From the NCBI RefSeq assembly GCF_946463545.1, contig NZ_OX296583.1, positions 1,432,902 through 1,496,901 of the forward strand: a stretch of 64,000 nt of DNA. Reading direction: 5' to 3'. The translations under genes and the position numbers were made by a program. Positions 1 to 64,000 of this stretch are shown here, in pieces. Under the pieces are notes generated by a model, which saw nothing but the letters and a program-made list of their open reading frames with translations, did no database searches and was not told the origin of the DNA. The DNA is from Methanothermococcus thermolithotrophicus DSM 2095. GTDB lineage: Archaea > AGJL01 > Methanococci > Methanococcales > Methanococcaceae. Each line of letters begins with the position of its first letter. Positions within the stretch are counted from its first letter, which is position 1.

Positions 1-1
1 A

Positions 2-481
2 TCCACACTATTAAGAAAGTTAACTGATGCAGAACCTGAAATTAACTCCTACCCATTTACAACAAAGGGGCTAAATATAGGATATACCCAGTCTGGGATC
101 CAGATAATAGATACACCAGGAGTTTTGGATAGGCCTTTGTACGAAAGAAACGACATAGAGCTAAATGCAGTTATTGCACTTAACTATTTGGCTGATATGA
201 TACTATTTGTAATAGACCCAACTGAATACTGCGGTTACACAGTCGAAGAACAACTAAATCTCTTAAATGAAGTTAAAGAAACATTTGAAGTTCCAGTTGT
301 TGTGGTAATTAACAAAATAGATATTGAAGAAAACAAAGATAAACTGGAAAGACTATCTATCCCATCAGAAGATATAGCCGAAATTATTAAAATATCCTCC
401 CAGACAGGTCAGGGATTGGATGAAGTTAATAAAGTAATCAGAAAAGTTTTAAAAGAGACTGGAAGATTGGATAGCCAATAA
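2..481 (+). CDS. NOG1-family GTP-binding protein, C-terminal part (5' end outside window)
   Basis: Frame is open from position 2. DTPG (G3) and NKID (G4) GTPase motifs are present. The ...IQIIDTPGVLDRPLYERN... stretch is typical of archaeal Nog1-like GTPases. Confidence 0.7.
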   Translation, partial: STLLRKLTDAEPEINSYPFTTKGLNIGYTQSGIQIIDTPGVLDRPLYERNDIELNAVIALNYLADMILFVIDPTEYCGYTVEEQLNLLNEVKETFEVPVVVVINKIDIEENKDKLERLSIPSEDIAEIIKISSQTGQGLDEVNKVIRKVLKETGRLDSQ

Positions 482-483
482 TA

Positions 484-1140
484 TTATTTATTTTGAATGG
501 ATTTATAGCTCTTAAATCCACCAACTAATCTTTTAACCTTAAAACCCATTAATTTTAAAATAAATGCTACAGTCTGGCTTCTCATGCCGCCTCTTGCACA
601 AAATACAACAAGTGTTTTATTTTTATCCAATTTTAGAGCTTCTTTTACTATTCTATCGATTGCTTTTGGAATTATTTCCACAGCTAAATCCATGGCTTTA
701 TCCTTACCTTCTTTTTTGTAAATTTTACTTATGGATATATGCTCATCGGTTAAAAACAGCGGGATATTCACGGCATTTGGAATTGTTTTTTCGGCATATT
801 CCTTTGGGGTCCTTGCATCCACTAAAATAAATTCATCTTCATTCATTTTTTCAAGTTCTTCAATTGTTAGGAGCTCCTCAGTTAGTTCCTTACCTATTGA
901 ATCTAAATATTTTTTAATGTCTATTGGTTCAAAATATATTAATTCACCTTGATACTCTACAGTTTTTGGAGAATTTATTTTTTTAGATTCTTTCAAAATA
1001 AATGATGCTAAATCTCCGCCTATCTTTCCAGCCAATATATTTTTACCGTTTGTTATCATTTTTTTACCGTCTTTTAAACGTATGGCTAGTACGACATTTT
1101 CCTTGAATGTTAAAAGTCTTGATAGTATTTCCTCATCCAT
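484..1140 (-). CDS. Rhodanese-domain protein, probably the rhodanese half of a split tRNA 2-selenouridine synthase (SelU/MnmH)
   Basis: The C-terminal rhodanese active-site loop VFCARGGMRSQ (CxxGxR) is present. The gene lies immediately downstream of a P-loop gene on the same strand. Confidence 0.55.
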   Translation of the reverse strand: MDEEILSRLLTFKENVVLAIRLKDGKKMITNGKNILAGKIGGDLASFILKESKKINSPKTVEYQGELIYFEPIDIKKYLDSIGKELTEELLTIEELEKMNEDEFILVDARTPKEYAEKTIPNAVNIPLFLTDEHISISKIYKKEGKDKAMDLAVEIIPKAIDRIVKEALKLDKNKTLVVFCARGGMRSQTVAFILKLMGFKVKRLVGGFKSYKSIQNK

Positions 1141-1148
1141 AATTATCC

Positions 1149-1808
1149 CTAATTCTTTAATCCATGTTTTTTTAGTTTCTCGTTAATGAAGTTATTAACT
1201 ACATCTGCTGATTCTAAGGTATTTTCATTATAAATCACCAGATCAGGCTCTATTTTTTTGATATGCCTTAAATAGTGCTGTCTGTACAGTTTTTCTTCCA
1301 CAATTACCGCAGCTTCGTAGTATTCGTCATTGTTTACAAGTTCGATAATTCTATCCAAGGCTTCAAGTGCGTCTTTCCTCCTTAAAGAGTTTTTTAATAG
1401 AATAAACTTTGATAGGAGGATTTCTTTTTCTTTCTCGTTGTTTGGTAGATAGTACTTTAGGAGCCTTTTTATTTGGCAGTGATATGGGCAATCTATTACA
1501 ATTTTGTAGTTGTAGCTTTTAATATTGGAAAAAGGCCCTGGAATGATTAGTTTTTTTGCTCCGCCTATTTTTCTTCCTTCGAATTCTGTAACGCAGTATC
1601 CTGCTTTTTTGGCTTTTTCATACTGTTTATTTAGCAGGTGATCGAATTCCTCCTGACTCCGTTGTTTTAAATTATATAAATCTCCCAAAACACTACCTCT
1701 CGTGTTTCCGCATGCTTCAATATCCACCACTGGATGAAATTTCTTTAATTCCTGTAAAATTTCCGTTTTTCCACAACCGGTCTTACCAAATAATCCAAAA
1801 ATAATCAT
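1149..1808 (-). CDS. P-loop NTPase, probably the P-loop half of a split SelU/MnmH
   Basis: Walker A GKTGCGKT is present, followed by an ...EFEGRKIGG...IIP... pattern resembling the SelU C-terminal domain. GGTGA ribosome-binding site sits 5 nt before the ATG. It is paired with the rhodanese gene. Confidence 0.5.
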   Translation of the reverse strand: MIIFGLFGKTGCGKTEILQELKKFHPVVDIEACGNTRGSVLGDLYNLKQRSQEEFDHLLNKQYEKAKKAGYCVTEFEGRKIGGAKKLIIPGPFSNIKSYNYKIVIDCPYHCQIKRLLKYYLPNNEKEKEILLSKFILLKNSLRRKDALEALDRIIELVNNDEYYEAAVIVEEKLYRQHYLRHIKKIEPDLVIYNENTLESADVVNNFINEKLKKHGLKN

Positions 1809-1810
1809 AT

Positions 1811-2034
1811 AATCACCTGAGTGAAACGAAGGTGAGTTACAAAAACCGTTAGGTTTTTGTTCAATCCCTACCTTAATAGGCGGAGGTTATTAAAAAAGTT
1901 AATGGTTATTTATCTAAATATTTGATTATATATGAAAATAGCTAATAAAATTAAATAAAGTTAACCTCCAAATCCTTTAAAAAAGGATTTGGAATCCCAA
2001 ATCCGATACCTCTTCACTTCGTGAAGAGATATAT
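1811..2034. repeat. Hairpin repeat elements in the selU-argJ intergenic region
   Basis: GAGTTACAAAAACCgttaGGTTTTTGTTCAATC (1834-1866), CCAAATCCtttaaaaaaGGATTTGG and CTCTTCACttcgGTGAAGAG. Confidence 0.6.
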
Positions 2035-2120
2035 TTTTAGCCGGTTTTGTATTGCTATATAGTGCCAAAGTTAGTGGAATGACTAAAAAATAAGCAAAAA
2101 TAAAAAAAGCAAAATTAAAA

Positions 2121-3374
2121 TTATGTTGTATATTCTGAGTTAATTCTTACGTATTCGTAACCTAAATCACAACCATAGGATGTATTTTCTTCATTACCTA
2201 ATTTTAAATCCACTATTATTTTTATTTTCTCATTTTTCATAATTTCTTCTGCTTTTATGAGCTCCGCTGTTCCTTCGTCTGCTATCTGTTCCCCATCCTT
2301 AACAAGATAAACCTCTTCTTTAAAATCGCCAATCAAAACGTCTATTTTATTCATGTCCATCTCTGCTCCACTGTATCCCACTGCAGCTACAATTCTACCC
2401 CAGTTAGGGTCGCTACCAAATAATGCAGTTTTTACTAAGAGTGACCTAACAACTGACATAGAAGCTTTTTTTGCATCTTCTTTGGTCTTAGCCCCTCTTA
2501 CCAAGACTTCCATGAATTTTGTAGCTCCTTCTCCATCGCTTACAATCATCTTTGCGAGCTCCCTGCATACATAGGCAATGGCTTTATCAAAAGTTTCTTT
2601 ACAGTCTTTGTAGTTAACTCCACTTTCCCCATTTGCAAGAACAAAAACAGTGTCGTTTGTGCTCATATCTCCATCCACAACTGCACTATTGAAGCTCTCA
2701 TCAACTGCATTTTGTAGTGATTCTGTTAGTTCATCCCTGTTTATTTCTATATCTGTAGTTATGAAACATAACATTGTTGCATGGAGCATGTTTGGAGCTA
2801 TCATTCCAGCCCCTTTGGCTATTCCTCCGACTCTAACTTTTTTTCCGTTAACTTCAAATTCAACTGCAGTCGTTTTTGGAAATGCGTCTGTAGTCATTAT
2901 CGCTTTTGCAGAGTTTAAATTATTGTTTTCTTTGGTTAGGATATCGTATGTTTTTTTCAGTCTATCTTTTATAATATCCATTGGCATTTTTCTACCGATT
3001 ACACCCGTAGAGGCAATCAAAACCTGATTTTCAGGAATGTTTAACAATCTTGCAGTTTCTTTAATCATTTCTTTTGCATCTTCCATTCCATCCTTTGTAA
3101 AACAGTTGGCATTACCGCTGTTTGCAACAATTGCCCTTATTTTTTCATTATTTTTTAAAATTTCCTTTGACAGTTTCACAGGATGGGCATAAACCTTGTT
3201 TGTTGTAAATACACCTGCGGCAACTGCCTCTTTTTCGGATAAAATTAAAGCTACACCGTATTTATCTTCTTTAAAACCGTTTGCTTTAAATCCTTTTGGA
3301 GCTACGACTCCATTATCGATTACTTTTATCTCCAAGTCGTTCATTGTATTATTGGTTTGATTTGTTTGTCCCAT
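2121..3374 (-). CDS. argJ: Glutamate N-acetyltransferase / amino-acid acetyltransferase ArgJ
   Basis: ArgJ-like throughout, including the ATMLCFITTD autoproteolytic site region. The likely start is the ATG at 3374, preceded by GGTGG. The ORF track extends to 3413. Confidence 0.85.
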   Translation of the reverse strand: MGQTNQTNNTMNDLEIKVIDNGVVAPKGFKANGFKEDKYGVALILSEKEAVAAGVFTTNKVYAHPVKLSKEILKNNEKIRAIVANSGNANCFTKDGMEDAKEMIKETARLLNIPENQVLIASTGVIGRKMPMDIIKDRLKKTYDILTKENNNLNSAKAIMTTDAFPKTTAVEFEVNGKKVRVGGIAKGAGMIAPNMLHATMLCFITTDIEINRDELTESLQNAVDESFNSAVVDGDMSTNDTVFVLANGESGVNYKDCKETFDKAIAYVCRELAKMIVSDGEGATKFMEVLVRGAKTKEDAKKASMSVVRSLLVKTALFGSDPNWGRIVAAVGYSGAEMDMNKIDVLIGDFKEEVYLVKDGEQIADEGTAELIKAEEIMKNEKIKIIVDLKLGNEENTSYGCDLGYEYVRINSEYTT

Positions 3375-3429
3375 TTTTCCACCTGACTTTATAGTATTGA
3401 ATATAATCGCCATTTATGATATGATATTT

Positions 3430-4749
3430 TTATTTTTTGTGAAATTGCCATACTTTCAATTTTTCTATGGTAAAGTACAATGTAATGACAAATATAAAAA
3501 ATGATGATATTAAAGTTGCAGCAGCTCCTCCAACTATCCCAATGTTCTTAACCAAGATATAGTTTAAAATGGCATTTAACACCACGCCAAAGGATATAAC
3601 ATAAAGGGGCACTTTTGCATAACCAAGACCTTGCAGTGAAGCAGCACATATTGTATATGAGCCCATAAATGCAGCTGAGATTGACAGTATCTTCAAGCTT
3701 AGGGATGATTCATAATAATCTATATTGAAGAACAGTATAAGCAATTCCTTTGAAAATATGAGGAACATAAATAAAAACGGAGTTACAATTCCTAAATTCA
3801 TCAGTATGGCTTTTTTAAAGTAATTTACATCCTTTGTTTTTGCGATTCTTGGAATTAATGGTATTGATATTGAAGATGCAAATAAAAAAAGAGCTCTTGA
3901 CAGTAGTGAAGCATAACCATATAATCCGTTTAACTGTGGGCCCAATATTGACATTATAAATATACTGTCCAAATCGCTTAAAAGTCTGTATGATGCTGTT
4001 CCAAGGGCTATAGGTATCGAATAAAGTATGACTTTTTTAACCATCGGGTTTTTAACCATTAATTTAAAACTTCTTATTTTATTTTTAGGTATCAAATTAT
4101 TTTTGGCTATAAAGTAGAATCCTAAAAGTCCTCCGATAATATAACCTAAAGATATGGATAAAATACCGCCCATCACACCGATAAGTGAAGCTAAAAAGAT
4201 TGAAAATATTATTTTTGAAGTATGCTCTGCTATCCAAGTTTTAGAGAGCTCCTTTATTTTCAAGCTACCCTGCAAAACTCCTCTATTCCATGATATAAAT
4301 GCTGAAAATGGGAGGGTCAAGGCTATGATATAATAGATATTAGCATCTAAGTTTTTGTAGTATCCTCCCAAAAAATACTTTAAAAAAATGGTGAATATTC
4401 CACCAATCAATGAAAAAATCAACATTACATTTAATACTCCGTAAATCCAAGATGTTTCATTATAATGGGATTTATTGTCGTGTTTGTATTCGGAAATAAA
4501 TTTTGCCATTGCCGGGGGTATTCCAGAGCAGAAAAAAATAACCAAAGAATCTAAAATAGGTAATACTCCCCTTAAAGTTCCAAAACCCTCTGTTCCAAGT
4601 ATGTAAGCCATTAAAAAGAAAAATATGTAGGATGCACCTTTTGAATAAATATTTGAGAATATCATGTAGAAACTATCTTTCAATAGGCCTTCTTTTCTAA
4701 GGGAATTGAGAACTTTCTTTGATTTTAGATTTTTAAATTTTTTTAACAT
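3430..4749 (-). CDS. Polysaccharide biosynthesis protein / Wzx-like flippase (MOP superfamily)
   Basis: About 12-14 predicted hydrophobic helices. Composition is typical of oligosaccharide flippases. Confidence 0.65.
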   Translation of the reverse strand: MLKKFKNLKSKKVLNSLRKEGLLKDSFYMIFSNIYSKGASYIFFFLMAYILGTEGFGTLRGVLPILDSLVIFFCSGIPPAMAKFISEYKHDNKSHYNETSWIYGVLNVMLIFSLIGGIFTIFLKYFLGGYYKNLDANIYYIIALTLPFSAFISWNRGVLQGSLKIKELSKTWIAEHTSKIIFSIFLASLIGVMGGILSISLGYIIGGLLGFYFIAKNNLIPKNKIRSFKLMVKNPMVKKVILYSIPIALGTASYRLLSDLDSIFIMSILGPQLNGLYGYASLLSRALFLFASSISIPLIPRIAKTKDVNYFKKAILMNLGIVTPFLFMFLIFSKELLILFFNIDYYESSLSLKILSISAAFMGSYTICAASLQGLGYAKVPLYVISFGVVLNAILNYILVKNIGIVGGAAATLISSFFIFVITLYFTIEKLKVWQFHKK

Positions 4750-4848
4750 AATCTCACTAAAAGAAAAATTTTATTATTAATGTTTAAACTTAAAAAAGTG
4801 TTATATAAAGAATGTACTCATTGAGTGAAGCAGAATATCCCTTGTAGA

Positions 4849-5844
4849 TTAAACCAGCTCTCCATTAAACGCCTTATTTAATATGGACTCTTTTAACTCT
4901 CTGAATATATTCAATTCTCTTTCCTGTAATTCTTCCAACCTTTTTATTTTCTCGGTTAAAATGTCTAAATAATTTACTATCTCCAACTGTCTTTCTAGAT
5001 TAGGTTGATTGTTTTTGTATGGGATTGGGATTGATAAATTATCAAATACTTCTTTTGAAATAGATGGAATTTCCGAGTCTATGGCATTTTCATTAGGAAT
5101 TGAAAAATAGTGTTTTATAAAATAATAAATAAACTTATTATAAAGATCGTTATTTATAGACGTTGATATTCTCCCAATATCTGAAATGAGAATATTATCT
5201 AGTTCTTCCATGCTTGTTATTTCATTTAATTTAACTAATTCCCAACCTTCTTTATCTGCTATTTCCCTAAAAATTTTATTTAAAACCGAGCTAAATAAAC
5301 CCCTTGTTTCACCTATTGATTTTTGTTTTAACTCTATTGCGTTATCCAAATCTTTAAAAAGGTACTCTATTTTGTCTATAATTTGTTTTTGTTTTTCAAG
5401 CGGGGGTAATAAAAATTCGAATGATTTTATTTCATCCCATGAGCTCTGTGGGTTCATTTCTTGCATGGTTTTGTTAACAAAATTTAAGAAACTTTCAGAG
5501 CTCATGGCAATTAAAAGATATTTTGAATAAATTTTAGCAATATCTGGAGTTAATACAAGTATATCTGTCGAACAGGCTCCATCTACATCTGACAAGACGG
5601 CCTTATTCAAATATTGGCTTGGTTTTCCATATAAAATATCTCCAGCATAAAATTTGTTTTTGCCATCCTCAACTTCCTTTGGGCTACCATAATTGGATAA
5701 ATGCCATTCATTGCTTTTAATGTGTTCCAAACCAACATAAACATTTTCATCCTTCATCTCTAAGGGGCTAATCTGCTCTTCTCGAGTATTGCATACTTCC
5801 CCCAATTTAACCCATTCCCAACCTTCTGGTATATTATATTCCAT
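4849..5844 (-). CDS. hsdS: Type I restriction-modification specificity subunit HsdS (two short target-recognition domains)
   Basis: Two EGWEW/EGWELVKL target-recognition-domain starts are present. A central conserved LPPLEKQ..I repeat and the C-terminal ...LEELQERE....LNKAFNGEL motif are present. Probable ATG is at 5844, preceded by GGTGA. No hsdM or hsdR is nearby. Confidence 0.75.
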   Translation of the reverse strand: MEYNIPEGWEWVKLGEVCNTREEQISPLEMKDENVYVGLEHIKSNEWHLSNYGSPKEVEDGKNKFYAGDILYGKPSQYLNKAVLSDVDGACSTDILVLTPDIAKIYSKYLLIAMSSESFLNFVNKTMQEMNPQSSWDEIKSFEFLLPPLEKQKQIIDKIEYLFKDLDNAIELKQKSIGETRGLFSSVLNKIFREIADKEGWELVKLNEITSMEELDNILISDIGRISTSINNDLYNKFIYYFIKHYFSIPNENAIDSEIPSISKEVFDNLSIPIPYKNNQPNLERQLEIVNYLDILTEKIKRLEELQERELNIFRELKESILNKAFNGELV

Positions 5845-6066
5845 AAATTCACCCACAACGATTTTAATTATAATAAATGTTTTAACTTCATTCTTTTAAA
5901 ACTTCATATGTTCTTCATATTTAATTCCTTTTATACACTTGTATCGAAATGATTAACAAGTAAATTCAAACTTATTTTAATATAAATCACTCTTCTACAT
6001 CCTTTCCTTAAATAATCCACTGTCATAGGTGTATTTTTTTCGCTTCGATTACTCCGACTACTGTTT

Positions 6067-6534
6067 TTATTCGAGCTCCTTTAAAATTTTCTCAATGATG
6101 GGTTTTAATTTTGTGAGCCCCTTTCTAATCAGTTTCCAAATTAAATTATAATCAGCATCCCAATATTGGTAAAGTAGGCTGTTTTCTATTTCTTCTAATT
6201 TTTTAAAAGGTACATTTTTATATTTTTTCTTAAATTCTTCATCAATATATTTTGACGCTTCCCCTATAATTATCAAACATTGAGATACTGCATCTTTTGT
6301 TAGTTTGTCATTTAAAAATTCTTTGTAATTCATATTTTTTGTAAATTCGATGGTGTAATTAATATTTTCTAAAATATCAGTTAAAAATACTTTATTATTT
6401 TTTTCAAATTTGTATATTAATTCGTCATCAGTTGATTTTATTAATTCTGATTTAATATTGTTTTTAAGTATTAAATTTATATTTTCATTAAATAAGTTCT
6501 CCAAATAATTTTCTAAACTTACATAATTATCCAA
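6067..6534 (-). CDS. HEPN-like protein; upstream in-frame sequence (6535-6660) encodes a truncated minimal-nucleotidyltransferase motif
   Basis: The frame stays open upstream to 6660 and encodes ...TPDIDILVEFEDE..., the nucleotidyltransferase catalytic motif. There is no start codon or GS motif. This looks like a 5'-truncated MNT-HEPN fusion next to a hairpin repeat. Confidence 0.35.
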   Translation of the reverse strand: MDNYVSLENYLENLFNENINLILKNNIKSELIKSTDDELIYKFEKNNKVFLTDILENINYTIEFTKNMNYKEFLNDKLTKDAVSQCLIIIGEASKYIDEEFKKKYKNVPFKKLEEIENSLLYQYWDADYNLIWKLIRKGLTKLKPIIEKILKELE

Positions 6535-6686
6535 ATTTTCATACTCATCTTCAAATTCAACTAAAATATCAATATCGGGTGTTTCTTGCTCCCATTTTGG
6601 TAAATCCTTTAATATTCCGATAGTTTTAACTTTGTATTTTTCTTTAGTTCTTTTTGTACTCTAAAAGTATGTTTTTTATTTCGTTT

Positions 6687-6740
6687 AAGGTTTTCGTAGC
6701 GAAGCGGAGAGCTACAAAAACCGAAGGTTTTTGTTTAATC
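6687..6740. repeat. Hairpin repeat element upstream of the truncated MNT-HEPN gene
   Basis: GTAGCgaagcggagaGCTAC, then ACAAAAACCgaaGGTTTTTGTTTAATC. Confidence 0.65.
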
Positions 6741-6816
6741 ATGATATCCCCTCGGAGCTCCCAAAAGTATATATTATGTTAATATCGTATTAATATTATA
6801 TAAATAAAAGGTGGTG

Positions 6817-7065
6817 TTAATGGTTAAAGCAATAGTCAATATTTCAGATGAAAACAATCAAGTAATTAACATTATAAAAGCAAAATACAACCTTAAAGAC
6901 AAAAGCGAAGCGATAAATAAGATAATAGAAGAATACGCAGAAATATTATTAGAACCAGAGTTAAAACCTGATTATGTTGAGAAAATAAAAAGAATTATGG
7001 AAAATGAAACACCCATACATATCGGCTCTGTTGAAGAACTAAATAAAAGATATTTGGGTGAATAG
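6817..7065 (+). CDS. RelB-like antitoxin (small DNA-binding protein)
   Basis: 82 aa, GGTGG ribosome-binding site. Its stop TAG overlaps the ATG of the downstream relE-like gene (TAGATG). Confidence 0.5.
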   Translation, partial: LMVKAIVNISDENNQVINIIKAKYNLKDKSEAINKIIEEYAEILLEPELKPDYVEKIKRIMENETPIHIGSVEELNKRYLGE

Positions 7066-7365
7066 ATGTATGATATTGAAATCATGCCCTCGTTGGATAG
7101 GATACTTACAAAATTATCTAAAAAAGATGGGAAAAAAGTAGAAATCATCTTAAAAAAGATTAGTGAAATAAACAAAAATCCACACCACTATAAAAATTTA
7201 AGAACACCAATGGAAGATTTTAAAAGAGTTCATATTGATAAAAGTTTTGTTTTAATATTTACTGTGGATGATAATGAAAAGAGAGTTATATTTGTAGATG
7301 TTGCTCACCATGATGAGATATATAAAAATAAAAGAATATCAAAAATAAAGAAAATATTGCAATAA
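7066..7365 (+). CDS. relE: RelE/ParE-family toxin
   Basis: 99 aa, basic, with a C-terminal ...KRVIFVDVAHHDEIY pattern typical of archaeal RelE. It is translationally coupled to the antitoxin. Confidence 0.6.
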   Translation: MYDIEIMPSLDRILTKLSKKDGKKVEIILKKISEINKNPHHYKNLRTPMEDFKRVHIDKSFVLIFTVDDNEKRVIFVDVAHHDEIYKNKRISKIKKILQ

Positions 7366-7566
7366 CCATATTTTTAAACTGTATTGAACCATACAGCACG
7401 TTTTATACTCCTGGAAATAACAAAGGCATATATTTAAATACTCTAAGCGCGCAGTATAAAAACCAAAATAACAAATACAACAAGGAACCACACAATAACA
7501 TAACAATAATAATTCTAAAAATAGCAAACATCAAATAATACTCTTTAAATAGTGCAGTGCTAAAAA

Positions 7567-8313
7567 CTAAACTTGCCACTTTTTTTCAAGCAAGTTTTCC
7601 ACTGACTCTTTATGAATTCCCACTGAATATCTTTCCCCATCTAACTCTATTACTGCAAAACTTCTGGATTTTTCAGACGAATCAACCCTAATATATAAAC
7701 CTCCATAATCCATCCTTGTTAAAGTATATTCTGTAAAATGCAAATGCCCATTAAGCACAATTTTTGGTTTTATCAAATTAATGGTATCCATAATCAATTT
7801 TGAACCTTTAGATATTCTGAATTTAAAACATTCCAATTCATTAGAAGAATACACAGGCAATTCAGGAGTTTCATGACAGAGAAAAAAGTCTATTGAGTAA
7901 AGAGACGTTTGAGTTTCCTCAAGAAAATTCCTTGCCTTTATTATAAATGAATCACCCCTTTGCCTTGGCACACCCTTCTTCATTAATCTCTTTTCACTAT
8001 AAATGCCATTAACTCCACATATTTTCAAACCGCAAACTTCAACCACTTCAAAATCCTGCAAAAGCGCCGACCTACCAAGACTGGGGGCAATAATCTGAGT
8101 GAGCTCTTGCATATTCTCATGATTTCCAAAAATTGTAAGGAGGGGTATTTTCTCTAGAATTGGTTGAATAGAATTTCTTGTTAATCCTTCGTCCCAATCT
8201 CCTGCTGATAGGAGTAAATCTGGCCGGGTTTCTATTATGATTTGATTTAACCATTCAAATTGAGCATTTTCTATCATAGTAGTATGCAAATCACTAATAA
8301 ATAGAATTCTCAT
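7567..8313 (-). CDS. Calcineurin-like metallophosphoesterase
   Basis: DLH, GDW.E, GNHE and GHLH metal-ligand motifs are present. Confidence 0.7.
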   Translation of the reverse strand: MRILFISDLHTTMIENAQFEWLNQIIIETRPDLLLSAGDWDEGLTRNSIQPILEKIPLLTIFGNHENMQELTQIIAPSLGRSALLQDFEVVEVCGLKICGVNGIYSEKRLMKKGVPRQRGDSFIIKARNFLEETQTSLYSIDFFLCHETPELPVYSSNELECFKFRISKGSKLIMDTINLIKPKIVLNGHLHFTEYTLTRMDYGGLYIRVDSSEKSRSFAVIELDGERYSVGIHKESVENLLEKKWQV

Positions 8314-8486
8314 ATTATCCCATAATTGTTATAACTGTTATTTTTCTGCATTTGAAGAAACTTACTAGGTTAAATGTTTGCGTATTTTTGAATATAATCG
8401 AACTTTATAATCGAGTGAGATCTACAGTTTTATTACTTGGCAAATATATTAACACATTAAATTTCAATTAAAGAGAGGACTATACT

Positions 8487-8514
8487 ATTTAAATAGTCTT
8501 AAACTGCGCCGTAC
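8487..8514. repeat. 28-bp direct repeat, left copy (ATTTAAATAGTCTTAAACTGCGCCGTAC)
   Basis: 25 of 28 positions match the copy at 19059-19086. Contains a palindromic ACTATTTAAATAGT core. Confidence 0.6.
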
Positions 8515-9949
8515 TCCAAAAAAAGGACATAAATCAACTTAAAAGTATAAAAATACCACTATAAATTACAAAGGCATAATCCCATCCAATTCAATACAAA
8601 ATAATGACCGATTTCTTTTTTTAATTTATTATCCACCGTAATCATTACTACACTGTTATCCATCATCCACAAACTTACTATTCCCTATTACCGGACCTGG
8701 AGGTTATTGCCCAACACCACCAAAAGGAGCTCTCTCACTAGCATATACTTATTAAGAGAACTAGGCACACTTGATCCAAATAGTCTGTTTTATTTAAAAT
8801 ATATTATTTTTTCTTTTAGAAGTGAATAAAAGTATTTAAAAAACATGCCTCCGTAATATTACAAAGGCATATATTCAATAAGGTTAACATTGGCATATAT
8901 TGTGTGAATGGAAAAGTAGAGAATAATATAAGTTTTTCTGATTTTTTCTAATAATTGGCGTTAAATGCGCCTCTGGTTAAGTTTCTTATGTTGGATGTTA
9001 TGTTTAAAAAACTTAAGATATGAGTAAAAATAAAATACAAGGAAGTAAATATTTACAACTTAAGTCTATATCTATCCTTTAATAGGTATTGAAAATGTTA
9101 GGTACCTTCGGATGTATGAACATGCGCCATATTTATTATATATTTCATCAAGTTTTTCATTGATTTGTTCATTTTTTCGCTTAGCAATTCATGGTTGGTG
9201 CTAACATCCTCTGCAAGAGATTTCTTTTAAGTTTTTTCATTAATTTTACATCTTTAAATTTATTTACCAAAAATTCAGACCAATCATGCTCCTTGCAAGC
9301 ATATATAAACAACTCATCCCTAACGAAGAACCTATACCTGTTTTAAAATCTTATCTTCAAATTAGTGGATAAAAAATAGAATACAGCGCTAAAAATCTAT
9401 GATACTACTGAGTCCTATTAAAATAGTTAGATAATGCCTTATAGATTAAGTTAGTCATCAAAACGAAGGGCCAAGGCTGGTTTTTACTAAAATTAAGATT
9501 ATTAACATATTTCAGATGTATGAACATGCGCCACATCATATGGTGTTAAATACACTTAAATTTCTTATAAATTGCGCTATTTAGTATTTATTGGACAATT
9601 GATTATATTGTGCCTTTGTAATATATTACAAGGGCATATACTAGTTCTGGATACTGTATAGAAAAAACTATTCGATGCTAATGATAGGTTAAAAATGAAG
9701 ATACGAAAACTTATAAAACTTTAAGCAATTTAAACTTATATACTGATGAAGAAGAGAAAAATGAAAAATTATTTAAAAGATTAAAAAAAGAAAATTAATA
9801 ATTTCCTACTTTGCTTTTTATGGGGGATATAATGGGGAATATTATGGTTTTAGAACTAATGAATTAATTGAACAAGAAGAAATAGACGAAATACATGTTT
9901 CTGGATTGTTATGGAAATTTAGATTACATATATAAAAATTTGGCAATTG

Positions 9950-10250
9950 TTGGATATGGGGGCGATTGTTTATACTTTTGGTATTAATACTGGTAAAAAG
10001 GTTTGGGAGTTTGAAACAAAAAGGGGTAATCTCATTTTGTAAGTATGGCAATATTGTGATGGTTGGATGTTATGATGATGCATTTATGCCTTAAATTCAA
10101 ATAATGGCTCTAAACTTGGGAGTTTGAGGCGAGTAGTAGTATAGAGGGTCAATGAAAAAAGATATTTTAGTGATGAAATGTAATATCGGGCATATTTATG
10201 CTTTTGATTTTAATATAATATCGGATAATCTCTTAAAAAGTAAATAAATG
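9950..10250 (+). pseudogene. Degraded PQQ-like beta-propeller gene remnant
   Basis: Broken frames encode ...AIVYTFGINTGKKVWEFETKRGN... and ...DDAF.ALNSNNGSKL.EFE....KKDILVMKCNIGHIYAFDFN. These are classic propeller blades interrupted by stops and frameshifts. Confidence 0.45.
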
Positions 10251-10336
10251 TTTTAACCGTATCGCCCTTAACGGGCTTCGTGCCTTATTGTGAGGGAACT
10301 ATAGTTGTATATATAGGATTACAATAGGGGGACATT

Positions 10337-13300
10337 ATGAATACTGATTTATCATTTTTAACTAATGAAAAGGGCAATAAACTTGTAGATAGATTTTCAA
10401 TACTATTGAAAGATACTAAATTTTTTGACTGTCTGGTTGGTTATTTTTATGCTAGTGGATTTTATGCATTATATAAATCATTAGAAAATACTGAAAAAAT
10501 TAGAATACTCGTAGGTATCAATACGGATAAAAAAACTTTTGATTTAATTCAGGAGGCTGCGGGGGACATTAAAAAATATAGACTATCATTCAAAGAAGTT
10601 AAAGAAAATTTTTCAGAAAGCATAATTTCAGAAATGGAAACTTCTGAAGACTCATGCACTGTTGAAGAAGGAATTAAAAAATTCATTGAATGGCTTAAAT
10701 CTGGAAAACTTGAAATAAGGGTATATCCCAAAGCTAAAATCCATGCAAAACTTTACATAATGAGTTTTAAAGAAGGGGATAGGGATAAAGGCAGAGTCAT
10801 TACAGGTTCAAGCAACTTCACGCGCTCTGGATTGGTGGATAATCTTGAATTCAATGTGGAATTAAAAACCAGGTCTGACTATGAATTTGCATTAAATAAA
10901 TTTAATGAATTATGGGAGGATTCGGTAGATGTTTCGGAAGAGTACGTTAGAACAGTTAATAAAAAAACATGGTTAAATGAGGACATCACGCCGTATGAAT
11001 TATATTTAAAATTCCTTTACGAATACATGAAGGAAAAAATAAATTTAGATTTAACTGATGAATTTGAAAGTAAATTCCGACCTGATAATTTTATGGATTT
11101 AAAATATCAAAGGGATGCAGTCCAAGATGCAAAACTTAAACTTGAAGAATATGGAGGAGTTTTTATTTCCGATGTTGTTGGTTTGGGAAAAACATACATA
11201 GCCACAATGTTGGTTCAGCAACTTGGTGGTGAAACTCTTGTAATTGCTCCGCCAGTATTGATTGATGAAAGAAATCCAGGCTCTTGGAAAAATGCCTTTT
11301 ATGATTTTGGAGTTAGGGGAAGATTTGTATCAAGGGGCAATTTAGATATGGCATTTGAATATGGTATTGAAAACTTTAAAAATATTATAATTGATGAATC
11401 TCATTATTTTAGAAATGAATCTACGGAGATGTATGAAAAATTATTTAGGATATGCAGTGGAAAACGGGTAATATTGGTTTCTGCAACTCCGTTAAATAAT
11501 AAGCCCATGGATATTCTTGCCCAGATAAAATTGTTTCAAAATGTTCATAATTCCACACTCCCAAATCCAAAGGTAAGGGACCTTGAAAAATTCTTTAAAA
11601 AATTAGATGCAAGACTTAAAGGAGTAGATAGGCGAAAGGACAAAGAAAAATATATGAAAATTGTTCAGGAGAATGCAAAAGAAATTCGTGAAAATGTTTT
11701 ACAGTATTTAATGGTAAGAAGGACTAGAAAAAGTATTGAGAAGTATTATTCAAAAGATTTGGAAAAACAGGGTTTGAAATTTCCAGAAGTTCAGGACCCA
11801 AAGCCAGTTTATTATGAATTTGATGAAAAGTTAGATTCAATTTTTGAAGAAACCCTTAATTTAATTACAAAAGAGTTAAAATATGCAAGATATACTCCAA
11901 TGCTATATTATAAAGGGAGAGAATTTGATAACCGAATTATTCAGCCACAAAAGAATATGGCAGGATTTATGAAAACCATGCTTTTAAAACGGCTGGAGAG
12001 TAGTTTTCACGCATTCAAGATGTCAATTAATAGGTTTATAGGTTATTACGAAAAATTTATAGCTGGATGTGAGGATGGTAATGTTTATATCAGTAAAAAA
12101 CATCTATCCAAAGTTTTTGAGTTTCAGGAAAACGATGATGAGGAGTCCATTGAAAAGTTAATAAGTGAGGGAAAGGTGGAAATCTACCCTATTAAAGATT
12201 TTGAGCCTAAACTTATTGATGACTTAAAATATGATTTAGAGATTCTAAAACATATAAAAGAAATGTGGAGCTCCGTTGATGAAGACCCGAAACTTGATAA
12301 ATTAATCGATATTTTAGAAACAGATGATGTGTTAAAGGATAATAAGGTAATAATATTTACAGAATCAGAAGAAACTGCAAAATATCTTGAAAGGGAATTA
12401 AATCCCTTGTTTAATAATAAAGTTTTGGCATTTTCTGGAACTTCTGACAATAGTTTAAGAAAAATTATAACTGAAAATTTTGATGGAAAATCAAAGGTTA
12501 AAAAGGATGAATATATGATTTTAATTTCAACAGAAGTTCTTTCAGAAGGTGTAAATTTACATAGGTCAAATGTGGTAATTAACTACGACATTCCTTGGAA
12601 TCCTTCAAGAATGATGCAGAGAGTGGGGCGTATAAACAGAGTAGATTCCAAATTTGATAAAATATATATTTATAACTTCTTTCCAGCAACAAAAATAAAT
12701 GAAAATATGGGTTTGAAGGAAGCCGCAGAGGCTAAAATTAGAAGTTTCATTGAAATGCTTGGAACTGATTCTAGGTTATTAACCGATGAAGATATAAAAT
12801 CCTTTGACTTATTTTCACGCCTTAACTCAAAAGAAACAGTCATTGGGGAAGATGAGGACGACCCTGAGTTGGCATATTTAGCATATTTGAGAGATATTCG
12901 AGACAATGATAAGGAATTATTTGATAAAATAAAAAACCTTCCTAAAAAAGCAAGGACTGCAAAAAAACATAATGAGAATTATAATTCACTGATTACATTC
13001 TTTAAAAAGGGAAAAATGAGAAAGATATATCAAACTACACCAGAGGGAGTTAAAGAACTTGATTTTTATAAGGCCGCAGAGATTCTAAAAGCAGATATTG
13101 ATACAAAAAAGATGAAAATTGGAATGGACTATTATGCTCATCTTGATATGCTTAAGAAAGAATTTAATAAAGTATTCGAAGAGGAACATGTTATTTCAAA
13201 AATTAAAATAAGAAGAAGTAGGAATGAGTCTAAATTAATTAAGTTAATAAAAGCCATAAAACAGAATGAAAGAAGGCTCACGGATGATGATGTAGAGTAT

Positions 13301-13540
13301 CTCGACAGGGTGTTGAAACTTATTGAAATAGGCGGTGTATCTAAAAATACCATAAAAACTATACTGGATAATATTAAAAAAATAAATAATAATAGTGGCA
13401 TGCTTGATTTATTCAAAATGTATAACGAGATAAAAAAAGGAATACCTTATGATTTATTCCAAAAATTAGAATTTAACTCATCGGCAAATATTGAGGGGCC
13501 TAAGGAAATAATTCTTTCTGAATATTTAGTGGGGAAGTAA
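10337..13540 (+). CDS. PLD-family nuclease fused to SNF2-family helicase (defense-type helicase-nuclease)
   Basis: N-terminal HxK...GSxN phospholipase-D motif (KIHAKLYIM...GSSNFT). SNF2 motifs GLGKT, DESH and SAT are present. The C-terminal helicase domain has the ...QRVGRINR motif. Confidence 0.85.
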   Translation: MNTDLSFLTNEKGNKLVDRFSILLKDTKFFDCLVGYFYASGFYALYKSLENTEKIRILVGINTDKKTFDLIQEAAGDIKKYRLSFKEVKENFSESIISEMETSEDSCTVEEGIKKFIEWLKSGKLEIRVYPKAKIHAKLYIMSFKEGDRDKGRVITGSSNFTRSGLVDNLEFNVELKTRSDYEFALNKFNELWEDSVDVSEEYVRTVNKKTWLNEDITPYELYLKFLYEYMKEKINLDLTDEFESKFRPDNFMDLKYQRDAVQDAKLKLEEYGGVFISDVVGLGKTYIATMLVQQLGGETLVIAPPVLIDERNPGSWKNAFYDFGVRGRFVSRGNLDMAFEYGIENFKNIIIDESHYFRNESTEMYEKLFRICSGKRVILVSATPLNNKPMDILAQIKLFQNVHNSTLPNPKVRDLEKFFKKLDARLKGVDRRKDKEKYMKIVQENAKEIRENVLQYLMVRRTRKSIEKYYSKDLEKQGLKFPEVQDPKPVYYEFDEKLDSIFEETLNLITKELKYARYTPMLYYKGREFDNRIIQPQKNMAGFMKTMLLKRLESSFHAFKMSINRFIGYYEKFIAGCEDGNVYISKKHLSKVFEFQENDDEESIEKLISEGKVEIYPIKDFEPKLIDDLKYDLEILKHIKEMWSSVDEDPKLDKLIDILETDDVLKDNKVIIFTESEETAKYLERELNPLFNNKVLAFSGTSDNSLRKIITENFDGKSKVKKDEYMILISTEVLSEGVNLHRSNVVINYDIPWNPSRMMQRVGRINRVDSKFDKIYIYNFFPATKINENMGLKEAAEAKIRSFIEMLGTDSRLLTDEDIKSFDLFSRLNSKETVIGEDEDDPELAYLAYLRDIRDNDKELFDKIKNLPKKARTAKKHNENYNSLITFFKKGKMRKIYQTTPEGVKELDFYKAAEILKADIDTKKMKIGMDYYAHLDMLKKEFNKVFEEEHVISKIKIRRSRNESKLIKLIKAIKQNERRLTDDDVEYLDRVLKLIEIGGVSKNTIKTILDNIKKINNNSGMLDLFKMYNEIKKGIPYDLFQKLEFNSSANIEGPKEIILSEYLVGK

Positions 13541-13541
13541 A

Positions 13542-15143
13542 ATGGATAGAAAAAATGCCGTAAAACTTGTTGAAAAAACTTTTGGGGGAGAGTTTAATGA
13601 GGATAGGTATTTAGAATTCGTTATCGAGATGTTTGGAGACAGTAGTTTTTTAAAATCTCCTAAGGAATATTCGATGTGGGAAGAATATGCTGAATATACT
13701 GATTCTCTCAAATATTACGGGACATATACGGACAGTTCCAATAAAACAATAGATGTTCTATCTGTGAGATTAAAAAAAGATAAATATGTTACTAAGTCGA
13801 GGACTGTGCAAAGGAACATTATTTTAAAGTGGATTGGGGGTACAAACAAAGATGGTGCATTAGTTGCATTTTACAGTGATGAGCTCGACGACTGGCGGTT
13901 TTCATTTGTTAAAATGGAGTATAAAATTACAGAAGATTTTAAAATTGAAAAGGGTTTTACTCCTGCTAAAAGGTGCTCCTTTTTAGTTGGGAAAAATGGG
14001 GCAAACTATACATGCAAAAAAAATTTTTTAAGATTGATAGTAAATGAAAATAACCCTGCTTTGGAAGAAATTGAAAACGCTTTCAATGTTGAAAATATAT
14101 CTGATGAGTTTTTAAGAAAGTATGAAAATTTATTTTCGGGTAATACTCATAACTTAAAAATTGAAGAATCACAAATAATGGACTTAAAACATATAATGTT
14201 AGATTATGGGCGTTTGCCACTTGATAATCATCAAAAAAATATTTTAGATAAACTATTGAAAACCACAAGTAAAAACATTAAACGTTTCTTAATTAAGTAC
14301 AAAAACAACTGTAATTATATACCCATCTCTGATTTTAAATTGAGAATGTTATTGTCGGATGAAGAATTAATTTTGTGTATCTTTAAAAATATGAAGTATG
14401 TGGGGAAAAATATAATATATTTGGATAAAACAGAATCAGAAATTGAAAAGGAACGCATTGAAAAAAACCAATTTAATAAATTGTTACTAAAATATAAAGA
14501 CTTATATTGTCCAGATGGTCAAATTGAGATCATATATAAGATTCTTAAGTCTCAGACAGATGAACTAAAAAATATGTTGCTAAATTATGAACATATGTCA
14601 CTTGATAATCATCAAAAGCAAATTTTAGATACAATACTGAAAACTATCGGTAGGAAGATATCATACATGAATATTTGGGTACATGATAAAGGCGGGATTA
14701 CGAATACATACTCTTACAAAAAATACAAAATGAAAATGAGTAATAAAGACTTTGCATTATTTATTCTTAAAAATGCAAAGTGGAAAAATGGGACACTATA
14801 TATTAATGAGCATAAGTGTGAAAAACAGTCATCAACTTTAAAGAAAGACAATACAGTCAAAAGAAGGGTAAAAACTAAAATGGTTATAACTTCATCAAAG
14901 AAAGTTGGAAAGTTGGAAAATATAATCATAAATAATAAATTAATGGTTAAAAAAGTTATGAGCTGTAAGTTTAATGATAACAATAATAAACTAATAGTTT
15001 ATGTGGAGCATAATAAAAAACCATTAAAAATAACTATTATTGGAAAAAATAATAAACATATTTGTTATATAAACCAGAAGGGACTTAAAAATAAAGAAAT
15101 AAAAGAAATTAAAAATAAGTATATAACACATTTAACAATTTGA
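13542..15143 (+). CDS. Paralog of the Type IIG enzyme N-terminal nuclease-like domain fused to a K/N-rich C-terminus with an internal ~30-aa duplication
   Basis: The first ~200 aa are near-identical to the N-terminus of the 15225 gene. Some DNA tracts are 100% identical. A candidate PD-(D/E)xK core is D...ELDDW...VKMEYK. The C-terminus carries two LDNHQK.ILD..LKT repeats. Confidence 0.55.
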   Translation: MDRKNAVKLVEKTFGGEFNEDRYLEFVIEMFGDSSFLKSPKEYSMWEEYAEYTDSLKYYGTYTDSSNKTIDVLSVRLKKDKYVTKSRTVQRNIILKWIGGTNKDGALVAFYSDELDDWRFSFVKMEYKITEDFKIEKGFTPAKRCSFLVGKNGANYTCKKNFLRLIVNENNPALEEIENAFNVENISDEFLRKYENLFSGNTHNLKIEESQIMDLKHIMLDYGRLPLDNHQKNILDKLLKTTSKNIKRFLIKYKNNCNYIPISDFKLRMLLSDEELILCIFKNMKYVGKNIIYLDKTESEIEKERIEKNQFNKLLLKYKDLYCPDGQIEIIYKILKSQTDELKNMLLNYEHMSLDNHQKQILDTILKTIGRKISYMNIWVHDKGGITNTYSYKKYKMKMSNKDFALFILKNAKWKNGTLYINEHKCEKQSSTLKKDNTVKRRVKTKMVITSSKKVGKLENIIINNKLMVKKVMSCKFNDNNNKLIVYVEHNKKPLKITIIGKNNKHICYINQKGLKNKEIKEIKNKYITHLTI

Positions 15144-15224
15144 ATATATATTGATTCCAAAAATAGATTTAATCGGTTAGTAGGTATGAGGAACTTAAAT
15201 AAAACTTTTTTGAGTAGTTAATAG

Positions 15225-18200
15225 GTGGAACCAATGGATAGAAAAAATGCCGTAAAACTTGTTGAAAAAACTTTTGGGGGAGAGTTTAATGAGGATAGGT
15301 ATTTAGATTTTGTTGTTGAAATGTTTGGGGATAGTAGTTTTTTAAAAGAATCTCCTAAGGAATACCTGTGGAAAGAATATAGTGAATATGCCGACTATCT
15401 TAAGTATTACGGCACATATAAGGATAGCTCCAATAAAACAATAGATATTTTATCTGTAAAATTAAAGAAAAACAAGTATAGGGATAGATCAAGGACTATG
15501 CAGCGGAACCTTATTGCAAAATGGCTTGAAAATGCAAATAAGGACGCTGCAATAGTTGCATTTTATGGCGATGAGCTCGATGACTGGCGGTTTTCATTTG
15601 TTAAAATGGAGTATAAAATTACAGAAGATTTTAAAATTGAAAAGGGTTTTACTCCTGCTAAAAGGTGCTCCTTTTTAGTTGGAAAGAACGAACCAAACCA
15701 TACCTGTAAAGAAAGATTTCTTGGCATGATAATAGCTGAGAAAAACCCAACTTTAGAGGAAATTGAAGAAGCATTCAGTGTTGAAAATGTATCCGATGAG
15801 TTTTTCAAAGAATATAAGGAGTTATTTTTAGATTTAAAAGATGAGCTCGACAAATTATTGGAATGTGATAAGGACATTAAAAAGGAATTTGAAGAAAAAG
15901 AGATTTCTACAGTGGATTTCGCTAAGAAATTGCTTGGACAGATTGTATTTATATACTTTCTCCAAAAAAGGGCTGGCTTGGTGTTCAAAGAGACCCTGAA
16001 ACTGGGAAGTTTAAAGAATGGGGAGCTGGTCCAAAAGATTTTTTAAAGAGGTTGTATGCGGGAGAATATGCCAAATATGAAAATTTCTTTAAGGAGATGT
16101 TGGAACCATTATTTTATGAAGCGTTATCTACTCAGAGGGATGATTACTATTCTCCTTTTGACTGTAAAATCCCTTTCTTAAATGGGGGACTATTTGAACC
16201 TATTGGGGGCTACAATTGGAAAGAAATTAATTTAAAATTGGACAATGGAATTTTTGAAAAAATTTTTAATGTCTTTGATAAGTATAATTTCACAATAAAA
16301 GAGGATGAACCACTGGATAAAGAGGTTGCTATTGACCCTGAAATGCTTGGGAAGGTTTTTGAAAACCTATTGGAGATTAAAGATAGGAAATCAAAAGGGG
16401 CATTCTATACTCCAAGGGAAATAGTGCATTATATGTGCCAGCAGAGTTTGATTAATTATTTGGAAACGAATACGGACATTCCACGGGAAGATATTGAAAA
16501 ATTCATATATCTCAGTGGATTTTCAACTTCGGAATATCAAAGAAAATTAATTGAACTTGAAAAAATAAATGAACAGATGAAAAAGTTTAACAATGTTTTA
16601 TCAAAAGGATACAGAAAATTATTAAATGAGCGAATAAAGTTAATTAAAAATATAAACTTTCCAAAAAGCATATTGGATAATATAGAAAAAGTTGATGAGC
16701 TATTAAGATGCGTAAAAATAGCAGACCCTGCGGTTGGTTCTGGTGCTTTTCCAGTTGGGATTATGAATGAGATTGTAAAGGCAAGGTCTATATTAACACC
16801 TTTCTTAATAGCAAAGAATAGTGCAAAAATGGAAGACCGGACACTTTATAAATTAAAATGGGAAACTATTCAAAACTGTTTATACGGCGTAGATATTGAT
16901 TCATCTGCTGTGGAAATTACAAAACTTAGGTTTTGGTTATCGTTGGTGGTGGATGAGGATAGCCTAAATAATATAAGGGCATTGCCAAATTTAGACCATA
17001 AAATAATGTGTGGAAATAGTTTGTTGGATGAATTTGAAGGAATAAAACTTTTTGATGATAGTATTCTTGAAATTCCCGAAGAAGAAGATAAAGAACCTGA
17101 GGAATTAAAAAAATTGAAAATTGAAAGGGAAAATTTAGAAAAAACCGCTAAGGAATTGATGTTAAAACAAAAATGGAAGGAACTTGAACCAGTAAGTAAA
17201 AAATTAAATGAATTATATGAATATATTAAAAAATTGGAAAATCAATATAAAAAATCAAAAAATAAAAATTTGAATGATTTACAATCTCAAATTACACTGT
17301 CCGATGCTATAAATATTAGGCGGAAAAAATCACAGGAGAAACTTGCAGAGCTCAAAAAATTGTATAAAGAATATTTCAATGCCCGAGCTAAACGGGATAA
17401 AAATGAGTATAAAGAAAAAATAGAAAAACTTGAATGGGAGCTCATAGAGGAAACACTAATAGAATCAGGAAATGAAGATGCACTGGAAAAATTGAAGCAG
17501 TATAAAAAATCAAGGTCAAAACCATTTTTCTTATGGAAGTTGTACTTTTCAGATGTATTTAGGAGAGAAAACCCTGGCTTTGATATAGTAATAGGTAATC
17601 CACCTTATGTAAGGCAGGAAAAAATAAAAGAATTAAAACCCGCACTTGAAAGAAATTATAAAACATATACTGGAGTTGCTGACCTTTATGTTTATTTCTA
17701 TGAGTTGGGATATAATATTTTAAGAGATGAGGGAGTTTTAGCATATATTACAAGTAATAAATGGATGAGAGCAAATTATGGCGAAAAATTAAGAAAATTC
17801 TTTAAAGAAAATACGAGTATAAAGGAAATTATTGATTTTGGAGGGGAAAAGGTATTTGAAACTGCAACAGTGGATACAAATATTTTGATATTTAAAAAAG
17901 GATATAAAAAAGATAATTTAATGTCTGCGGTGGATTTCACAAAAATTAAAAATTATAATGGATTTATCGATGGGATAAAAAGCAATAGGTTTAAAATACC
18001 GCAATCAGATTTGAAAGAAAATTCCTTTAATTTATCGCCACCAGAGGAATTAAATTTAAAAAAGAAGATTGAAAAAATTGGAATACCTTTAAAGGATTGG
18101 GATATAAAAATAAATTATGGAATTAAAACAGGTTTTAACGATGCTTTTATAATTGATGGAAAAACTAAGGATGAATTAATTAAAAAAGACCCAAAGAACA

Positions 18201-19048
18201 AAGAGATAATAAAACCGATTTTAAGGGGAAGGGATATAAAACGATATGGTTATGAATTTGCGGATTTATGGTTAATTTTTGTTCCTTGGCATTTTCCATT
18301 GCATAATAATTCATCAATTTCTGGGGCATCAGAGGAAGCCGAAAAGGCATTTAAGGAGCAATATCCTGATATATACAACCATTTGCTAAAATATAAGGAA
18401 AAATTAAGTAAACGAAATAAGGCTGAAACTGGAAAAAGATATGAATGGTATGCTTTACAGAGATGTGCCGCTTCGTATTATAAGGAGTTTGAGAAAGAAA
18501 AAATAATTTATCCAGAATTTAGTAGTTCATCTTGCTTTTATTTTGACAATGGGAAATATTACACATCTGATACGGCATGGTTTATTGTTGGAGGTTCTAA
18601 ATATTTGATGGTATTACTTAACTCGAAGGTAATATGGTTTTACTTAGAAAACATGGTATCCCAGCTCGGTTCGAAAGCCCTTAGGATGAAAAAAATATAT
18701 TTAGAAAAACTACCTATCCCAAAAATCCCAGAAGACCAACAAATCCCATTCATAGAAAAAGCGGATAAAATGATTGAATTAAATAAAAAATTCATAAATA
18801 AAAAGAATGAATTTTTAAAATCATTAAACCTAACTAAAATTACTAAGAAATTAGAAACATTTTATAATTTAAGTTATGAAGAATTCCTAAAAGAATTAAA
18901 GAAGCAAAAAATTAATACAGATTCTTTAAACGATTTAGAAAACCGCTTCAACAGCTACAAAAAGGAATTAATGGAAATAAAACAGGAAATAGAAAAAACA
19001 GATAAAGAAATCGATAAAATGGTTTGTATAATCCTAAAAAAACTATAA
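15225..19048 (+). CDS. Type IIG restriction-modification enzyme (N-terminal nuclease domain plus gamma-class N6-adenine methyltransferase plus target-recognition domain), interrupted by a frameshift at a T6 run (16039-16044)
   Basis: The ORFs 15225-16046 and 16052-19048 join into one frame if T6 is read as T7. Methyltransferase motif X (GAFYTPREIV), motif I (ADPAVGSGAFP) and motif IV (GNPPYV) are present. Confidence 0.8.
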
Positions 19049-19058
19049 CATTTAAATA

Positions 19059-19086
19059 GTCTTAAATTACACCGTACAATATCTTA
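19059..19086. repeat. 28-bp direct repeat, right copy (ATTTAAATAGTCTTAAATTACACCGTAC)
   Basis: Matches the copy at 8487-8514. It lies immediately 3' of the Type IIG gene and abuts the stop of an hsdS fragment. Confidence 0.6.
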
Positions 19087-19094
19087 TTGTTTTT

Positions 19095-19222
19095 CCTGTA
19101 ATTCTTCTAATCTTTTTATTTTGTTGTGTAGGTTTTCTAAATATTCTGCGATTTCTTTCTGTCTTTGCAGGTCTGGTTTTTGTCTTTGTATGGAGGGATT
19201 AAAAGGTTTTTTAGCTTTTTGT
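19095..19222 (-). pseudogene. hsdS 3'-end fragment (C-terminal conserved region only)
   Basis: The minus strand encodes ...PFNPSIQRQKPDLQRQKEIAEYLENLHNKIKRLEELQEKQ*. The DNA is clearly homologous to the 3' end of hsdS at 4861-4990 (shared TTCCTGTAATTCTTC.AA.CTTTTTATTTT). Confidence 0.55.
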
Positions 19223-19347
19223 TATATTGCACATTATGTTATTTAGCCCCATTAGTAAATGACACGATTAAAAACGATAAATTTTAAAAAATTGAAACAA
19301 TTCTAGGATTTGTTGAGTAATCATAAAAAATAGATAAATTAATTATA

Positions 19348-20280
19348 TTATTCAAATTCAATAGTGGCTGGTGGCTTGTCTGTAACATCCAAAACTACTC
19401 TTGCGACATTTGGAACTTCAGATGTTATTCTCTTACTTATTCTTTTTATAACTTCAAATGGGAGCTCAGGAACATGGGCAGTCATGGCATCTAATGATTT
19501 AACAAATCTTATTACAACGACCCAGTTGTATTCTCTTATATCTCCCTTAACTCCTGTGGCTTTTGTATCGAGAACAGCTGCAAAGTACTGCCATAAATCT
19601 TTATTCAATCCTTCTTTTTCTATTTCTTCTTCAACTATGGCGTTTGCCTCTCTACAGATTTCCAATTTTTCTTCGGTTATTTCTCCCAAAATTCTAACTG
19701 CCAAACCAGGACCTGGGAACGGCTGTCTGTATGCTATTTCATCAGGAAGTCCGAGCTCCTTTGCAAGTATCCTTACTTCATCCTTATAGAGCTCTCTCAA
19801 AGGTTCAACAACATCCAATACCATCCCACCAGGAAGTGCTATGTTGTGGTGGGTTTTGATGTTACCTTCACTTTCTATCCAGTCTGGTGCAATTGTTCCC
19901 TGAACTAAAACTTCTTCACCGTTTTCTTTTGCAACCTCTTCAAACACTTCTATGAATAATTTTCCTATTATCTTTCTTTTTTCTTCAGGGTCAGTTACTC
20001 CTTTCAGTTCCTTTAAAAATAGTTCTTTTGCATCTATTATTTTTAAGTTAAGTCCCATGTCTTCCTTAAATATTTTCCTTATTTCTTCTGCTTCGTTTTT
20101 TCTCATGAGACCGGTATCTACAAATACTGCCAAGAGTCTGTCTCCTATTGCCCTATCAGCCAAAACTGCAGCTACCGAACTATCTACGCCACCACTTAAT
20201 GCAATAATTGCCTTTCTATCTCCAATCTGTTCTTTTATTTCATTTATAGCCTCTTCAATAACCATTTTAGCGTCAAACAT
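19348..20280 (-). CDS. guaA: GMP synthase subunit B (ATP pyrophosphatase domain)
   Basis: PP-loop SGGVDSS is present. The C-terminus is conserved to ...PPATIEFE. The 310-aa length matches the archaeal split GuaA subunit B. Confidence 0.85.
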
Positions 20281-20345
20281 TTAATCACCTTTAAAATGTA
20301 TATTCGTTTTTTATTTGTTATTATTTTTTATCTTTATTATTTTTC

Positions 20346-21986
<1,641 letters not shown>

Positions 21987-22339
21987 TTATCGTGAGTTAA
22001 TTTTCCAAAATATGGTAGTTGACAATTAAGTAATATAACTAATCATACCATTAAAAGATAGTATTTAATTCTTAGTATTTTTTTACAACTTTTAACAACA
22101 CAGTTGGTGTTTTAATTTAATGTAAGAGCTAGTGGTTAATAACAACCTTTCGTCAAACGACTATAATAACAATATAATATAAATGTTATGATCTGATAGA
22201 TTAATGATCCTATAATATTTACGTTAATTGAATATGAATATCGATCCAAAACTATTTAAGAGGATTCATAGAAATAAGAATGAAATACCACATAAGATTT
22301 TAAAAATTAGAGTATGATAAATTGTTTGTAGAATAACAA

Positions 22340-22457
22340 CTGTGCAATGATGAGTGCCGACTTCACTGAGATTATCGCCAATTCCGATTTTGTTGTTGGT
22401 GAGCTGTGAAACTAAGATTTCACAATCAATGATGACATCGGGGACGACTGAGCACAG
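22340..22457 (+). ncRNA. Box C/D sRNA with an unusually long (~60 nt) D'-to-C' spacer containing a hairpin
   Basis: C box UGAUGA (22348-53), then a 12-nt guide, then D' CUGA (22366-69). C' UGAUGA (22430-35), then a 12-nt guide, then D CUGA (22448-51). Terminal stem CTGTGC/GCACAG. An internal TGTGAAA/TTTCACA hairpin lies in the spacer. Confidence 0.55.
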
Positions 22458-22502
22458 CTTTTTTAAACAGTAAATAATAAATTACAATAATTAAATGGTC
22501 AA

Positions 22503-25500
22503 TTAACTAAAATCAAACAAAGTTTGCTGACCATATTTCAAATCAAATTCTTCTAAGACTTTTTTTCCGATTTTATCTCCAAGCAAACTGATGACTTTTG
22601 ACTGGTTCTTTGGAATGTCATCTTTGCTTTTTATTCCAGCGTTGTATAGTTTTCTGGCCCTAACTCTTCCAACGTGTTTAATTTTGAGTAACTCAATGAT
22701 ATCTTTTTTAGCACCATACTCGAGTCTTATCTCCAATTCAGATAAACAGTCTTTGATTTGTTCATTTTTTAAATTTAATTGATTAAATATTTCTTTTGCA
22801 GAATATGCCATCCATTTAGCCTGTTCAACTTTGTACTTTAAAATCCCAGGTTCAATTCCATACCTTTTTAATATATCCTCCTCTGGAACCTCATTAATCC
22901 AGTCGTAGAACATCTTTGCAGTTTTAAAGCTTTCTAAATTTTCCCAGGAATAATCATCAATATTTAAGTCCATCATTTCTAAAATTAAATCTTCTTCTTC
23001 ATGATTTCTTACTCTTAAAGGGGGCCTCATTTCCGTGGTCATTGACAGTACATATAACATATAGAGCTCTAGATTTGTATTTAACTCAGAGGATTTGTTG
23101 ATCTTTTTTAATCCATCTATAATTATTTTTGCACTATATGGATCAATATACAGTTCTGAAACTCTTTTCCCAAGTTTTGTTGGTGTAAATGCAACGATAA
23201 AATCATAATCCTCTAAAAAATCAACGACTTCTTTTACATTCCTCAAAACTCCTTGGAGACTTCCATACTGGTGAGCATAAAATGTGTTTTTTATAAAGTT
23301 TTTTAAATCCATTTCATTTTCAACTTCCCTCGTGGATATCAATCCAAGGATATGGGTTCTAAGAACTTTTTGATTGGAAAGTTTTGAGTATATGTCCTCC
23401 ACCTTTCCAGTTAAGTATTCAAAACCTTTTTCAACATCGTTTGGATTTTTTATATAGACTATTCCTTCACCATAAGGATCTAAACCAGGTCTCCCGGCTC
23501 TTCCAATACATTGCTGAATTTCCATTTTTGAAATTGGAGCCATACCTCTACCGGAAAATCTCTTTAAATCCCTTACAATTGCTCTTCTACAAGGTAAATT
23601 TAGTCCAGCAGAGTTATGTACTATAAATCCATTTGCCACAACATAATGGTCATTTGTCCCATCATCTGGTAGTTCTATGTCATAAGCATATTTGTCATTT
23701 ACCTTTATTTTTTTAATTTCTTTGATCATGCTCCAATAAATATCTCCATCATAATATTCTTTTTTCCAACTATGTCTCATTTCTTTGTAGAGTGGCTTGC
23801 CACAAATTGGGCATTTTTCAAGATTTACTAAGAAGTCATACATTTCTTCTAAGTTCTCTTTATCTTTTATATTTTTATTAAGAAGATTCATTAAAATTTT
23901 TCCTTTATCATTTAGAGAATAATATACTCCTTTTTTATTTCCACCTATCTTTTCTCTTATGATAAACTCAAAATGGGGATTCTTTCTCTTTGAATAGTAG
24001 TTATTGTAGTTCATAACCAATTTTTTTCCATTTAATAGTTCAAAAAGTAATTTTACACGCTCTTTATTTAATTCATTCTGACTTTTTGTTCTTGGCTTAA
24101 ACATAGTTAAATCAATGCTAAATCCGCAATCACACCACATTTTAGCAATTTCCTTACTTTTTACGATTTCTTCCAATTTTCTTCTTTTTTCCTTGTGTCT
24201 CAGTGGAATATTTTCATAAAATCTTTTTACACTTACAAAATCACCAATTATTAGTTCATAAATATCTCTACTTTTGTATTCTTTATTATTTGTTGGCGAT
24301 CGAAGCGAATCCTTTGGATTCGCTGTCGAAGCAAATCGAAGATTTGCTGACTCACGAAACCTTCGGTTTCGTCGAGACTTACAAAACCTGAAGGTTTTGT
24401 TAAGCTTCATAACTTTTCCTTTTCTTTTTCTAATGGTGCTATGTATTCCAAACCTCAATAATGCTAATTGTAGTTTTTTGATTAGATTTTCTGATATCGA
24501 AGAGAATCCTATTTTCTTTCTGTTGGCATTAATGTATCCATCACTATCAAACAACCCTGCAATAAAGTGTGATAACTTTTCCAATGGAAGAATGTAAAAT
24601 ACATCAATATTTTTGTTATCCTTAGTGAGCATATTTAATTCATTAAATACTTCCCTTAGTCTTTTTGAATATACATAATGAGAAACATTTCCTTCCTCTT
24701 TAATTTTTAAAAAGTATTTTTTGTGAAGTTTAGAGTCATCAAAATTTGGCGGGTATTTTGGATTAAACGTAATATCGGGACTACCTCTAAATACATTTTT
24801 TTCGATAACACCGGTATAGCCATCTCCTATAAAATATCCAATGAAATAAAGGTCCCCATAGGATAAATCAATATCTCTTTCTTCAACCACTATTTTATCA
24901 GCAGTAGCCACATAGTCCCCCACTTTTAAATCCTTTGCTTCTTTTTCACAGGTCTCTTTTCCTTTTTTAACTAAGAACAAATGATTGGGGGTTGTGGTAA
25001 TTTTTAGCCCATTTGCGGTTTTTACAACAATATTATATTCATGTTGCGGGGTTTTATGAACTTTCCAACAATCCACTGGTCTTATTTTATTTCCACACAA
25101 TGCAAATACCTTTTCATTTTTATTCAATTCTGTAATCTTTTTAAATCCACTTTCTTGCAATATCTCGGTATTTGCATTTAAACAGAGTGTCGGAGTACAG
25201 CATATAACCTTTATCAGTTTCTTTCTGAATCCTTCTTCAACTATTTTCCTCTGTTCATAGGTAAGACCTGCATGGTGAAATGCCACCCCTTTTTCAATAC
25301 ATTCTGCAAGAGCTCTACAGGTTTCAGTTGGTGGATCGAATATGCTTAAAACTTCGTCTTTCAGTTTTTGAAGTTCGTGTTTTTCACTGTGGGATAAGTA
25401 TTTCTTTAAATTCAATTTTTTTGCTTCACTAACCGCTCCTCTCTTAGAATTACAAAAAATTAAACATGAACCATCTTCATCGATACAATCTACAACCAAA

Positions 25501-26261
25501 TTCATAATGTCATTTTTATAACTATCGTTTAGGGGTTTTTGGAGTGAGCGAAGCGAACGGAGAGCAACGAAATCACTCTTCGTGATTTCGTCTAATGAAT
25601 TATTTTCATCAATGTATTCTATTTTGTTTTTATAGAATATTCCTTTTTTTAATTCCACAGGTCTCCAATCATCAATTACAAGTGTTGCATTTAGCCAGTT
25701 TGCAAGTTCCTCTGGATTCCCAACAGTTGCAGACAAACCGATTAATTGGATATTATTTAAATTCTTTAATTTCGTTAAAATGATCTCAAGGGTTCCTCCT
25801 CTTTCATCATCCCCTATTAAATGGATTTCATCTACCACTACAACAGAAACCTTATCTATCCAATCGATCCTATGTCTCATTAAAGAATCAAGTTTTTCAG
25901 CAGTAGTTATGATTAGATCGTAGCTCGATAAATTCTCTTTTTCATCAAAATCTCCAATGGACAAAGCCACTTTTAAACCATATTTTTCATATTTTTCTTT
26001 AAACTCGTCGTATTTTTCATTTGCAAGGGCTTTTAATGGAACTATAAATAGTCCCTTTTTCCCTGTCGGTTGTTTGTTTTCATCCAATAGATGGTTTATT
26101 AGGGCTATCTCTCCAATAAGGGTTTTTCCACTGGCTGTAGGGATGCATATTAAAAAATTCTTTTGTTTATCAAGTAGTCCATGTTCCAATACCTTTTTTT
26201 GCGGCGGCCTAAGTTCCGTTATGCCGTTGTCGTTTAATACACTAAAAACATAATGCTGCAT
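22503..26261 (-). CDS. hel308: Hel308/Hjm Ski2-type DNA helicase containing a 524-aa intein
   Basis: Walker A PTASGKT and DEIH motifs are present. The intein is inserted in motif VI (TPTL|C...HN|SAGLNLPCRR). The extein portion is about 728 aa. Confidence 0.85.
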   Translation of the reverse strand: MQHYVFSVLNDNGITELRPPQKKVLEHGLLDKQKNFLICIPTASGKTLIGEIALINHLLDENKQPTGKKGLFIVPLKALANEKYDEFKEKYEKYGLKVALSIGDFDEKENLSSYDLIITTAEKLDSLMRHRIDWIDKVSVVVVDEIHLIGDDERGGTLEIILTKLKNLNNIQLIGLSATVGNPEELANWLNATLVIDDWRPVELKKGIFYKNKIEYIDENNSLDEITKSDFVALRSLRSLQKPLNDSYKNDIMNLVVDCIDEDGSCLIFCNSKRGAVSEAKKLNLKKYLSHSEKHELQKLKDEVLSIFDPPTETCRALAECIEKGVAFHHAGLTYEQRKIVEEGFRKKLIKVICCTPTLCLNANTEILQESGFKKITELNKNEKVFALCGNKIRPVDCWKVHKTPQHEYNIVVKTANGLKITTTPNHLFLVKKGKETCEKEAKDLKVGDYVATADKIVVEERDIDLSYGDLYFIGYFIGDGYTGVIEKNVFRGSPDITFNPKYPPNFDDSKLHKKYFLKIKEEGNVSHYVYSKRLREVFNELNMLTKDNKNIDVFYILPLEKLSHFIAGLFDSDGYINANRKKIGFSSISENLIKKLQLALLRFGIHSTIRKRKGKVMKLNKTFRFCKSRRNRRFRESANLRFASTANPKDSLRSPTNNKEYKSRDIYELIIGDFVSVKRFYENIPLRHKEKRRKLEEIVKSKEIAKMWCDCGFSIDLTMFKPRTKSQNELNKERVKLLFELLNGKKLVMNYNNYYSKRKNPHFEFIIREKIGGNKKGVYYSLNDKGKILMNLLNKNIKDKENLEEMYDFLVNLEKCPICGKPLYKEMRHSWKKEYYDGDIYWSMIKEIKKIKVNDKYAYDIELPDDGTNDHYVVANGFIVHNSAGLNLPCRRAIVRDLKRFSGRGMAPISKMEIQQCIGRAGRPGLDPYGEGIVYIKNPNDVEKGFEYLTGKVEDIYSKLSNQKVLRTHILGLISTREVENEMDLKNFIKNTFYAHQYGSLQGVLRNVKEVVDFLEDYDFIVAFTPTKLGKRVSELYIDPYSAKIIIDGLKKINKSSELNTNLELYMLYVLSMTTEMRPPLRVRNHEEEDLILEMMDLNIDDYSWENLESFKTAKMFYDWINEVPEEDILKRYGIEPGILKYKVEQAKWMAYSAKEIFNQLNLKNEQIKDCLSELEIRLEYGAKKDIIELLKIKHVGRVRARKLYNAGIKSKDDIPKNQSKVISLLGDKIGKKVLEEFDLKYGQQTLFDFS
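23613..25184 (-). mobile_element. Intein with LAGLIDADG homing-endonuclease domain inside hel308
   Basis: Starts with Cys after TPTL and ends with His-Asn followed by Ser. LAGLIDADG-type blocks LYFIGYFIGDGY and IAGLFDSDGY are present. Confidence 0.8.
24295..24412. repeat. Multi-hairpin repeat element inside the intein coding sequence (in frame)
   Basis: Contains GCGAATCCtttGGATTCGC, GCAAATCgaaGATTTGC, GAAACCttcgGGTTTC and CAAAACCtgaaGGTTTTG. It encodes an Arg-rich peptide FRFCKSRRNRRFRESANLRFASTANPKDSLRSP. Confidence 0.7.
25541..25592. repeat. Hairpin repeat element inside the hel308 extein coding sequence (in frame)
   Basis: Contains GAGCGAAGCGAACGGAGAGC plus the ACGAAATCACtcttcGTGATTTCGT hairpin. 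It encodes DEITKSDFVALRSLRSL between helicase motifs. Confidence 0.65.
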
Positions 26262-26755
26262 TTTTTATTCACCAGCCATTTAATGAGCTCTTATAATTGT
26301 CCTACAAATATGTAAGTTATCTACCTTTAAATCTAAACTTAAAATTTGTTAAATAAATTCCAATTAAAATTTAATGATATTTATAGTGGTGTGCATTACT
26401 TACTAAACATAAAATAAACTGTTAATTGAAAAATATGGTTTATTTAGTACTGTTATTCAATTTACGATATATTGATCGGTTTATTTAAATTGCACACCAA
26501 TATATATCACCCTTCGTAGAACGACTATAAATATCAAAAATTGAGTTTAGTGATATTAATTAAAAGGATTTTTGAATTTAAATACTTTTTATAATTCCAT
26601 ATATTAATAATATACAATAATATTTTTTGTAAAACAATATTCAAAATTATTACAAAAATTATATGGGAAAACTATAAATATGAAATATTATAATAACGTA
26701 ATACTGTATTAAGTTATCTTAAAATAGTGTGAAATAATGCAAAAAAGGTGAAAAC

Positions 26756-27397
26756 ATGCACATACCAGATGGTTTTTTACCCATATGGGAAAGTGGTATT
26801 TTCTGGGTAGTGTCACTAATTTTCATATTGCTGTCTCTTAAGTGGGCATCAAAAGAAATGAACGAAAAGACAGTGCCGCTCTTTGCAGCATTAGCTGCAG
26901 GTATCTTTGCTATTCAAGCTATGAACATGCCAATACCATGGGGTACAAGTGGACACATGGTAGGAGGAGCTCTAGCCGCCATTATTTTTGACTCCCCATG
27001 GGCAGGAGTTTTACTGTTAACACTGGTTTTAATTGTTCAAGGTTTGTTCTTTGCAGACGGTGGCCTATTAGTAATGGGGGCGAATATTTTTAATATGGGA
27101 ATTATTGGTGGTTTTATAGGTTATTACGTATTTAAAGCATTAAAAAACACCAACACAACTGTTGCAGCATTTGCTGCAGGATGGGCAAGTCTGTTTTTAT
27201 CTGCAATAGCCTGTGCAATTGAATTGGCAATTTGTGGAACCTTTCCTCTTGATAAAGGGTTACAATTCATGGGATTATACCATGCAGTAATTGGACTTAT
27301 TGAAGGAGGTATAACTGCCATAGTGGTTTCATACCTCTCATCTGTAAGGCCCGACTTGGTTAAAGGGTTAAGCAAGGTGATGAGTCATGGACAATAA
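26756..27397 (+). CDS. cbiM: Cobalt/nickel ECF transporter substrate-specific component CbiM
   Basis: N-terminus MHIPDGFLP with multiple transmembrane helices. GGTGA ribosome-binding site. Confidence 0.85.
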
Positions 27398-27710
27398 GAT
27401 ATTGATTTCAGGCTTGATAGTTGCCCTATTGATAGGTATTTTGGCACCATTCTTGGCATCAGGAGATCCCGATGGTTTAGAAAGTGCTGCGGAAAAGATA
27501 ATCAATGAACATGTATTGCACAGTAATTTAGAAGAAGTAGGGCTTGAAGAAGAAGGTACTGTAGTACCGTCTCCAATGCCTGACTATTCAATCGAAGGAA
27601 TGGATAAAATCGGAGAAATAATTGCAATGCTTGTTGGTATAATCATAATGACTGGTGTTGCATATGGAGTAGCTGCAGTTTTCAAAAAGTCAAACGCAGT
27701 TAGTGAATAA
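27387..27710 (+). CDS. cbiN: Cobalt transport protein CbiN
   Basis: 107 aa with two transmembrane helices. Overlaps the cbiM stop. Confidence 0.7.
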
Positions 27711-27874
27711 TTAATATTCTTCTTTTTTAGTTTTTGATGAACCAAATATCATAATTAAGATATTGCAAATTTTCATTTTGGGCTATATTTTATATACTAT
27801 GAAAATATTATTAATTTTAAAAATGATCTGATTTTATAATCAAAATAATATAGTATTCTTACCGGTGATTTTTT

Positions 27875-28645
27875 TTGCATGGCTCACTATATAGTATTGA
27901 AAAAGAAAGTTTTAAAAAGAGTTTAATTCATGACATGGATCCAAGAGTTAAATTATTATCTATTTTCTTAATAATATTGGCGGCCACACTTTCAAACAAT
28001 GTTTACTCTATGATTTTAATTGAACTTTACCTGATTTTATTGATGATGGTGTCTAGGATCTCTTTATCTTATGCACTTAAAAGAATATTACTCATATTAC
28101 CATTTGGAGGATTTATATCATTATTTCAACCATTTGTACATGGGGAAACTGTAGTTTTTCAGATTTTTAGCTTACCTGTGTATCAAGAGGGGCTATCTTT
28201 TGGTCTAATATTATTCTCGAAATTTTTAGTTTCTGTAACCTCCGTAGTCTTTCTATCTTTAACAACACCTATGCATGAAGTTATAAGCGCAGGAAGAAAA
28301 TTAGGACTCCCAAATATAATGTCAACACTTTTGGGATTAATGGTGAGGTATTTATTTATAATGTATGATGTTTTGGAATCTACCTTAAGGGCCCAAAAAG
28401 CCAGGTGTTTAAATAGAAAAAACTTAACCTATATACAGATGTTAAACATATTTGGATACAGTGTAGGAGCTCTTTTTTTAAGAGCGTATGAACAAGGAGA
28501 AAGGACATACTTAGGAATGATTTCAAGAGGATACTCAGAAAACTCAAAAATAGGGCTGTATGAAAGAAACATTGGATTTAAGGAAATTGGATTTTTAATA
28601 TTTACCATTATTTTTTTGATTGCGGGGCTGGTGCTATTTAATTAA
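27875..28645 (+). CDS. cbiQ: ECF transporter transmembrane component CbiQ
   Basis: Polytopic membrane protein downstream of cbiMN. The likely true start is the ATG at 27935 (MDPRVKLL...). Confidence 0.7.
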   Translation: MHGSLYSIEKESFKKSLIHDMDPRVKLLSIFLIILAATLSNNVYSMILIELYLILLMMVSRISLSYALKRILLILPFGGFISLFQPFVHGETVVFQIFSLPVYQEGLSFGLILFSKFLVSVTSVVFLSLTTPMHEVISAGRKLGLPNIMSTLLGLMVRYLFIMYDVLESTLRAQKARCLNRKNLTYIQMLNIFGYSVGALFLRAYEQGERTYLGMISRGYSENSKIGLYERNIGFKEIGFLIFTIIFLIAGLVLFN

Positions 28646-28751
28646 CTACAAGTTATTATTTTATTTTTATTTAATAAATATAGTAGTGAAATTTTCTTAT
28701 ATTATCAAAATGTCATAGGCAATTATAAATATTCAAATATTCTATAATATA

Positions 28752-29282
28752 TTGAAGCATTGTTTAAAACTTGGAATGGTGAAAAGGATGGATTTAGAAA
28801 GGCTTTATGTTACCCAAGCCCTTTGTGAATCAAATGTTTTTGAAAAGTTAAGAATGATTATTGCAGAGAAAGTATCTGGAATTTATGATGTTAAAATTAC
28901 AAACACATTAAATAACAAATACTATTTTTTGAAATTCGTAGTTAAAGCCACAACTGAAAACTACACAAAACTCTGTGAAGTTTTGCAAAACAACGGAGTA
29001 ATATTGATAAACTGTTATGAGCTAATTTTTCCATCATATAAGATTACAATCAAAGGGGATGCTGAAAAGTGTTTGACAATTCAGAATGAAATATTGAAGA
29101 CACTTCTATCATATGGCTCAGTACCTTTAAAAACTGAAATGAATTCGGATGATTTCATAGTGGCCACATGTGATATAATTGTTACAAACAAAGATCCATC
29201 TAAATCCATGAGCTTTTTGGAAATTATGAGAAAAAACAGTGATTTGAAGTTTAAAATAATCCCGATTACAGGATACGACTGA
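28752..29282 (+). CDS. Hypothetical protein
   Basis: ORF only. No motif recognised. Confidence 0.3.
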   Translation: MKHCLKLGMVKRMDLERLYVTQALCESNVFEKLRMIIAEKVSGIYDVKITNTLNNKYYFLKFVVKATTENYTKLCEVLQNNGVILINCYELIFPSYKITIKGDAEKCLTIQNEILKTLLSYGSVPLKTEMNSDDFIVATCDIIVTNKDPSKSMSFLEIMRKNSDLKFKIIPITGYD

Positions 29283-29346
29283 TAGTGCAGTAATATTTTA
29301 CAGTAATAAAAGATTTACAGTAATATTGTATATTCTGTAGGGATTT

Positions 29347-30315
29347 ATGGGTGGTTTAATGATCTTTCCCTTCTTTCGTTCAAAATCTAGCAAACTAAAA
29401 AAATTATTAGAGGAGGATCATCTCAGTGAAGCCCAAAAACTCATAGACGAGGATGACTCACTGATAGACGATCTTATACATATTCTAAACTCCAGTAATC
29501 CAAAATTAAAGTCCAATTCAATTTTCTTAGCTACAAAAGTATTTCTAAAGTACGGCAGAGATATTAATAAATTAATCCCCCACATAAAAAAATTCCTAAA
29601 CGATGAAGATGAAGATATGATTTTAAATGCACTAGTTTCTCTAAAAATGATCGTTGAAAAAAACCCAGAATACTTTAAACTATTTGAAAAAGAAATCTGG
29701 AAAATCAACAAAAAAATTGTGAATCTTCAGATAAGGGAATATACTTGGGAGCTCATTAAGAAATATGGTGAAGTGAAAGAGTACAAGTTGGACGATCGTC
29801 AAAAGAAAATGCACGAGCAGATAAAAAGATTAATGCAATCAAGTGAACAAGAATCACTACTTAGAAAATTATTTGAAATTGGTTCGTCAATGCTCGACTT
29901 AGAACCTGAAAAACTTGAAGTTACTGAAGAAAAGCTAAGAACATCAATATCTAAAGAACAGATGAAAATCGACCTTGATATAATAAAAAGCGGTGGAATA
30001 ACAAATATGGATCCTTTAAATATGATTTATATACTTTCTAAAGTGCCGGAACTAAATAAAAATGAATTAGAACGGATCATTGACAAAGTTTTAGATCTTC
30101 TGGTTAGTGATAATAATATAATCAGAAATATGGTTCTAAATACTATATATGATATATCTAAAAATTATCCTGATATTATTTACAACCACTTAGGTAAATT
30201 AGAGGAGTATGCCAAGAAGTTTGGGGGCAGAAACAACATATTTAAGTCAATATTAAAAGAAATTTCAAAAGAATATGATTTAAGAAATACTCCTTTGGCT
30301 AAATACGTTGAATAA
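29347..30315 (+). CDS. Hypothetical alpha-helical (HEAT/ARM-like) repeat protein
   Basis: ORF with repetitive helical pattern. No catalytic motif recognised. Confidence 0.3.
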   Translation: MGGLMIFPFFRSKSSKLKKLLEEDHLSEAQKLIDEDDSLIDDLIHILNSSNPKLKSNSIFLATKVFLKYGRDINKLIPHIKKFLNDEDEDMILNALVSLKMIVEKNPEYFKLFEKEIWKINKKIVNLQIREYTWELIKKYGEVKEYKLDDRQKKMHEQIKRLMQSSEQESLLRKLFEIGSSMLDLEPEKLEVTEEKLRTSISKEQMKIDLDIIKSGGITNMDPLNMIYILSKVPELNKNELERIIDKVLDLLVSDNNIIRNMVLNTIYDISKNYPDIIYNHLGKLEEYAKKFGGRNNIFKSILKEISKEYDLRNTPLAKYVE

Positions 30316-31200
30316 TTAAAATTTATACGGGAAGTTCCTTATGAGCTCATTCATTCTTTCAGCATCAATATATTCTTTATTACCTATCTTAAGTATTCTT
30401 TCATTGGTTATTTTCCCAAAAGGTATTGCAGGGCATCTTTTTTCAATTGTTATGTCTAAAACTTTATCAAGATCTTCTTCATTGATGCATACAAGATATG
30501 TCCCCAAATACCTTGTAGCTCTTGGATAGGGTATGGAGTTTATTTCAATACCTTTTTTTGCTTTAACAAGCATTTCAAGTAAATTACAAAGCCAGCCTCC
30601 TCTTGAAGCATCCTTACAGGCATGAACTTCAATATCATTATTTTTTATGATTTCCAGGTAGGTTTCAAATTTGTTTTTTGCCTTTTGAACTCTCTCCCCA
30701 ATATCTCCTTCAACAGGATGTCCGAGCATTATAATTATATCATTTTCTTTTGCACCGCCGTCTCTGATGATTTTATCGCTTATCAATTCTCCAAATACTG
30801 CAACACTCATACATGATTTTAAGTTTTCTACAGTTTGAGTGTTTCCCCCAACAATAGGGATGTTTAGACCCATAGACTGTTTTTTCAATCCATCAACTGC
30901 CATCTTTATTTCTTCCTCATTCTCTGCCTGGATTGCATCCATTGCATAAAGTGGCTGAGCTCCCATTGCTACGACATCGCATGAGGTGTGAATTAATGCA
31001 GTTTTTGAACCAAGTTTTAAAGGATATGGACCTTCCATGTTTATTACATTTTTTCCGATAACAACCGCATCATCTCCTGCTCTAATTCCACTTATTAATT
31101 CAGGAAGTTTTGAATCCATCTTCCAGAACTCTTTTCTTGGATAATTCGTTTCCATCATGTGTTCTATTGCGTAGTTTACTTCATATTTTATGTTTTCCAT
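30316..31200 (-). CDS. AIR-synthase-related (PurM-like superfamily) protein
   Basis: N-domain motif GIRAGDDAVVIG is characteristic of the PurM/ThiL/HypE fold. Possibly the methanogen-marker PurM-like family. Confidence 0.4.
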   Translation of the reverse strand: MENIKYEVNYAIEHMMETNYPRKEFWKMDSKLPELISGIRAGDDAVVIGKNVINMEGPYPLKLGSKTALIHTSCDVVAMGAQPLYAMDAIQAENEEEIKMAVDGLKKQSMGLNIPIVGGNTQTVENLKSCMSVAVFGELISDKIIRDGGAKENDIIIMLGHPVEGDIGERVQKAKNKFETYLEIIKNNDIEVHACKDASRGGWLCNLLEMLVKAKKGIEINSIPYPRATRYLGTYLVCINEEDLDKVLDITIEKRCPAIPFGKITNERILKIGNKEYIDAERMNELIRNFPYKF

Positions 31201-31585
31201 GATTTCATCTCGTTTATTTTAATCTAAATAAAATTCACTTCAATTATTTTAATTCTCCTTGTTAAATTGTAAAGATTGCCGTCCCCTAATATAGTGATGT
31301 GCAATTTCAATTAGTATATTACACACATTTAAATTAAATCGAGACAAATTCCAAGGAATTTTAGACTCACAAAACCATCGGTTTCGTCGAGAACATAAAA
31401 TATTGTTTAATTTGAAAATATGACAATTAAAAATAAATTTCAGGTGCAGTTTATTCGTAATACACACTCTCTATAAAACACCGACTACTATTACTACCAT
31501 TGTAACATAGTATATAATAATATATAATATTAAATTCTTAAAATTCAACGTACTATATTGTGTAAAAAATATCAAGGGGGTAACA

Positions 31586-32416
31586 ATGAATAATTTTAAA
31601 AGTGCTATTACAGGGTTTATTCTATTACTATTAGTCGGGGTTATTGGGGTAACCGGAATATCATTCGCACTGGATGGATGGTACATCGTAGATGAAACCG
31701 AAGTAGGAATTGTAAAAACATTTGGAAAAATAAACCAAGAACCTGTAGGTGCAGGATTACATTTCAAATTACCAGTTGTTCAGTCAGTCGTAAAAATGAA
31801 TACTTACGAAAAAACATTAGATATGACTCAAAAACAAGGGAACGCAATAAAAGCGTTAACAGCTGAAGGATTACCTGTAGTCATTGATATATCGATACAG
31901 TACAAAATCAATCCTAACAAAGCACCAGAGTTGTACGCCACTATAAAAAATCCAGAATCATGGATGACGAGTAGAATAAGGGCAAAAGTAAGAGATATAA
32001 TTGCCCAATATACTGTAGAGGACCTATATACAGACAGGAGAACAGAAGTTCAAGAAAAAATTGCATCTGCAGTTCAAAAAGAGTTTGACAGTAAGGGAAT
32101 AATGATAACTGCCACGTTGATTAGGAATATTGATTTGCCAGATCAGGTTGAAGGTGCCATTGAACAGAAACTGAGGGCAAAACAGGAAGCAGAAAAAATG
32201 AGGTTTGAAGTACAAAAAGCGAGATTAGAGGCAGAAAAGAAAATTGTTGAAGCTCAAGGGCAGGCAAATGCTACAGAGATTATGGCTAAAGCCATTAGAA
32301 AGAATCCAGAAATTCTTGAATATAAAAAACTAGAAGTTTTGGAAAAATTGGCTGAAAACAACAACAAAGTGTTCGTTGTTCCTGGTTCGAATGATTTGTT
32401 ACTTAACGTAAATTAA
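31586..32416 (+). CDS. SPFH/band-7 (stomatin/prohibitin-like) membrane protein
   Basis: N-terminal transmembrane helix and an SPFH core, with a C-terminal coiled coil (...EAEKMRFEVQKARLEAEKK...). GGGGT ribosome-binding site. Confidence 0.8.
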   Translation: MNNFKSAITGFILLLLVGVIGVTGISFALDGWYIVDETEVGIVKTFGKINQEPVGAGLHFKLPVVQSVVKMNTYEKTLDMTQKQGNAIKALTAEGLPVVIDISIQYKINPNKAPELYATIKNPESWMTSRIRAKVRDIIAQYTVEDLYTDRRTEVQEKIASAVQKEFDSKGIMITATLIRNIDLPDQVEGAIEQKLRAKQEAEKMRFEVQKARLEAEKKIVEAQGQANATEIMAKAIRKNPEILEYKKLEVLEKLAENNNKVFVVPGSNDLLLNVN

Positions 32417-32787
32417 AGTGATTATTTTTGTTTTACTATTCTCTTTTTTCATTAGGGAGTTTTGGTTTTTTTGTAATTGGTGGTTTTGTTTTACGTTTAC
32501 TTTTACTATTTTCTTTCTCTTTTTTCTCGTCTTTAAAGATGAGTTTTTCAAACAAAATCTACATGTATGGGTGGGCGTATGTGAAAGACAATATAATGAT
32601 GGACATGAATAAAGAACAATTAAAAGAATAATTATGGGTTTAAGGAAGTGTTTATCGAGATAATTTATACAATATGATCTGTGAAACAATGTTTTTAAGT
32701 GAAGTAACATACTGTTGAAGTTATAGTGATTTGAATCGTGCTTATGAATTTCATCTGCTGCTGAGCTCAGGTGGCATATCGAATAAC

Positions 32788-33456
32788 TTACCTTCCAAAT
32801 TTAATAGCGTCTTTTCTACATGCACTCATACACTCAAAGCACCTTACACATTCCATCTGGTCTATTTTATCAACATCAACTATTTTTATTTGCATTGGGC
32901 ATTTGAACTCACACAACCTGCAACCTATACATTTATTCTTATCGAGCTCTAATTTAAATATTGAGAACCTTGCAAGTATACTTAATAACGCTCCTACTGG
33001 ACAGACATACTTACAAAAGAACCTTGGGTAAATAAAGCCCAAAACCAAAAATAAAGCCAACAATAGGTATGAGAATTCATATAAATCAATAAACGCTCTA
33101 ACCCCCAATACATAAGCTAGGACTATTATCGAAACCAATACAACATACTTAAAATACTTCAATTTATTGTGTATATGCTCTGGAACAGTTGGTAGTTTTT
33201 TTAATCTGGATATTTTTACTCTTGCTTGATAAACCAAATCAAACAAGAATCCAAAAGGACACATCCACCCGCAAAATACCCTCCCCGCAATAATTGCTAA
33301 TATTATAATAACAATTTTTACATTGATATATGCATTCCCACTTAAAATAAATCTTACAATAAACCCTATAATACTTAAATAAAAACCAGCAACAACCAGT
33401 GCACGTATAAAAAAGAATGTTTGAGAGATTTTTCTTAATATTTGTATTTTATCCAT
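32788..33456 (-). CDS. NapH/MauN-type membrane-bound 4Fe-4S ferredoxin
   Basis: Transmembrane helices plus two CxxCxxCxxxCP clusters (CIGCRLCEFKCP and CVRCFECMSACRKD). Confidence 0.6.
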   Translation of the reverse strand: MDKIQILRKISQTFFFIRALVVAGFYLSIIGFIVRFILSGNAYINVKIVIIILAIIAGRVFCGWMCPFGFLFDLVYQARVKISRLKKLPTVPEHIHNKLKYFKYVVLVSIIVLAYVLGVRAFIDLYEFSYLLLALFLVLGFIYPRFFCKYVCPVGALLSILARFSIFKLELDKNKCIGCRLCEFKCPMQIKIVDVDKIDQMECVRCFECMSACRKDAIKFGR

Positions 33457-33950
33457 AATCCCACCATTTATAAATAAATGTCGTTTTATTATATGATAAA
33501 ACCTTCGGTTTTGTCGATTAGTTTTTTAAAAACAACAATATTAGTAAACTCCTAATTTTACAACCTACATTTAAATTTTAAGTATAAAAAGGTTTTTAAC
33601 TAATTATTTAAAAAGGTATGGCACAAAAATTAAGCAATTTGTGTAAAGAATATATGCAATTATTCACAAAAATAATAAATTAGTATTTTTTTAGTATTAT
33701 CAAAATAGATAGTTTATTAATTTTCCTTTTTAAAAATATAAAAAATATGCCATTGTAATTTACAAAGGCATAATATGCATTATAACAGTTTCGAGTTTTA
33801 CTTAAAGGAAATTCGAAACTTAATTTATAATTGTGAATGTAATAAAGTGATATTATTTTTATCCTTTATCCATTTTGGACAAAATTAAAAGTACTCCAAA
33901 AAAACCAAAATATTATATATTCTAAAAATCAAATTATATTTTGTGATATT

Positions 33951-34478
33951 ATGAGTAATTTAATAGTGGTAGATTATGACAAAGATGCTGAGAGAAAGAG
34001 GATTGATTACCTAATCGAAAGATGGTCAAATAAAGGAAATTTGGAGAAAATAAGAAAGATGGCTATAATAGCAGATATAGATGACGTGGATGGATTTGTA
34101 AAGGATATTATGTCCCGTTTGGAAGGAAATCCTGAAGAGAAAGTGAGGGTCTATGAAATTAAAGAATTGAAAAAAACAATATCTTCAAAAAAAACCACAC
34201 TGAGCTATAAGATTACCGATAAAAAAGAAGCTGTAGAGGGTTTTTTAAAATATCTTATGATAAAACTCGGTGCAAGCTACGAATGTTCTGTAAATGGTAC
34301 AAAAAAATACGAAGTATACACAAAAAAAGGGAATTGTTCCATTTCAATCAAATTAAAAGAAAATAATGAAAATAAATTGATAATAAACTTTGAAATTGAA
34401 GGTTACGGCGAAAGTGTGGATTTAATAAAAAATAAAATTGACAATGATATGAAATTATTTATTGAGGGGTTATTATGA
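33951..34478 (+). CDS. Hypothetical protein (first gene of the co-directional 33.9-45.4 kb cluster)
   Basis: ORF. A palindromic operator-like motif lies at 33749-33772 upstream. Confidence 0.3.
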   Translation: MSNLIVVDYDKDAERKRIDYLIERWSNKGNLEKIRKMAIIADIDDVDGFVKDIMSRLEGNPEEKVRVYEIKELKKTISSKKTTLSYKITDKKEAVEGFLKYLMIKLGASYECSVNGTKKYEVYTKKGNCSISIKLKENNENKLIINFEIEGYGESVDLIKNKIDNDMKLFIEGLL

Positions 34479-34584
34479 GTCTGTTTTCAGAGGGGAATTA
34501 TGAACAATTAGATAAACTAAAACAAAAAGCAAACAGAGTATTAAGGGATGGATACGATATAATATATGAACCTTATGAAAAAGG

Positions 34585-36210
34585 GTGGAGTTATGGAATA
34601 GAATAAAAGAAAACTATGAAAAATACAAAGATGGGGAATGCGGGACTTTTTCAAAAGACCTTGACAATGCCGTAAGAAGAGATTTTGAATGGGCATTAGC
34701 AACACTTGCATTTAGTTTTTACCATAACAACGAATCATTTCCAGCAATTAAGCGATATAGTTTTAAGGAGCTCGAACTTGTGGAGTATATTTTAAAATAT
34801 AACGTATTTGAAATCTGGACAGCAGATGATATTTTAAGGGAAATAAGCAAAGCAAATAGAGACGGCACAGATAAAACCTTAAACCTTCTTAAAGAATATT
34901 ATAACAACATAGGAAAAAAAGTTGATGAAATTATCAAAGACCACACGATAAAACTTCCAATAAGGGATTATGCCCAAACAAAATGGAAAGAATACAAAAC
35001 TAAAATGGATGAAGCAATATTCAGGGCAATGAAGGAAATAGATTGGTTTAGTGATTTTATAACGGGCGTAGATAATAAAATCCAAAAACTTGAAAATGAA
35101 ATTTACGAGCTCCGTGATTTTGTAAGGGTGGAAAAGAGAAGGTTGAGGGATGAACTCAAACGAGAAAAAGAAATAGAACTGTCAAAAATTGAGGAAATGA
35201 AAGAAGAGTTAAAAAGAAGGTTTGAGAGGGAAAAAGAAAAGATAAGAATAGAAATTGAAATGGAGAAAAATAGGGAGCTCCGAGAGAAACTAAACAAAGA
35301 AATTGAATATATTGAAGAGGATTACAGGGACTTTATTGATGAGTTAAATGAAAAAATAGAATCACTGGAATCAGAAAAAACAGAATTAAAGGAGAAAAAT
35401 GAGAAATTAACTGACCTTTTAAAAAGGATAAGGGATGCTAAAAAGGAAGGTTCGAGATTTGTAAGAACAGAAAACGCATTATCCTATGAGGAATGGTTTA
35501 TTGGACGATTGGATAAAAAATTAGATGAAATGAGGAAAACGGGCGTGAAAGTTGAAAATAAAACTTTTAAAATAATCTCTATTGAAGAAGTATTTAATCC
35601 AAACAATTCAGTGGAACTTCCTAAAAATAAACAAATAAAAGCAGTGTTAAAGGAGAAAAAGCTTAATCCGTTTGGTAAAAAGATGGAAGTAATGTTGAGG
35701 GGGATGTTCTTAGCAAATGGGGGAAATTACAAAAAAATGGGTTTTGATGTTTATCCAATATCATTGGGTAAAATAATTGAGGTGGTGGAGAATGTGAAAG
35801 ATGGCAGTTTTGATAAAATTGTGTTACTGATTGCCTCACCAACGGGTTTTGAGGATGAAGTAATTAAATTTGTCAATTCTGATGACTTTAAAATGAGATA
35901 TTTATCCAAAAAAATTGCTCTCGCACTTCTCGATGTTGAAACTGGAAATTTATACTATAATGAAGTGGATGAGTATGCAAAGGCATTTGCACCATTGATG
36001 AGCTTGGAATTTGATAAGGAGAAGGTTGAAAGATTGAAAAAGTATATTGATGAGAACATATTTATAAAAAGATATATTACGCTGGAAGAGGCTATCAATG
36101 AAGTTGGGGATGAAAGGGTGGCAAAAAAGGTATTTTATGAGTACGAATCTTCTGGAAAGGGGGAAACTAAATATTATAAAGAAATTGGTTTTGTTTTGTT
36201 AAAAAAATAA
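34585..36210 (+). CDS. Hypothetical protein with long central coiled coil
   Basis: GTG start. Residues ~170-300 are a K/E/R-rich heptad coiled coil flanked by globular domains. Confidence 0.35.
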   Translation: MELWNRIKENYEKYKDGECGTFSKDLDNAVRRDFEWALATLAFSFYHNNESFPAIKRYSFKELELVEYILKYNVFEIWTADDILREISKANRDGTDKTLNLLKEYYNNIGKKVDEIIKDHTIKLPIRDYAQTKWKEYKTKMDEAIFRAMKEIDWFSDFITGVDNKIQKLENEIYELRDFVRVEKRRLRDELKREKEIELSKIEEMKEELKRRFEREKEKIRIEIEMEKNRELREKLNKEIEYIEEDYRDFIDELNEKIESLESEKTELKEKNEKLTDLLKRIRDAKKEGSRFVRTENALSYEEWFIGRLDKKLDEMRKTGVKVENKTFKIISIEEVFNPNNSVELPKNKQIKAVLKEKKLNPFGKKMEVMLRGMFLANGGNYKKMGFDVYPISLGKIIEVVENVKDGSFDKIVLLIASPTGFEDEVIKFVNSDDFKMRYLSKKIALALLDVETGNLYYNEVDEYAKAFAPLMSLEFDKEKVERLKKYIDENIFIKRYITLEEAINEVGDERVAKKVFYEYESSGKGETKYYKEIGFVLLKK

Positions 36211-36255
36211 TTAGAAAATAATTAGGAAACTAACTAAAATAAAATAGGTGAAAAA

Positions 36256-36897
36256 ATGAGTTTATGGAACAAAATAAAAGGGAAATTACAAAAAAATCCA
36301 ATAGAAAAATTAACAATAAGAGACTTAGAGGGGGAAAGAATTAGATTAAAAAGTAAGTTAGATAGGGTGAAAAAAGAGATAAAATCATTGGATAAGCAAA
36401 AAAAGCAATTATTCAAAGAAGGGGTTGGTGCCGATAAACTCACAAAAAAAATGCTTGCACAGGACATAAAAAGTGTTGAAATGGAAATGAGATTAAAGTA
36501 TAAAAGCTTCCAAACTTATCAGAAGCAGTTTAATTTTGTAAATAACCTGTTAATTGTTAAAAAATACGAAAAAGAATTGAAAAATATAGGAATGTGGAAT
36601 AAAATTAACAACATACAACCTGAGCTCTTGGAGTTAAAACTGAGTGATATAATACTTGATGGTAAGGAGTTTGACCAAACTGTTGAGGGGTTGAATAAAG
36701 TATTTGAAATGAGAATTGATGATTTTGATGAGGAAGTCGATAGCACAGAGAAAAAACTATTCGATGCATGGGGGCAGGCTGAAAGTGGTGATATGGAAGC
36801 TGATGAGGTTGTGAGCAATTTGAACTTGGATACTGATGGGGAGGAAGAAGAGGACGATGAAGAATTATTTAAGAGATTAGAGAAGGAGAATCAATAA
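36256..36897 (+). CDS. Snf7/ESCRT-III-like (PspA/Vipp1 superfamily) protein with acidic tail and MIM1-like motif
   Basis: Basic N-terminal helical hairpin and an acidic C-terminus (DTDGEEEEDDEE). The terminal EELFKRLEKE resembles the MIT-interacting motif D/ExxLxxRLxxL. Confidence 0.55.
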   Translation: MSLWNKIKGKLQKNPIEKLTIRDLEGERIRLKSKLDRVKKEIKSLDKQKKQLFKEGVGADKLTKKMLAQDIKSVEMEMRLKYKSFQTYQKQFNFVNNLLIVKKYEKELKNIGMWNKINNIQPELLELKLSDIILDGKEFDQTVEGLNKVFEMRIDDFDEEVDSTEKKLFDAWGQAESGDMEADEVVSNLNLDTDGEEEEDDEELFKRLEKENQ

Positions 36898-37068
36898 TAA
36901 TTTAATTTTTTATTTTTTTGAATATAATGTTATGTGGGATATTGTGGTATTTGATAAGATTAAAATCCCGATATCTTATGAAGTAGTGGCATCAGCGGAG
37001 GTAATAATCCATAAGATTAAATTAGGTTTCAAATGTGATTAAAATATCTCAAAAAATGAGGGGATAAA

Positions 37069-37704
37069 ATGTTAGGTAAATTAAAAAGTCTGTTCTCTAA
37101 AAATAAAAATCCATTAGATATGCCATTAGATAAACTAAACGAATCAAAAATAAAATTGGATATTCAAGTTAAAAAATTAGAAGATGAGCTCTCAAAAATA
37201 GACGACCAAATTACAATATTGTTTGGAAAGGCAAAGAGCTCTAAAAGCAAAAGTGAAGAATTGACAATTGCTACAAAAATAAAAACTCTCAGTCAAAGAA
37301 AAAAGCAATTACAAAATTCTCATGCTCTATTAAACAAACAGGTGAGATTCGTAGATAATCTTTTAGTAATAAAAGAAAATGAAGAGATTTTAAAATCCAC
37401 GCCTTTATGGAACACACTAAACAGTATGTCGCCACAGGAGTTGGAAAATTATCTAATTAATATGAAAATAAACAGTGAAAATATTATCGGAACACTAAAT
37501 AACGCTCTCGGTATCACCGATGACATGCTGAGCTCGGCATCAGAAGAACATGATGAGGATATTGCTGATATTTTAAATACAATACATGCGGTTAAAGAGG
37601 GGGAATTGGATATTGACGATGCAAAGGAAATAGTATCCGATGAAAAGAAGCAGGAAAAAGAAGACGATTTTGAAAAGGAATTGAAAAGAATATTAGAAGA
37701 ATAA
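37069..37704 (+). CDS. Snf7/ESCRT-III-like protein, second paralog, with MIM1-like C-terminus
   Basis: Same architecture as the first paralog. C-terminal EKELKRILEE. Confidence 0.55.
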   Translation: MLGKLKSLFSKNKNPLDMPLDKLNESKIKLDIQVKKLEDELSKIDDQITILFGKAKSSKSKSEELTIATKIKTLSQRKKQLQNSHALLNKQVRFVDNLLVIKENEEILKSTPLWNTLNSMSPQELENYLINMKINSENIIGTLNNALGITDDMLSSASEEHDEDIADILNTIHAVKEGELDIDDAKEIVSDEKKQEKEDDFEKELKRILEE

Positions 37705-37755
37705 TTATTATCACTATTTTTTAATAATTATATTATCATATTTGGGGGGATTATA

Positions 37756-38976
37756 TTGGAAATTGATTTATCCGGAGCTCTGATGAGTCAGTTTAAAAGA
37801 GCTAAAAAAGAATATGAGATAGCAAAGGAGAAAAAGAACGAAAGTATTGCTAAAAAAAAGGCGTTAGAATGTGCCAAATTATTGAGACAAATAGCAAAGT
37901 ATGATGGATACAATGAAAAAAGCTATTTGGAGAAAGCTAAAAAATGGGAGTTAGTGGCAAATAACATAGAAGAAGTATTTAATCCATCAAAAGCTAATAA
38001 ATCCAAACCTACAAAAAAATCAGCACCATCAAATAAACCAAACTCATCAAACACCACAGAGGATGAGGCAGAAGATGAAATTGATAAGTTTAAAAATTTT
38101 GTGAAAAATAATTTAATACAAAAATCCACTATGAAGTGGGACGATATAGGGGGGTTAGAAGAAGTAAAACAGCTTATGATGGAAACCATAGTAATATCAG
38201 CACTTCAAAAGCCTGCATCAATACAACCATGGAAAGGGATTTTATTATTTGGACCACCAGGAACAGGTAAAACACTATTAGCTTCTGCATGTGCTGGAAG
38301 TTTGGAAGCAACATTCTTTAATGTGAAGGCATCATCCGTATCAAGTAAATACTACGGCGAATCTTCAAAAATTGTAAGTGCATTATATGATGTTGCAAGG
38401 GAGCTCCACCCAAGTATTGTATTTATTGATGAAATCGATGCCTTAACAACAAAGAGGAGCGATGGAATAAGTGAGGCATCAAGGAGGATGTTATCAACTT
38501 TATTAACAGAATTGGATGGTTTTCAAGATAAGGGGAGCGATAGGTTAATATTAACACTTTCGGCAACAAATACGCCATGGGATTTAGATGAGGCGGTGCT
38601 TTCAAGGTTTTCAAGGAGAATTTATATTCCTTTACCTGATAAAGAAGCTACAAAGGAAATTATTAAAATTAACACAAAAGGGGTTAAGTTGAATGTTAAT
38701 TTAGATGAAATTGCGGATAAGTGTGTGGAAAAACTCTATTCTGGTAGGGATTTAAAAAATCTCTGTCAGGATGCTATTTGGAATATGATTAGGGATGTAA
38801 ATAAGGATTTGTATAAAATGGCTAATTTGTCCTATAAAGAGTTGAAGAGGAGGAAGTTAAAAACAAGAGCTCTGACTGATGATGATTTTGAAGAGGCATT
38901 TAAGAAAATAAAAAGCCCTTTAACTAAATCTGAAATTGAGAAGTATGAGAAATGGGGGGAGGAATTTGGAGGATAA
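37756..38976 (+). CDS. Vps4/CdvC-like AAA+ ATPase with N-terminal MIT-like three-helix domain
   Basis: Walker A GPPGTGKT. Vps4-specific SEASRR motif and the ATNTPWDLDEAVLSRFSRRIYIPLPD segment are present. N-terminal 75 aa are helical. Confidence 0.85.
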   Translation: MEIDLSGALMSQFKRAKKEYEIAKEKKNESIAKKKALECAKLLRQIAKYDGYNEKSYLEKAKKWELVANNIEEVFNPSKANKSKPTKKSAPSNKPNSSNTTEDEAEDEIDKFKNFVKNNLIQKSTMKWDDIGGLEEVKQLMMETIVISALQKPASIQPWKGILLFGPPGTGKTLLASACAGSLEATFFNVKASSVSSKYYGESSKIVSALYDVARELHPSIVFIDEIDALTTKRSDGISEASRRMLSTLLTELDGFQDKGSDRLILTLSATNTPWDLDEAVLSRFSRRIYIPLPDKEATKEIIKINTKGVKLNVNLDEIADKCVEKLYSGRDLKNLCQDAIWNMIRDVNKDLYKMANLSYKELKRRKLKTRALTDDDFEEAFKKIKSPLTKSEIEKYEKWGEEFGG

Positions 38977-39022
38977 TTAACATATTTTTTTAATTTTTTA
39001 TATCATTCAATAAGGTGATATA

Positions 39023-40586
39023 ATGAAGTTTAGGAATTTGTTGATTGGGATATTATTAGTTGGGATTTTTGTAAATGTTGGAGTTGTTTTTGGAGAGGAT
39101 GTTGTAAAGCCAGAGTGGGCATATCATTTAGGTGATTGGGCAAGTGCTATATCGATAACTCCTGATGGAAAATATATCGTTGCTGGAACGGGGGGCTATG
39201 GAGGTAATGGTGATTATAAAGTTTACTTATTTAATAATAAAGGAAACTTACAGTGGTCTTATAAAATAGATGGTAAAGTAGAATCTGTGGCAATAACTCC
39301 AGATGGTAAGTATATAGTTGCGGGAACATGGTTTGACAAAAATGGAAATAATCATAGAGATTCAGAAGACTATGGGAAAGTATATCTTTTTAATAAAGAT
39401 GGAAATTTATTGTGGAGTCGTAATTTAAATCCTACAGTATATGATGTTTCAATATCTTCTGATGGAAAATACATTGTTGTAGCATATTCCAATAAGCTTT
39501 CTGTTTTTGATACCAAAGGGAATCTATTATGGTCATATGAAACATACAGGTGGATATACTCTATATCGATAACTCCTGATGGAAAATATATCGTTGCAGG
39601 AACTGGCAGCACCGGTGACTATGGTAGGGTTTATCTATTTGATTAATGAAGATAATGTATTGTGGAGTTATAATGCGGGTTTTGTTAGATATGTTTCCAT
39701 AACTCCGGATGGAGAATACATAGTTGCTGGAAAAACCCCTCATGGAACAAATAATGGTCAAGATGACGAAAATACAATTTATTTATTTAATAAAAATGGA
39801 AAATTACTTATGAGTTATAATGTTAAAGGAAAAATTCGTGAAAAATCTATATCAATATCACCGAATGGTAATATTGTTGTTGGTACCTGGGTTGATGAAA
39901 ATAAAGACAATGTAATGGACCCTATGGATACAGGATATATTTACTTTTTTGATAGTGGTGGATTGAAATGGAAGTACCATACTAATGAAGGTATCCACTC
40001 TACATCCGTAGATTTTAATGGCAAATATATAGTTGCTGGAGGTACTCATGGTTCAATATACTTGTTTAATAATAATGGAGATACATTGTGGAATTATAAA
40101 TTACAACGATTAATTACGGTTTCTATAGACTCATATGGAAAATACATTGTTGTAGGGTCATTATTTGATATTTATTTATTTGATAACCAAAAAATATTAG
40201 AAATTTTAAAAGAAAAAGACAATGGAACACTTGAAATATCATCAAATCTACCAAATGCTAAAATTTATATTGATGGCAAATATAGTGGATTAACTCCAAA
40301 AACTATTAAATTACCGCCTGGAACTTATGAAATTACACTAAAAAAAGAAGGATACAGCGATTATAAGACCATACTAACCATCAATGGTGGAGAAACTAAA
40401 AATTTAAACGTTAATTTAAAACCTGTAGTTGCAGAAACAACTAATACACCCAATACTAAAGAAGAAAAAGTTTCTGTGGGGACTAATACTAATAAGGATA
40501 ACAACAACCTGTTATTTATAATCATGGGGCTATTAATAACTGGCGGAGTAGTAGGTGGGATTTATTATGCAAAAAAAAAGGCATAA
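39023..40586 (+). CDS. Secreted, C-terminally membrane-anchored PQQ-like beta-propeller protein, interrupted by a 1-nt frameshift near 39641-39646
   Basis: Signal peptide, then repeated ...ISITPDGKYIVAGT...VYLFN..GNLLWSY blades. Deleting one nt in GATTAAT restores ...RVYLFDNEDNVLWSY. C-terminal transmembrane helix. Confidence 0.7.
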
Positions 40587-41775
40587 GGGAGAATCTAAGA
40601 TTCCAGACTTTCCAAGAGAATTATTAAACAAATACATTCCACTACAAAAATTAGGAGAAGGTGGATTTGGAAAAGTATTTAAAGTTAAAAGAAAAGGCGG
40701 AACATTACCATTAGCAATAAAAACACCTAACTTAAACGAAAAAGCTAAAAAATACTTATTAAAAGAAATCAAAGCATGGAAAAATCTTAATCATCCAAAC
40801 ATAGTTAAACTATATGATACATTCACAGAACCAATCCCGCATATAGAAATGGAATATATTGAAGGATGTAACATAAATGGAAAATCAGTAAAAGATTTAG
40901 ATGATTATCCAAAACCATTAAATCCAAAGGAAAGTATTAAACTAATAAAACAAATAGCAGAAGGGTTAAAACACGCTCATGACAAAAACATAATCCACAG
41001 AGATATTAAACCATCGAACATCCTATTAACTCAAAATTTAACACCAAAAATAACAGACTGGGGATTGGCAAAAATAGGGGCAAAATCATCAACAGCAACA
41101 ACCACAAAGGGATTAACTTTACTATATTCAGCACCGGAGCAAATAGATGAAGAAGAATACGGAAAGACAGATAAAAGAACGGATATTTATCAGTTAGGAG
41201 TTTTATTCTACGAGTTATTAACCGGTAGATTACCTTATGAAGGAACTTCACCAGCTCAAGTATCATTAAAAATAGTAAATCCAGATAAAAAACTACTACC
41301 GCCATCAAAAATAAATCCTAATTTGTCAATATTTGATGGAATATTTGAAAAACTCTTGGCAAAGAAAAAGGAAGATAGATTCCAATCAATAGATGAGTTT
41401 TTAGAGGCTTTAAATTCATTAGGAGAACTAATCAAAGAAAAAGAAGGGTTCAAAAACACATTAACCAAAACCATACAAAAACTAAAAACATCAACTGACA
41501 AAAAAGAGATTGAAACATTAACTAAAGAGCTCATAAACTCAACAACAAAACTTGCTTTAAACTGCGCAGATACAAATGATAAAGTTGGATTATTGGAGGC
41601 ATTGGAAATATTAAAAGATCATGCCAAATCAGATGAAAATAGAAAGGACTTGGAAGGAGCAATAAAACATATAGAATATTTAATAAAAGAAAGCATCCCT
41701 CTTGGAAAAGATACTAGGGAGAAACTTAAAGTTTTAATCAATAGGATTAAGAGAGATGAAAATAAAATATATTAG
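40555..41775 (+). CDS. Ser/Thr protein kinase (Hanks-type) with helical C-terminal domain
   Basis: GEGGFGKVFKV, AIK, HRDIKPSNILL, DWGLAK and APE motifs are present. Confidence 0.85.
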   Translation: MGFIMQKKRHKGESKIPDFPRELLNKYIPLQKLGEGGFGKVFKVKRKGGTLPLAIKTPNLNEKAKKYLLKEIKAWKNLNHPNIVKLYDTFTEPIPHIEMEYIEGCNINGKSVKDLDDYPKPLNPKESIKLIKQIAEGLKHAHDKNIIHRDIKPSNILLTQNLTPKITDWGLAKIGAKSSTATTTKGLTLLYSAPEQIDEEEYGKTDKRTDIYQLGVLFYELLTGRLPYEGTSPAQVSLKIVNPDKKLLPPSKINPNLSIFDGIFEKLLAKKKEDRFQSIDEFLEALNSLGELIKEKEGFKNTLTKTIQKLKTSTDKKEIETLTKELINSTTKLALNCADTNDKVGLLEALEILKDHAKSDENRKDLEGAIKHIEYLIKESIPLGKDTREKLKVLINRIKRDENKIY

Positions 41776-42043
41776 ATTTGGTAAGAGGTTCCATCCTTGT
41801 TAGGTATTGATTTGATTTCTTGCCAAATAGGTATTTTCAATATATAAATGTAAAATAAAAAATAAATTTGTGTTTATGATTTACCAAATACTATATACTA
41901 TAAGAGTCCAAGGTGAAATTATGAAAAAATATATCTGGCAATTCTAATGTCGTTATTGGCAACTGTAACTTTTTGCGGATGTATTGATGAATATTCAAAA
42001 TACATAAATGATGTATCTAATGTAGTATATCGGTGCATTATAT

Positions 42044-43030
42044 ATGGAGGGGGGAAATATGATAGAATATATTTGGGAATCATTCACATATATATTTAAA
42101 GATAAAAATTGGAAAAAAAAGCTTGTTAAGGGTGGGGCAATAGGGGTAATACCTCTACTTAATATTTCATTACTTGGCTATATGGTAGATATGATAACTC
42201 TTATTTATAAAGGTAAAAATAATGAGTTGCCTGAATTTGATATATCTAGTCAATTTATCGATGGATTTAAGATATCCGCAGTTCTTTTTGTATATTTTAT
42301 ATTATTTTATATATTGCTTATTGTGATTCTCGGTATTTTTTCGGTAATTTTCAAAGACAATATTTTTAGTGTTATTGGTATTGTGTGCTTCGCAATATTT
42401 ATGTTATTCATGCATATCGCATTTTCACATTACATATATACCAACAAAATATCTTCATTTTTTGAATTCACTACATTATTTAGAATACTTAAAAAAACAT
42501 GGGTTAATATCCTAATTTTTGATATTATTTACTATATTATTATGGGCTTTTTAGCTATTGCGATATATATAATGGCAGCCCTATTTTCCATGACAATTAT
42601 ATTAATTCCTGTGGCTATTTGGTTATTGGGGGCATTCTATTATTATTCCTGCATAGTATTTGGTTATTTCTGTGGAAAAGTATACTTAGAAGGAATTAAT
42701 AAAAAACCAATAACTATGGGCTCCAAAGTGTTACCGACCAAGACGGTATCAAACAATAACAAAGATTTAAATCTACTTAATTCCTACCTATTAGGGGCTA
42801 AGGAGCTATTACCCGGAGCATTGGATGATTTTCGAAACAACAACTTAAATGATGCCATAAAAAAATGGAATAAATCATTGGAATACTATAAAAAAGCAGA
42901 GAAAATAGCAAAATCAAACAAAGATGAAGAATTAATTTCATCCCTAAATAATAACATTAAATCAGTAGTCCATAACATATTAGATGCAAAAATTAAATTA
43001 GTATCTGATAAAATTGGGGGGATGGTATGA
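42044..43030 (+). CDS. Polytopic membrane protein with helical C-terminal domain
   Basis: About 5 transmembrane helices followed by a TPR-like or coiled region. Its stop overlaps the start of kinase 2 (ATGA). Confidence 0.45.
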   Translation: MEGGNMIEYIWESFTYIFKDKNWKKKLVKGGAIGVIPLLNISLLGYMVDMITLIYKGKNNELPEFDISSQFIDGFKISAVLFVYFILFYILLIVILGIFSVIFKDNIFSVIGIVCFAIFMLFMHIAFSHYIYTNKISSFFEFTTLFRILKKTWVNILIFDIIYYIIMGFLAIAIYIMAALFSMTIILIPVAIWLLGAFYYYSCIVFGYFCGKVYLEGINKKPITMGSKVLPTKTVSNNNKDLNLLNSYLLGAKELLPGALDDFRNNNLNDAIKKWNKSLEYYKKAEKIAKSNKDEELISSLNNNIKSVVHNILDAKIKLVSDKIGGMV

Positions 43031-44531
43031 TAAAGGAAATATTAAATGAAATAAATGCTATTGAGAGATTTTTAAAAAATCATAGGGAGTATTTAGGGGA
43101 GGAGTATGCCAAATATCAAACCACATTAAACGAGCTCAGGTTAAAAGTTAAACTAAAAGAAATCGAAAATAATGTAATGGATGCTTTAACATTGAAATCA
43201 GATGAAGAGTATTTAAAAGCAAGGGATCTCTTAAAAAAATCTTCTAACGATATTGATAAATTAGAGGATGAAATGATAAATTTAAAGATAAAAACATTTA
43301 ACAGTCAAATTACTAACTTAAAAAATCAAATAAATAATGAATTAAACTTCATAAAAAATTTGTTATTAGGTGAAGACTCCTCAATAAATGCGCCATATAA
43401 TTCCTCATCGGTTAATTCTTCAAATCCTATAAATCAATCATTTAGTGGAGAAAACGAATTATTGAATATACTAAATGAATTATTATCAAAATATCAAAAT
43501 CCTATAAAAATTGGGGAAGGGGGATTTTCCCATGTATTTAAAGTAATTAAAAATGGAAAGACAGTAGCCCTAAAAGTCCCGAAAGAATTAACTGAAATTA
43601 CTGGGGAGTTATTCCTTAGAGAAATAGGAAATTGGAAAAAATTAAAACATATCAACATTGTTCGACTTTATTATAGTAATATTTATCCATATCCATACGT
43701 GGAAATGGAATACTGTGAAAAGGAATTAAATAAAATAAAAAATAATTTAGAGTTAAAAGAAGCAGTTTTATTATTTTTTGAAGTGTTAAATGGACTGAAA
43801 TATGCACATAGTAAAGGGATAATTCATAAGGATTTAAAACCACACAACATTTTAATAAACAACAACATACCAAAAATTACAGATTGGGGACTATCAAAAG
43901 AAACTACTTCAAAATCCACAACTATAAACGCTTTAACTCTACAATACTCAGCACCAGAACAAATAAGCAGGGGAACAATCGATAAAAGGACGGACATTTA
44001 TCAAATGGGGGTAATCCTATACGAATTAACAACAAAAAACTACCGTTTAATGGTAATGAGTTTGACATAATCGATAGTATTAAAAACGAAATGCCGCCAA
44101 AACCATCGAAATTAAATCCTTTAATTGATGAGGAGTTGGAAAATATTATCTTAAAATGTATCCAAAAAGACAAATCCAAAAGATACCAATCAGTAGAAGA
44201 ATTGCAGAAGGATTTATCAGAATACCTAAACATACAACTTACAACTAACCTTACAGCTTCAAAAACAAATAAAGATTTTAGTAGAAGTATATTCTATTGT
44301 GCTGATTTGGTTTTATTCCACTTATTAAACAACGATTTAGGGGATGCTTTAAATTATCTCTACGATTTAAAACATTATGCAAATAAGAATTGCTCTGAGG
44401 AAATAATAAATTCCGTTGATAATCTAATAAAAGCTATCGAATATCGGATTAAAGAAGGGATAAAGGAGCCATCCGATGAGATAAAAATAAAGGCGAAAAT
44501 AGTAGTAAATAAGGTTAAGATGAGATTTTAG
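43027..44531 (+). CDS. Ser/Thr protein kinase with N-terminal coiled coil, interrupted by a frameshift in an A6 run (44034-44039)
   Basis: GEGGFSHVFKV, HKDLKPHNILI and DWGLSK motifs are present. Reading A7 instead of A6 fuses 43027-44070 to 44091-44531, giving ...ILYELTTKKLPFNG...KCIQKDKSKRYQSVEEL. Confidence 0.8.
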
Positions 44532-44539
44532 GGGGTAAT

Positions 44540-45430
44540 ATGGAAATAATAAACAAATTTCTAAAAAAAATTGGATATAAGAAAGATGGAGAAGAAAAAA
44601 AGGACAAATCTAAAACCAAAATAAAAATTGAAGAAGAAAAAACCATGGATATCGAAATTCCAAAAATTGAACCTACTGAAAATTTTAATCGTGATGAAAT
44701 TGTTTTTGAGGAAGATAATGCCTACGGTATATCCCACAAAGGAAATAGAACAAACAACGAAGACAATATCTTAATTAAAAAAATAAAAGATACCTACATA
44801 TTAGCAGTTGCAGATGGTGTCGGAGGGCACAGCTCAGGAGATGTTGCATCAAAGATGGCAGTGGATATTTTAGAAAACATTATCATGGAAAAATACAATG
44901 AAAACCTATCAATTGAAGAGATAAAAGAACTTTTAAAAGATGCATACATTACGGCACACAACAAAATAAAAGAAAACGCTATTGGAGATAAAGAGGGAAT
45001 GGGAACAACACTAACAACTGCAATAGTTAAAGGGGATAAATGCGTTATAGCAAACTGCGGGGATAGTAGGGCTTATTTAATTAGAGATGGAGAAATAGTT
45101 TTTAGAACAAAAGACCACTCTTTGGTTCAGGTTTTAGTAGATGAAGGACATATTTCAGAGGAGGACGCAAGGCATCATCCAATGAAAAATATCATTACCT
45201 CAGCATTGGGATTGGATGAATTTAAGGTAGATGATTACGAATGGGATTTAATTGATGGTGATGTATTATTGATGAGCTCCGATGGGCTTCATGATTATGT
45301 CAGTAAGGAAGATATTTTAAAAACTGTAAAAAATAATGATCACCCAAAAGATATTGTAGATGAATTATTCAATACTGCATTAAAAGAGACAAGGGACAAT
45401 GTGAGTATTATCGTATATAAAAAGCAATAA
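44540..45430 (+). CDS. PP2C-family Ser/Thr protein phosphatase
   Basis: ADGVGGH, GTTLT, CGDSRAY and SSDGLHD motifs are present. Confidence 0.85.
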   Translation: MEIINKFLKKIGYKKDGEEKKDKSKTKIKIEEEKTMDIEIPKIEPTENFNRDEIVFEEDNAYGISHKGNRTNNEDNILIKKIKDTYILAVADGVGGHSSGDVASKMAVDILENIIMEKYNENLSIEEIKELLKDAYITAHNKIKENAIGDKEGMGTTLTTAIVKGDKCVIANCGDSRAYLIRDGEIVFRTKDHSLVQVLVDEGHISEEDARHHPMKNIITSALGLDEFKVDDYEWDLIDGDVLLMSSDGLHDYVSKEDILKTVKNNDHPKDIVDELFNTALKETRDNVSIIVYKKQ

Positions 45431-45723
45431 GTAGTAAATACTTTGCTTACAGGATGTATGAAGAAGAAATGGTTGGAAAATGGCTGTTTATATTTTATTT
45501 AACAGAGCTCCAATATATACTGCATGAATAAGACGTTCTCTATCTCAGTGTATTATGTGGTTAGTGAGCTCACTTATTAAAAAATAATCTCGAGTTTCTA
45601 TTAAAGGAAATACAAAATCCATTATATCGATAGAGCTCTTATACTACAACTATACAATGGCGTAAGTTGGCTAAAAATAGTTTAGTAGATCCTTTTGCGA
45701 TTCTACCTTACTGTTTCAAGTAA

Positions 45724-46458
45724 CTACACCACATAATCTAAGAGCATTTTTCCTTTTTCACTTATTTTTATATATTTTGACCTTCCAATCTTTTCTGGCT
45801 CTTTTATTAATTCCCATTCTAAAAGTTTTTCAACAACATTCTTATTAATCCAAACTAAATCATTATGACTTGAAGATTTAGATGAAACCATGCTGTTCTT
45901 TCTCCATTTTATAACTTTTTCTAAATCTTCCTTAGTTATGCCTTTATCTTTATTATTAATCATCTCAGTTATAATTCTATTGTTGGATTCCCCCTTTAAA
46001 ACTTCCTCTTTTGTTAATAGGGTAAGTTCTTTTATAGTTAGCCCCCTGTCCCCTGATAGTTCAATAATCTTTAAAAATATTAATAATTCATCTCTTGGAA
46101 GATTCACTTTAAAAGGGTAGATAAATTTTACGTCTTTAACACCATATGTTCTTGGAAGGGAATTGATATGTTCATACTCATCCTTATATTTCTCTATTAA
46201 TACTTCTTTTTCCTCATCAGATAGATTTTCATAAAGATTTTCGGGAATTACATAATATGGAATTATTTTCGAATTGTCCTTATTTAATACCATAGCACAG
46301 GTCATTCCTGCAATACACCCAATTGTAGAGCCAGATGATACGTTAATATAAAATTTAACATCTCCAAAAGATTCTCTTTCACTTACGATGATGGATTTCA
46401 TCTTTTGAATATTTCTTCCAAATTGTTGTAAATTGTAATAAGGGGCAGTTTCCTTCAA
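45724..46458 (-). CDS. Putative winged-helix transcriptional regulator (Csa3-like architecture?)
   Basis: The C-terminal ~60 aa resemble a winged helix-turn-helix (...RSKYIKISEKGKMLLDY). The N-terminal domain has a Rossmann-like pattern. Confidence 0.3.
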   Translation of the reverse strand: MKETAPYYNLQQFGRNIQKMKSIIVSERESFGDVKFYINVSSGSTIGCIAGMTCAMVLNKDNSKIIPYYVIPENLYENLSDEEKEVLIEKYKDEYEHINSLPRTYGVKDVKFIYPFKVNLPRDELLIFLKIIELSGDRGLTIKELTLLTKEEVLKGESNNRIITEMINNKDKGITKEDLEKVIKWRKNSMVSSKSSSHNDLVWINKNVVEKLLEWELIKEPEKIGRSKYIKISEKGKMLLDYVV

Positions 46459-46475
46459 ATAATTTAGATAAGAAT

Positions 46476-47299
46476 ATGATTGAGTATGATGACATTTACG
46501 GCATCAGATTATCCAAATTATATGGAATTAAAAACAATTATCACGATATATTTGATAACTGGAAAGTAGACCTTGTAAAATCGGCTATTGTAAAAAACAA
46601 CGATGAAGAAAGAAGATTAATGTTTGTTGCAATCACTCGGGCAAAGCAGTATGTATTTTTCACGTCCCACAATCCATCGGAGTTTTTTAATGGACTTTTG
46701 AAGAATATGGTAATGGTGTTGAAGAAATTGAAGAAGTTGAAATAAAACCTGCTGAACAATTTAATGAATCTTATGAAAAAATAGATATAAAGCTTCCAGA
46801 ATGTGAAAAAACTAAAACTGTTCTTGCTGTGCATGATATTATGAGGTATAAACCGTCTGCAAGTGAAAAAGGAAAGGCGGGAAAAGGTGTTGAATTTGGA
46901 AAGTATATTCACCATGTTGCTGAGCAAATAGCTCTTGGAAGGGAAGTTAAAGAAGATGTTGAAGAAGTTAAACGAATAAAAAAATTCATTTCAGAACTTA
47001 ACGCAAATGAGTTATTAACTGAAATTGAATGCTCCCTTCCATTAGGTGATTACATAATTAGGGGAGTTATTGATTTAATAGCAATATATGATGATAGGAT
47101 TGAAATAATTGATTATAAAACAGATGTTTCCAAAAATAACCATTTTGAATATGTTAAACAACTATCAATATATTATCATGCTGTTAAGGAATACTATAAT
47201 AAAAAAACTGTATGTAAAATATACTATGTGAGCTCCGATGAAGTTGTTGAAGTTGAGCCATTGGATTTGGAGTCTATCATAAAAGAACTTAAAAAATAA
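46476..47299 (+). pseudogene. Remnant of a UvrD-family helicase with C-terminal RecB-like PD-(D/E)xK nuclease (5'-truncated, frameshifted)
   Basis: Helicase motif VI LMFVAITRAKQYVFF is present. The nuclease motifs GVIDLIAIYDD, EIIDYKTD and QLSIYYHA lie in another frame. Confidence 0.55.
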
Positions 47300-48131
47300 C
47301 CAACTTCGTTGTTATTTTTAATGTTGGTATTGGCATAATAATGGTTTTTATAATGCAGTTGGAAGTTAAGGCATATTCTAAATTTCTGATAAAATAGTAA
47401 ATTGAAATGCATCATACGGACCTATTGAAAACTAAACAAATATTTAAATTTATCATAAAATTGTTTATATAATTTTATCCATATAATAATTCAAATTATC
47501 ATAATTATAATTATTACAACTCCATTTCCAAAATAATATTGTTCTAACTTTTCATCCTACATAGCGAATAATTAGTTAATGTTTCACTTTATATGGTGAA
47601 GGTTATTTAAATAGTGCTATTACGTGGGCGTTGGCAGGAGCTCACCACATAATAATTCCATAATTATATGATTAAGTAATATTTTTAAATGACACAACCA
47701 ATATTATTTATACCACTTCATATAAATGATAATTTAAATTATCATAATCACAATTATCATAATAAAAAGTGATACTATGTTTGTAGATAGAGAGCATGAA
47801 CTCACATCAATTGAAGAAAAATTAAACAGCAAATTGTTTTGAATTTACTTTAAATATATTTTTCTAAATTTATCTGCGATTGAGAAAAGATTATAATATA
47901 TTCTAGATAAAAAGGGATTATAATTAATATTCAGGTATGATTTTGATTTATAATTGCATAATTATATCATTGTAATTATCCAATCAATATGATTGAATTT
48001 TAGGAGCTATATAATTTAAAAAATGTATAATTGTATATCATTTAGTTCATATTTTATGAAATAAAATTCAATAATAGAAAATTTTATATACTATATTATG
48101 AACAAATAATTATGTATATGGAGGTGAAATC

Positions 48132-49652
48132 TTGAAAAAAGCAATAGGCATATTAGGTGTAATATTCACAATATTCATATTGCTGGCATCTCAGGCGAGT
48201 GCAGCAAAAAGTAATGCAGAATCAGCATCAGCATTTAAGTCAAATGGAGTTAAAAATGTAATAATCTTGATAGGGGATGGAATGGGATTCAGTCAGTTGA
48301 AACTAACTAAGCAGTGTTATGGTCATTTAAGTATGGAAGATATTCCATCCACAGGTTTTGAGCTCACCGACTCATTAAGTGGTGAGGTTACAGATTCAGC
48401 AGCAGCTGGAACAGCAATTGCCACAGGATTTAAAACTTACAATGGGATGATTTCAACAATAAAAAAAGGCGAAATTAAAAATGTGACAACATTATTGGAA
48501 TTGGCAGAACTATGCAATAAATCCACAGGATTGGTATCAACAGCAAGAATTACCCATGCAACTCCTGCGGTATTTGCTTCCCATGTTGAAGATAGGGACA
48601 TGGAAAAAGAAATATCTAAACAGCTAATAGAGCACAAAGTAAATGTAATGTTTGGTGGCGGTAAAAAAGAATTTGACAGCGATACCTTGAATATGGCAAA
48701 AAATTATGGATATAATATTGTTTATGATAAAAAAGGATTAGAATCAGCAAATGGAAATTATATATTGGGATTGTTCTCAGATAGTCATATACCTTATGTA
48801 TTGGATAGAGATGAAAATACACCAGGATTATTAGATATGACTAAAAAAGCAGTAGATTTATTAGAAAAAGACAATGATGGATTCTTTTTAATGATCGAAG
48901 CTGGAAGAATTGACCATGCAAGCCATGCCAATGATATTGCGTCAGTGGTGGCTGAAACAAAAGAATTTGATGATGTTGTAAATTACTGCTTAGATTATGC
49001 AAGGAAAAACAAAGATACTTTGGTTATTGTTCTTGCCGACCATGAAACTGGTGGACTGGCTGTGGGGACAGGATACGGTAATCCAGTGAATGAAGAAAAA
49101 ATATTAAACATAAAAGCAAGCACCGACAAAATGGCAAAAGAAATAAAAAGCGGAAAGGACCCGAAAGAAGTTTTAAAAGAATACGCAGGAATAACATTAA
49201 CCGATGATGAAGTTAAATTGATAAATGATGCTAGGAGCTCCGATAACAAGTATGCCCTTGGAAATACCATAGCAGAAATCATTGATGAAAAGGTTGGAGT
49301 TGGATTTGTATCCCACAAACACACCGGAGCTCCTGTGCCATTAATGGTGTATGGAAAAGGTTCTGAGAATTTTAGGGGATTTTTACACCATGTAGATACA
49401 AGTAAGGAGACGGCAAAATTGATGTTGTTTGGAAATACCAACAAATACATAAAGAACTACGGCGTAAGCAGTTTAAAAGGAGATGCAAATGGTGATTTTG
49501 TAATCAACAAAGATGACGCATACGTTACATTAATGTCCTATGTTGGGGAAGAAGTTGATACACAGAATGAAGAAAAATTAGATATGGATAATAATGGATT
49601 GATTGATTACATGGATGTTGCCATTATAATGAATAAGGCGGAATCCTACTAA
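48132..49652 (+). CDS. phoA: Alkaline phosphatase (PhoA family) with signal peptide and C-terminal dockerin-like repeats
   Basis: Active-site VTDSAAAGTA. TTG start with GGAGGTGA ribosome-binding site. The C-terminus has two DxNxDGxI-type repeats (DANGDFVINKDDA and DMDNNGLIDYMDV). Confidence 0.85.
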   Translation: MKKAIGILGVIFTIFILLASQASAAKSNAESASAFKSNGVKNVIILIGDGMGFSQLKLTKQCYGHLSMEDIPSTGFELTDSLSGEVTDSAAAGTAIATGFKTYNGMISTIKKGEIKNVTTLLELAELCNKSTGLVSTARITHATPAVFASHVEDRDMEKEISKQLIEHKVNVMFGGGKKEFDSDTLNMAKNYGYNIVYDKKGLESANGNYILGLFSDSHIPYVLDRDENTPGLLDMTKKAVDLLEKDNDGFFLMIEAGRIDHASHANDIASVVAETKEFDDVVNYCLDYARKNKDTLVIVLADHETGGLAVGTGYGNPVNEEKILNIKASTDKMAKEIKSGKDPKEVLKEYAGITLTDDEVKLINDARSSDNKYALGNTIAEIIDEKVGVGFVSHKHTGAPVPLMVYGKGSENFRGFLHHVDTSKETAKLMLFGNTNKYIKNYGVSSLKGDANGDFVINKDDAYVTLMSYVGEEVDTQNEEKLDMDNNGLIDYMDVAIIMNKAESY

Positions 49653-49725
49653 GTAGTTTAAATTCAAACCATCTATTATTGTTATTATTTTATTTTTTCC
49701 TTGTATTTAAGAGATTTTGATTATT

Positions 49726-50862
49726 TTAGTTTATGGTTATATTGTATTTTGAAACCTCATCAAAATATCCCAAAATTGATAGATATCCATTATTGTTTTC
49801 ATCATTTTGTACATATTTATCACCATAATATCTTTGATGAGGATAATTGGAGATACCATAATAATATATTTTAACCTTGAATTTTTCCCCATTATTTATG
49901 TTTTCAAGGTTTTTTACGCCGTACCCTATCAATGTGTTGTTTTCATTGTAAAAATTTACTTTTATGTAGATTTGCGTATTATCATCTGCGATATTCTCTC
50001 CAATTAACTCCACATAAGGTCTTCCATTGTCTGACATTAGTTTTTGACTGATTATTTTAGTATCATTTTGATGACTAATCATAGGATAATAATCTATACC
50101 AAAAATAGGGAATAACTTGCATTTTGAAATTGTGTAGTTGTTATACACCCAATCGTTGTTGTTGGTTTTAAACTTGAATGTCTCATTTGGTTCTATATTG
50201 TACAAATGAACCCTATTTTGACTTATTAATATGTTATTTTTATCATAATATTTTATAAAAACATATCCATCAACATATTTATTATTGGTATTTTCGCCTA
50301 TAACTTCGATAATCTGGCTGTTGTTGTGTTTTAAAATATTGTATCTAATTTTAACAGGTACTCCGTGGTTTCCATTTTCATTGTAAAATAGCGTATCTTT
50401 ATAACATTTTACCGATAAATTAACTGTTGATACGGAATCAACATAGTTTGAAGGACATTTTATTTTTGCTTTAAATGTTTCGCCCGGATTTATATTATCA
50501 AATTTTTCTTTGAAACTACCTATTACATAGCCATCTGAATCATACAATTTGGCATAGATAACACAATTACCTGAGATATTTCCAATATTTTTACCAATTA
50601 CCTCTATGTATGCGTTGTTGTGGTTATTATTGTTGTTATTCCCCTTATCACCATTGTTTTCAAATATTAACTTATAATTAACTATCTGAATTAGGTTTTG
50701 CTCCTCCATCATATCTTCAAATGGTATTGCATTTCTAGGGTCATTGATGGAGCTCCATACAAAATAAATAGATGATGCTATTATGATTATCAGTACAATA
50801 TTTATCAAAATCGATATACTTAGAAGTATATTTTTACCATTCATACATACATCCCTTTGCAA
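49726..50862 (-). CDS. Membrane-anchored N/Y-rich protein with three tandem ~90-aa beta-rich repeats
   Basis: N-terminal transmembrane helix. Three repeats begin YIEVIGKNIG..., IIEVIGENTNNKY... and YVELIGENIADDN... Confidence 0.4.
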   Translation of the reverse strand: MQRDVCMNGKNILLSISILINIVLIIIIASSIYFVWSSINDPRNAIPFEDMMEEQNLIQIVNYKLIFENNGDKGNNNNNNHNNAYIEVIGKNIGNISGNCVIYAKLYDSDGYVIGSFKEKFDNINPGETFKAKIKCPSNYVDSVSTVNLSVKCYKDTLFYNENGNHGVPVKIRYNILKHNNSQIIEVIGENTNNKYVDGYVFIKYYDKNNILISQNRVHLYNIEPNETFKFKTNNNDWVYNNYTISKCKLFPIFGIDYYPMISHQNDTKIISQKLMSDNGRPYVELIGENIADDNTQIYIKVNFYNENNTLIGYGVKNLENINNGEKFKVKIYYYGISNYPHQRYYGDKYVQNDENNNGYLSILGYFDEVSKYNITIN

Positions 50863-51586
50863 AATTAGAATTATGTTAATAAATTATCTATATCGACAAC
50901 ATTGTATATAGTCAATTGATACTATTTGAAACAAATGAAACCAATTGCATGACCTAATAGATATTAATAACAATTTTTTTCTCAATCGATATTATGGTGA
51001 GGTTATGAGACATGTTAAAAAGACGATATTGGTGTTGGGGGTTATGGTATTATTATCTTCAGTATATGCAGATACTGCCCCAAAAGTAGTTAAAGCATAC
51101 CTTGGAGTAGATACTAAAGGGTAATTTTTAATATTATTATATTTCCACAATAGTTTTCTTTGATTATTTAGTAAATTATTAGTTAGTAAATAAATATATT
51201 CTAGCGTGGGTCATATTTCCTATTATTTAAATAAAATTATACCATTTTACTATCTATGTATATAACTAAAACTTAAAAATCATAAGGAACTTATAAGTAA
51301 TTTGGATTTTGACCCCACTAATAATATTCTTCTAAAATCAAGTAGAAAACATTATATATTAGTGTTAGTATTACTCACTTAATTAAACATAATAATTATG
51401 ATATTCCAAAACTAGATATTTTTATCAACACTATATATTTATATATTTAAAATTATTTAAAATATATTAAGATTAATTAATATATCGAAAAGTTTAAATA
51501 TAATAATTTCTATTTAATATATTTGTGAATATCAATCTAAAATTAAATAGTCAAATAAATATTATAAAATAAAAAAAGGTGAATTA

Positions 51587-51958
51587 ATGAAAGATTTGCC
51601 TGTAATTGGGAAAGACCCTTTGGGAAGGACAATAAAAGATTTTACAGTAATGCCTTGGTGGGGTGTAGATAGAAAAAATATAGAATGGTATCCAAAAATA
51701 GACTACGATGCATGCACAGGCTGTGGTATATGCTATATTACATGCGGAAACAGAGTAGTATTTGATTGGGACAAAGAAATGAAAAAACCTGTTGTTGCAA
51801 GACCATACAACTGTGTAGTTTCATGCACCACATGCGGTAATCTATGCCCTCATGATGCATTAATATTCCCAGATAGGGAATATATGCATGAAGTTATTAT
51901 CAAAGAAAAAATTCTTAAAAAAGCTGCCAATAAATTAAAAGAACATGATTTAATATAA
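51587..51958 (+). CDS. 2x[4Fe-4S] ferredoxin-domain protein
   Basis: CTGCGICYITCG and CTTCGNLCPHD motifs are present. Confidence 0.65.
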   Translation: MKDLPVIGKDPLGRTIKDFTVMPWWGVDRKNIEWYPKIDYDACTGCGICYITCGNRVVFDWDKEMKKPVVARPYNCVVSCTTCGNLCPHDALIFPDREYMHEVIIKEKILKKAANKLKEHDLI

Positions 51959-51996
51959 AATAATATAAATTCTTTTATTTTTTACAATATAAAATT

Positions 51997-52614
51997 TTGG
52001 TGAGTTCTATGAAAGAAATGATGTGTGAGATGATGAAAAATATGAAACCTGAATTTATGATGGAAATGATGGATGAAATGATAGATTCAAATATGGCAGA
52101 AAATTTTGCACCTAAGATGATGCCTAAATGTCTAAATAATTTTTTATCAAAGATACCTGAAAAAGAAAGAGAGGAGTTAATAAAAAAAATCGTTGATATT
52201 ATAACATCCAAATACTACGATGAAGGCATAAATTCAACCTTTGTAAAAGAATTTGAAACTGATGTAAATATCAAAGGATTAAAGATAGCATCAAAAGGGG
52301 GAAAAGGTTCAGTGGGGGACAAAATTAATCCTATGGATTTATTTTTATCCGGATTATGCGGTTGCACAGCCATTGCAGTGGGGAGGACCTTGGAGGAGCT
52401 CAGTATTAAGGGAACAGTTAAGGTAGATGGTTCTGTTAAAAAAAGTTTTGAAAAAGGATGTATTGAACAAATTACATTGAACATCCATGTAAAAATTGAA
52501 GATAGCAGTAAGTCAGAAGAGGAGCTCACCAACATAATATTGGAAGGTTCAAAGAAATGTTTAATAAGCAACTCGTTAAAATGTGAGCTCATAAAAAATG
52601 TCATATTTGAATAG
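51997..52614 (+). CDS. OsmC/Ohr-family protein with Met-rich N-terminal extension
   Basis: C-terminal PMDLFLSGLCGCTAIAV matches the OsmC core. The first 45 aa contain 14 Met in MxxMM-type spacing. Confidence 0.65.
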   Translation: MVSSMKEMMCEMMKNMKPEFMMEMMDEMIDSNMAENFAPKMMPKCLNNFLSKIPEKEREELIKKIVDIITSKYYDEGINSTFVKEFETDVNIKGLKIASKGGKGSVGDKINPMDLFLSGLCGCTAIAVGRTLEELSIKGTVKVDGSVKKSFEKGCIEQITLNIHVKIEDSSKSEEELTNIILEGSKKCLISNSLKCELIKNVIFE

Positions 52615-52638
52615 GAAAAATATAAAAAAGGTATAAAT

Positions 52639-53328
52639 ATGGCAAAAATATTAGTAATAACCGATGGAGCATATGGATATAGGATTCAAGGAACTGTAAA
52701 TTCATTTGGAAAGAAAAATGAGTTTATAGGAATATGCAAAATAGATAAACCCACAGATTTTATTATTGATGAAATAGAACTGCCCAAAGAAGTAATAGAT
52801 AAATTCAAAGAAGCAGATGTTCTATTGTTATATACTCAGCATCCAGACAATACATACGAAATTTGCAGAAAAGCCAAGAAAGAAAATCCTGATGTTGCCA
52901 TAATCGTTGCTACATGGAGTGGAGAGGGACAGAAAAAAGAATTGAGCAAATTTGATGCCATATGCCCAGATGAGATGTGCTTATTAGATGAAAAGGATGT
53001 GGAAGATTTAATAAATAAATATCCAAAGTTAAAAGAATTTTTAGAAGAATTCGGAACTCCAAAGGTTGAAATTTATATAAAAGATGATAAAGTTGAAGAT
53101 GTTAAAGTCATTAGGAGCTCCATATGTGGGAGCACATTGTTTATGGTTAAATCTATGAAAGGACTTGATGCAAAAGATAAAGAGGAATTAAGCAGAAAAT
53201 CGGCAATGATGATTCAAAGATATCCCTGTGTAGCTGGAAAAATAAAAATATTTAGAAAAGAGTGCAAAAAACAGAAAGCTTTGGAAGTTCATAAAGATGC
53301 TGTATTCAACGGTATAAAAACCGAATAG
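52639..53328 (+). CDS. Hypothetical protein
   Basis: ORF with a good start context. No motif recognised. Confidence 0.3.
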
Positions 53329-53369
53329 GTTTTATAATTTTAATTATTTTTATTTAATTTATTTTTTAT

Positions 53370-53660
53370 TTAATCACTCGCTCGCTATTATTGTAGTTAA
53401 TCTCCAAACCTTTTAAAAAATCGAAGCAAATCACCAGCTTGTTAGTGAGCTACAAAAATTACGAAGTAATTTTTGTTTAATCAGAGCTCACGAAGTGAGC
53501 GTTATAAAACCTAACGGTTTTTAAAACCCTTAACAGGTTATGAAAATCATAATTTCAAAATCTCACTTTAGTTCGGAAATGTAGCAAAATGCGAAGCGAA
53601 GAGCTACAAAATCACTTCATGATTTTGTTCAATGCGAAGGTTTTCGTCTAATTTTAGGTA
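53370..53660. repeat. Array of GAA-triloop mini-hairpin repeat units (largest copy of the family)
   Basis: Units such as GAGCTACAAAAATTACgaaGTAATTTTTGTTTAATC, GCTCACgaaGTGAGC, AAAACCtaacGGTTTT, GTAGC...GCGAAGC...GCTAC and CAAAATCActtcaTGATTTTG. Confidence 0.7.
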
Positions 53661-54194
53661 ATACTTATGTGCATACCATTCGCAGAACGACTATATATTC
53701 ATCTATATCGACAACATTGCATATGTAATAATGAAAATTACTTTATATAATCGTAACATCCATGATGAGCTCAGGAACATTCGTAATAAAATTGCACATG
53801 CTGATGTTGGTGAATGGTAAATCGAACAATGCCATTGGAAAAACAGATGAGTATTACAAAAAAGTAAAAGAAACGCTGAATAAAAAAGAGTTGTTTGATT
53901 TGCCAAAACAGTTACCTATGGAAAAACTGGTAGAGCTGTATGGGATCCAAAAAAATGGTAATATCCAAAATGCCTACCAGTGTTTATCACCCATAATTGT
54001 AAAAAAATTATGTAGTATTTATGATCTGAATTCAAAAAAAACAGTATGATTGTAACTTAACAATTGAAAAATTTAAAAGTTTGTTTAACTTAAAATCCTC
54101 AATTTAAAAACTATAAACTGCAGGAAATTATATGAAATTCCTTCGGAATTTCATCGATTTCTTGCAGATATGTTAGAATTGCACCCCACCATAA

Positions 54195-55028
54195 TTATTC
54201 TGGTTTTTCCATTAACTCTTTTTTACTTAATATTTGTCCTTCTGGATGGTGTGGTTTTCTACTTACACCATCTGTTGATTTTTCTAACTCTCTTGCTTCA
54301 TCCACTAATTTAGCAGCATATCTTATCATTTCATGGGCAGATGCTACAATTGGGATGTATTTTTCCATCTCTTTTGTCATGAAGCATCCTTTAACGTCAA
54401 CATCTCCAACTTTTTCAGCCATAACAAATGCGGCCATTGCCTTTGCCTTTGCGTAAGGGTTGGTAAATTCCATAGCTTCAACAGCTTTTTGCTCGTTGAT
54501 AACTATTTTTGGTAATTCAATTTCTTTTTCTTCCTTAACAGCATTAATCATTTCATCAATCGCATTTTGTACAACCCTTAGAGCTCCGGTACCTGCCAAC
54601 ACTCTTATTACATCTGCGTTAAACATTGCCATTTCAACAGGGTCTAAAAATTGTCTTCTTGCACCAATCATTGGGTCGCATTTTATAATGATATACCCCA
54701 GCCCTTGTTCAGCAATTTCGTCCTTTGCCTTTAAACCTGGAGCATCACCGATAATTACTGCAGGAATATCTGAGCTACTTAAAATTTCTCTTGCTTTTTT
54801 TGGACCTGGTGCAGCTGGGTTTGGTCCTATGTAAACTATAAAATCTGGTTTTACTTCATTTACCATTTTTGTAGTTACTTCTTCCACTTGCTCTGGCCCC
54901 ATCTTTGCCCCACTGCTTAAAACTATAACATCTATATCTTTTCTATCTGCCCTCTCATCCAATGCTAAGTCCACAATTGGAGACATCCCGATATTCCCAC
55001 ACTTGATAATTCCTACTTTCACAACCAT
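54195..55028 (-). CDS. mtd: F420-dependent methylenetetrahydromethanopterin dehydrogenase
   Basis: Near-full-length match to Mtd (VVKVGIIKCGNIG...GPNPAAPGP...). ATG at 55028 is preceded by GGTGA. Confidence 0.9.
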   Translation of the reverse strand: MVVKVGIIKCGNIGMSPIVDLALDERADRKDIDVIVLSSGAKMGPEQVEEVTTKMVNEVKPDFIVYIGPNPAAPGPKKAREILSSSDIPAVIIGDAPGLKAKDEIAEQGLGYIIIKCDPMIGARRQFLDPVEMAMFNADVIRVLAGTGALRVVQNAIDEMINAVKEEKEIELPKIVINEQKAVEAMEFTNPYAKAKAMAAFVMAEKVGDVDVKGCFMTKEMEKYIPIVASAHEMIRYAAKLVDEARELEKSTDGVSRKPHHPEGQILSKKELMEKPE

Positions 55029-55133
55029 CGTATCACCTTTCTTCATATTAAAATTTTGTATAGTAGTAAATCATAATATTAAATATATATAATTTATTAT
55101 TTATACCAAATAAAAAATAATGTATCAATACCA

Positions 55134-56273
55134 CTATTCAAAATCGAACAACGGTGGCATTTTGTCATCAACCCCCGGCACATAATCAAAAGTATCTCTA
55201 AGTTTTAACTGCATTCTGTGGAATATATGTACAAGTGGAATTTCCATTGGACAGACGCCCTCACACTGTCCGCAGTTTATGCAACTTTGGGAAATATGGG
55301 ACAATCTAATCCCTTGGAACATTATTGGGTTTGGTGGGATTTTGCCTTTCTCATCAACATAGTCCTTCTCCAATTTACACTCCTCACAGAAACAGATTGG
55401 GCATACGTCTCTGCATCCATAACATTTAATACACCTATTCCAATATTCTTTCCATCTTTCAATATTTGGATATTCCTCTTCAAGTTGTTTCTTTTGGAAA
55501 CTTTTAGCGAGTTTAATCATGTTGTTTTCTATTTTTTCCCTAATTTCAATGCCTTTCTCAGATGGTTTTTTGGTTTTTATGTATCCCTCTTTTTCAGCAT
55601 CCTCAATGAGCTCCATTCCTTTCTCTGAACAAATCTCAACAAACGTCCATCCTGAGTCTGCCCCCCAATTCCCACATGCTAAATCCGCATTTCTCGGGAC
55701 TTTTAATTCACATCTTTGACAATTCTCCCTCCTTCCGAAGCCTTTTTCTTCCAACTCATGGATTTTTATTGCCTTATGTTCCCCATTCTTCAACTCAATG
55801 ATGAATTTTCCTTTATCAATTTCCTCCTTTACAACGTCCTTGGGATTTACTCCATAAAATAGTTCAATCATCTTCATTGCAGTTATTGGACTTATGGTCC
55901 CTCCACAGTTCAAACCAATCATATAAACATTATCCAAGTTAATTTGGTTTAACTTTGCTAATTCCCTTATTGCCATGGCATCACAAGGTTTAACAGAAAC
56001 GGCAATCTTTTTATCTGCTAAGTAGTTCTTTATCAAATTTCCAAAGTTCGTTGGAGCACAGTGCAGAGAACCTGCAGTTTCAATCAATTCTTCTGAGCTC
56101 GTTATGAACGCTGGGATTCCATCATAAATATCCTCCCCCCTCTTTAATGCCAAGACTCCATCAACAAGTTTTTTATCCAATAAATATTTAGACAGTGCGG
56201 TAACTGCCCCCCCACATTCTGCCTGTTTTAAGATTTCTTCATCAGTAGCTTGAATTAAAATGTATTTATCCAT
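55134..56273 (-). CDS. fdhB: F420-dependent formate dehydrogenase beta-subunit-like protein (FrhB/FdhB family)
   Basis: FrhB-like N-domain plus C-terminal 2x CxxCxxCxxxCP. Start MDKYILIQ at 56273 is preceded by GGTGG. Confidence 0.8.
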   Translation of the reverse strand: MDKYILIQATDEEILKQAECGGAVTALSKYLLDKKLVDGVLALKRGEDIYDGIPAFITSSEELIETAGSLHCAPTNFGNLIKNYLADKKIAVSVKPCDAMAIRELAKLNQINLDNVYMIGLNCGGTISPITAMKMIELFYGVNPKDVVKEEIDKGKFIIELKNGEHKAIKIHELEEKGFGRRENCQRCELKVPRNADLACGNWGADSGWTFVEICSEKGMELIEDAEKEGYIKTKKPSEKGIEIREKIENNMIKLAKSFQKKQLEEEYPNIERWKEYWNRCIKCYGCRDVCPICFCEECKLEKDYVDEKGKIPPNPIMFQGIRLSHISQSCINCGQCEGVCPMEIPLVHIFHRMQLKLRDTFDYVPGVDDKMPPLFDFE

Positions 56274-56331
56274 GATACCACCCTTTTGATGGGATTTTTC
56301 CCTTTCCATCATTTTTATCCGGAGATTAAAA

Positions 56332-57558
56332 TTAGAGATTCTTTTGGATGTCTTCAATTGAGTTGAATCCCAAATTAATTTCCATTTTCTCAGCAAGATT
56401 TTTTATTATTCTCCAATCCTCCAACGCATCCTCTGGTGGATTTACTGCTTTATTTATTTTTTGAGTTTTTCTCTCAGTATTGATGAATGTTCCCCCTTTT
56501 TCTGCCCAACATGCCGAAGGCAACACTACATCAGCAAGTTTTGCGGTTTCGCTCATTATAATGTCTTGAACAACCAAAAATTCAACATTTTTTAATGCTT
56601 CATTATCAATTAATGCTGGATTTTCACCCATGATGTAGAGGCATTTGACACTTTTTATTAAGTTTATTACCTCATCCTTATTTAACGCTGGAACACCCAC
56701 CATTGTTGCTCCAACGGTGTTGCAATGTTTTGCAATTGGCAATATTCTACTATTTGTTTTTTCTGCCAATTTATATGCTAAATCACATTCTTCCTCTTTC
56801 GTTAGGGCATTAAATATTATAATTGAGTTTTTTTCACTGAGCTTCTTTACTATTTCATCATTGGGATTGCTTAAAAATTCCGCAAAGTCATTAACCTTTA
56901 TAAACTCATCTGAATTTAATTTGGTTATTTCTTTCTCTACCCTATCAACAGTAATAACTTCAGCTCCTTTATCTTTTGCTTTAATTACTTTTCTTCCAAT
57001 TAGGGCATTCCACTCAAATACGTCCCCAAATATTAAAATAACTTCTGCATTCTCAATATCATCAATTGACGCAATTTCTTTATCCAAACTGACTTTTGGG
57101 GAGTTGCATATACAATGTCCAATATTTTCAACTCCAAGAGCTTCTGCAAACTTTTTTAATGCATAGTTGTCTTCATTTGTGCATTTTCCAGAAGCAATAA
57201 AACCAATATCTTTTGAGTCATGATTTTTTAGTTTATTTGCTATTAACTCTAAAGCCTCGTTCCAACTAACTTCAACAAACCCTCCATTTTTCTTAATTAA
57301 TGGTTTTTTTAATCTTTCTTCATGATTTATGATTTTATAACAATTTTTTCCGTCTAAACAGTTCTTTCCTTCATTTATTGGATGCCTTTTATATGGATAA
57401 GTTCCTACAACTTTTCCATTCTCAACAATCAAATCTATTCCACATCCAACACTACAACTTGGACATATTGCATGTACAATTTTCACCTTCTCACCCTTTA
57501 TTTTATGATACAACCTTTTGAGCTGGAATTTCCACGAGTGGGAAATTTTTGACTTCAA
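56332..57558 (-). CDS. fdhA: Formate dehydrogenase alpha-subunit-like molybdopterin oxidoreductase, short form (408 aa), Cys not Sec
   Basis: N-terminal CPSCSVGCG Fe-S motif and [11 protein letters not shown] are present. The position equivalent to the Sec/Cys ligand reads CICNSPKV. The protein ends ~270 aa short of canonical FdhA. Confidence 0.7.
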
Positions 57559-57883
57559 TATGCATTTCTTTTGTTAGATTTATCATATTTACTAAAATTT
57601 GAAATAACTTATCTACTATTGATTGTGAGATATTCTCTGAAATATGATTGATACTTTCTTCAAACTCTACAATCCCTTCAACAACAAATGATGTTTGGAA
57701 TCCCCCCTCCATTTTTAAATTGCATATGTACTCAAATGAGTTTTTACTTATTTTTTTATATTCAATATCCCAATCCACATTTAATTCTAAGTTCGCATTT
57801 TTTGGATTTTCTGTTGGTCTTATCAATTTTAACTTTTTAATACCTATATTCATATTCATAATTATCACCATCTCCCTACGCAT
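57503..57883 (-). CDS. Hypothetical small protein upstream of fdhA-like gene
   Basis: ORF overlapping the fdhA-like start by 56 nt. Confidence 0.3.
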
Positions 57884-58288
57884 GTATTAATAATAATTTT
57901 AATAATCGTATATAAAATTTACTATTTAATTTAAATTTTTAATATTATAATAATATAAAATTTTAAAAAGTATTACTAAATGAGTTGATACTTATTTTCC
58001 AATAAAATTTTAATAGACAGGGAAAAGTTATTGCGATAAATGAGGCGTTGAATTTGGACCGTAGGTAAAAAATCGTATAAACTAATTGCATATCTAAATA
58101 TATTTTAAAAATATTGAAATTAATTTATATATTGAAAAGTTTAAATTTGTCAAAAATGAAAAATATAATAGTTTGCGTTAAATATTGAAATATACTCCAA
58201 TAAATTTAAGAAAGATGGATTATTTTAAAATTTGAAGCATAAACATTTTACAATTATTCAAGAATTTCGAAACATATAAATATCAACT

Positions 58289-58335
58289 GCAACCGTAGGT
58301 TGCAGGGAAGTTGAATAATCGTAGATTATTCAACT
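58289..58335. repeat. Two adjacent perfect hairpins in the fdh/DUF89 divergent intergenic region
   Basis: GCAACCgtaGGTTGC and GTTGAATAATCgtaGATTATTCAAC. Confidence 0.6.
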
Positions 58336-58677
58336 AATTTTAATAAAATTCACAAAAAACAACTAAATATAAAACATATGTTGACAACTATTTCAATTTC
58401 TATAGCAAGTAATAATAAATATGTCCTAAACAATCAAAAATATAAACAATAGAAACCATATCATAAAAAATTATAAAAATAAAAAACAATAAACTCATAA
58501 ATATGTCCTAAACAATCAAAATAACCAAAACAACTGAATTGAGAAGCAAACTACTAACAAAAAGAAAAATAAAAATCTTATAGGATATTATAAGTATATT
58601 ATAAGCATCTATAAAGATATTTTATCAACTTCTTTATTGGATTAAAAATTTATCTATTACTGATTTATGGTGATATT

Positions 58678-59601
58678 TTGAAGATTAAACCAGAATGTGC
58701 AATATGTATTACAAGACAGGTTGTTGATGCTGCAAGAGAGATAACCGACGATGAAAGAGAACAACTTATGTTAATAAAATCCTGTTTAAATAAAATAGAA
58801 GAAGAATATCATGAAGATGCAGTTCCTGCATGGATGGGAACCGCAGTCCACAGATATTTAAAAAATATAAGCAAAAATGAAGACCCGTACCGTAAGTTAA
58901 AGGATTCTGCAAATAAACTTGCTCTTAAATACTTGGATAAGATCATGGAAAAAGTTGATATTGAGGATGACTTGGAAAGGTTAAAAATGAAAGTATTGGT
59001 AAGTATTGCAGGTAATGTAATTGACTTTGGACCATACAGTACAGGTATCGATATTGAAGAGAAAATAAAAAGTACACTTGAAGGTGAATTAAAGATAGAT
59101 CACAGTAAAGAGCTCTTAGAAGATTTGAAGAAATCAAAAAAAGTCTTTTATATTACTGATAACGCCGGGGAAATAGTTTTTGATAAACCGTTAATTGAAG
59201 AGATAAAAAAATACTGCGACGTAGTTATAGCAGTTAAAGGAAAGCCTATTTTAAACGATGCTACTTTAGAAGATGCCAAAGTTGCCGGATTGGATAAAGT
59301 AGCTAAAGTTATAACAAGTGGTACTGACGTCATAGGTACAAGATTTGAAGAATGTTCAGAAGAATTTTTAAAAGAATTTGAGAGCTCAGATATAGTCATA
59401 GCAAAAGGTATGGGTAACTATGAAAGTTTGACCGAGTACGAAGGTAAAATTAAACAACCAATATACTACATATTCAAGGCAAAATGTAGGCCAATTGCTG
59501 ATAGTCTTAAAAACCTTAAGTATTTAAAATCTTCTTCACTGAGCTCCAAAGATGTTGATGTGGACGACAACATACTTTTAAAGGGCAATGTATATTTATA
59601 A
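58678..59601 (+). CDS. DUF89/ARMT1-like metal-dependent phosphatase family protein
   Basis: CAICITRQ N-terminus and an ITDNAGEIVFD motif. TTG start with GGTGA ribosome-binding site. Confidence 0.65.
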   Translation: MKIKPECAICITRQVVDAAREITDDEREQLMLIKSCLNKIEEEYHEDAVPAWMGTAVHRYLKNISKNEDPYRKLKDSANKLALKYLDKIMEKVDIEDDLERLKMKVLVSIAGNVIDFGPYSTGIDIEEKIKSTLEGELKIDHSKELLEDLKKSKKVFYITDNAGEIVFDKPLIEEIKKYCDVVIAVKGKPILNDATLEDAKVAGLDKVAKVITSGTDVIGTRFEECSEEFLKEFESSDIVIAKGMGNYESLTEYEGKIKQPIYYIFKAKCRPIADSLKNLKYLKSSSLSSKDVDVDDNILLKGNVYL

Positions 59602-59683
59602 AATTATTAAAATAAATTAGAACGTTCTTTCTTTTGTCAAACAATCATATTATTTATATATTTTAAAATTAGTAGGTGGTATT

Positions 59684-60733
59684 TTGGTAACATACAAAGA
59701 CGCTGGTGTTGATATTTACAAGGAAGACAGAGTTATAAAAGCACTTATGTCCCAGATAAAGTTCCAGAGAACTGACGACATAAAACCTGCAGCAGATTTA
59801 AAAGGACATTATGCAGGAGCCATTGAATTTGGTGATTATTATTTAGTTTTATGTACCGATGGAGTAGGAAGTAAGATGATAGTGGCTGAAATGGCCAATA
59901 AATTTGATACTGTACCTATAGACATGATAGCAATGAATGTAAACGATGCCATTTGTATTGGGGCAGAACCTGTAGCACTTGTTGACTATATGGCTGTTGA
60001 AGATATAAACGAAGAAATAGCTGAGCAGATAGGTAGAGGTTTAGAAAGAGGAATAAGAGAATCCAATATAAATCTAATAGGCGGAGAAACTGCATCCCTT
60101 CCAAGCATGATTAAAGGAATTGATATTGCAGGTACTGTTTTAGCCATTGTAAAAAAGGACGAAATAGTAACTGGAGAAAAGGTAAAAAAAGGAGATGTAA
60201 TTGTAGGACTTAGAAGTAGCGGAATACACAGCAATGGATTATCCCTTGCAAGAAAGGTATTCTTTGAAATTGCAGGTATGGATATAAACACCGAGCTCTC
60301 CCATGGGAAAACTGTAGGTGAGGAGCTCCTAACTCCAACAAGAATTTATGTTAAACCTGTTTTAGAAATGATAAAAAAATTGGAAGTTAAAGGATTGGCT
60401 CACGTTACTGGAGGAGGATTTAGAAAATTAAAAAGATTGAACAAGAATGTATGCTATTTAATTGATAATCTTCCAGAAATTCCACCAGTATTCAAAGAGA
60501 TACAAAGGCTGGGCAATATTTCAGATGAAGAAATGTTCAAAACCTTTAACATGGGTATTGGTTTCTGCGTAATTGTGGATAAAGAAGATGCAGAAAAAGT
60601 CATTGAGATTTCAAACCAGTACAATATACCTGCCTTTGTTATTGGAAGAATTGAAGACCAGTACGATGGAGAAAAAATTACAGACGGTAAAGTTGTAGTT
60701 AAATACAAAGGCAAAGAAATGATAATGGAATAA
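59684..60733 (+). CDS. purM: Phosphoribosylformylglycinamidine cyclo-ligase (AIR synthetase)
   Basis: N-terminal YKDAGVDI and a PurM fold throughout. GGTGG ribosome-binding site. Confidence 0.9.
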   Translation: MVTYKDAGVDIYKEDRVIKALMSQIKFQRTDDIKPAADLKGHYAGAIEFGDYYLVLCTDGVGSKMIVAEMANKFDTVPIDMIAMNVNDAICIGAEPVALVDYMAVEDINEEIAEQIGRGLERGIRESNINLIGGETASLPSMIKGIDIAGTVLAIVKKDEIVTGEKVKKGDVIVGLRSSGIHSNGLSLARKVFFEIAGMDINTELSHGKTVGEELLTPTRIYVKPVLEMIKKLEVKGLAHVTGGGFRKLKRLNKNVCYLIDNLPEIPPVFKEIQRLGNISDEEMFKTFNMGIGFCVIVDKEDAEKVIEISNQYNIPAFVIGRIEDQYDGEKITDGKVVVKYKGKEMIME

Positions 60734-60755
60734 ATATTTCATAACAGGTGGAATT

Positions 60756-62426
60756 ATGCCAACAATAAACGTAAATAAAGCGGATCTTGAGAGATTAGTA
60801 AATATGTCATTATCGGATAGACTTATTGAAGATAAGTTTCCTATGATGGGCGTAGAGGTAGAGGACATATTTGAAGAGGAAGGGAATAAAATTGTTCAAT
60901 TTTCTATAAACCCAAACAGGCCAGATTATTTAAGTGTCGAAGGTCTTGCAAGGGGATTCAGAGGTTTCATGGGAATAGATACTGGTTTACCAAGGTATGA
61001 CGTATATGATTCTGACGTTGAGATCTTTGTTGAAGAAAACAAAACAAGACCATACATAGCATTTGCAATAGTTAAAAATGTTTTAATCGATGATGCTGTT
61101 TTAGAAAGTATCATTAACCTTCAAGAGAAGTTGCACTGGGCTATTGGAAGGGATAGAAAAAAACTTGCCATAGGGATACACGACTTTGACAAGGTTGAGG
61201 CCCCATTCTATTACAAGGAGATCAAAGGGGACGAATTAAAATTTGTTCCATTAGGGTATGAGGAAGAAATGACTCCTGAAGAGATATTGGAGAAACATGA
61301 GAAAGGAATAAAATATGCACACTTAATAAAAGACGATAGATATCCAATCATACTTGACAAGAATGGAAATGTCCTTTCAATGCCGCCAATAATAAACGGA
61401 AATCTAACAAAGGTCACTACCGAAACAAGAAACCTGTTAATTGATGTTACAGGTACAGAAAAAGAGGCTGTTGAAAATACATTAAACATCATAGTTACAG
61501 CTCTTGCAGAAAGAAGGGGAACAATATTTTCTGTAAAGATGAATTATATAAACAATAAATCAGAACCAGTCAAGTATCCAAATCTAAACCCTGAAATTAA
61601 AGAAGTCTCTCCTGAATTTATAAATAAAAAACTTGGATTGAATCTAAATATTGGAGAGATTATCAGCGCCTTTAAAAAAGCCAGACTGGATGCAAAGTTT
61701 GAAAATGGTAACATAAAAGTTGCAGTTCCAGCATACAGGGTTGATATGCTACATGAAGTCGATTTTGCTGAAGAAGTTGCCATAAACTATGGATATGAGA
61801 AATTTGCTGGAAAATTCCCTAAAGTTGCTACAATTGGGGAAAAGAACCCACTTGAAAAGAAATGCGACAACATAAGAAATATAATGACTGGACTTGGATT
61901 TTATGAAGTCATGAACTTGACATTATCCAACCAGGACATACTATTTAAAAACATGAGAATTGAAGTCGATGAAAATGAATACGTAGAAGTTTTAAAACCT
62001 GCATCAATAGAACATAGGGTTGTAAGGAGCTCAGTGATGCCTTTACTTTTAGAAACTTTGTTGATAAACAAACACAACGAGCTCCCTCAAAAAATATTCG
62101 AAGTTGGAGACTGTGTTATAATTGATGAAAATGAATCATCTGAAACAAAGTGTAAGAATATTAAGAAGGTGGCTTCAGCTGTTACACACCCAACAGCAAA
62201 CTTCAACGAGATAAAAAGCTACACAGAAGCGCTTTTAAGGGAGATAGGGATTGAATACGAGTTAGAGAACTACGAACATCCTTCATTCATAACCGGAAGA
62301 TGTGCTAAAATCGTAAATGTAAGTGATGGTAGAGTAGTAGGTTACTTTGGGGAACTACATCCTGAGGTCATTTTAAACTTTGGATTGGAGCATCCAGTTG
62401 TTGCATTTGAGATAGAAATAGAATAA
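60756..62426 (+). CDS. pheT: Phenylalanine--tRNA ligase beta subunit (archaeal type)
   Basis: 556 aa. Begins MPTINVNKADLERL with a B3/B4 domain pattern. Conserved C-terminal catalytic-like domain. Confidence 0.9.
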   Translation: MPTINVNKADLERLVNMSLSDRLIEDKFPMMGVEVEDIFEEEGNKIVQFSINPNRPDYLSVEGLARGFRGFMGIDTGLPRYDVYDSDVEIFVEENKTRPYIAFAIVKNVLIDDAVLESIINLQEKLHWAIGRDRKKLAIGIHDFDKVEAPFYYKEIKGDELKFVPLGYEEEMTPEEILEKHEKGIKYAHLIKDDRYPIILDKNGNVLSMPPIINGNLTKVTTETRNLLIDVTGTEKEAVENTLNIIVTALAERRGTIFSVKMNYINNKSEPVKYPNLNPEIKEVSPEFINKKLGLNLNIGEIISAFKKARLDAKFENGNIKVAVPAYRVDMLHEVDFAEEVAINYGYEKFAGKFPKVATIGEKNPLEKKCDNIRNIMTGLGFYEVMNLTLSNQDILFKNMRIEVDENEYVEVLKPASIEHRVVRSSVMPLLLETLLINKHNELPQKIFEVGDCVIIDENESSETKCKNIKKVASAVTHPTANFNEIKSYTEALLREIGIEYELENYEHPSFITGRCAKIVNVSDGRVVGYFGELHPEVILNFGLEHPVVAFEIEIE

Positions 62427-62816
62427 TAGTTTATTTTTTTAAATTTTTTATCTATCTTTAATAGTCTTCATTATTTTTTAATTTTATTTGTTTATTGTTT
62501 TTATTTTTCAAATACAAGCATAGATTACCAATCTCGAACCGATCACGTTTTATGATTGTTGTATATATTTAGATTTAATAATTTATAAAGATATTGTTTA
62601 GTCATGGTGTTAGAGACGGTTTTATCATGTTTTCCTTACAAATATTGTTTATTTTTTTGTTTATGCAACTGCATGTTCTTTATTTTAGAAAATAAAACCA
62701 ATTATCAAGTCGCACGTCTTTATATATGGAGCTCCAGATCATAGGTTCGAGATAAAAAGTTTTAAATAATGGAAGATACAACCTTCTTTATAGGGAAATA
62801 AGGAAAATTCTTAACT

Positions 62817-63054
62817 GTTAAAATCAGACCATTGTGGGATGGAAATCTTTTTGTGTTCTCTCATTTAGTTCTTCCTTAGATTTTTTACGTTAAAATCAGA
62901 CCATTGTGGGATGGAAATGAAATAAAATCTGACATTTTTTTTACCTCCTTTATTTGTTAAAATAAGACCATTGTGGGATGGAAATTTTGCAGTCGATAAA
63001 TGTAATGGTGAAAGGGGAATTTCTGTTAAAATCAGACCATAGTAGGAAAATAGA
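62817..63054 (+). CRISPR. Mini CRISPR array with 4 repeats (3 spacers), repeat GTTAAAATCAGACCATTGTGGGATGGAAAT
   Basis: Repeats at 62817-46, 62889-918, 62956-85 (1 mismatch) and 63025-54 (degenerate terminal). Spacers are 42, 37 and 39 nt. An AT-rich leader lies at 62430-62816. No cas genes are in the window. Confidence 0.8.
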
Positions 63055-63060
63055 AATATA

Positions 63061-63232
63061 CCTACTCAACGAAGTTGAGTAGGTATCAGATTTGGGGATC
63101 CAACACCTCTCGACGAAAACCTGAAAGGTTTTCGTGAGTCTCGACAAAAATTCAAAGAATTTTTGTGAGTCAGCGAATCCTTTGGATTCGCTTCGACAGC
63201 AAATCGAAGATTTGCTTCGATTTATAAAGGGG
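63061..63232. repeat. Multi-hairpin repeat element immediately 3' of the CRISPR array
   Basis: CCTACTCAACgaaGTTGAGTAGG, CGAAAACCTgaaAGGTTTTCG, ACAAAAATTCaaaGAATTTTTGT, GCGAATCCtttGGATTCGC and GCAAATCgaaGATTTGC, separated by TCGAC/GTGAGTC flanks. Confidence 0.7.
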
Positions 63233-64000
63233 TTGGAAATAAATGTCTTGTAGCAAATTCTTTTGCCCAGTATGTTATTATAAAGTCTGCTCCGGCTCGC
63301 TTAATGCTTAAAAGAGTTTCATAAATTGTGGCATCCCTATCAAGCCAGCCTTTTTCAGCTGCAGCTTCCACCATTGAATACTCTCCACTTACGCAATAGC
63401 CCCCAATTGGCACGTTGAAGTTATCTTTAGCCATTTTTAATATATCCAAATATGGAAGTGCAGGTTTGACAAGTATTAAATCAGCACCTTCTTCTATGTC
63501 CAACTCAATTTCTCTTAAGGCTTCCTTTGAATTTCCGGGATCCATCTGATAGGTTTTTCTATCTCCAAATTTAGGGGCACTTTCTGCAGCATCCCTAAAA
63601 GGACCATAAAATGCAGAAGAATACTTTGCCGCGTAGCTCATTATGGCAACATTTTTGTGGCCGTTTTCTTCTAAAACTTCCCTAATTTTTCTAACTCTTC
63701 CATCCATCATGTCAGAAGGAGCCACTATATCGGCACCACTTTCAGCATAGGATAATGCTATCTTACCTAAGATTTCAAGGGTTTCATCGTTTAAAATTTC
63801 ATTATCTTTAACTATACCACAATGTCCATGAGAAGTATATTCGCACATACAAACATCAGCTATAACTAAAAGTTCATCCCCAAGTTCTTCCTTTATTTTT
63901 GAAATTGCCTTTTGAACTCCGCCATTCATATCGTAGGCTGAAGAGGCTACTTCGTCTTTGTATTTCGGAATTCCAAATAAAATAACGGCAGGAATTCCTA
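63222..64000 (-). CDS. hemB: Porphobilinogen synthase (delta-aminolevulinate dehydratase), partial; N-terminus beyond window end
   Basis: The frame stays open to position 64000 (...[31 protein letters not shown]...). Conserved HemB C-terminal half. Confidence 0.85.

Follow-up and report, generated by a model that had tools for sequence, protein, structure and literature searches.

An sR105-type box C/D sRNA of Methanothermococcus with a long, strain-variable and probably partly repeat-derived D'-C' spacer

Between the genes pyrG and hel308 of Methanothermococcus lie two well-formed halves of an archaeal box C/D sRNA, separated by a D'-C' spacer of 60 nt. The question raised by this locus is what the spacer represents: an insertion that an ordinary guide RNA tolerates, or a functional part of the molecule in its own right. 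Canonical archaeal box C/D sRNAs (~50-60 nt, with a K-loop; RF00095; Nolivos et al. 2005, as cited in PMC6009581) contain RUGAUGA and CUGA twice, carry 12-nt guides and a terminal stem, and follow the N+5 rule. The RNA described here is like them in all of these respects. It is unlike them in its total length of 118-165 nt and in its C'/D' motif, which is predicted to be a K-turn closed by a stem and topped with a three-way junction of 60-107 nt. We analyzed the surrounding stretch of 64,000 nt, referred to below as the window, together with related sequences from other strains, from metagenomes, and from Methanococcus maripaludis. The explanation that we favor, with a probability of roughly 0.78, is that the locus is a dual-guide box C/D sRNA orthologous to sR105 of M. 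maripaludis, that its insert is partly derived from a repeat, and that the spacer is a tolerated passenger.

As read from the sequence, the gene occupies positions 22340-22457 of the forward strand (118 nt). Its elements follow the order CTGTGC-AA-TGATGA-GTGCCGACTTCA-CTGA-(60 nt)-TGATGA-CATCGGGGACGA-CTGA-GCACAG, then CTTTTTT (Table 1). The guides are exactly 12 nt long in both half-mers. Boxes C and D are joined by a terminal stem, and internal D' and C' boxes delimit guides within the 10-12 nt known for archaeal box C/D sRNAs; however, the K-loop of ~3-10 nt and the total length of ~50-70 nt that characterize this class are replaced by a spacer of 60 or 107 nt and an RNA of 118 or 165 nt. The G+C content of the sRNA is 45%, compared to 22% and 16% in its flanks. 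An A/T-rich, TATA-like element located ~30-40 nt upstream is a putative archaeal promoter, and the T6 run behind the gene is a likely archaeal termination signal.

The gene is flanked by pyrG (20346-21953, reverse strand) on one side and by an intein-containing hel308 (22503-26261, reverse strand) on the other. The pyrG protein is an exact match to WP_018153928.1 of the genus Methanothermococcus, and its nearest named relatives, with 86% identity, are those of Methanotorris igneus and Methanothermococcus okinawensis. A first-pass annotation, made from the letters of the window, had described UGAUGA, 12 nt, and CUGA occurring twice, a 6-bp terminal stem CUGUGC/GCACAG, a D'-C' spacer of about 60 nt that holds a hairpin, and a gene position between pyrG and hel308. 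All of these elements are found where it had placed them, and the spacer measures exactly 60 nt.

Table 1. Positions of the sRNA gene elements, of the spacer structures, and of the related hel308 copy in the window
Feature	Position	Strand	Remark
TATA-like element, A/T-rich, TTTTAAAAATTA	22298-22309	+	putative promoter
Terminal stem, 5' strand, CTGTGC	22340-22345	+	pairs with 22452-22457
Box C, ATGATGA	22347-22353	+	fits RUGAUGA; same in all orthologs
D' guide, GTGCCGACTTCA	22354-22365	+	N+5 nucleotide is C22361
Box D', CTGA	22366-22369	+	
D'-C' spacer	22370-22429	+	exactly 60 nt
Closing stem, GATT/AATC, 4 bp	22370-22373 / 22424-22427	+	directly against D' and C'
Hairpin P2, 8 bp, TCGCCAAT/GTTGGTGA	22375-22382 / 22395-22402	+	
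Site of the 47-nt presence/absence polymorphism	22381-22383	+	P2 loop; ATT on either side of the block
Hairpin C, TGTGAAA-ctaaga-TTTCACA	22405-22424	+	7-bp stem, 6-nt loop
K-turn bulge, 3 nt	AA 22428-22429 and U22430	+	
Box C', TGATGA	22430-22435	+	
D guide, CATCGGGGACGA	22436-22447	+	N+5 nucleotide is G22443
Box D, CTGA	22448-22451	+	
Terminal stem, 3' strand, GCACAG	22452-22457	+	
T6 run	22459-22464	+	likely termination signal
Relative of the 47-nt block, ATTAGACGAAAT..ATTTCGTTGCTC	25562-25596	-	in frame inside the hel308 coding sequence

Chance expectation was estimated with Markov shuffles of the window. They give an expectation of 0.12 for the half-mer motif TGATGA-N12-CTGA in 64 kb, both strands counted, and it was observed three times; two of these occurrences are the sRNA half-mers, 82 nt apart. 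The third, at 52031, falls inside a Met-rich coding sequence and was rejected as a chance match. When box C and box D were combined with a terminal stem of 5 bp or more, the sRNA locus was the sole match in the window, compared to 0.63 matches per shuffled window. No other C/D candidate was found by this box and stem scan within the 64-kb window, and tRNAs, which might have been guide targets, are not present in it.

At the gathering score, no Rfam family matched anywhere in the window, and the sRNA itself did not reach the gathering score of the C/D families. At E ≤ 10, the best Rfam C/D matches are partial and score 11-19 bits, and the C/D models give the window copy 15 bits over one half only. 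Compact orthologs (described below) align with the whole RF00095 model (snoPyro_CD) at 37-43 bits, where the cut-off is 45. Since the compact orthologs reach 37-43 bits and the window copy only 15, the insertion hides the gene from model-based annotation.

The family of this RNA is already known. RNA-seq of M. maripaludis C5 revealed seven C/D sRNAs (PMC4644070), and one of them, MmasR105 (TATGCAATGATGAGTGCCGACTTCACTGAGGAACCTTTTCCGATGAAGACAACGGGGACAGCTGAGCATAAC), is abundant, with an RNA-seq coverage of 241,920 (Dennis, Tripp, Lui, Lowe & Randau 2015, BMC Genomics 16:632, PMC4644070, Additional file 1). The window RNA shares with it a run of 27 contiguous nucleotides that spans box C, the D' guide, and box D' (GCAATGATGAGTGCCGACTTCACTGAG), such that all 12 positions of the D' guide are identical. 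The D guide is identical at 9 of 12 positions (CATCGGGGACGA here and CAACGGGGACAG in MmasR105), and its GGGGAC core is kept. The two RNAs are also alike in the order of their boxes, in their predicted pair of 23S targets, and in a C'/D' motif closed by a short stem, which is GGAA/UUCC in sR105. They differ in the spacer (~12-14 nt there, as opposed to 60 nt in the window and 107 nt in the majority of strains), in the sequence of the terminal stem, and in box C', which is UGAAGA in sR105 and UGAUGA here.

The guide pair and the predicted 23S target pair are common to both RNAs, including the N+5 nucleotides; a conserved genomic neighborhood was not found. No copy of the sRNA lies near pyrG in M. 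okinawensis, M. igneus, or M. jannaschii. The orthologs from metagenomes adjoin either an unidentified ORF (eight contigs) or trpF (L091), and no copy lies near trpF in M. okinawensis, M. aeolicus, or M. maripaludis, where trpF is located inside the trp operon. On the evidence of sequence, the Methanothermococcus RNA in the window is orthologous to sR105 of M. maripaludis, and what is new is the polymorphic, partly repeat-derived expansion of its spacer.

Both guides were compared with the M. maripaludis 23S rows of the alignment of Dennis et al. 2015, which served as a proxy for the rRNA of Methanothermococcus. In that alignment, the sR105 labels M5 and M5N2 stand over GGGAAGUCGGCAAA and CUGUCCCCGACU, respectively (PMC4644070). 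The D' guide forms 10 contiguous Watson-Crick pairs with the M. maripaludis 23S segment GAAGUCGGCA (-18.8 kcal/mol), and its N+5 target on this proxy is the Watson-Crick-paired G in GAAG*U, equivalent to E. coli 1670. The D guide forms 9 pairs, one of them G-U, with the segment CUGUCCCCGA (-17.2 kcal/mol), leaving A12, A2, and C1 unpaired against the proxy; its N+5 target is the Watson-Crick-paired C in GUC*CCC, equivalent to E. coli C1994. Complementarity of at least 9 bp with a Watson-Crick N+5 pair is therefore present for both guides (10 bp and 9 bp) on the M. maripaludis 23S, taken in place of the organism's own rRNA.

The two M. maripaludis target segments also pair with each other (-21.5 kcal/mol). 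They correspond to E. coli 1651-1676 and 1983-2009, the two strands of one helix, which we take to be the helix that closes domain IV of the 23S rRNA. A GGGAC core is common to the D guides of the metagenome orthologs, which otherwise vary, as would be the case for guides that track a variable rRNA helix. Two further sRNAs, Iho sR114 and Tte sR51, have two guides each, directed to sites that are distant in sequence and close in structure (PMC4644070, Table 3), and their alignment positions in that table fall within the two 23S target regions of the window sRNA. A role as folding chaperones has been proposed for sRNAs that pair with sites of this kind (Dennis et al. 2015, PMC4644070).

By analogy with the family and with the M. 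maripaludis ortholog, the RNA of this organism would be transcribed, assembled into an RNP, and used for methylation. L7Ae would bind the terminal C/D K-turn and the internal C'/D' motif, and Nop5 and fibrillarin would assemble next on the RNA. Both 12-nt guides would then pair with the two strands of the single 23S helix, and fibrillarin would 2'-O-methylate the nucleotides opposite N+5, namely the G equivalent to E. coli 1670 and the C equivalent to E. coli C1994. By gripping both strands, the sRNP may also aid the folding of the 23S rRNA, following the proposal of Dennis et al. 2015 (PMC4644070).

The spacer is where the window RNA departs from its relatives. To place it among orthologs, metagenomes were scanned for GATGA-N-TGCCGACTTC-N-CTGA; this returned 25 stretches, ten of which are low-G+C contigs with a complete or partial ortholog. 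A canonical K-loop of 4 nt (ATTG, ACTG, TCTG, or TACG) is present in seven of the orthologs (L092, L097, L098, L107, L110, L112, and L113) and in one partial copy (L101). The spacer has ~14 nt with a GGAA/UUCC mini-stem in M. maripaludis sR105, 25 nt in the ortholog that adjoins trpF (L091), 60 nt in the window and in GCA_000376965.1, and 107 nt in 11 other Methanothermococcus sources. Because the orthologs have spacers of 4, ~14, and 25 nt, the spacer is the part that grew. Long spacers with hairpins also occur in other M. maripaludis sRNAs (sR102, 18 nt; sR107, ~27 nt; sR103, ~34 nt), and the RNA-seq species of all three retain them (PMC4644070).

Variation between close relatives was studied in 12 independent sources with an identical pyrG, which include genomes, metagenome-assembled genomes, and metagenomes. 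Eleven of the 12 have the 107-nt spacer, and the 60-nt form is shared with the window only by GCA_000376965.1. The whole difference in length is one 47-nt block, ATTAGACGAAATGCTACGCATTTCGTTGCTCGCTTACTTTGTAAGCG, which the 11 sources carry. Apart from this indel, the spacer varies among the strains by one SNP, G22377A, which converts a G-U pair of P2 to A-U. Boxes and guides are invariant in the 13 sources, although this is weak evidence of selection because the strains are nearly identical overall.

The ends of the gene are more variable. The last G of GCACAG is an A in 9 of 16 strain sequences, leaving a terminal stem of 5 bp. Fourteen of the 16 agree in all of the 60 nt that precede the RNA, and the downstream flank differs; strains with the other downstream flank lack the T6 run at its position. 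The long spacer form is found with either haplotype of the downstream flank, and five of the sources that carry it have the flank of the window; the simplest reading is therefore that the short allele arose by deletion. Judged from this distribution, the window most likely carries a rare allele from which the 47-nt block has been lost.

The spacer is predicted to fold into a 4-bp stem that closes a three-way junction with the two hairpins P2 and C. The long allele adds two perfect hairpins inside the P2 loop, and it folds at -34.4 kcal/mol with z = -4.8, compared to z = -2.4 for the short form. P2 and the closing stem were not part of the first-pass annotation. Imposing the closing stem on the fold raises the energy by 1.3 kcal/mol at 37 °C and by 3 kcal/mol at 65 °C, so that, according to the folding model, a 4-bp stem on a three-way junction would be marginal without protein at the growth temperature of ~65 °C. 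The internal motif (GAUU after D', and AAUC-AAU before C') copies the terminal one, with a stem, AAU, and GAUGA in succession. Because the structured insert closes C'/D' with a 4-bp stem, this motif would form a K-turn instead of a K-loop. The insertion sits at the apex of the loop and points away from the guides, and for this reason the 12-nt guide spacing would be unaffected.

The polymorphic 47-nt block has relatives elsewhere in the window. It consists of two hairpins, and ATTAGACGAAAT and ATTTCGTTGCTC are the arms of the first, which it has in common with a copy inside hel308. The local alignment between the block and the hel308 copy scores 28, compared to 15.6 ± 2.1 in shuffles, and none of 500 shuffles reaches this score. 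The hel308 copy coincides with an insertion of 19-23 aa relative to P. furiosus Hjm. Hairpin modules in the window take the forms AC[GA]AAA..TTT[CT]GT and AGCGAATCC-ttt-GGATTCGCT, with copies at 1839, 6714, 53440-53660, and 63058-63223 and, inside the hel308 intein, at 24299-24398. A stretch of 108 nt is 78% identical between the copies at 24299-24398 and 63116-63221 (E 7e-15). An HMM made from four members of the family matches the hel308 copy at 25550-25596 (E 0.0023). Perfect hairpins of at least 8 bp number 26 in the window, compared to 14 ± 2.8 in shuffles.

With several related hairpin copies in the genome and a presence/absence polymorphism between strains, the 47-nt block is, as far as its sequence goes, a copy of a dispersed hairpin repeat. 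The ATT on both sides of the block fits a 3-bp duplication and a microhomology deletion alike. For the remaining 60 nt, the best local score against the repeat family is 21, compared to 16.9 ± 2.4 in shuffles (p 0.06-0.10), and nhmmer gave no match to the 60-nt spacer at E ≤ 10 with the HMM of four family members. An arrangement of TTGTTRGTGAGCT, then a hairpin, then AATCA is common to the 60-nt spacer and the repeat family, which is suggestive only. The idea that the whole 60-nt spacer is a repeat copy did not reach significance, and we keep it as a conjecture.

Short palindromic elements have been described in other prokaryotes. Examples are MJRE1-3 of Methanocaldococcus jannaschii, which have coding potential (Suyama, Lathe & Bork 2005, as cited in Delihas 2007, PMC2229807), and the Rickettsia palindromic elements, which have been found in protein genes and in RNA genes (Ogata et al. 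2000, 2002, as cited in Delihas 2007, PMC2229807). The family in the window, likened to these elements by description, also consists of short dispersed hairpins, has in-frame copies in protein-coding genes (hel308), and has one copy inside an RNA gene, the sRNA.

Long D'-C' regions also occur in eukaryotic box C/D snoRNAs, with an internal stem that joins D' and C'. The window RNA resembles such snoRNAs in its long D'-C' sequence and its internal stem, and it differs from them in the perfect consensus of its C'/D' boxes, in its symmetrical halves with 12-nt guides in the archaeal style, and in that no conserved accessory domain was found. A rival reading is that the spacer is itself a functional domain, which would bind an extra protein, provide accessory pairing with rRNA as in some eukaryotic snoRNAs, or change sRNP assembly, making the molecule a true composite. 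We consider this unlikely, even though the spacer is well structured (z = -4.8 for the long form), the one SNP between strains preserves a pair of P2, and spacers with hairpins recur in several M. maripaludis sRNAs and thus within the order. High structure would be expected in any case of sequence derived from palindromic repeats. Furthermore, the spacer has no sequence in common with sR105, with the 25-nt ortholog, or with the 4-nt orthologs, and 47 nt have been gained or lost between strains with nothing else altered. The duplex energies of the spacer with M. maripaludis 23S around both targets, and with the guides, were no better than those of shuffles (fractions 0.12-0.66), and no Rfam family is matched by the spacer. 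These results lend no support to the composite RNA that the first-pass annotation had offered as one of two alternatives. Its other alternative, a C/D sRNA enlarged by an insertion into the spacer, is borne out by the orthologs with shorter spacers. Its basic call of a box C/D sRNA has gained an RNA-seq-detected ortholog, sR105, with the same D' guide and the boxes around it, and the target search under the N+5 rule that it had suggested yields plausible 23S targets for both guides on the M. maripaludis proxy. An H/ACA composite was considered separately and rejected: hairpin C is a plain stem, its ACA lies within the stem, and no H/ACA family is matched in Rfam at E ≤ 10.

A disabled or decaying sRNA, in which the insertion has broken C'/D' and left at best a single-guide RNA or a pseudogene, is distinctly improbable. 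Archaeal sRNPs do depend on the C'/D' motif and its spacing (review PMC7994747), the window copy scores 15 bits over one half while compact orthologs score 37-43 bits over their full length, and the terminal stem and flank vary between strains. Against this, RNA-seq of M. maripaludis shows high levels of sRNAs whose spacers measure 18-34 nt (PMC4644070), and all four boxes of the window RNA have a perfect consensus with both guides at exactly 12 nt. The D' guide is identical to that of another genus (M. maripaludis), the D guide has kept its GGGGAC core, and the geometry of the terminal K-turn recurs in the GATT/AATC stem with its AAU bulge. There is a very slim chance that the spacer is removed from the transcript, as a bulge-helix-bulge intron or by other processing, to leave a mature canonical sRNA of ~60 nt. 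Archaeal RNAs carry introns, and one C/D sRNA resides in the intron of tRNA-Trp. The 4-bp helix beside the 3-nt bulge at C' also looks superficially like half of a bulge-helix-bulge. Inspection by eye, however, revealed no second 3-nt bulge and helix on the D' side, where GAUU is followed by AUC GCCA opposite UCAC; with the AAU at C' as its only 3-nt bulge, a bulge-helix-bulge intron was rejected on anatomy. Moreover, the 47-nt difference is an indel between strains at the level of DNA and not a splicing product, and the M. maripaludis sRNAs listed with RNA-seq coverage keep their long spacers (PMC4644070).

The reading we retain is thus that of a dual-guide sR105 ortholog whose spacer would be passenger sequence, its neutrality being argued from non-conservation and from tolerance of the indel. 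A speculative and fairly unlikely extension is that the hairpin repeats are active or recently active mobile DNA that settles where it is harmless, and that the insertion into the sRNA then alters assembly or stability. The settling sites would be the apex of a guide-RNA K-loop, a linker between domains of the Hel308 helicase, and an intein. Conversion of a K-loop to a stem-closed K-turn with a bulky junction could change sRNP assembly (one RNA per particle versus two), and the insertion could change the stability of the RNA at 65 °C. If the insertion is indeed more than a passenger, the 60-nt and 107-nt alleles together with the 4-nt orthologs would form a series for testing the purpose of the K-loop.

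The general understanding of how box C/D guides act is unchanged by this locus, and its value lies in more specific points. It provides an actual example, from an archaeon, of a small hairpin repeat that is present both in an RNA gene and in frame in a protein gene, with the copy in the sRNA polymorphic among strains. Covariance models derived from compact sRNAs overlook genes with such insertions, and the numbers of C/D sRNAs counted in moderately thermophilic and mesophilic Methanococcales may be underestimates. For sRNP architecture, the locus is a natural test of tolerance, in which 60-107 nt of structured RNA occupy the C'/D' loop with the boxes and the 12-nt spacing intact. The series of spacers of 4, ~14, 25, 60, and 107 nt bears on the in vitro debate over the contribution of the K-loop to this architecture.

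Short perfect hairpins recur in clusters between the genes of the window, with stems of 8-13 bp, loops that are often GAA or TTT, and linkers such as GAGTC or TCGAC. These intergenic clusters are one repeat family. The window contains 26 perfect hairpins with stems of 8 bp or more, versus 14 ± 2.8 in shuffles. Sampled stretches of ~20 kb from M. okinawensis, M. igneus, M. jannaschii, M. aeolicus, and M. maripaludis showed no copies of the family. Two further copies lie within hel308, whose reading frame in the window is unbroken despite them and forms a single ORF of 1252 aa. The copy between the helicase core domains falls at the place where the protein has an insertion of 19-23 aa compared with P. 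furiosus Hjm. In several metagenome sources of this locus (L003 5589-9404, L122, L125, and L126), hel308 appears in the gene calls as a pair of ORFs (645 + 618 aa) split within the intein.

Features of the window and of retrieved comparison sequences (L handles, mostly other genome or metagenome sources of this locus)
Feature	Source	Position	Strand	Remarks
Intergenic clusters of short perfect hairpins	window	1839-1860, 6714-6734, 31364-31392, 53440-53660, 63058-63223		
hel308 CDS	window	22503-26261	(-)	contains two hairpin-repeat copies
Repeat copy, intein part of hel308	window	24299-24398		four hairpins, ~100 nt
Repeat copy between the two helicase core domains of hel308	window	25562-25596		~35-45 nt
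Three-gene block present	L001/L002/L004	7565-9408		
Three-gene block present	L006	1935-3778		
Three-gene block present	L119-L121			
Three-gene block absent	window	22458-22502		
Three-gene block absent	L003, L005			
Third TGATGA-N12-CTGA match	window	52031-52052		inside coding sequence (MKEMMCEMMKNMKPEFMMEMMDEM...)

The surroundings of the box C/D sRNA gene vary among strains. In roughly half the sources, a variable block encoding an HTH_20 regulator, an MTH865-family protein, and an FMN reductase separates hel308 from the sRNA; where this block is present, the 3' flank of the sRNA is altered and the RNA is no longer followed immediately by a T-run. Strains (L001-L006) also differ downstream of the guaA-like (GMP-synthase-like) gene, in a region that corresponds to the part of the window lying upstream of 19348. 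Some have an Eco57I/MmeI-type restriction-modification gene and an SNF2/PLD helicase, and others have ParE/DUF2683 and HepT toxin-antitoxin genes with a type I S subunit. This region looks like a defence-island hotspot.

The two half-mers of the sRNA share the pattern TGATGA-N12-CTGA with a third site in the window. It lies in a Met-rich coding sequence, has neither a partner half-mer nor a terminal stem, and was rejected: it is a chance match.

Besides MmasR105, the M. maripaludis ortholog of the sRNA, three more of the seven C/D sRNAs of that species (sR102, sR103, and sR107) carry 18-34 nt between D' and C', in spacers that form hairpins (PMC4644070 Additional file 1). A keyword search of the main text of PMC4644070 found no comment on these spacers. 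Because of these three additional sRNAs, C'/D' motifs closed by a stem seem to be common in Methanococcus.

Follow-up and report, generated by a model that had tools for sequence, protein, structure and literature searches.

The hel308 gene of Methanothermococcus thermolithotrophicus DSM 2095 raises the question of what two hairpin-forming DNA segments, one in the extein and one in the intein, are, and how they came to be read as parts of one protein. One way in which proteins have been proposed to acquire new loops is the in-frame insertion of selfish palindromic DNA. The two segments, studied here within a window of 64,000 nucleotides (the whole stretch of DNA that was analysed), are probably dispersed mobile mini-elements tolerated in frame in loops. 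The resulting arrangement is layered: a mobile element lies within an intein homing endonuclease and the intein within a DNA-repair helicase.

The host gene (Table 1) was identified as hel308 by its Pfam domains (DEAD, Helicase_dom4_arc, Intein_splicing and LAGLIDADG_3), by its PDB matches, which were Hjm and Hel308, and by the exact match of its product to WP_018153927.1 of M. thermolithotrophicus. Helicase motifs and domain 4 were found together with C1 and HN/S+1 junctions and two LAGLIDADG motifs. Comparison with intein-less orthologues placed the intein borders between TPTL and CLNANTE and between FIVHN and SAGLNLP, and the AF2 model of the intein resembled PI-PfuI, the TliVMA intein and PI-SceI. 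The first-pass annotation had described a 1252-codon frame reading straight through two copies of a hairpin family without a stop, and the ORF list agrees: the frame is uninterrupted, with 1252 aa and 0 internal stops, and the inserts measure 105 nt and 54 nt.

Table 1. Features of hel308, its inserts and related repeats in the window.
Feature	Position	Strand	Details
hel308 ORF, host gene	22503..26261	-	1252 codons; ORF list, Pfam
Intein with LAGLIDADG homing-endonuclease domain	23613..25184	-	aa 360-883
Extein element	25542..25595	-	54 nt = 18 codons, LDEITKSDFVALRSLRSL, aa 223-240
Four-hairpin nested array in endonuclease domain	24300..24404	-	105 nt = 35 codons, aa 620-654, LNKTFRFCKSRRNRRFRESANLRFASTANPKDSLR
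Outer unit, hairpin A	24377..24404	-	CTTAAC AAAACC TTCA GGTTTT GTAAGT
Inner 51-nt two-hairpin unit, between outer A and B	24326..24376	-	CTCGACGAAACC..GTGAGT + CAGCAAATC..GCTTCGA
Outer unit, hairpin B with tail	24300..24325	-	CAGCGAATCC AAA GGATTCGC TTCGA
Empty site of polymorphic insertion, window without unit	22380..22383	.	
Intergenic relative of extein element	1810..1870	+	
Intergenic relative of extein element, read on opposite strand	6686..6745	+	
Intergenic A-type hairpins GACTCAC..GTCGAGA	31339..31392	+	93% match to 24349-24377
Intergenic nested array, same A-A-B-B layout, adjoins CRISPR array	63109..63220	+	

The intein copy contains four perfect 8-9 bp stems (24304-24400), and the peptide RFCKS...LRSP corresponds to aa 625-656 (nt 24294-24389). 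Its earlier limits of 24295-24412 had to be narrowed to 24300-24404, while its reading as an insertion held, by virtue of the empty site described below. The stem-loop foreseen in the mRNA was recovered as a predicted fold of -50.7 kcal/mol (z = -6.6), and the foreseen basic peptide loop as a peptide of net charge +9 that is the sole intein stretch with AF2 pLDDT <50. A 107-aa plus-strand ORF (24274-24597) was not accepted as a gene, since nothing but the open antisense frame of the array gives rise to it.

Different alleles at this intein site carry different numbers of hairpins. In the L021 allele (93-95% identical) the empty site is exact, ATGAAA/TCACC, with precisely 105 nt missing and no duplication, as had been predicted for the alignment of orthologues. 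L022 and L001 hold a 54-nt version consisting of the outer unit only, with two hairpins, the inner unit (24326..24376) being missing, and L120 and L121 hold 162-nt versions with six hairpins, giving a series of 0/2/4/6 hairpins at one site. Both six-hairpin alleles are 99.95% identical to the window over ~10 kb, and each has a different third unit of 57 nt at the junction GTGAGT^CAGC (24349/24350). The extra unit in L121 introduces an in-frame TGA by which hel308 is split, damage that is expected of a selfish element. Allele comparison thus proves the intein copy to be an insertion. The two-hairpin alleles (86.5% identity) are more distant from the window than the empty L021 allele is, which requires the assumption of precise loss, allelic recombination or more than one insertion at the same site. 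The four-hairpin allele occurs at 99.1% identity in M. aeolicus Nankai-3 and must therefore have spread between genera. The block transferred into Nankai-3 takes in ~5 kb with genes next to hel308, and homing by the intein endonuclease is therefore not needed to account for it; the whole hel308 gene has been transferred recently across genera.

The extein element consists of a hairpin, ACGAAATCAC-GAAGA-GTGATTTCGT, with one 10 bp stem (25567-25591; fold z = -2.6), and a conserved tail, CTCTCCGTTCGCTTCGCTCACTCC; the peptide DEITKSDFVALRSLRSL corresponds to aa 224-240 (nt 25542-25592). It had been annotated at 25541-25592 as repeat-family DNA between helicase domains. Its membership of the repeat family stands, its borders are best set at 25542-25595, and it lies in a loop at the beginning of the second RecA domain, where the alignment to Hjm 2zj2 has a 19+4-residue gap. 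No close allele without the copy was found and only more distant orthologues lack the segment, so that in this case insertion is inferred and not proven.

Hairpins of this kind are far in excess in the window, where the count of GC-containing hairpins (stems of 8 bp or more) was 18, against 1.1 expected (maximum 3) from 30 first-order Markov simulations. Related intergenic copies lie at 1810-2028, 6686-6745, 31339-31392, 33491-33519, 54132-54154, 58287-58335 and 63058-63220. The basic unit is ~54 nt long: hairpin A (CTYGAC..GTRAGT) is separated by ~2 nt of linker from hairpin B (CAGCRAATC..GATTYGC), behind which comes a TCGA tail. In a second unit type the first hairpin is similar, and what comes after it is either another hairpin or the motif CTCTCCGTTCGCTTCGCTCACTCC. 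Members outside the window were collected by a DNA pattern scan, and 81 A and 65 B modules were counted in ~650 kb of low-GC loci. Copies in coding sequence measure 51, 54 or 57 nt and those outside it 53-59 nt. Compensatory changes were seen at 7 of 20 stem pairs (for example CTC..GAG versus CTT..AAG), with both stems kept. The 5' flanks are AAA and ACA for primary and AGT for nested insertions, with no one clear target motif. At gathering thresholds Rfam had 0 matches in the window, and 177 aa of concatenated element frames, compared with a large protein collection, yielded 112 candidates of which none scored, not even Hel308 itself, which makes this comparison uninformative. Around hel308, ~22 kb in each of Methanocaldococcus FS406-22, Methanococcus maripaludis and Methanothermococcus okinawensis contained 0 family hairpins, samples too small to establish absence, and the equivalent ~22 kb of Methanotorris igneus held a different hairpin family.

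The second unit type is mobile too. An intergenic site 120 nt downstream of hel308 (22380..22383), empty in the window, is occupied in L120 and L121 by a two-hairpin unit of 44-47 nt of the extein-element class, with an ambiguous 3-nt AAT on both sides.

Related metagenomic archaea carry the basic unit in frame in further genes as well. KLDxNxxxFxKSANPKDSLR is encoded in an M20 peptidase, a radical SAM protein, a P-type ATPase and one unknown protein, all four copies sharing one orientation and phase, and the copies in a DDE transposase and in PolB are oriented the other way. The PolB array has likewise grown centrally, with four hairpins in L102 and six in L092. The PolB insert was placed by the conserved flanks MDVLIDLNY and DFKPYFYV; solved structures were tried and set aside, since HMMER aligned the insert-encoded peptide to native N-terminal residues and this alignment therefore cannot place the insert.

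In the AF2 models (mean pLDDT 83.6 and 85.4) the two hel308 inserts are the only internal stretches with pLDDT <50 (aa 222-236 at the extein element), each between modelled strands or helices. Both are predicted to occupy surface loops of the host protein. The structural placement proposed in the first-pass annotation as a check thus puts both inserts in low-confidence loops, on the models and on the gap in the Hjm alignment. By model and fold match, the intein insert falls within the second LAGLIDADG subdomain, in the loop joining its final two strands, which are part of a sheet that binds DNA in this fold.

The reading that we favour is that both segments are copies of a small non-autonomous mobile DNA element that would have landed in frame, and that they persist because a disordered loop was added at a tolerant surface position. 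Units insert in a single orientation and without target-site duplication. Where a unit is already resident, the linker that separates its two hairpins is the preferred target, and arrays therefore grow from the centre outwards (2, 4, 6 hairpins). The mobile form may be single-stranded hairpin DNA on which a transposase acts in trans, for which an HUH/Y1 enzyme of the IS200/IS605 type would be the best anatomical fit, a candidacy that we rate somewhat below even. No transposase or autonomous partner was found in ~650 kb of low-GC loci searched for A and B hairpins 0.2-4 kb apart; the sole separated A...B pair (1.9 kb) encloses ordinary genes and was rejected as a parent element. Tentatively, and with considerable doubt, the ~54-nt two-hairpin unit might be a transposable element that is active and one of the smallest known, that integrates as a single strand into the 2-nt linker of its own copies and that is now reshaping the essential genes hel308 and PolB and an intein endonuclease in natural Methanothermococcus populations.

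Explanations other than insertion of mobile units were weighed against these data. Assemblers can be misled by short repeats, and the segments might be assembly or sequencing artefacts of a repeat-rich region, but this has a negligible probability given that the sequence is present in M. thermolithotrophicus, in the complete M. aeolicus Nankai-3 and in several independent Logan/JGI/ENA/NCBI assemblies. The extein segment could be an old variable loop that resembles the repeat family by chance, or even the source of the repeat; besides the missing close empty allele, the loop differs in length in all orthologues, the window exceeding other Methanothermococcus by 15 aa and M. aeolicus CP104873 by 6 aa. 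Such an origin is very improbable, however, for a 54-nt stretch of 50% GC in a gene of 32% GC that has the full two-part architecture of the family. In eight other loci a similar hairpin is followed by the tail of the extein element, with a 24/24 match to L066 and 91-96% matches in seven more, and a unit of the same class is freshly inserted in L120 and L121. The extein peptide was found in no orthologue outside the immediate lineage; its occurrence in species without the repeat family had been named beforehand as grounds for giving up the insertion. As to the arrays, their growth might have been local and without transposition of units, with replication slippage, unequal exchange or ectopic gene conversion taking place among short, similar hairpin modules. 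Modules that are alike and a few bases apart favour misalignment, and A-A-B-B arrays elsewhere are possible conversion templates. We consider local growth unlikely, because symmetric central growth, A[AB]B, is not produced by single slippage events, the added units differ from their neighbours and between L120 and L121, and the modules flanking them are unchanged from the window. Moreover, the first intein insertion and the intergenic insertion at ~22382 entered sites without a resident module.

The inserts might also have been kept because they are useful, the basic loop, at the tip of a DNA-binding hairpin, altering the DNA contacts of the endonuclease or the mRNA stem-loops tuning hel308 translation or stability. 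The position of the +9 peptide in the second LAGLIDADG subdomain, the strong mRNA fold and the spread of the four-hairpin allele across genera speak in its favour. Usefulness nevertheless seems quite unlikely, as alleles with 0, 2, 4 and 6 hairpins coexist among close relatives, one of them with a stop codon, the unit is also found in unrelated proteins and in intergenic DNA, the insert peptides are modelled as disordered, and transfer of the allele as a block with its neighbouring genes needs no endonuclease homing. Under the mobile-element reading the insert peptides would be neutral or slightly harmful, and not useful. The 0/2/4/6 series and two independent insertions at 99.95% identity make the rate, target choice and cost of insertions measurable. 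If the element is indeed active, it would make a tractable system in archaea for following the de novo insertion of protein loops in progress.

Among known systems, REP/BIME sequences with RAYT are similar in being short, imperfect, clustered palindromes, whose movement in the form of single-stranded hairpins, without target duplications, is ascribed to an HUH tyrosine transposase. REPs are, however, extragenic, alternate in orientation, have a conserved GTAG head and are linked to RAYT, whereas the units described here keep one orientation per array, are nested and enter coding sequence; no RAYT-like gene was seen in a non-systematic look, and the units fall outside REP/BIME. A classical MITE was rejected, the ends CTYGAC... 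and ...GCTTCGA not being inverted repeats and no duplication being present at the intein or nested sites. Closer in anatomy are the mini-elements derived from IS200/IS605, of which the PATE elements of Haloquadratum are an example. Like these, the units lack terminal inverted repeats and target duplications, have a hairpin near each end, are oriented on insertion and have precise borders, but they would be far smaller (51-59 nt), and no single 4-5-nt target is evident, the flanks being AAA, ACA or AGT; no parent insertion sequence with matching ends was found in ~650 kb.

The first-pass annotation named no archaeal equivalent, an omission corrected by the published MJRE elements of Methanocaldococcus jannaschii: MJRE1-3 are described, in outline, as palindromic and mostly intergenic with few in-frame gene fusions (Suyama, Lathe and Bork 2005, FEBS Lett 579:5281; cited in PMC2229807 and PMC2996958). 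As far as that outline goes, they share with the present units the order Methanococcales, dispersed palindromes and a small number of in-frame fusions that leave the host gene intact. Hairpins of the hel308-insert class were absent from the 22 kb sampled in Methanocaldococcus sp. FS406-22. To our knowledge, the MJRE description does not extend to insertion into an intein, nesting at the unit centre or polymorphism at the population level. Rickettsia palindromic elements (RPE) are, in the available account, both intergenic and in frame inside conserved genes, with one preferred frame, usually in surface loops, and neutral or slightly harmful (Ogata et al. 2000, Science 290:347). The units resemble RPE in their intergenic and in-frame palindromes, preferred frame and loop positions, and the hel308 segments have in common with RPE and MJRE2 a dispersed family, a stem-loop, an open in-frame reading frame, lineage specificity and, according to the models, a surface loop. 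RPE are, by contrast, single long palindromes of 105-146 bp, bacterial and regarded as old and immobile, whereas the units here are ~54 nt long with a pair of separate hairpins, build stacks by nesting and vary between genomes of 99.95% identity. In-frame palindromic insertion is already known from Rickettsia and M. jannaschii, and what hel308 adds is unusually clear evidence of continuing mobility: the known cases, RPE and MJRE2, are old and static, and here almost identical genomes reveal insertion in progress.

The hel308 product, CbiM and a third protein encoded in the window matched RefSeq proteins of M. thermolithotrophicus exactly. In the Pfam search, the hel308 product displayed the Hel308 domains and an intein with a LAGLIDADG endonuclease. 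The first-pass annotation had described hairpin repeats in frame in both the extein and the intein part of this gene; these were confirmed, the ORF extending over perfect hairpins, and both quoted peptides were found where they had been placed. The GC content of the two segments was 45% and 50%, compared to 32% for the gene. Across the window (GC 30.8%), GC-containing hairpins with stems of at least 8 bp were detected 18 times, against a mean of 1.1 and a maximum of 3 expected from 30 first-order Markov simulations, and those outside hel308 were all located between ORFs. A 107-aa ORF antisense to hel308 owes its existence solely to the lack of stop codons in the antisense frame of the hairpin array, and is very unlikely to represent a real gene.

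Features of the window, with hairpin segments and neighbouring loci
Feature	Position	Strand	Remarks
hel308 ORF	22503-26261	minus	1252 aa; from ORF list
Intein of hel308	aa 360-883		Junctions TPTL/CLNANTE and FIVHN/SAGLNLP; from comparison with intein-less orthologues
Intein copy	24300-24404		Hairpin array
Hairpins under intein peptide	24304-24400		Four, perfect, 8-9 bp
Extein copy	25542-25595		Second unit type
Hairpin under extein peptide	25567-25591		One, 10 bp
Antisense ORF	24274-24597	plus	107 aa
Intergenic hairpins	1810-2028		1810-1870 is a looser relative of the extein copy
Intergenic hairpins	6686-6745		Looser relative of the extein copy
Intergenic hairpins	31339-31392
Intergenic hairpins	33491-33519
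Intergenic hairpins	54132-54154
Intergenic hairpins	58287-58335
Intergenic hairpins	63058-63220		Composite of modules; nested array at 63109-63220, order A-A-B-B like the intein copy
CRISPR-like short array	62811-63057		4 copies of ~30 nt (TTAAAATCAGACCATTGTGGGATGGAAAT), 67-72 nt spacing; directly adjoins the composite
Putative defence block	10337-19048	plus
Beta-propeller repeat proteins and Ser/Thr protein kinase	39023-41775		Propeller proteins WD40/PQQ-like, one with PEGA domain

Several other loci of the window were noted. The gene block that looks like a defence system contained a 1067-aa PLD-nuclease/SNF2-type helicase and a 998-aa Eco57I-type methyltransferase with a TaqI-like specificity domain; between them were two unannotated genes (533 and 273 aa) sharing a repeat (83-94% identity) whose copies were 1692 nt apart. 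The direct-repeat families D2, D3, D6, D9 and D10 were accounted for by the blades of the beta-propeller proteins, after which came a Ser/Thr protein kinase of eukaryotic type (Pkinase, E = 9e-50). The hairpin composite beside the CRISPR-like array had an equivalent with one additional module, between GGAT and CCCC, in three related loci (L119, L102 and L094).

The annotation's reading of the hel308 segments as insertions was supported, for the intein copy by an exact empty site and for the extein copy by inference. The Logan contig L021, 93-95% identical to the window across hel308, carried GTTATGAAA joined directly to TCACCAAC where the window had 105 more bases, with neither target duplication nor boundary ambiguity. 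This proves the intein copy to be an insertion. In Methanothermococcus sp. Ax23 (L001) and the JGI contig L022 just 54 nt were present at this site, CTTGACAAAACCTTCGGGTTTTGTAAGT followed by CAGCGAATCCAAAGGATTCGCTTCGA, encoding the peptide LDKTFGFCKSANPKDSLR. The window copy consisted of this outer unit, split exactly between its two hairpins by a second unit of 51 nt. Proteins in the 90% cluster of the window Hel308 protein were 19 aa longer because of an extra 57-nt nested unit in their DNA, seen in contig L120 as a third unit at the innermost junction GTGAGT^CAGC. The ENA contig L121 also had a 57-nt unit at this junction, of a different sequence and holding an in-frame TGA, and its hel308 was therefore annotated as two separate ORFs (645 and 618 aa). 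Both contigs matched the window at 99.95% identity on either side of the nested-insertion point, so the two insertions arose recently and independently within one population. The L121 type of hel308 may be a pseudogene in a natural population. The stop-bearing unit of L121 was located in the region 5900-5970, corresponding to window 24349/24350, and split products of 645/618 aa were also found in several ENA and JGI contigs.

The empty allele was nearer to the window than the two-hairpin alleles were, and the outer unit was identical in 52 of 54 positions between lineages with flanks of only 86.5% identity. Precise excision, recombination of alleles or repeated insertion at the same site would each explain this pattern.

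The extein copy was kept in L021 too, and no close allele without it was found. The corresponding loop was 15 aa shorter in the other Methanothermococcus orthologues and 6 aa shorter in M. aeolicus CP104873 (L023), and none of these shorter orthologues had a similar peptide. The DNA represented a second type of unit, in which TTAGAC-hairpin-GT precedes CTCTCCGTTCGCTTCGCTCACTCC, and its 24-nt tail recurred 3′ of a similar hairpin in eight other loci with 91-100% identity. About 120 nt downstream of hel308, a unit of this class (CGCTTAC..GTAAGCGAGCAACGAAATGC..GCATTTCGTCTAAT) was present in L120 and L121 and absent from the window; the second unit type is therefore mobile too. We infer that the extein copy is a probable 54-nt insertion, encoding aa 223-240.

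The unit of the intein copy was defined by an alignment of 14 distinct units. Hairpin A has 11 pairs and one bulge (CTY.GAC to GTC.RAG) and is followed by a linker of ~2 bases, hairpin B and a TCGA tail. Compensatory changes were found in 7 of 20 pairs, including CTC..GAG versus CTT..AAG, which means that selection acts on the structure, be it that of the DNA or of the RNA. In non-coding DNA, too, nested arrays were common.

The units insert as discrete pieces, precisely and in one orientation, without target duplication; the site is often the linker of a unit already in place. Terminal inverted repeats are absent, and the 5′ flanks (AAA, ACA, AGT) display no single target motif. This anatomy appears to fit single-stranded hairpin DNA, which might be moved by an HUH/Y1 transposase in the style of IS200/IS605 or REP/RAYT, better than a classical MITE; a search for an autonomous parent in ~650 kb of low-GC loci found neither a transposase nor a parent element. 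Growth of the arrays by slippage or gene conversion is less likely, since each new unit is unlike its neighbours, the arrays expand at their centre and the first insertions occurred at sites without a resident module.

In the AlphaFold model of the intein (mean pLDDT 83.6), which resembled PI-PfuI, the TliVMA intein, PI-SceI and I-DmoI, the only stretch below 50 was the insert itself (model residues 257-291, aa 623-657). It lies past the second LAGLIDADG helix, between strands 251-253 and 295-297, a position which we take from the established LAGLIDADG fold to be the loop of the last beta-hairpin in the DNA-binding sheet of the second subdomain. The insert peptide has a net charge of +9. The N-extein model (mean pLDDT 85.4) fell below 50 over aa 222-236 and also at its cut end, and alignment to Pyrococcus Hjm (2zj2) left a 19+4-residue gap at the extein copy. 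The loop with this segment lies where the second RecA domain begins, and not between domains. For the intein array the predicted mRNA fold had an energy of -50.7 kcal/mol (z = -6.6), and for the extein unit the value was -18.8 kcal/mol (z = -2.6). An adaptive role of the inserts is not supported, because alleles ranging from 0 to 6 hairpins exist side by side, one allele is disrupted and the insert peptides are modelled as disordered.

Over the hel308 stretch with both inserts (window 22525-26174; 10127-15689 in L025), M. thermolithotrophicus and Methanococcus aeolicus Nankai-3 were 99.1% identical, whereas the one further stretch that matched, located in a flanking gene, had 76.8% identity. 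M. aeolicus CP104873 was 98-99.7% identical to Nankai-3 outside the hel308 block and its hel308 was intein-less. Judging from these contrasts, a recent intergeneric transfer seems to have replaced a block of ~5 kb, which takes in three downstream genes. In Nankai-3, hel308 begins with 126 nt that are still M. aeolicus sequence.

In-frame units also occur in genes other than hel308. Scanning metagenomes for hairpin B and its tail gave 93 stretches, and among those of low GC intact units were found in long open frames of an M20 peptidase (KLDKNPKGFCKSANPKDSLRY), a B12-binding radical SAM protein (LGKNSSSFCKSANPSDSLRK), a P-type ATPase (KLDENSSSFRKSANPKDSLRK), an unannotated 251-aa protein and, in opposite orientation, a DDE transposase. 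A family B DNA polymerase carried an antisense array between the conserved N-terminal MDVLIDLNY and DFKPYFYV, with four hairpins in contig L102 and six in L092, the extra 54 nt being at the central junction. Coding copies were 51, 54 or 57 nt long and non-coding ones 53-59 nt, which is what selection against frameshifts would leave.

The unit family was found in M. aeolicus and in Methanothermococcus sp. Ax23, and a 22-kb sample of one Methanocaldococcus genome contained none of its hairpins. Methanotorris igneus (L125, 5309-17044) had a different family, with 9 hairpins in 22 kb (GGCAAAACC-loop-GGTTTTGCC and TCGAACC-GAA-GGTTCGA). It therefore appears that mini-repeats of the hairpin kind are more widespread in the order and that their sequences are specific to each lineage.

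The host site in an intein endonuclease, the nesting from the centre outward and the direct evidence of current mobility look new. The kind of event is already known, archaea included: the hel308 inserts represent the same phenomenon as the Rickettsia palindromic elements, and they resemble the MJRE repeats of Methanocaldococcus jannaschii, of the same archaeal order, which as described by citing papers are archaeal repeats fused in frame into protein genes (PMC2229807, PMC2996958).

Follow-up and report, generated by a model that had tools for sequence, protein, structure and literature searches.

A damaged copy of the 'Main clade' euryarchaeal ESCRT locus, with Ser/Thr kinase and phosphatase genes, in Methanothermococcus thermolithotrophicus

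Gene content and layout of the cluster

An ESCRT-III/Vps4 cluster occupies positions 33951-45430 of the window, the 64,000-nucleotide stretch of Methanothermococcus thermolithotrophicus DNA analysed here, with all open reading frames (ORFs) on the + strand. As to organism identity, the region matches GCA_000376965.1 at 100% over 20.6 kb. Comparison of the window sequence with near-identical assemblies shows that the cluster comprises nine genes, three of which are broken by a total of four frameshifts, and that four of the nine either bear or adjoin a frameshift. The ten co-directional genes originally described from the letters alone (hereafter the sequence-only reading) are on the strand proposed, but their number falls to nine once the split ORFs are rejoined. 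The features are as follows:

33746..33772, no strand assigned: imperfect palindrome TATGCCATTGTAA-T-TTACAAAGGCATA, 13-nt arms, 12/13 complementary (92%), 1-nt spacer
33951..34478, + strand: adaptor-like protein, 175 aa, arCOG08177
34475..36210, + strand: putative coiled-coil scaffold, assigned to arCOG09748, 578 aa when intact, overlapping the 175-aa gene by ATGA
36256..36897, + strand: ESCRT-III-like protein a, 213 aa, basic N-terminus and long helical hairpin
37069..37704, + strand: ESCRT-III-like protein b, 211 aa, paralogue of the 213-aa protein, tail DFEKELKRILEE
37756..38976, + strand: Vps4-like AAA+ ATPase, 406 aa, TTG start, N-terminal helical MIT-like region, one AAA cassette, Vps4_C
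39023..41775, + strand: receptor Ser/Thr kinase, 916 aa when intact, split into three ORFs here
42044..43030, + strand: DUF4013 polytopic membrane protein, 328 aa (Pfam DUF4013 E 1e-10), cytoplasmic helical tail
43027..44531, + strand: cytoplasmic Ser/Thr kinase 2, 501 aa when intact, split here
44540..45430, + strand: PP2C-type Ser/Thr phosphatase, 296 aa (Pfam PP2C_2 E 3e-19)

Pfam matches across the cluster comprise AAA with Vps4_C, beta-propeller with PEGA, two Pkinase domains, DUF4013 and PP2C. The PADLOC catalogue of anti-phage defence returned generic kinase-domain and AAA-domain matches only, and none for the adaptor, the ESCRT-III-like proteins or the DUF4013 protein. An anti-phage defence system was rejected as a candidate, as the distinctive components match no PADLOC defence family.

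The close spacings initially reported were recovered: 46 nt separate the Vps4-like gene from the propeller (38977-39022) and 8 nt separate kinase 2 from PP2C (44532-44539), while the membrane gene and kinase 2 share a 4-nt ATGA overlap at 43027-43030. A further 51 nt lie between the second ESCRT-III-like gene and the downstream Vps4-like ATPase gene. Two intergenic gaps are wide, i.e. 171 nt at 36898-37068, with T6 and T7 runs at its start, and 268 nt at 41776-42043, and oligo-T runs are also found 3' of the 211-aa gene and of the Vps4 gene. Because of these gaps and runs a single ten-gene operon is not evident; they suggest several transcription units across the cluster.

The upstream palindrome is non-random, as its half-site TGCCNTTGTAA occurs six times in the window (0.13 expected) and builds four window sites, the palindrome among them. 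The operator-like site noticed earlier exists. Its assignment to the cluster is not supported, as the palindrome was not found upstream of orthologous clusters and lies ~140 nt upstream of the closest cluster-side TATA-like box. A T-rich TATA-like box directly follows it on the minus strand, and the palindrome may act at a divergent promoter.

Proteins of the cluster and their lesions

The sequence-only reading had placed two proteins of unknown function, of 175 and 541 aa, at the head of the cluster. Their position stands, and both can now be named. The predicted model of the 175-aa protein, with a Cas2-like N-terminal domain of ferredoxin fold and a TBP/helix-grip C-terminal domain resembling KA1 and adaptin-appendage domains, confirms it as arCOG08177, and displays the Cas2-like plus TBP-fold/DUF3568 arrangement of this family in the 'Main clade' euryarchaeal ESCRT system defined by Makarova et al. 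(2024, mBio; PMC10936438). The 541-aa ORF is a piece of a 578-aa gene: a frameshift at the A5 run at 34573-34577 leaves a 43-aa ORF and a 541-aa ORF starting with GTG at 34585, and an A6 version of the run restores the conserved N-terminus FEKRVxLWNRIKENY. Intact orthologues measure 574-615 aa and overlap the gene upstream. The second leading gene is assigned to arCOG09748 by position and architecture; its place, intact length, coiled-coil middle and conservation are consistent with that family. A profile search against the PDB gave coiled-coil noise only, with no winged-helix match.

The paralogous 213-aa and 211-aa proteins (25% identity, E 1e-12) adjoin each other in all loci compared, and correspond to the ESCRT-III-like family that the literature names 'Snf7 family protein' (arCOG09747; PMC10936438). 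No Pfam Snf7 match was obtained for either window protein, even at E<10, and the ESCRT-III label given to them earlier was for this reason inferential. Within the family, Snf7 is matched by 3 of 67 members (best E 2.5e-4) and is the sole Pfam family matched by more than one of them. The family profile found a single PDB match, a CdvB, at E 0.35, and hhalign against CHMP4B gave 4% probability. The architecture is that of the superfamily, i.e. a long alpha1-alpha2 hairpin, then shorter helices, then a flexible acidic tail. The acidic tail of the 213-aa protein is MIM1-like (EELFKRLEKE), and in Thermococcales orthologues the tail has shrunk to an acidic stretch with a terminal L or F. The NCBI annotation of the 213-aa family reads 'chromosome assembly protein'.

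The ATPase carries the single AAA cassette (Pfam AAA E 1.2e-37) and C-terminal Vps4_C helix (E 1.3e-6, exceeding the gathering score) that characterize Vps4/CdvC. NCBIfam CdvC matches residues 103-404 with E 1e-59, at 202 bits far under the family cut-off of 650, and spastin and katanin in the PDB align end to end. The TTG start is backed by the N-terminus MxVDLSGPL conserved among orthologues. The N-terminal 115 aa have no sequence match in Pfam or the PDB. Upon hhalign comparison of 16 orthologous N-termini with human VPS4, an alignment of 85% probability (E 6.7e-6) was obtained that is confined to MIT helix 3 and the linker, in partial support of a putative MIT domain.

The separate secreted beta-propeller described earlier does not exist as such. 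In near-identical assemblies one 916-aa ORF spans propeller and kinase 1, and the reported overlap between the two is a frameshift at the A9 run at 40563-40571 (A9 instead of A8) within this one gene; a second lesion, an extra T at 39643, lies inside the propeller and not in a long homopolymer. The intact protein is composed of a signal peptide, an 8-blade PQQ/WD-like propeller, PEGA, a transmembrane segment, a Hanks kinase (motifs HRD, DWG, APE) and a helical tail of ~115 aa. NCBIfam PknB_PASTA_kin matches the kinase at E 3.5e-61, under the family cut-off. The idea of an extracellular propeller sensor is strengthened, since the kinase itself carries the propeller as its ectodomain. Similar ectodomain-transmembrane-kinase fusions are found in M. 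aeolicus, Methanotorris, Methanocaldococcus and Thermococcus, and the ectodomains vary among related loci (PEGA, DUF2341, propeller, DUF4013).

In kinase 2 a coiled coil at the N-terminus precedes a non-RD Hanks kinase domain (motifs HKD, DWG, APE), and a helical tail follows; the gene is broken by A6 instead of A7 at 44028-44033. The kinases share a conserved tail domain, which in the Methanocaldococcus locus is present on a TPR protein too. The preceding DUF4013 gene is intact in the window, with an A9 frameshift (42105-42112) in two other assemblies, and in M. okinawensis-like loci DUF4013 likewise immediately precedes a kinase. For the phosphatase, NCBIfam Stp1/IreP (Stp1_PP2C_phos) gave E 1.4e-63, under the family cut-off.

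The frameshifts of this genome fall in the scaffold and both kinases, and only the ESCRT-III/Vps4/PP2C core is intact. It is conceivable that the frameshifts are homopolymer sequencing or assembly errors and that living cells carry an intact locus, as the genome has ~30% GC and is rich in homopolymer runs, and three of the four frameshifts sit in runs of A5-A9. We regard this as unlikely. The fourth (TT at 39643) lies outside any long homopolymer, and the draft contig AQXV01000044.1 and the Logan assembly ERR9919981 give exactly the sequence of the window. Moreover, at least 11 independent disruptive mutations occur among near-identical assemblies, every one inside the cluster, whereas the flanks (~16 kb, with a comparable number of homopolymers) hold no coding indel. 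The lesions in other assemblies are of different types, namely a 4-nt duplication, a nonsense codon, a 212-bp deletion and a 10-kb deletion that removes both ESCRT-III genes and Vps4 from one assembly, and the scaffold is broken in several others. This set of mutations, confined to the cluster, is a new observation. Since the receptor kinase, kinase 2 and scaffold are all frameshifted, the window sequence probably encodes a non-functional signalling arm. Such repeated inactivation in near-clonal genomes shows that, in some conditions at least, cells can do without the sensor arm.

Conservation and proposed function

The genes for the 175-aa, ~578-aa and two ESCRT-III-like proteins are colinear in 25 loci spanning Methanococcales, Thermococcales, Archaeoglobus (Archaeoglobales) and an unclassified archaeal MAG. 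The ESCRT-III-like pair was also seen in Geoglobus, and two Methanomicrobiales MAGs (Methanomicrobiaceae and Methanoregulaceae) carry the same genes in shuffled order; Vps4 was found in nearly all loci. The gene set is thus linked across at least four archaeal orders, and recurrence of its order in other genomes, the check attached to the sequence-only reading, was borne out. Neighbours within 10 kb were counted for the 20 loci whose flanks reach 5 kb or more. All 20 have at least one Hanks kinase, and eight have PP2C, including all Methanococcales loci, where it lies at the cluster end; within 10 kb, PP2C is missing from most Thermococcales and Archaeoglobales loci.

The uneven distribution of PP2C, together with the varying number and position of the kinases, the interspersed unrelated genes (TPR, ATPase_2, an ion-channel/pentapeptide protein) and the intergenic oligo-T runs suggestive of separate transcripts, could be taken to mean that the kinases and PP2C make up a general signalling cassette that is no more than a neighbour of the ESCRT genes and shares no function with them. 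However, a Hanks kinase is retained in every flank-sufficient locus, in at least four orders, despite local shuffling, and retention through rearrangement is a signature of functional linkage; likewise, the kinase-type tail domain is found on another protein of the locus. The absence of a shared function therefore appears improbable. The coupling of ESCRT-III/Vps4 to kinases, PP2C and a sensor, put forward in the sequence-only reading, is backed both by this conserved linkage and by a published comparative-genomic reading (PMC10936438); no experimental study of the system's function was found in the literature.

As overall best explanation we favour, with somewhat better than even confidence, an ESCRT membrane-remodelling locus controlled by the kinases and PP2C. 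In such a mechanism the adaptor and scaffold would nucleate ESCRT-III filaments at the cytoplasmic face of the membrane, and the MIT-like N-terminus of Vps4 would bind their acidic tails, with remodelling or disassembly driving budding, scission or repair. The phosphorylation state of ESCRT components or cargo would be set by the membrane kinases and PP2C, together with the tail domain common to the kinases, such that an extracellular or envelope signal switches remodelling on and the phosphatase resets it. Division is FtsZ-based in Methanococcales and Thermococcales. As Methanococcales divide with FtsZ, the output is likely to be the formation of vesicles, the sorting of proteins or the maintenance of the envelope, and not cytokinesis.

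Alternatively, the kinases may not target ESCRT assembly but instead phosphorylate membrane or envelope proteins that are then sorted as vesicle cargo, the mark being erased by PP2C. This is the reading favoured in PMC10936438, and the resemblance of the adaptor C-terminal domain to adaptin-appendage and KA1 interaction modules speaks for it. Conversely, domain searches of the locus proteins turned up neither an FHA domain nor any other known phospho-reader, and we consider marking of cargo possible, at a clearly lower level of confidence than control of remodelling. The two are compatible with each other, and the present data do not separate them.

Comparison with known systems

The Cdv machinery of Sulfolobales and Nitrososphaeria (CdvA, CdvB paralogues and CdvC) similarly encodes ESCRT-III-like filament proteins together with a Vps4/CdvC ATPase, and its locus is likewise headed by a non-ESCRT-III protein. 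As ESCRT-III and Vps4 perform cytokinesis in TACK archaea (PMC10936438), and the 213-aa family is labelled 'chromosome assembly protein' by NCBI, the locus might encode a cell-division machinery of the Sulfolobales type with the kinases as cell-cycle regulators. Against this, the host divides with FtsZ, and in FtsZ-containing archaea ESCRT is probably not divisional (PMC10936438). No domain of the CdvA type (PRC barrel plus E3B peptide) was found in any cluster ORF. Unlike the Cdv locus, the cluster has kinases and a phosphatase, and its ESCRT-III-like proteins lack a C-terminal winged helix, which PMC10936438 places on arCOG09748 instead. An essential division role is also hard to reconcile with the 10-kb deletion and scaffold lesions of other assemblies, and we consider a Cdv-like function highly improbable.

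With ESCRT-III of the eukaryotic and Asgard ESCRT-III/Vps4 systems, in which recognition is of the MIT-MIM type, the paralogous pair shares the helical hairpin core, basic N-terminus and acidic tail, and the tails EELFKRLEKE and DFEKELKRILEE resemble MIM1 (D/E-x-x-L-x-x-R-L-x-x). The ATPase similarly shares the single AAA cassette and Vps4_C, and its N-terminal helical region aligns to VPS4 MIT helix 3. By contrast, the locus lacks ESCRT-I and ESCRT-II genes as well as ubiquitin machinery, and its similarity to Snf7/CHMP is marginal. The bacterial PknB/PstP and Stk1/Stp1 pairs resemble the signalling arm in that a nearby PP2C accompanies a single-pass receptor kinase whose extracellular part is a repeat domain; in the present cluster, however, the ectodomain is propeller plus PEGA instead of PASTA, and the partners are ESCRT components instead of cell-wall synthesis genes.

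The region is a damaged copy of the already catalogued 'Main clade' euryarchaeal ESCRT locus, and the Vps4 and kinase of M. thermolithotrophicus are listed in the supplement of PMC10936438. The parts described there recur, with a Vps4-family ATPase (arCOG01307) near the ESCRT components, i.e. Snf7-family ESCRT-III (arCOG09747), the putative arCOG09748 protein and arCOG08177. Also present are the membrane-associated Ser/Thr kinase (arCOG03682) and Ser/Thr phosphatase, a combination found in many members of the clade, not all. The taxa coincide as well (Methanococcales, Thermococcales and Methanomicrobiales). There is no difference in kind, only in local details: an 8-blade propeller plus PEGA forms the ectodomain of the kinase, as opposed to the mostly Ig-like repeats of the Main clade (PMC10936438), and the coupling of a DUF4013 protein to the second kinase and the four frameshifts are features of the present locus.

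Corrected gene model of the cluster

Between 33951 and 45430, ORFs of at least 140 aa are found on the + strand only, in a window with a G+C content of ~30%, and the following domains were assigned by Pfam:

37756-38976 (+), AAA+ ATPase with Vps4_C
39023-40586 (+), beta-propeller repeats and PEGA
40555-41775 (+), Hanks-type kinase domain, first
42044-43030 (+), DUF4013 membrane protein
43027-44070 (+), Hanks-type kinase domain, second
44540-45430 (+), PP2C phosphatase

The remaining 175-, 541-, 213- and 211-aa proteins gave no Pfam or NCBIfam match, permissive thresholds included. The 213- and 211-aa proteins are paralogues (25% identity, E 1e-12), and the former is 100% identical to one Methanothermococcus protein; likewise, window positions 26256-46897 are 100% identical to AQXV01000044.1 (GCA_000376965.1). 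The sequence-only reading had described ten closely spaced co-directional genes. The cluster is real, as are its spacings (46 nt between Vps4 and propeller, an ATGA overlap between the membrane gene and kinase 2, and 8 nt between kinase 2 and PP2C), but the segmentation was wrong and the number of genes is nine. The receptor kinase is a single 916-aa ORF in other assemblies that are ~99.6-100% identical, whereas three ORFs (207, 335 and 406 aa) are found in the window. Similarly, kinase 2 is a single 501-aa ORF in other assemblies as compared to 347 + 146 aa in the window, and the coiled-coil scaffold arCOG09748 is a 578-aa ORF with a 4-nt overlap with the 175-aa gene (arCOG08177) as compared to 43 + 541 aa. 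Three of the nine genes are broken in the window, by a total of four frameshifts located through base-level alignment:

34573-34577, scaffold, A5 in the window against A6
39643, receptor kinase, extra T in the window
40563-40571, receptor kinase, A9 in the window against A8
44028-44033, kinase 2, A6 in the window against A7

Upon repair, the N-terminus of the scaffold regains the orthologue-conserved FEKRVxLWNRIKENY, and the juxtamembrane segment of the receptor kinase regains the orthologue-conserved YYAKKRHKGESKIPDF. Thus, with single intact ORFs elsewhere and repaired frames restoring conserved residues, the "secreted propeller" and the "kinase 1" that had been taken as separate proteins are one receptor kinase. 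From the N-terminus it comprises a signal peptide, a propeller of eight blades that all carry a GKYIVAG...YLF motif, PEGA, a TM helix and then a basic stretch, the kinase and a tail; the kinase domain keeps the K, HRD, DWG and APE motifs, and the helical tail spans ~115 aa. In kinase 2, a non-RD (HKD) kinase domain is preceded by an N-terminal coiled coil and followed by a helical tail homologous to that of the receptor kinase. The anatomy of the system is thereby clarified in a cultivable methanogen, with the propeller as the ectodomain of a receptor kinase and the DUF4013 membrane protein coupled to a second kinase.

Lesions among near-identical assemblies

The window was compared with 12 assemblies of ~99.6-100% identity, and distinct events were counted. 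At least 11 independent disruptive events were observed, all within the cluster:

34577, 34914 (run 34908-34914), 40571, 42112 (run 42105-42112) and 44033, homopolymer length changes
39643, +T
39776, +ATTT duplication
44306, -T
Q77*, nonsense mutation in the receptor kinase
44288-44500, 212-bp deletion between imperfect repeats, with loss of the kinase 2 tail
35867-45924, 10,057-bp deletion with 2-nt microhomology, in assembly L042

The largest of these takes both ESCRT-III genes, Vps4, both kinases and PP2C. No assembly that spans the whole cluster is free of lesions, and the sites differ. The small lesions are confined to arCOG09748, the receptor kinase, DUF4013 and kinase 2, and no event other than the 10-kb deletion affects the 175-aa gene, the two ESCRT-III genes, Vps4 or PP2C.

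Coding indels were absent from ~16 kb of aligned flanks (19078-33950 and 45431-46897), in which the density of A/T runs is comparable to that of the cluster. If events were distributed uniformly over 27.9 kb, the chance of 11/11 falling in the 11.5-kb cluster would be ~0.41^11, roughly 6e-5. Sequencing error is unlikely as the cause of either the non-homopolymer events or the clustering. That independent lesions are concentrated in the sensor arm is unexpected and new here. One reading of the lesions is that an envelope-sensing ESCRT system undergoes phase variation via the poly-A tracts, another is repeated selection for sensor loss in culture or enrichment, and a third is relaxed selection. 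That the arCOG09748, receptor kinase, DUF4013 and kinase 2 half of the cluster acts as a mutational switch in populations of M. thermolithotrophicus, or is under selection there, is put forward tentatively, as a possibility to which we assign a rather low probability. If the clustering in the sensor arm is real, it would provide a natural set of on/off variants for probing the role of the system. The damage to the type-strain copy matters for transcriptomics, phosphoproteomics and genetics on M. thermolithotrophicus.

Conservation, components and surrounding sequence

Conservation of the locus was assessed by looking up the loci of 213-aa homologues, scanning one genome per species and mapping every component by tblastn. 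The order 175-aa, ~578-aa, ESCRT-III-like a (213 aa), ESCRT-III-like b (211 aa) is retained in 25 loci, from Methanococcus aeolicus, Methanotorris, Methanocaldococcus, several Methanothermococcus, many Thermococcus/Thermococcaceae, Archaeoglobus and an unclassified archaeal MAG. Consequently, the possibility that the gene order is conserved nowhere else, on which the sequence-only reading had staked its proposal, falls away. The same genes are present in rearranged order in Methanomicrobiaceae and Methanoregulaceae MAGs, and a Geoglobus contig carries the ESCRT-III pair only. A Vps4-like gene was found in nearly all loci. Among the loci with 5 kb or more of flank, 20/20 have at least one Hanks kinase no more than 10 kb away, and 8/20 have PP2C, including all Methanococcales loci with enough flank. 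The ectodomains of the kinases are highly varied: M. aeolicus has PEGA alone, Methanotorris has DUF2341 and Thermococcus profundus has a propeller. In M. okinawensis-like loci the DUF4013 membrane domain immediately precedes the kinase, and in the Methanocaldococcus locus the kinase tail domain is also found on a TPR protein. Extra genes in other loci (TPR-kinase, ATPase_2) are inserted precisely where the window has a 171-nt gap. In the M. aeolicus locus (L001), a gene at 10683-12602, inserted between the ESCRT-III paralogues, encodes a TPR protein with kinase and kinase tail domains, which brings the kinases of that locus to three.

The evidence for assigning the 213/211-aa family to ESCRT-III is consistent but weak. 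In the structural model (pLDDT 70), a long hairpin is followed by short helices and an acidic tail that is disordered, and the family profile gave one match in the PDB, a CdvB, at E 0.35. Profile-based searching over 1.84 billion representatives returned 299 relatives, and Pfam Snf7, matched by 3 of 67 sampled relatives, was the only Pfam family matched more than once. An hhalign comparison with CHMP4B (sequence confirmed as CHMP4B) gave 4% probability and is not used as support, and phmmer against the PDB gave nothing useful for the 213-aa protein or the Vps4 N-terminus. The N-termini MSLWNKIKGKL and MLGKLKSLFSK are ESCRT-III-like in appearance, as are the Methanococcales C-termini EELFKRLEKE and DFEKELKRILEE when set beside the MIM1 consensus, which is a lead only. 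In the case of Vps4, the N-terminus MxVDLSGPL is common to 16 orthologues, supporting the TTG start at 37756. The profile of these 16 N-termini aligned with human VPS4 (sequence confirmed as a Vps4) at an hhalign probability of 85%, covering only MIT helix 3 and the linker. The arCOG09748 profile returned apolipoprotein-type coiled-coil noise alone from the PDB, with no winged-helix match. KA1 domains are kinase-associated, lipid-binding modules. They appear as the best compact matches to the AlphaFold model of the 175-aa arCOG08177 protein, an addition to PMC10936438, with which the model (pLDDT 88, two domains) agrees.

The first ATG of the cluster is preceded, at a distance of 39 nt, by a TATA-like ATTATATA. 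Several transcription units are plausible, judging from the T6/T7 runs after the stops of the 213-aa, 211-aa and Vps4 genes (T-runs at 36906, 37717 and 38985) and the 171-nt and 268-nt gaps. An operator-like palindrome had been proposed upstream of the cluster; the site is real (33746-33772), and its half-site TGCCNTTGTAA occurs 6 times in the window as compared to 0.13 expected. These make four palindromic sites:

8566-8576, palindromic site
8859-8869, palindromic site
9611-9636, palindromic site
33746-33772, palindromic site, ~140 nt upstream of the cluster-side TATA-like box

The first three are located in the non-coding, long-ORF-free 8313-10337, upstream of a 1067-aa helicase-like gene. 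On the minus strand TTTTTTATATTTTTAAAAA directly follows the palindrome, as it does at two other sites. The four sites look like the target of one regulator, and that upstream of the cluster is probably a regulator-binding site, which may control either the cluster or the divergent gene. Its proposed role as the operator of the cluster is unsupported; the palindrome was not found upstream of the orthologous clusters of other species and genera. Another inverted repeat, AGTTTCGAGTTT-N10-AAATTCGAAACT, lies at 33787-33820 between the palindrome and the first gene; were transcription to begin near 33780, it could fold into a hairpin within a long 5' leader. A supposed repeat flanking the cluster on both sides (TCGAGTTT...TTAAAGGAAAT) was not upheld on checking, and neither Rfam nor tRNA scanning gave a hit in the window.

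Further features were observed around the cluster:

4950-19078, ~14-kb block with + strand ORFs of 1067, 533, 273 and 998 aa
22503-26261 (-), 1252-aa helicase with intein (Hint, Intein_splicing, LAGLIDADG)
29347-30315 (+), HEAT/Adaptin_N-like repeat protein
31586-32416 (+), SPFH/Band 7 protein
45724-46458 (-), CARF-family protein with C-terminal winged helix

The block is missing from the near-identical metagenomic contigs L035 and L039, with a different junction in L037, and MmeI/Eco57I-type methyltransferase domains are annotated for its 998-aa ORF in L036; the block probably represents a restriction or defence island specific to the strain. The intein helicase is intact in the window, while metagenomic relatives have two ORFs (618 + 645 aa) with ~45-57 nt extra at 22383 and 24350, and several Logan contigs stop at 24350. 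The HEAT and SPFH genes lie 1.5-4.6 kb upstream of the cluster, and PMC10936438 notes such domain types at other archaeal ESCRT loci. In M. aeolicus, Methanotorris and Methanocaldococcus neither gene lies next to the cluster, so their proximity is probably coincidental. The CARF/winged-helix protein just downstream (PADLOC CARF3, E 1e-76; Pfam HFX_2341_N and DUF6293_C) is a candidate ligand-sensing regulator; its gene is followed by UvrD_C and PD-(D/E)XK fragments, and is partly lost in the 10-kb deletion of L042.

Relation to described archaeal ESCRT systems

An anti-phage defence reading of the cluster was rejected because the PADLOC matches were only generic (kinase and AAA). The locus instead belongs with the "Main clade" of euryarchaeal ESCRT systems, described for Thermococcales, Methanococcales, Methanomicrobiales and Halobacteriales and comprising Vps4, ESCRT-III, arCOG09748 and arCOG08177, with membrane-associated Ser/Thr kinases and phosphatases in many genomes (Makarova et al. 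2024, PMC10936438). In that work arCOG09748 is described as a helical domain, coiled coil, globular domain and C-terminal winged helix, and arCOG08177 as an inactivated Cas2-like domain with a DUF3568/TBP-fold domain, and the system was inferred to be specialised in phosphorylation-dependent sorting. In its supplement the ESCRT-III family appears as "Snf7 family protein" (arCOG09747), and Vps4 WP_018153912 and kinase WP_018153911 of M. thermolithotrophicus DSM 2095 are listed. Our literature search found no experimental study of a Main-clade euryarchaeal ESCRT system, and no paper on frameshifts or ESCRT in M. thermolithotrophicus. With the clade described and proteins of this locus listed, the locus is therefore a known kind of system, already catalogued as a comparative-genomic prediction. 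The proposal of a membrane-remodelling system controlled by reversible Ser/Thr phosphorylation and an extracellular sensor agrees with this published prediction and has strong synteny behind it. The window contributes no new kind of system; the Main-clade system to which it belongs represents a predicted link from Ser/Thr phosphorylation to ESCRT-type remodelling outside eukaryotes, Asgard and TACK archaea.

Follow-up and report, generated by a model that had tools for sequence, protein, structure and literature searches.

What are the small hairpin repeats that form an array near position 53400 of this DNA and recur at other places in it: a structured RNA, decayed ends of insertion sequences, palindromes that never moved, or mobile DNA? 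The window, by which we mean the whole stretch of 64,000 nt that was analyzed, has a G+C content of about 31% and a short CRISPR array with a Methanococcales-type repeat; a scan for tRNA and tmRNA genes found none. A 1252-aa open reading frame (ORF) at 22503-26261(-) encodes a Hel308 helicase with a LAGLIDADG intein and is 98% identical to its counterpart in Methanococcus aeolicus Nankai-3. The genes adjoining the helicase share only about 74% DNA identity with Nankai-3, so the window belongs to another species of that group, and its sequence places the host among the Methanococcales, near Methanothermococcus and M. aeolicus. Metagenomes and assemblies of sequencing runs contain contigs 99% identical to parts of the window. 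One co-occurring contig codes for a protein assigned by one source to Methanothermococcus sp. Comparison loci are given below with L numbers.

Perfect hairpins exceed chance expectation

The interval originally flagged, 53370-53660, does hold an array, with its extent corrected to about 53400-53652 (Table 1). The window was scanned for hairpins with a perfect stem of at least 7 bp, a loop of 3 to 5 nt and at least 2 G/C. Hairpins were found at every locus that the first-pass annotation had assigned to one dispersed family. Those with perfect stems of 7 to 13 bp lie at 1839, 1967, 2010, 6714, 24304, 24330, 24354, 24381 and 25567 in the first half of the window and at 53452, 53606, 54132, 58287, 58309, 63058, 63113, 63144, 63172 and 63198 in the second. 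The 64 kb contain 22 stems of at least 8 bp; 30 dinucleotide shuffles gave 3.5 on average and never more than 8. The motifs TACAAAA..TTTTGTTYAATC (3 matches) and CTCGACRAAA..TTTYGTGAGTC (4 matches) were absent from all shuffles of the window (0.00 expected for each), and the arrays at 24301-24405 and 63058-63240 folded more stably as single-stranded DNA (ssDNA) than did shuffled sequences (z = -8.3 and -8.5, respectively). Not every hairpin of the ten-locus list is a secure family member: the pair at 58287-58335 is doubtful, since the covariance model described below gave no match. Membership is likewise doubtful for a hairpin at 54132-54154 (14.6 bits, E = 0.21).

Four copies had been said to share the flanks GAG(C/T)TACAAAA...TTTTGTT(T/C)AATC. 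The fourth, at 53601-53634, ends in ...TCAATG and not in AATC, and a fifth, diverged copy is present at 25562-25597. The loops, thought to be dominated by GAA, were GAA or TTC in 36% of cases and AAA or TTT in 16%; the expected C-G closing pair was found in 79% of all 164 distinct hairpins. Because the loops are of 3 nt, the cUUCGg tetraloop proposed for the opposite strand was a misreading of C-TTC-G triloops. The accompanying comparison with the stable d(C-GAA-G) DNA mini-hairpin fits, and GAA outnumbers TTC by 18 to 4 in the orientation of the conserved flanks. The d(GCGAAGC) mini-hairpin of Hirao and colleagues is reportedly unusually stable, with C-GAA-G as its core.

The units are combinations of a few module types

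Type A is a 54-nt double hairpin that consists of ATCGGAGTGAGCGAAGCGAACGAAGAGCT, a second stem with the base ACAAAA/TTTTGT and a variable top and loop, and then TCA(ATC). Some type-A copies have other small hairpins (TCACCAAC..GTTGGTGA and others) in place of the first part. Types B (CTCGACRAAA..TTTYGTGAGTC) and C (TCGA(C)-AGCRAATC..GATTYGCT-TCGA) are hairpins of 27 to 32 nt that travel jointly in a four-hairpin block of 105 or 106 nt with fixed ends. A further composite of about 70 nt, S-linker-T, is made up of ATACCTACTCAAC-loop-GTTGAGTAGGTAT, the linker GATTTTGGAATC and CCAAGCCTTTT-loop-AAAAGGCTTGG. Its minimal form is seen at 1965-2034 and in L030; further modules collect between its linker and its T hairpin, one to seven of them at 63058-63240 and in L015, L025, L026, L047, L052, L053 and L055. 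A multicopy element of about 150 nt in a Methanothermococcus metagenome-assembled genome (MAG; L007 to L011) and in strain Ax23 (L012) has a GC-rich outer stem around three hairpins, one of them type A, an appearance like that of the module-bearing tnpB ends described below. An association of the modules with CRISPR arrays was considered and rejected, as S-linker-T is found in many non-CRISPR contexts and only the window and its orthologue L047 have a CRISPR-adjacent composite.

Table 1. Hairpin features of the window. Bits and E refer to the type-A covariance model; fold z compares ssDNA folding with that of shuffled sequences.
Feature	Position (strand)	Content and setting
Flagged array	53400-53652 (+)	Between DUF166 gene and 95-aa ORF; head-to-tail type-A units and relics
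Half T hairpin (array part)	53400-53420	
54-nt type-A unit 1 (array part)	53430-53482	Hairpin ACAAAAATTAC-GAA-GTAATTTTTGT; model match 53447-53482, 36.6 bits
Small hairpin plus type-A-like unit 2 (array part)	53484-53527	GCTCAC-GAA-GTGAGC, then TTATAAAACC-TAAC-GGTTTTTAA; weak model match 53499-53527
Relic (array part)	53562-53582	CTCACTTTAGTTCGGAAATG
Type-A unit 3 (array part)	53586-53634	Leader GCGAAGCGAAGAGCT; model match 53601-53634, 38.2 bits
3' half-hairpin (array part)	53635-53652	CGAAGGTTTTCGTCTAAT
Solitary 54-nt type-A unit	1812-1866 (+)	CACC..GGTG hairpin, AGTT, ACAAAAACC-GTTA-GGTTTTTGT, TCAATC; 42.1 bits; fold z -4.2; begins 4 nt upstream of first in-frame start codon of ORF 1149-1808(-)
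Minimal S-linker-T composite	1965-2034 (-)	S hairpin ATATCTCTTCAC-GAA-GTGAAGAGGTAT; linker CGGATTTGGGAT; T hairpin TCCAAATCCTTT-TTT-AAAGGATTTGGA; no internal modules; fold z -7.7; same architecture in L030
Half-hairpin plus type A	6687-6740 (+)	3' half AAGGTTTTCGT, leader GCGAAGCGGAGAGCT, hairpin ACAAAAACC-GAA-GGTTTTTGT TTAATC; 53.2 bits; upstream of HepT-like toxin gene 6067-6534 (minus strand)
105-nt four-hairpin block	24301-24405 (-)	Coding strand GCTTAAC...GGATTCGCTTCG; in Hel308 intein
Type-A variant	25541-25597 (+)	GGAGTGAGCGAAGCGAACGGAGAGCA ACGAAATCAC-TCTTC-GTGATTTCGT CTAATG; 30.2 bits; antisense to helicase gene yet in frame, peptide ..DEITKSDFVALRSLRSL..; linker shorter in other orthologues
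Solitary type-B hairpin	31364-31391 (-)	CTCGACGAAACC-GAT-GGTTTTGTGAGTC; one G.T stem mismatch (A.C on + strand); between divergent genes; repeat family D18
Degenerate solitary hairpin	33494-33518 (+)	AAAACC-TTC-GGTTTT GTCGA; between divergent genes; repeat family D18; E 0.15
Isolated hairpin	54132-54154 (.)	ATGAAATTCC-TTC-GGAATTTCAT; between convergent genes; membership uncertain
Two adjacent GTA-loop hairpins	58287-58335 (.)	CTGCAACC-GTA-GGTTGCAG; AGTTGAATAATC-GTA-GATTATTCAACT; first resembles L062 module CCGCAAC-GAA-GTTGCGG; membership uncertain
Full composite array	63058-63240 (+)	S hairpin, linker, 2 type-B, 2 type-C, T remnant; adjoins degenerate last CRISPR repeat; overlaps 3' end (stop codon) of ALAD gene, minus strand
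S hairpin and linker (composite part)	63058-63086 (hairpin)	ATACCTACTCAAC-GAA-GTTGAGTAGGTAT; linker CAGATTTGGGGATCCAACACC
Type-B hairpins (composite part)	63109-63140, 63140-63171	
Type-C hairpins (composite part)		AGCGAATCC-TTT-GGATTCGCT and AGCAAATC-GAA-GATTTGCT, TCGAC between; then T remnant

Copies in related genomes preserve pairing

A type-A covariance model was built from 12 length-normalized seeds, of which 4 were idealized versions of real copies. In 415 kb of related genomes and metagenomes it returned 82 matches, 57 of them distinct, so that the family extends well beyond the window. The compensatory stem variation noted in the first pass is genuine. In the model alignment, which is fitted to the model and therefore favors structure, 99.8% of 506 cells form standard pairs (G·U in 5, about 1% of paired cells), seven of the nine pairs have changes on both sides, and 82 cells are compensatory; these values were reached by none of 500 shuffles, and slid controls collapsed. 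The raw copy list gives the same picture. Stem bases in it are Watson-Crick paired as ACAAAA/TTTTGT, ACGAAA/TTTCGT, ATAAAA/TTTTAT, ATGAAA/TTTCAT or GTAAAA/TTTTAC, and the type-A copies have at least eight different stem tops, all Watson-Crick.

Among the GTDB representatives (one genome per prokaryotic species), the exact type-A pattern was found only in Methanothermococcus genomes, save for two contigs labeled bacterial. One of these, L013, is a chance terminator-like hairpin; the other, L015, carries a Bacteroidales label, is syntenic with the window and is probably mis-binned. A metagenome scan added about 30 real copies, and copies occur in several species with differing flanks. Sequence of Methanocaldococcus and M. 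maripaludis totaling about 50 kb (28 kb of it from Methanocaldococcus sp. FS406-22) gave no match with the covariance model, nor did blastn of two arrays match anything in a plasmid collection. Judged by these searches, the family is specific to the Methanothermococcus/M. aeolicus group.

Units are present or absent in near-identical backgrounds

Comparison between strains, suggested in the first pass, revealed filled and empty sites in near-identical backgrounds. Relative to L029 and L037, with flanks that are 99% identical, L056 has an extra 106-nt four-hairpin block, ACTTGAC...GGATTCGCTTCG, inside a gene for an MNT-type nucleotidyltransferase (antitoxin), and the block shifts the frame. The 105-nt block at 24301-24405 lies in the LAGLIDADG endonuclease domain of the Hel308 intein, where it is in frame and encodes 35 aa (LNKTFRFCKSRRNRRFRESANLRFASTANPKDSLR). 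The 90%-identical allele L016 lacks it, as do the intein-bearing orthologues P0003 and P0004, and the empty site reads gttatgaa on one side and ATCACCAAC on the other. The intein and L056 blocks thus have the same end sequences at unrelated loci. Conversely, the window lacks a 54-nt type-A unit that the L016 helicase carries in frame, where it adds 18 aa. At the orthologous locus beside the degenerate last repeat of the CRISPR array, the internal modules of L047 differ from those of the window and a further type-A unit is present in L047; deletion, not insertion, may account for some of the array differences.

Type-A units also occur in frame in a glycosyltransferase of M. okinawensis, a HepT toxin and a TnpB, and 54-nt units are present in five unrelated genes. 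Units read in the antisense frame give a recurrent peptide, ..FVALRS.., in the helicase, HepT and glycosyltransferase. No target-site duplication was found at the three or four clean filled/empty junctions, where the ambiguity is 1 to 3 nt; the 3' flank begins with AT at three of them. A separate 66-nt indel between the window (50407-50472) and L035 was examined as a candidate module and set aside as an ordinary deletion within a gene.

Modules have entered the ends of tnpB elements

TnpB genes with the domains OrfB_IS605 and Cas12f1-like_TNB are present at two loci. In the L048/L062 element, outer stems CCAACGA..TCGTTGG (left) and CCCACGA..TCGTGGG (right) surround 40 to 110 nt of family modules. 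L061, which is 80% identical to L062, has the end hairpins CCAACGA-TTTTAA-TCGTT(GG) and CCCACGA-TTTTAA-TCGTGGG, with a plain 6-nt loop, TTTTAA; the plain hairpin is complete at the right end, and at the left end two small hairpins follow TCGTT. Since L061 and L062 differ in modules within otherwise conserved ends, the modules evidently invaded the insertion sequence (IS) ends, including hairpin loops. A 59%-identical element of Methanocaldococcus sp. FS406-22 (L064) has both tnpA (Y1_Tnp) and tnpB and plain GC-rich end hairpins, with no modules.

The tnpB elements of the Methanothermococcus/M. aeolicus lineage lack tnpA. A tblastn search with an approximate IS608 TnpA query gave no Y1_Tnp gene across the family-bearing loci, which total about 380 kb. 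When Methanocaldococcus TnpA was used to search for homologues, the named relatives were all from Methanocaldococcus, with no named Methanothermococcus or M. aeolicus protein among them; of the unnamed candidates, the best two lay on contigs of bacterial or virus-like character and were discarded. Clustering of 349 ORFs for recurrent neighbors of the modules returned only syntenic housekeeping genes.

Alternative explanations and a proposed mechanism

Because two tnpB elements carry modules at both ends, we considered whether the modules are not an independent family but decayed IS200/IS605 (tnpA/tnpB) ends or omega-RNA scaffolds, as in PATEs. Besides the modules at both ends of the elements in L048/L062 and L061, this origin would explain a type-A unit between the tnpB stop codon and the right-end hairpin, the resemblance of the type-A 3' flank TTTAATC to the loop and stem of the IS end hairpin (TTTTAA-TCG), and the lack of target-site duplication, which is also a property of the IS200/IS605 family. 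It was rejected after comparison with L061 and the Methanocaldococcus tnpA-tnpB element and is quite unlikely, given that the end hairpins of the IS itself (CCAACGA..TCGTTGG; in Methanocaldococcus, CACCGCCC-TTTA-GGGCGGTG) are unlike those of the modules, that the Methanocaldococcus relative has no modules, that modules come and go within the conserved ends of L061 and L062, and that the window has about 25 modules but no tnpB. An immobile origin, as protein-binding palindromes or as slippage or palindrome amplification that merely looks dispersed, is highly improbable. The arrays are made of similar neighbors, their spacers contain short palindromes (TCGA), and unequal recombination or deletion could underlie some of their differences, but such an origin is at odds with blocks of identical ends at unrelated loci (the intein, the MNT gene and intergenic arrays), with the 54-nt units in five unrelated genes and with copies in several species that have different flanks.

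Structured RNA, that is, transcribed hairpins that serve as terminators, mRNA 3'-end stabilizers or small RNAs and in which RNA folding is selected, would be in keeping with the strong predicted folding, the near-perfect covariation, the T-runs that follow many stems, the GAA preference of one strand and the position of some copies between convergent genes. The orientation of 62 units relative to adjacent genes is, however, random (18 sense versus 21 divergent on the 5' side; 17 sense versus 24 antisense on the 3' side). Many copies, several of them in the window, separate divergent genes or immediately precede start codons, which disagrees with the suggested placement at operon ends as terminators or mRNA stability elements; moreover, archaeal transcription termination depends on oligo-T tracts, not on hairpins. 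Eleven of the 62 units are inside ORFs of at least 110 codons, and copies are translated in frame within proteins in both orientations. Only about 1% of paired cells are G·U, units are present or absent between near-identical strains, and Rfam 15 gave no match at the gathering threshold for the whole window and only subthreshold chance matches for the arrays at E ≤ 1. No part of the hairpins varies more than the loop, and copies whose stems are identical often have loops that are exact reverse complements of each other. The loop of the first B hairpin, which is orthologous in the window and L047, is TGAAA in the one and TTTCA in the other; S hairpins have GAA or TTC; and type-A copies with the stem ..CTC/GAG have GAA, TTC or AAA. 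Loop inversion is the expected product of recombination or template switching within a DNA palindrome and is hard to reconcile with a sequence-specific RNA loop. The genuine covariation therefore does not point to functional RNA, and the 18-to-4 excess of GAA over TTC fits use of the hairpin on one DNA strand. A structured RNA is thus an improbable explanation, although the units may have a secondary RNA or regulatory role. Of the earlier comparison with REP/MITE-like or structured-RNA elements, the REP/MITE-like part is broadly right (the units are dispersed, modular, palindromic and polymorphic between close strains), the MITE hallmarks themselves are absent, and a functional RNA is not favored.

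We conclude that the units are probably selfish, noncoding, hairpin-forming DNA modules that spread by insertion. The comparisons show insertion, with no visible target-site duplication, of units whose ends are constant; the sites are in intergenic DNA, next to or within other modules and in hairpin loops, with existing modules and loops preferred. Genes are hit occasionally, and copies there that preserve the reading frame survive as extra peptide. If only copies still able to form the hairpin are propagated, this would explain the perfect Watson-Crick stems of many sequences, the free and invertible loops and the strand bias of C-GAA-G relative to the flanks. We tentatively suggest that an enzyme acting in trans might recognize the hairpin on the ssDNA of one strand, much as HUH/Y1 transposases act on IS200/IS605 ends and REPs; this step is put forward only as a hypothesis because no such enzyme was found and the tnpB elements of the lineage lack tnpA. 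A more specific proposal, that the modules are substrates of an undescribed archaeal ssDNA insertion system aimed at hairpin loops and AT-starting sites in a genome without an IS200-type TnpA, seems unlikely. If true, such a system would move units of 27 to 54 nt, among the smallest mobile DNA known, with new peptide segments in proteins and inteins as by-products, and it would remodel tnpB ends and possibly guide-RNA scaffolds as well.

Relation to known repeats

By analogy, the modules belong with miniature palindromic repeats of the REP/BIME, RPE or MJRE kind. A literature search returned no account of these repeats in M. aeolicus or Methanothermococcus. Within the same order, the Methanococcales, Suyama, Lathe and Bork reportedly described MJRE1 to MJRE3 of Methanocaldococcus jannaschii in 2005 (FEBS Lett 579:5281; cited in PMC2229807), which are said to average about 100 nt and to occur only in M. 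jannaschii. Like the modules, MJREs are dispersed, palindromic, noncoding repeats, mostly extragenic, with a few in frame in genes. Compared by description only, the units here differ in being modules of 27 to 54 nt combined into mosaics, and the strict type-A pattern matched no Methanocaldococcus genome among the GTDB representatives. Small dispersed repeats of cyanobacteria were reportedly treated by Elhai et al. in 2008 (cited in PMC3116915), and repetitive hairpin-forming elements of organelle genomes are outlined in PMC2800124 and PMC2670323. As these are described there, the likeness extends to hairpin-forming units of tens of nucleotides that are nested or clustered and intergenic or sometimes genic, in other hosts and with other sequences.

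REP, BIME and REPIN elements (PMC2817692, PMC3116915) resemble the modules in being short imperfect palindromes with conserved flanks, in forming mosaic arrays with other motifs, in producing no target duplication and in the presumed use of the hairpin on ssDNA. A short, repeated, mostly extragenic palindrome is what is found here (22 hairpins in 64 kb; 57 distinct type-A copies). In contrast to REPs, which have one or a few sequences per genome, the module stems are highly variable; array units are mostly head to tail (53400-53652; L043, L044) and not alternating as in BIMEs, and the 5' flank is GAGCT, not a GTAG foot. The modules also occur inside genes and in an archaeal host, with no RAYT or TnpA gene in the roughly 380 kb of loci searched with the approximate query. 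From MITEs they differ in that neither the 105/106-nt block (GCTTAAC... and ...GCTTCG) nor the 54-nt unit has ends that form inverted repeats and that no target duplication exists beyond the 1 to 3 ambiguous nt. Rickettsia palindromic elements (RPEs; Ogata et al. 2000, cited in PMC2229807) are reported to be bacterial palindromic repeats of 100 to 150 nt that lie in frame in many unrelated proteins; the modules do likewise, here with the recurrent peptide ..FVALRS.., and have no sequence relation to RPEs. IS200/IS605 ends and PATEs share with the modules asymmetric ends, subterminal hairpins and the lack of terminal inverted repeats and target duplication, and the modules are physically associated with tnpB elements in these genomes; the module hairpins, however, are not those of the resident IS and were inserted secondarily into its ends.

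The clean filled and empty sites indicate present-day mobility, in a group of vent methanogens, of hairpin modules only tens of nucleotides long and provide an archaeal case in which to ask which enzyme moves REP-like hairpins without an obvious transposase. The clean polymorphisms merit follow-up, as do the missing enzyme and the insertions in an intein and in the end hairpins of transposons. Module insertion lengthens essential proteins by extra peptide segments, as in the Hel308 helicase and its intein, inactivates genes such as that of the MNT antitoxin and reaches into the end hairpins of tnpB transposons. For annotation, they account for odd lineage-specific insertions in proteins of Methanothermococcus and M. 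aeolicus and for contig breaks in MAGs.

Possible recent replacement of the Hel308 helicase gene

The Hel308 helicase gene of the window, including its LAGLIDADG intein, is 98% identical at the DNA level to that of M. aeolicus Nankai-3, whereas the genes that flank it are only ~74% identical to the same strain. M. aeolicus strain CP104873 (L020) carries a different allele without the intein at this position and is missing three genes downstream of it. The contrast in identity, together with the intein-less allele, suggests that the whole gene was laterally replaced in recent time; homing of the intein, accompanied by co-conversion, may have driven the exchange.

Features in the window and in related Methanothermococcus loci
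Feature	Location	Description
Defence-like gene cluster	window 10337-19048	
Hel308 helicase gene	window 22522-26265	with LAGLIDADG intein
Small CRISPR array	window 62816-63054	four repeats of GTTAAAATCAGACCATTGTGGGATGGAAAT
~150-nt multi-copy element	L007-L012, e.g. L010 4618-4780 (Methanothermococcus MAG) and L012 255-405 (strain Ax23)	Methanothermococcus

Neighbors of the hairpin repeats

The fourth and last repeat of the CRISPR array is degenerate, and the hairpin composite begins 3 nt beyond it. No obvious cas genes were found near the array. On L047, the orthologous contig, the array comprises at least eight repeats, compared with four in the window. Synteny with window 63058-63930, as well as the archaeal repeat array itself, was also found on contig L015 (JASGMZ010000119.1); although assigned to a Bacteroidales MAG, L015 is probably mis-binned Methanococcales DNA.

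HepT-like toxin genes are recurrent neighbors of the hairpin repeats, both in the window (6067-6534) and at the loci L029, L037, and L056. The window gene has a type-A unit (the 54-nt double-hairpin module) upstream. In L029, a repeat unit is located in frame within the HepT gene itself, and in L056 the four-hairpin 106-nt block causes a frameshift of the MNT gene.

The ~150-nt element has three hairpins inside a GC-rich outer stem (TTTCGGCGAGAAGTCCCC...GGGAGGGGATGAAAGCCGAAA), and the MAG and Ax23 copies differ by compensatory changes in these hairpins. Several copies lie at contig ends, and the Ax23 copy is directly followed by a tnpB gene. The element had no match in Rfam.

Defence-like cluster and other repeats

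The defence-like cluster encodes a 1067-aa PLD-nuclease plus SNF2/helicase protein, as well as an Eco57I/MmeI-like methyltransferase of 998 aa whose specificity domain is TaqI_C. Two further ORFs of the cluster, which had no Pfam matches, share a ~430-nt internal duplication (13541-13974 and 15233-15666; 83-94% identity).

Repeated beta-propeller blades of the 'SPDGKYIV(A)G' type, followed by a PEGA domain, occupy two adjacent or overlapping ORFs at 39023-40586 and correspond to DNA repeat families D2, D3, D6, D9, and D10. Two AT-rich intergenic direct repeats, one of 64 nt (51436-51499 and 58083-58146; 81% identity) and one of ~27 nt (AATAAATATGTCCTAAACAATCAAAA; 58414-58440 and 58497-58523), lie in long stretches poor in genes.
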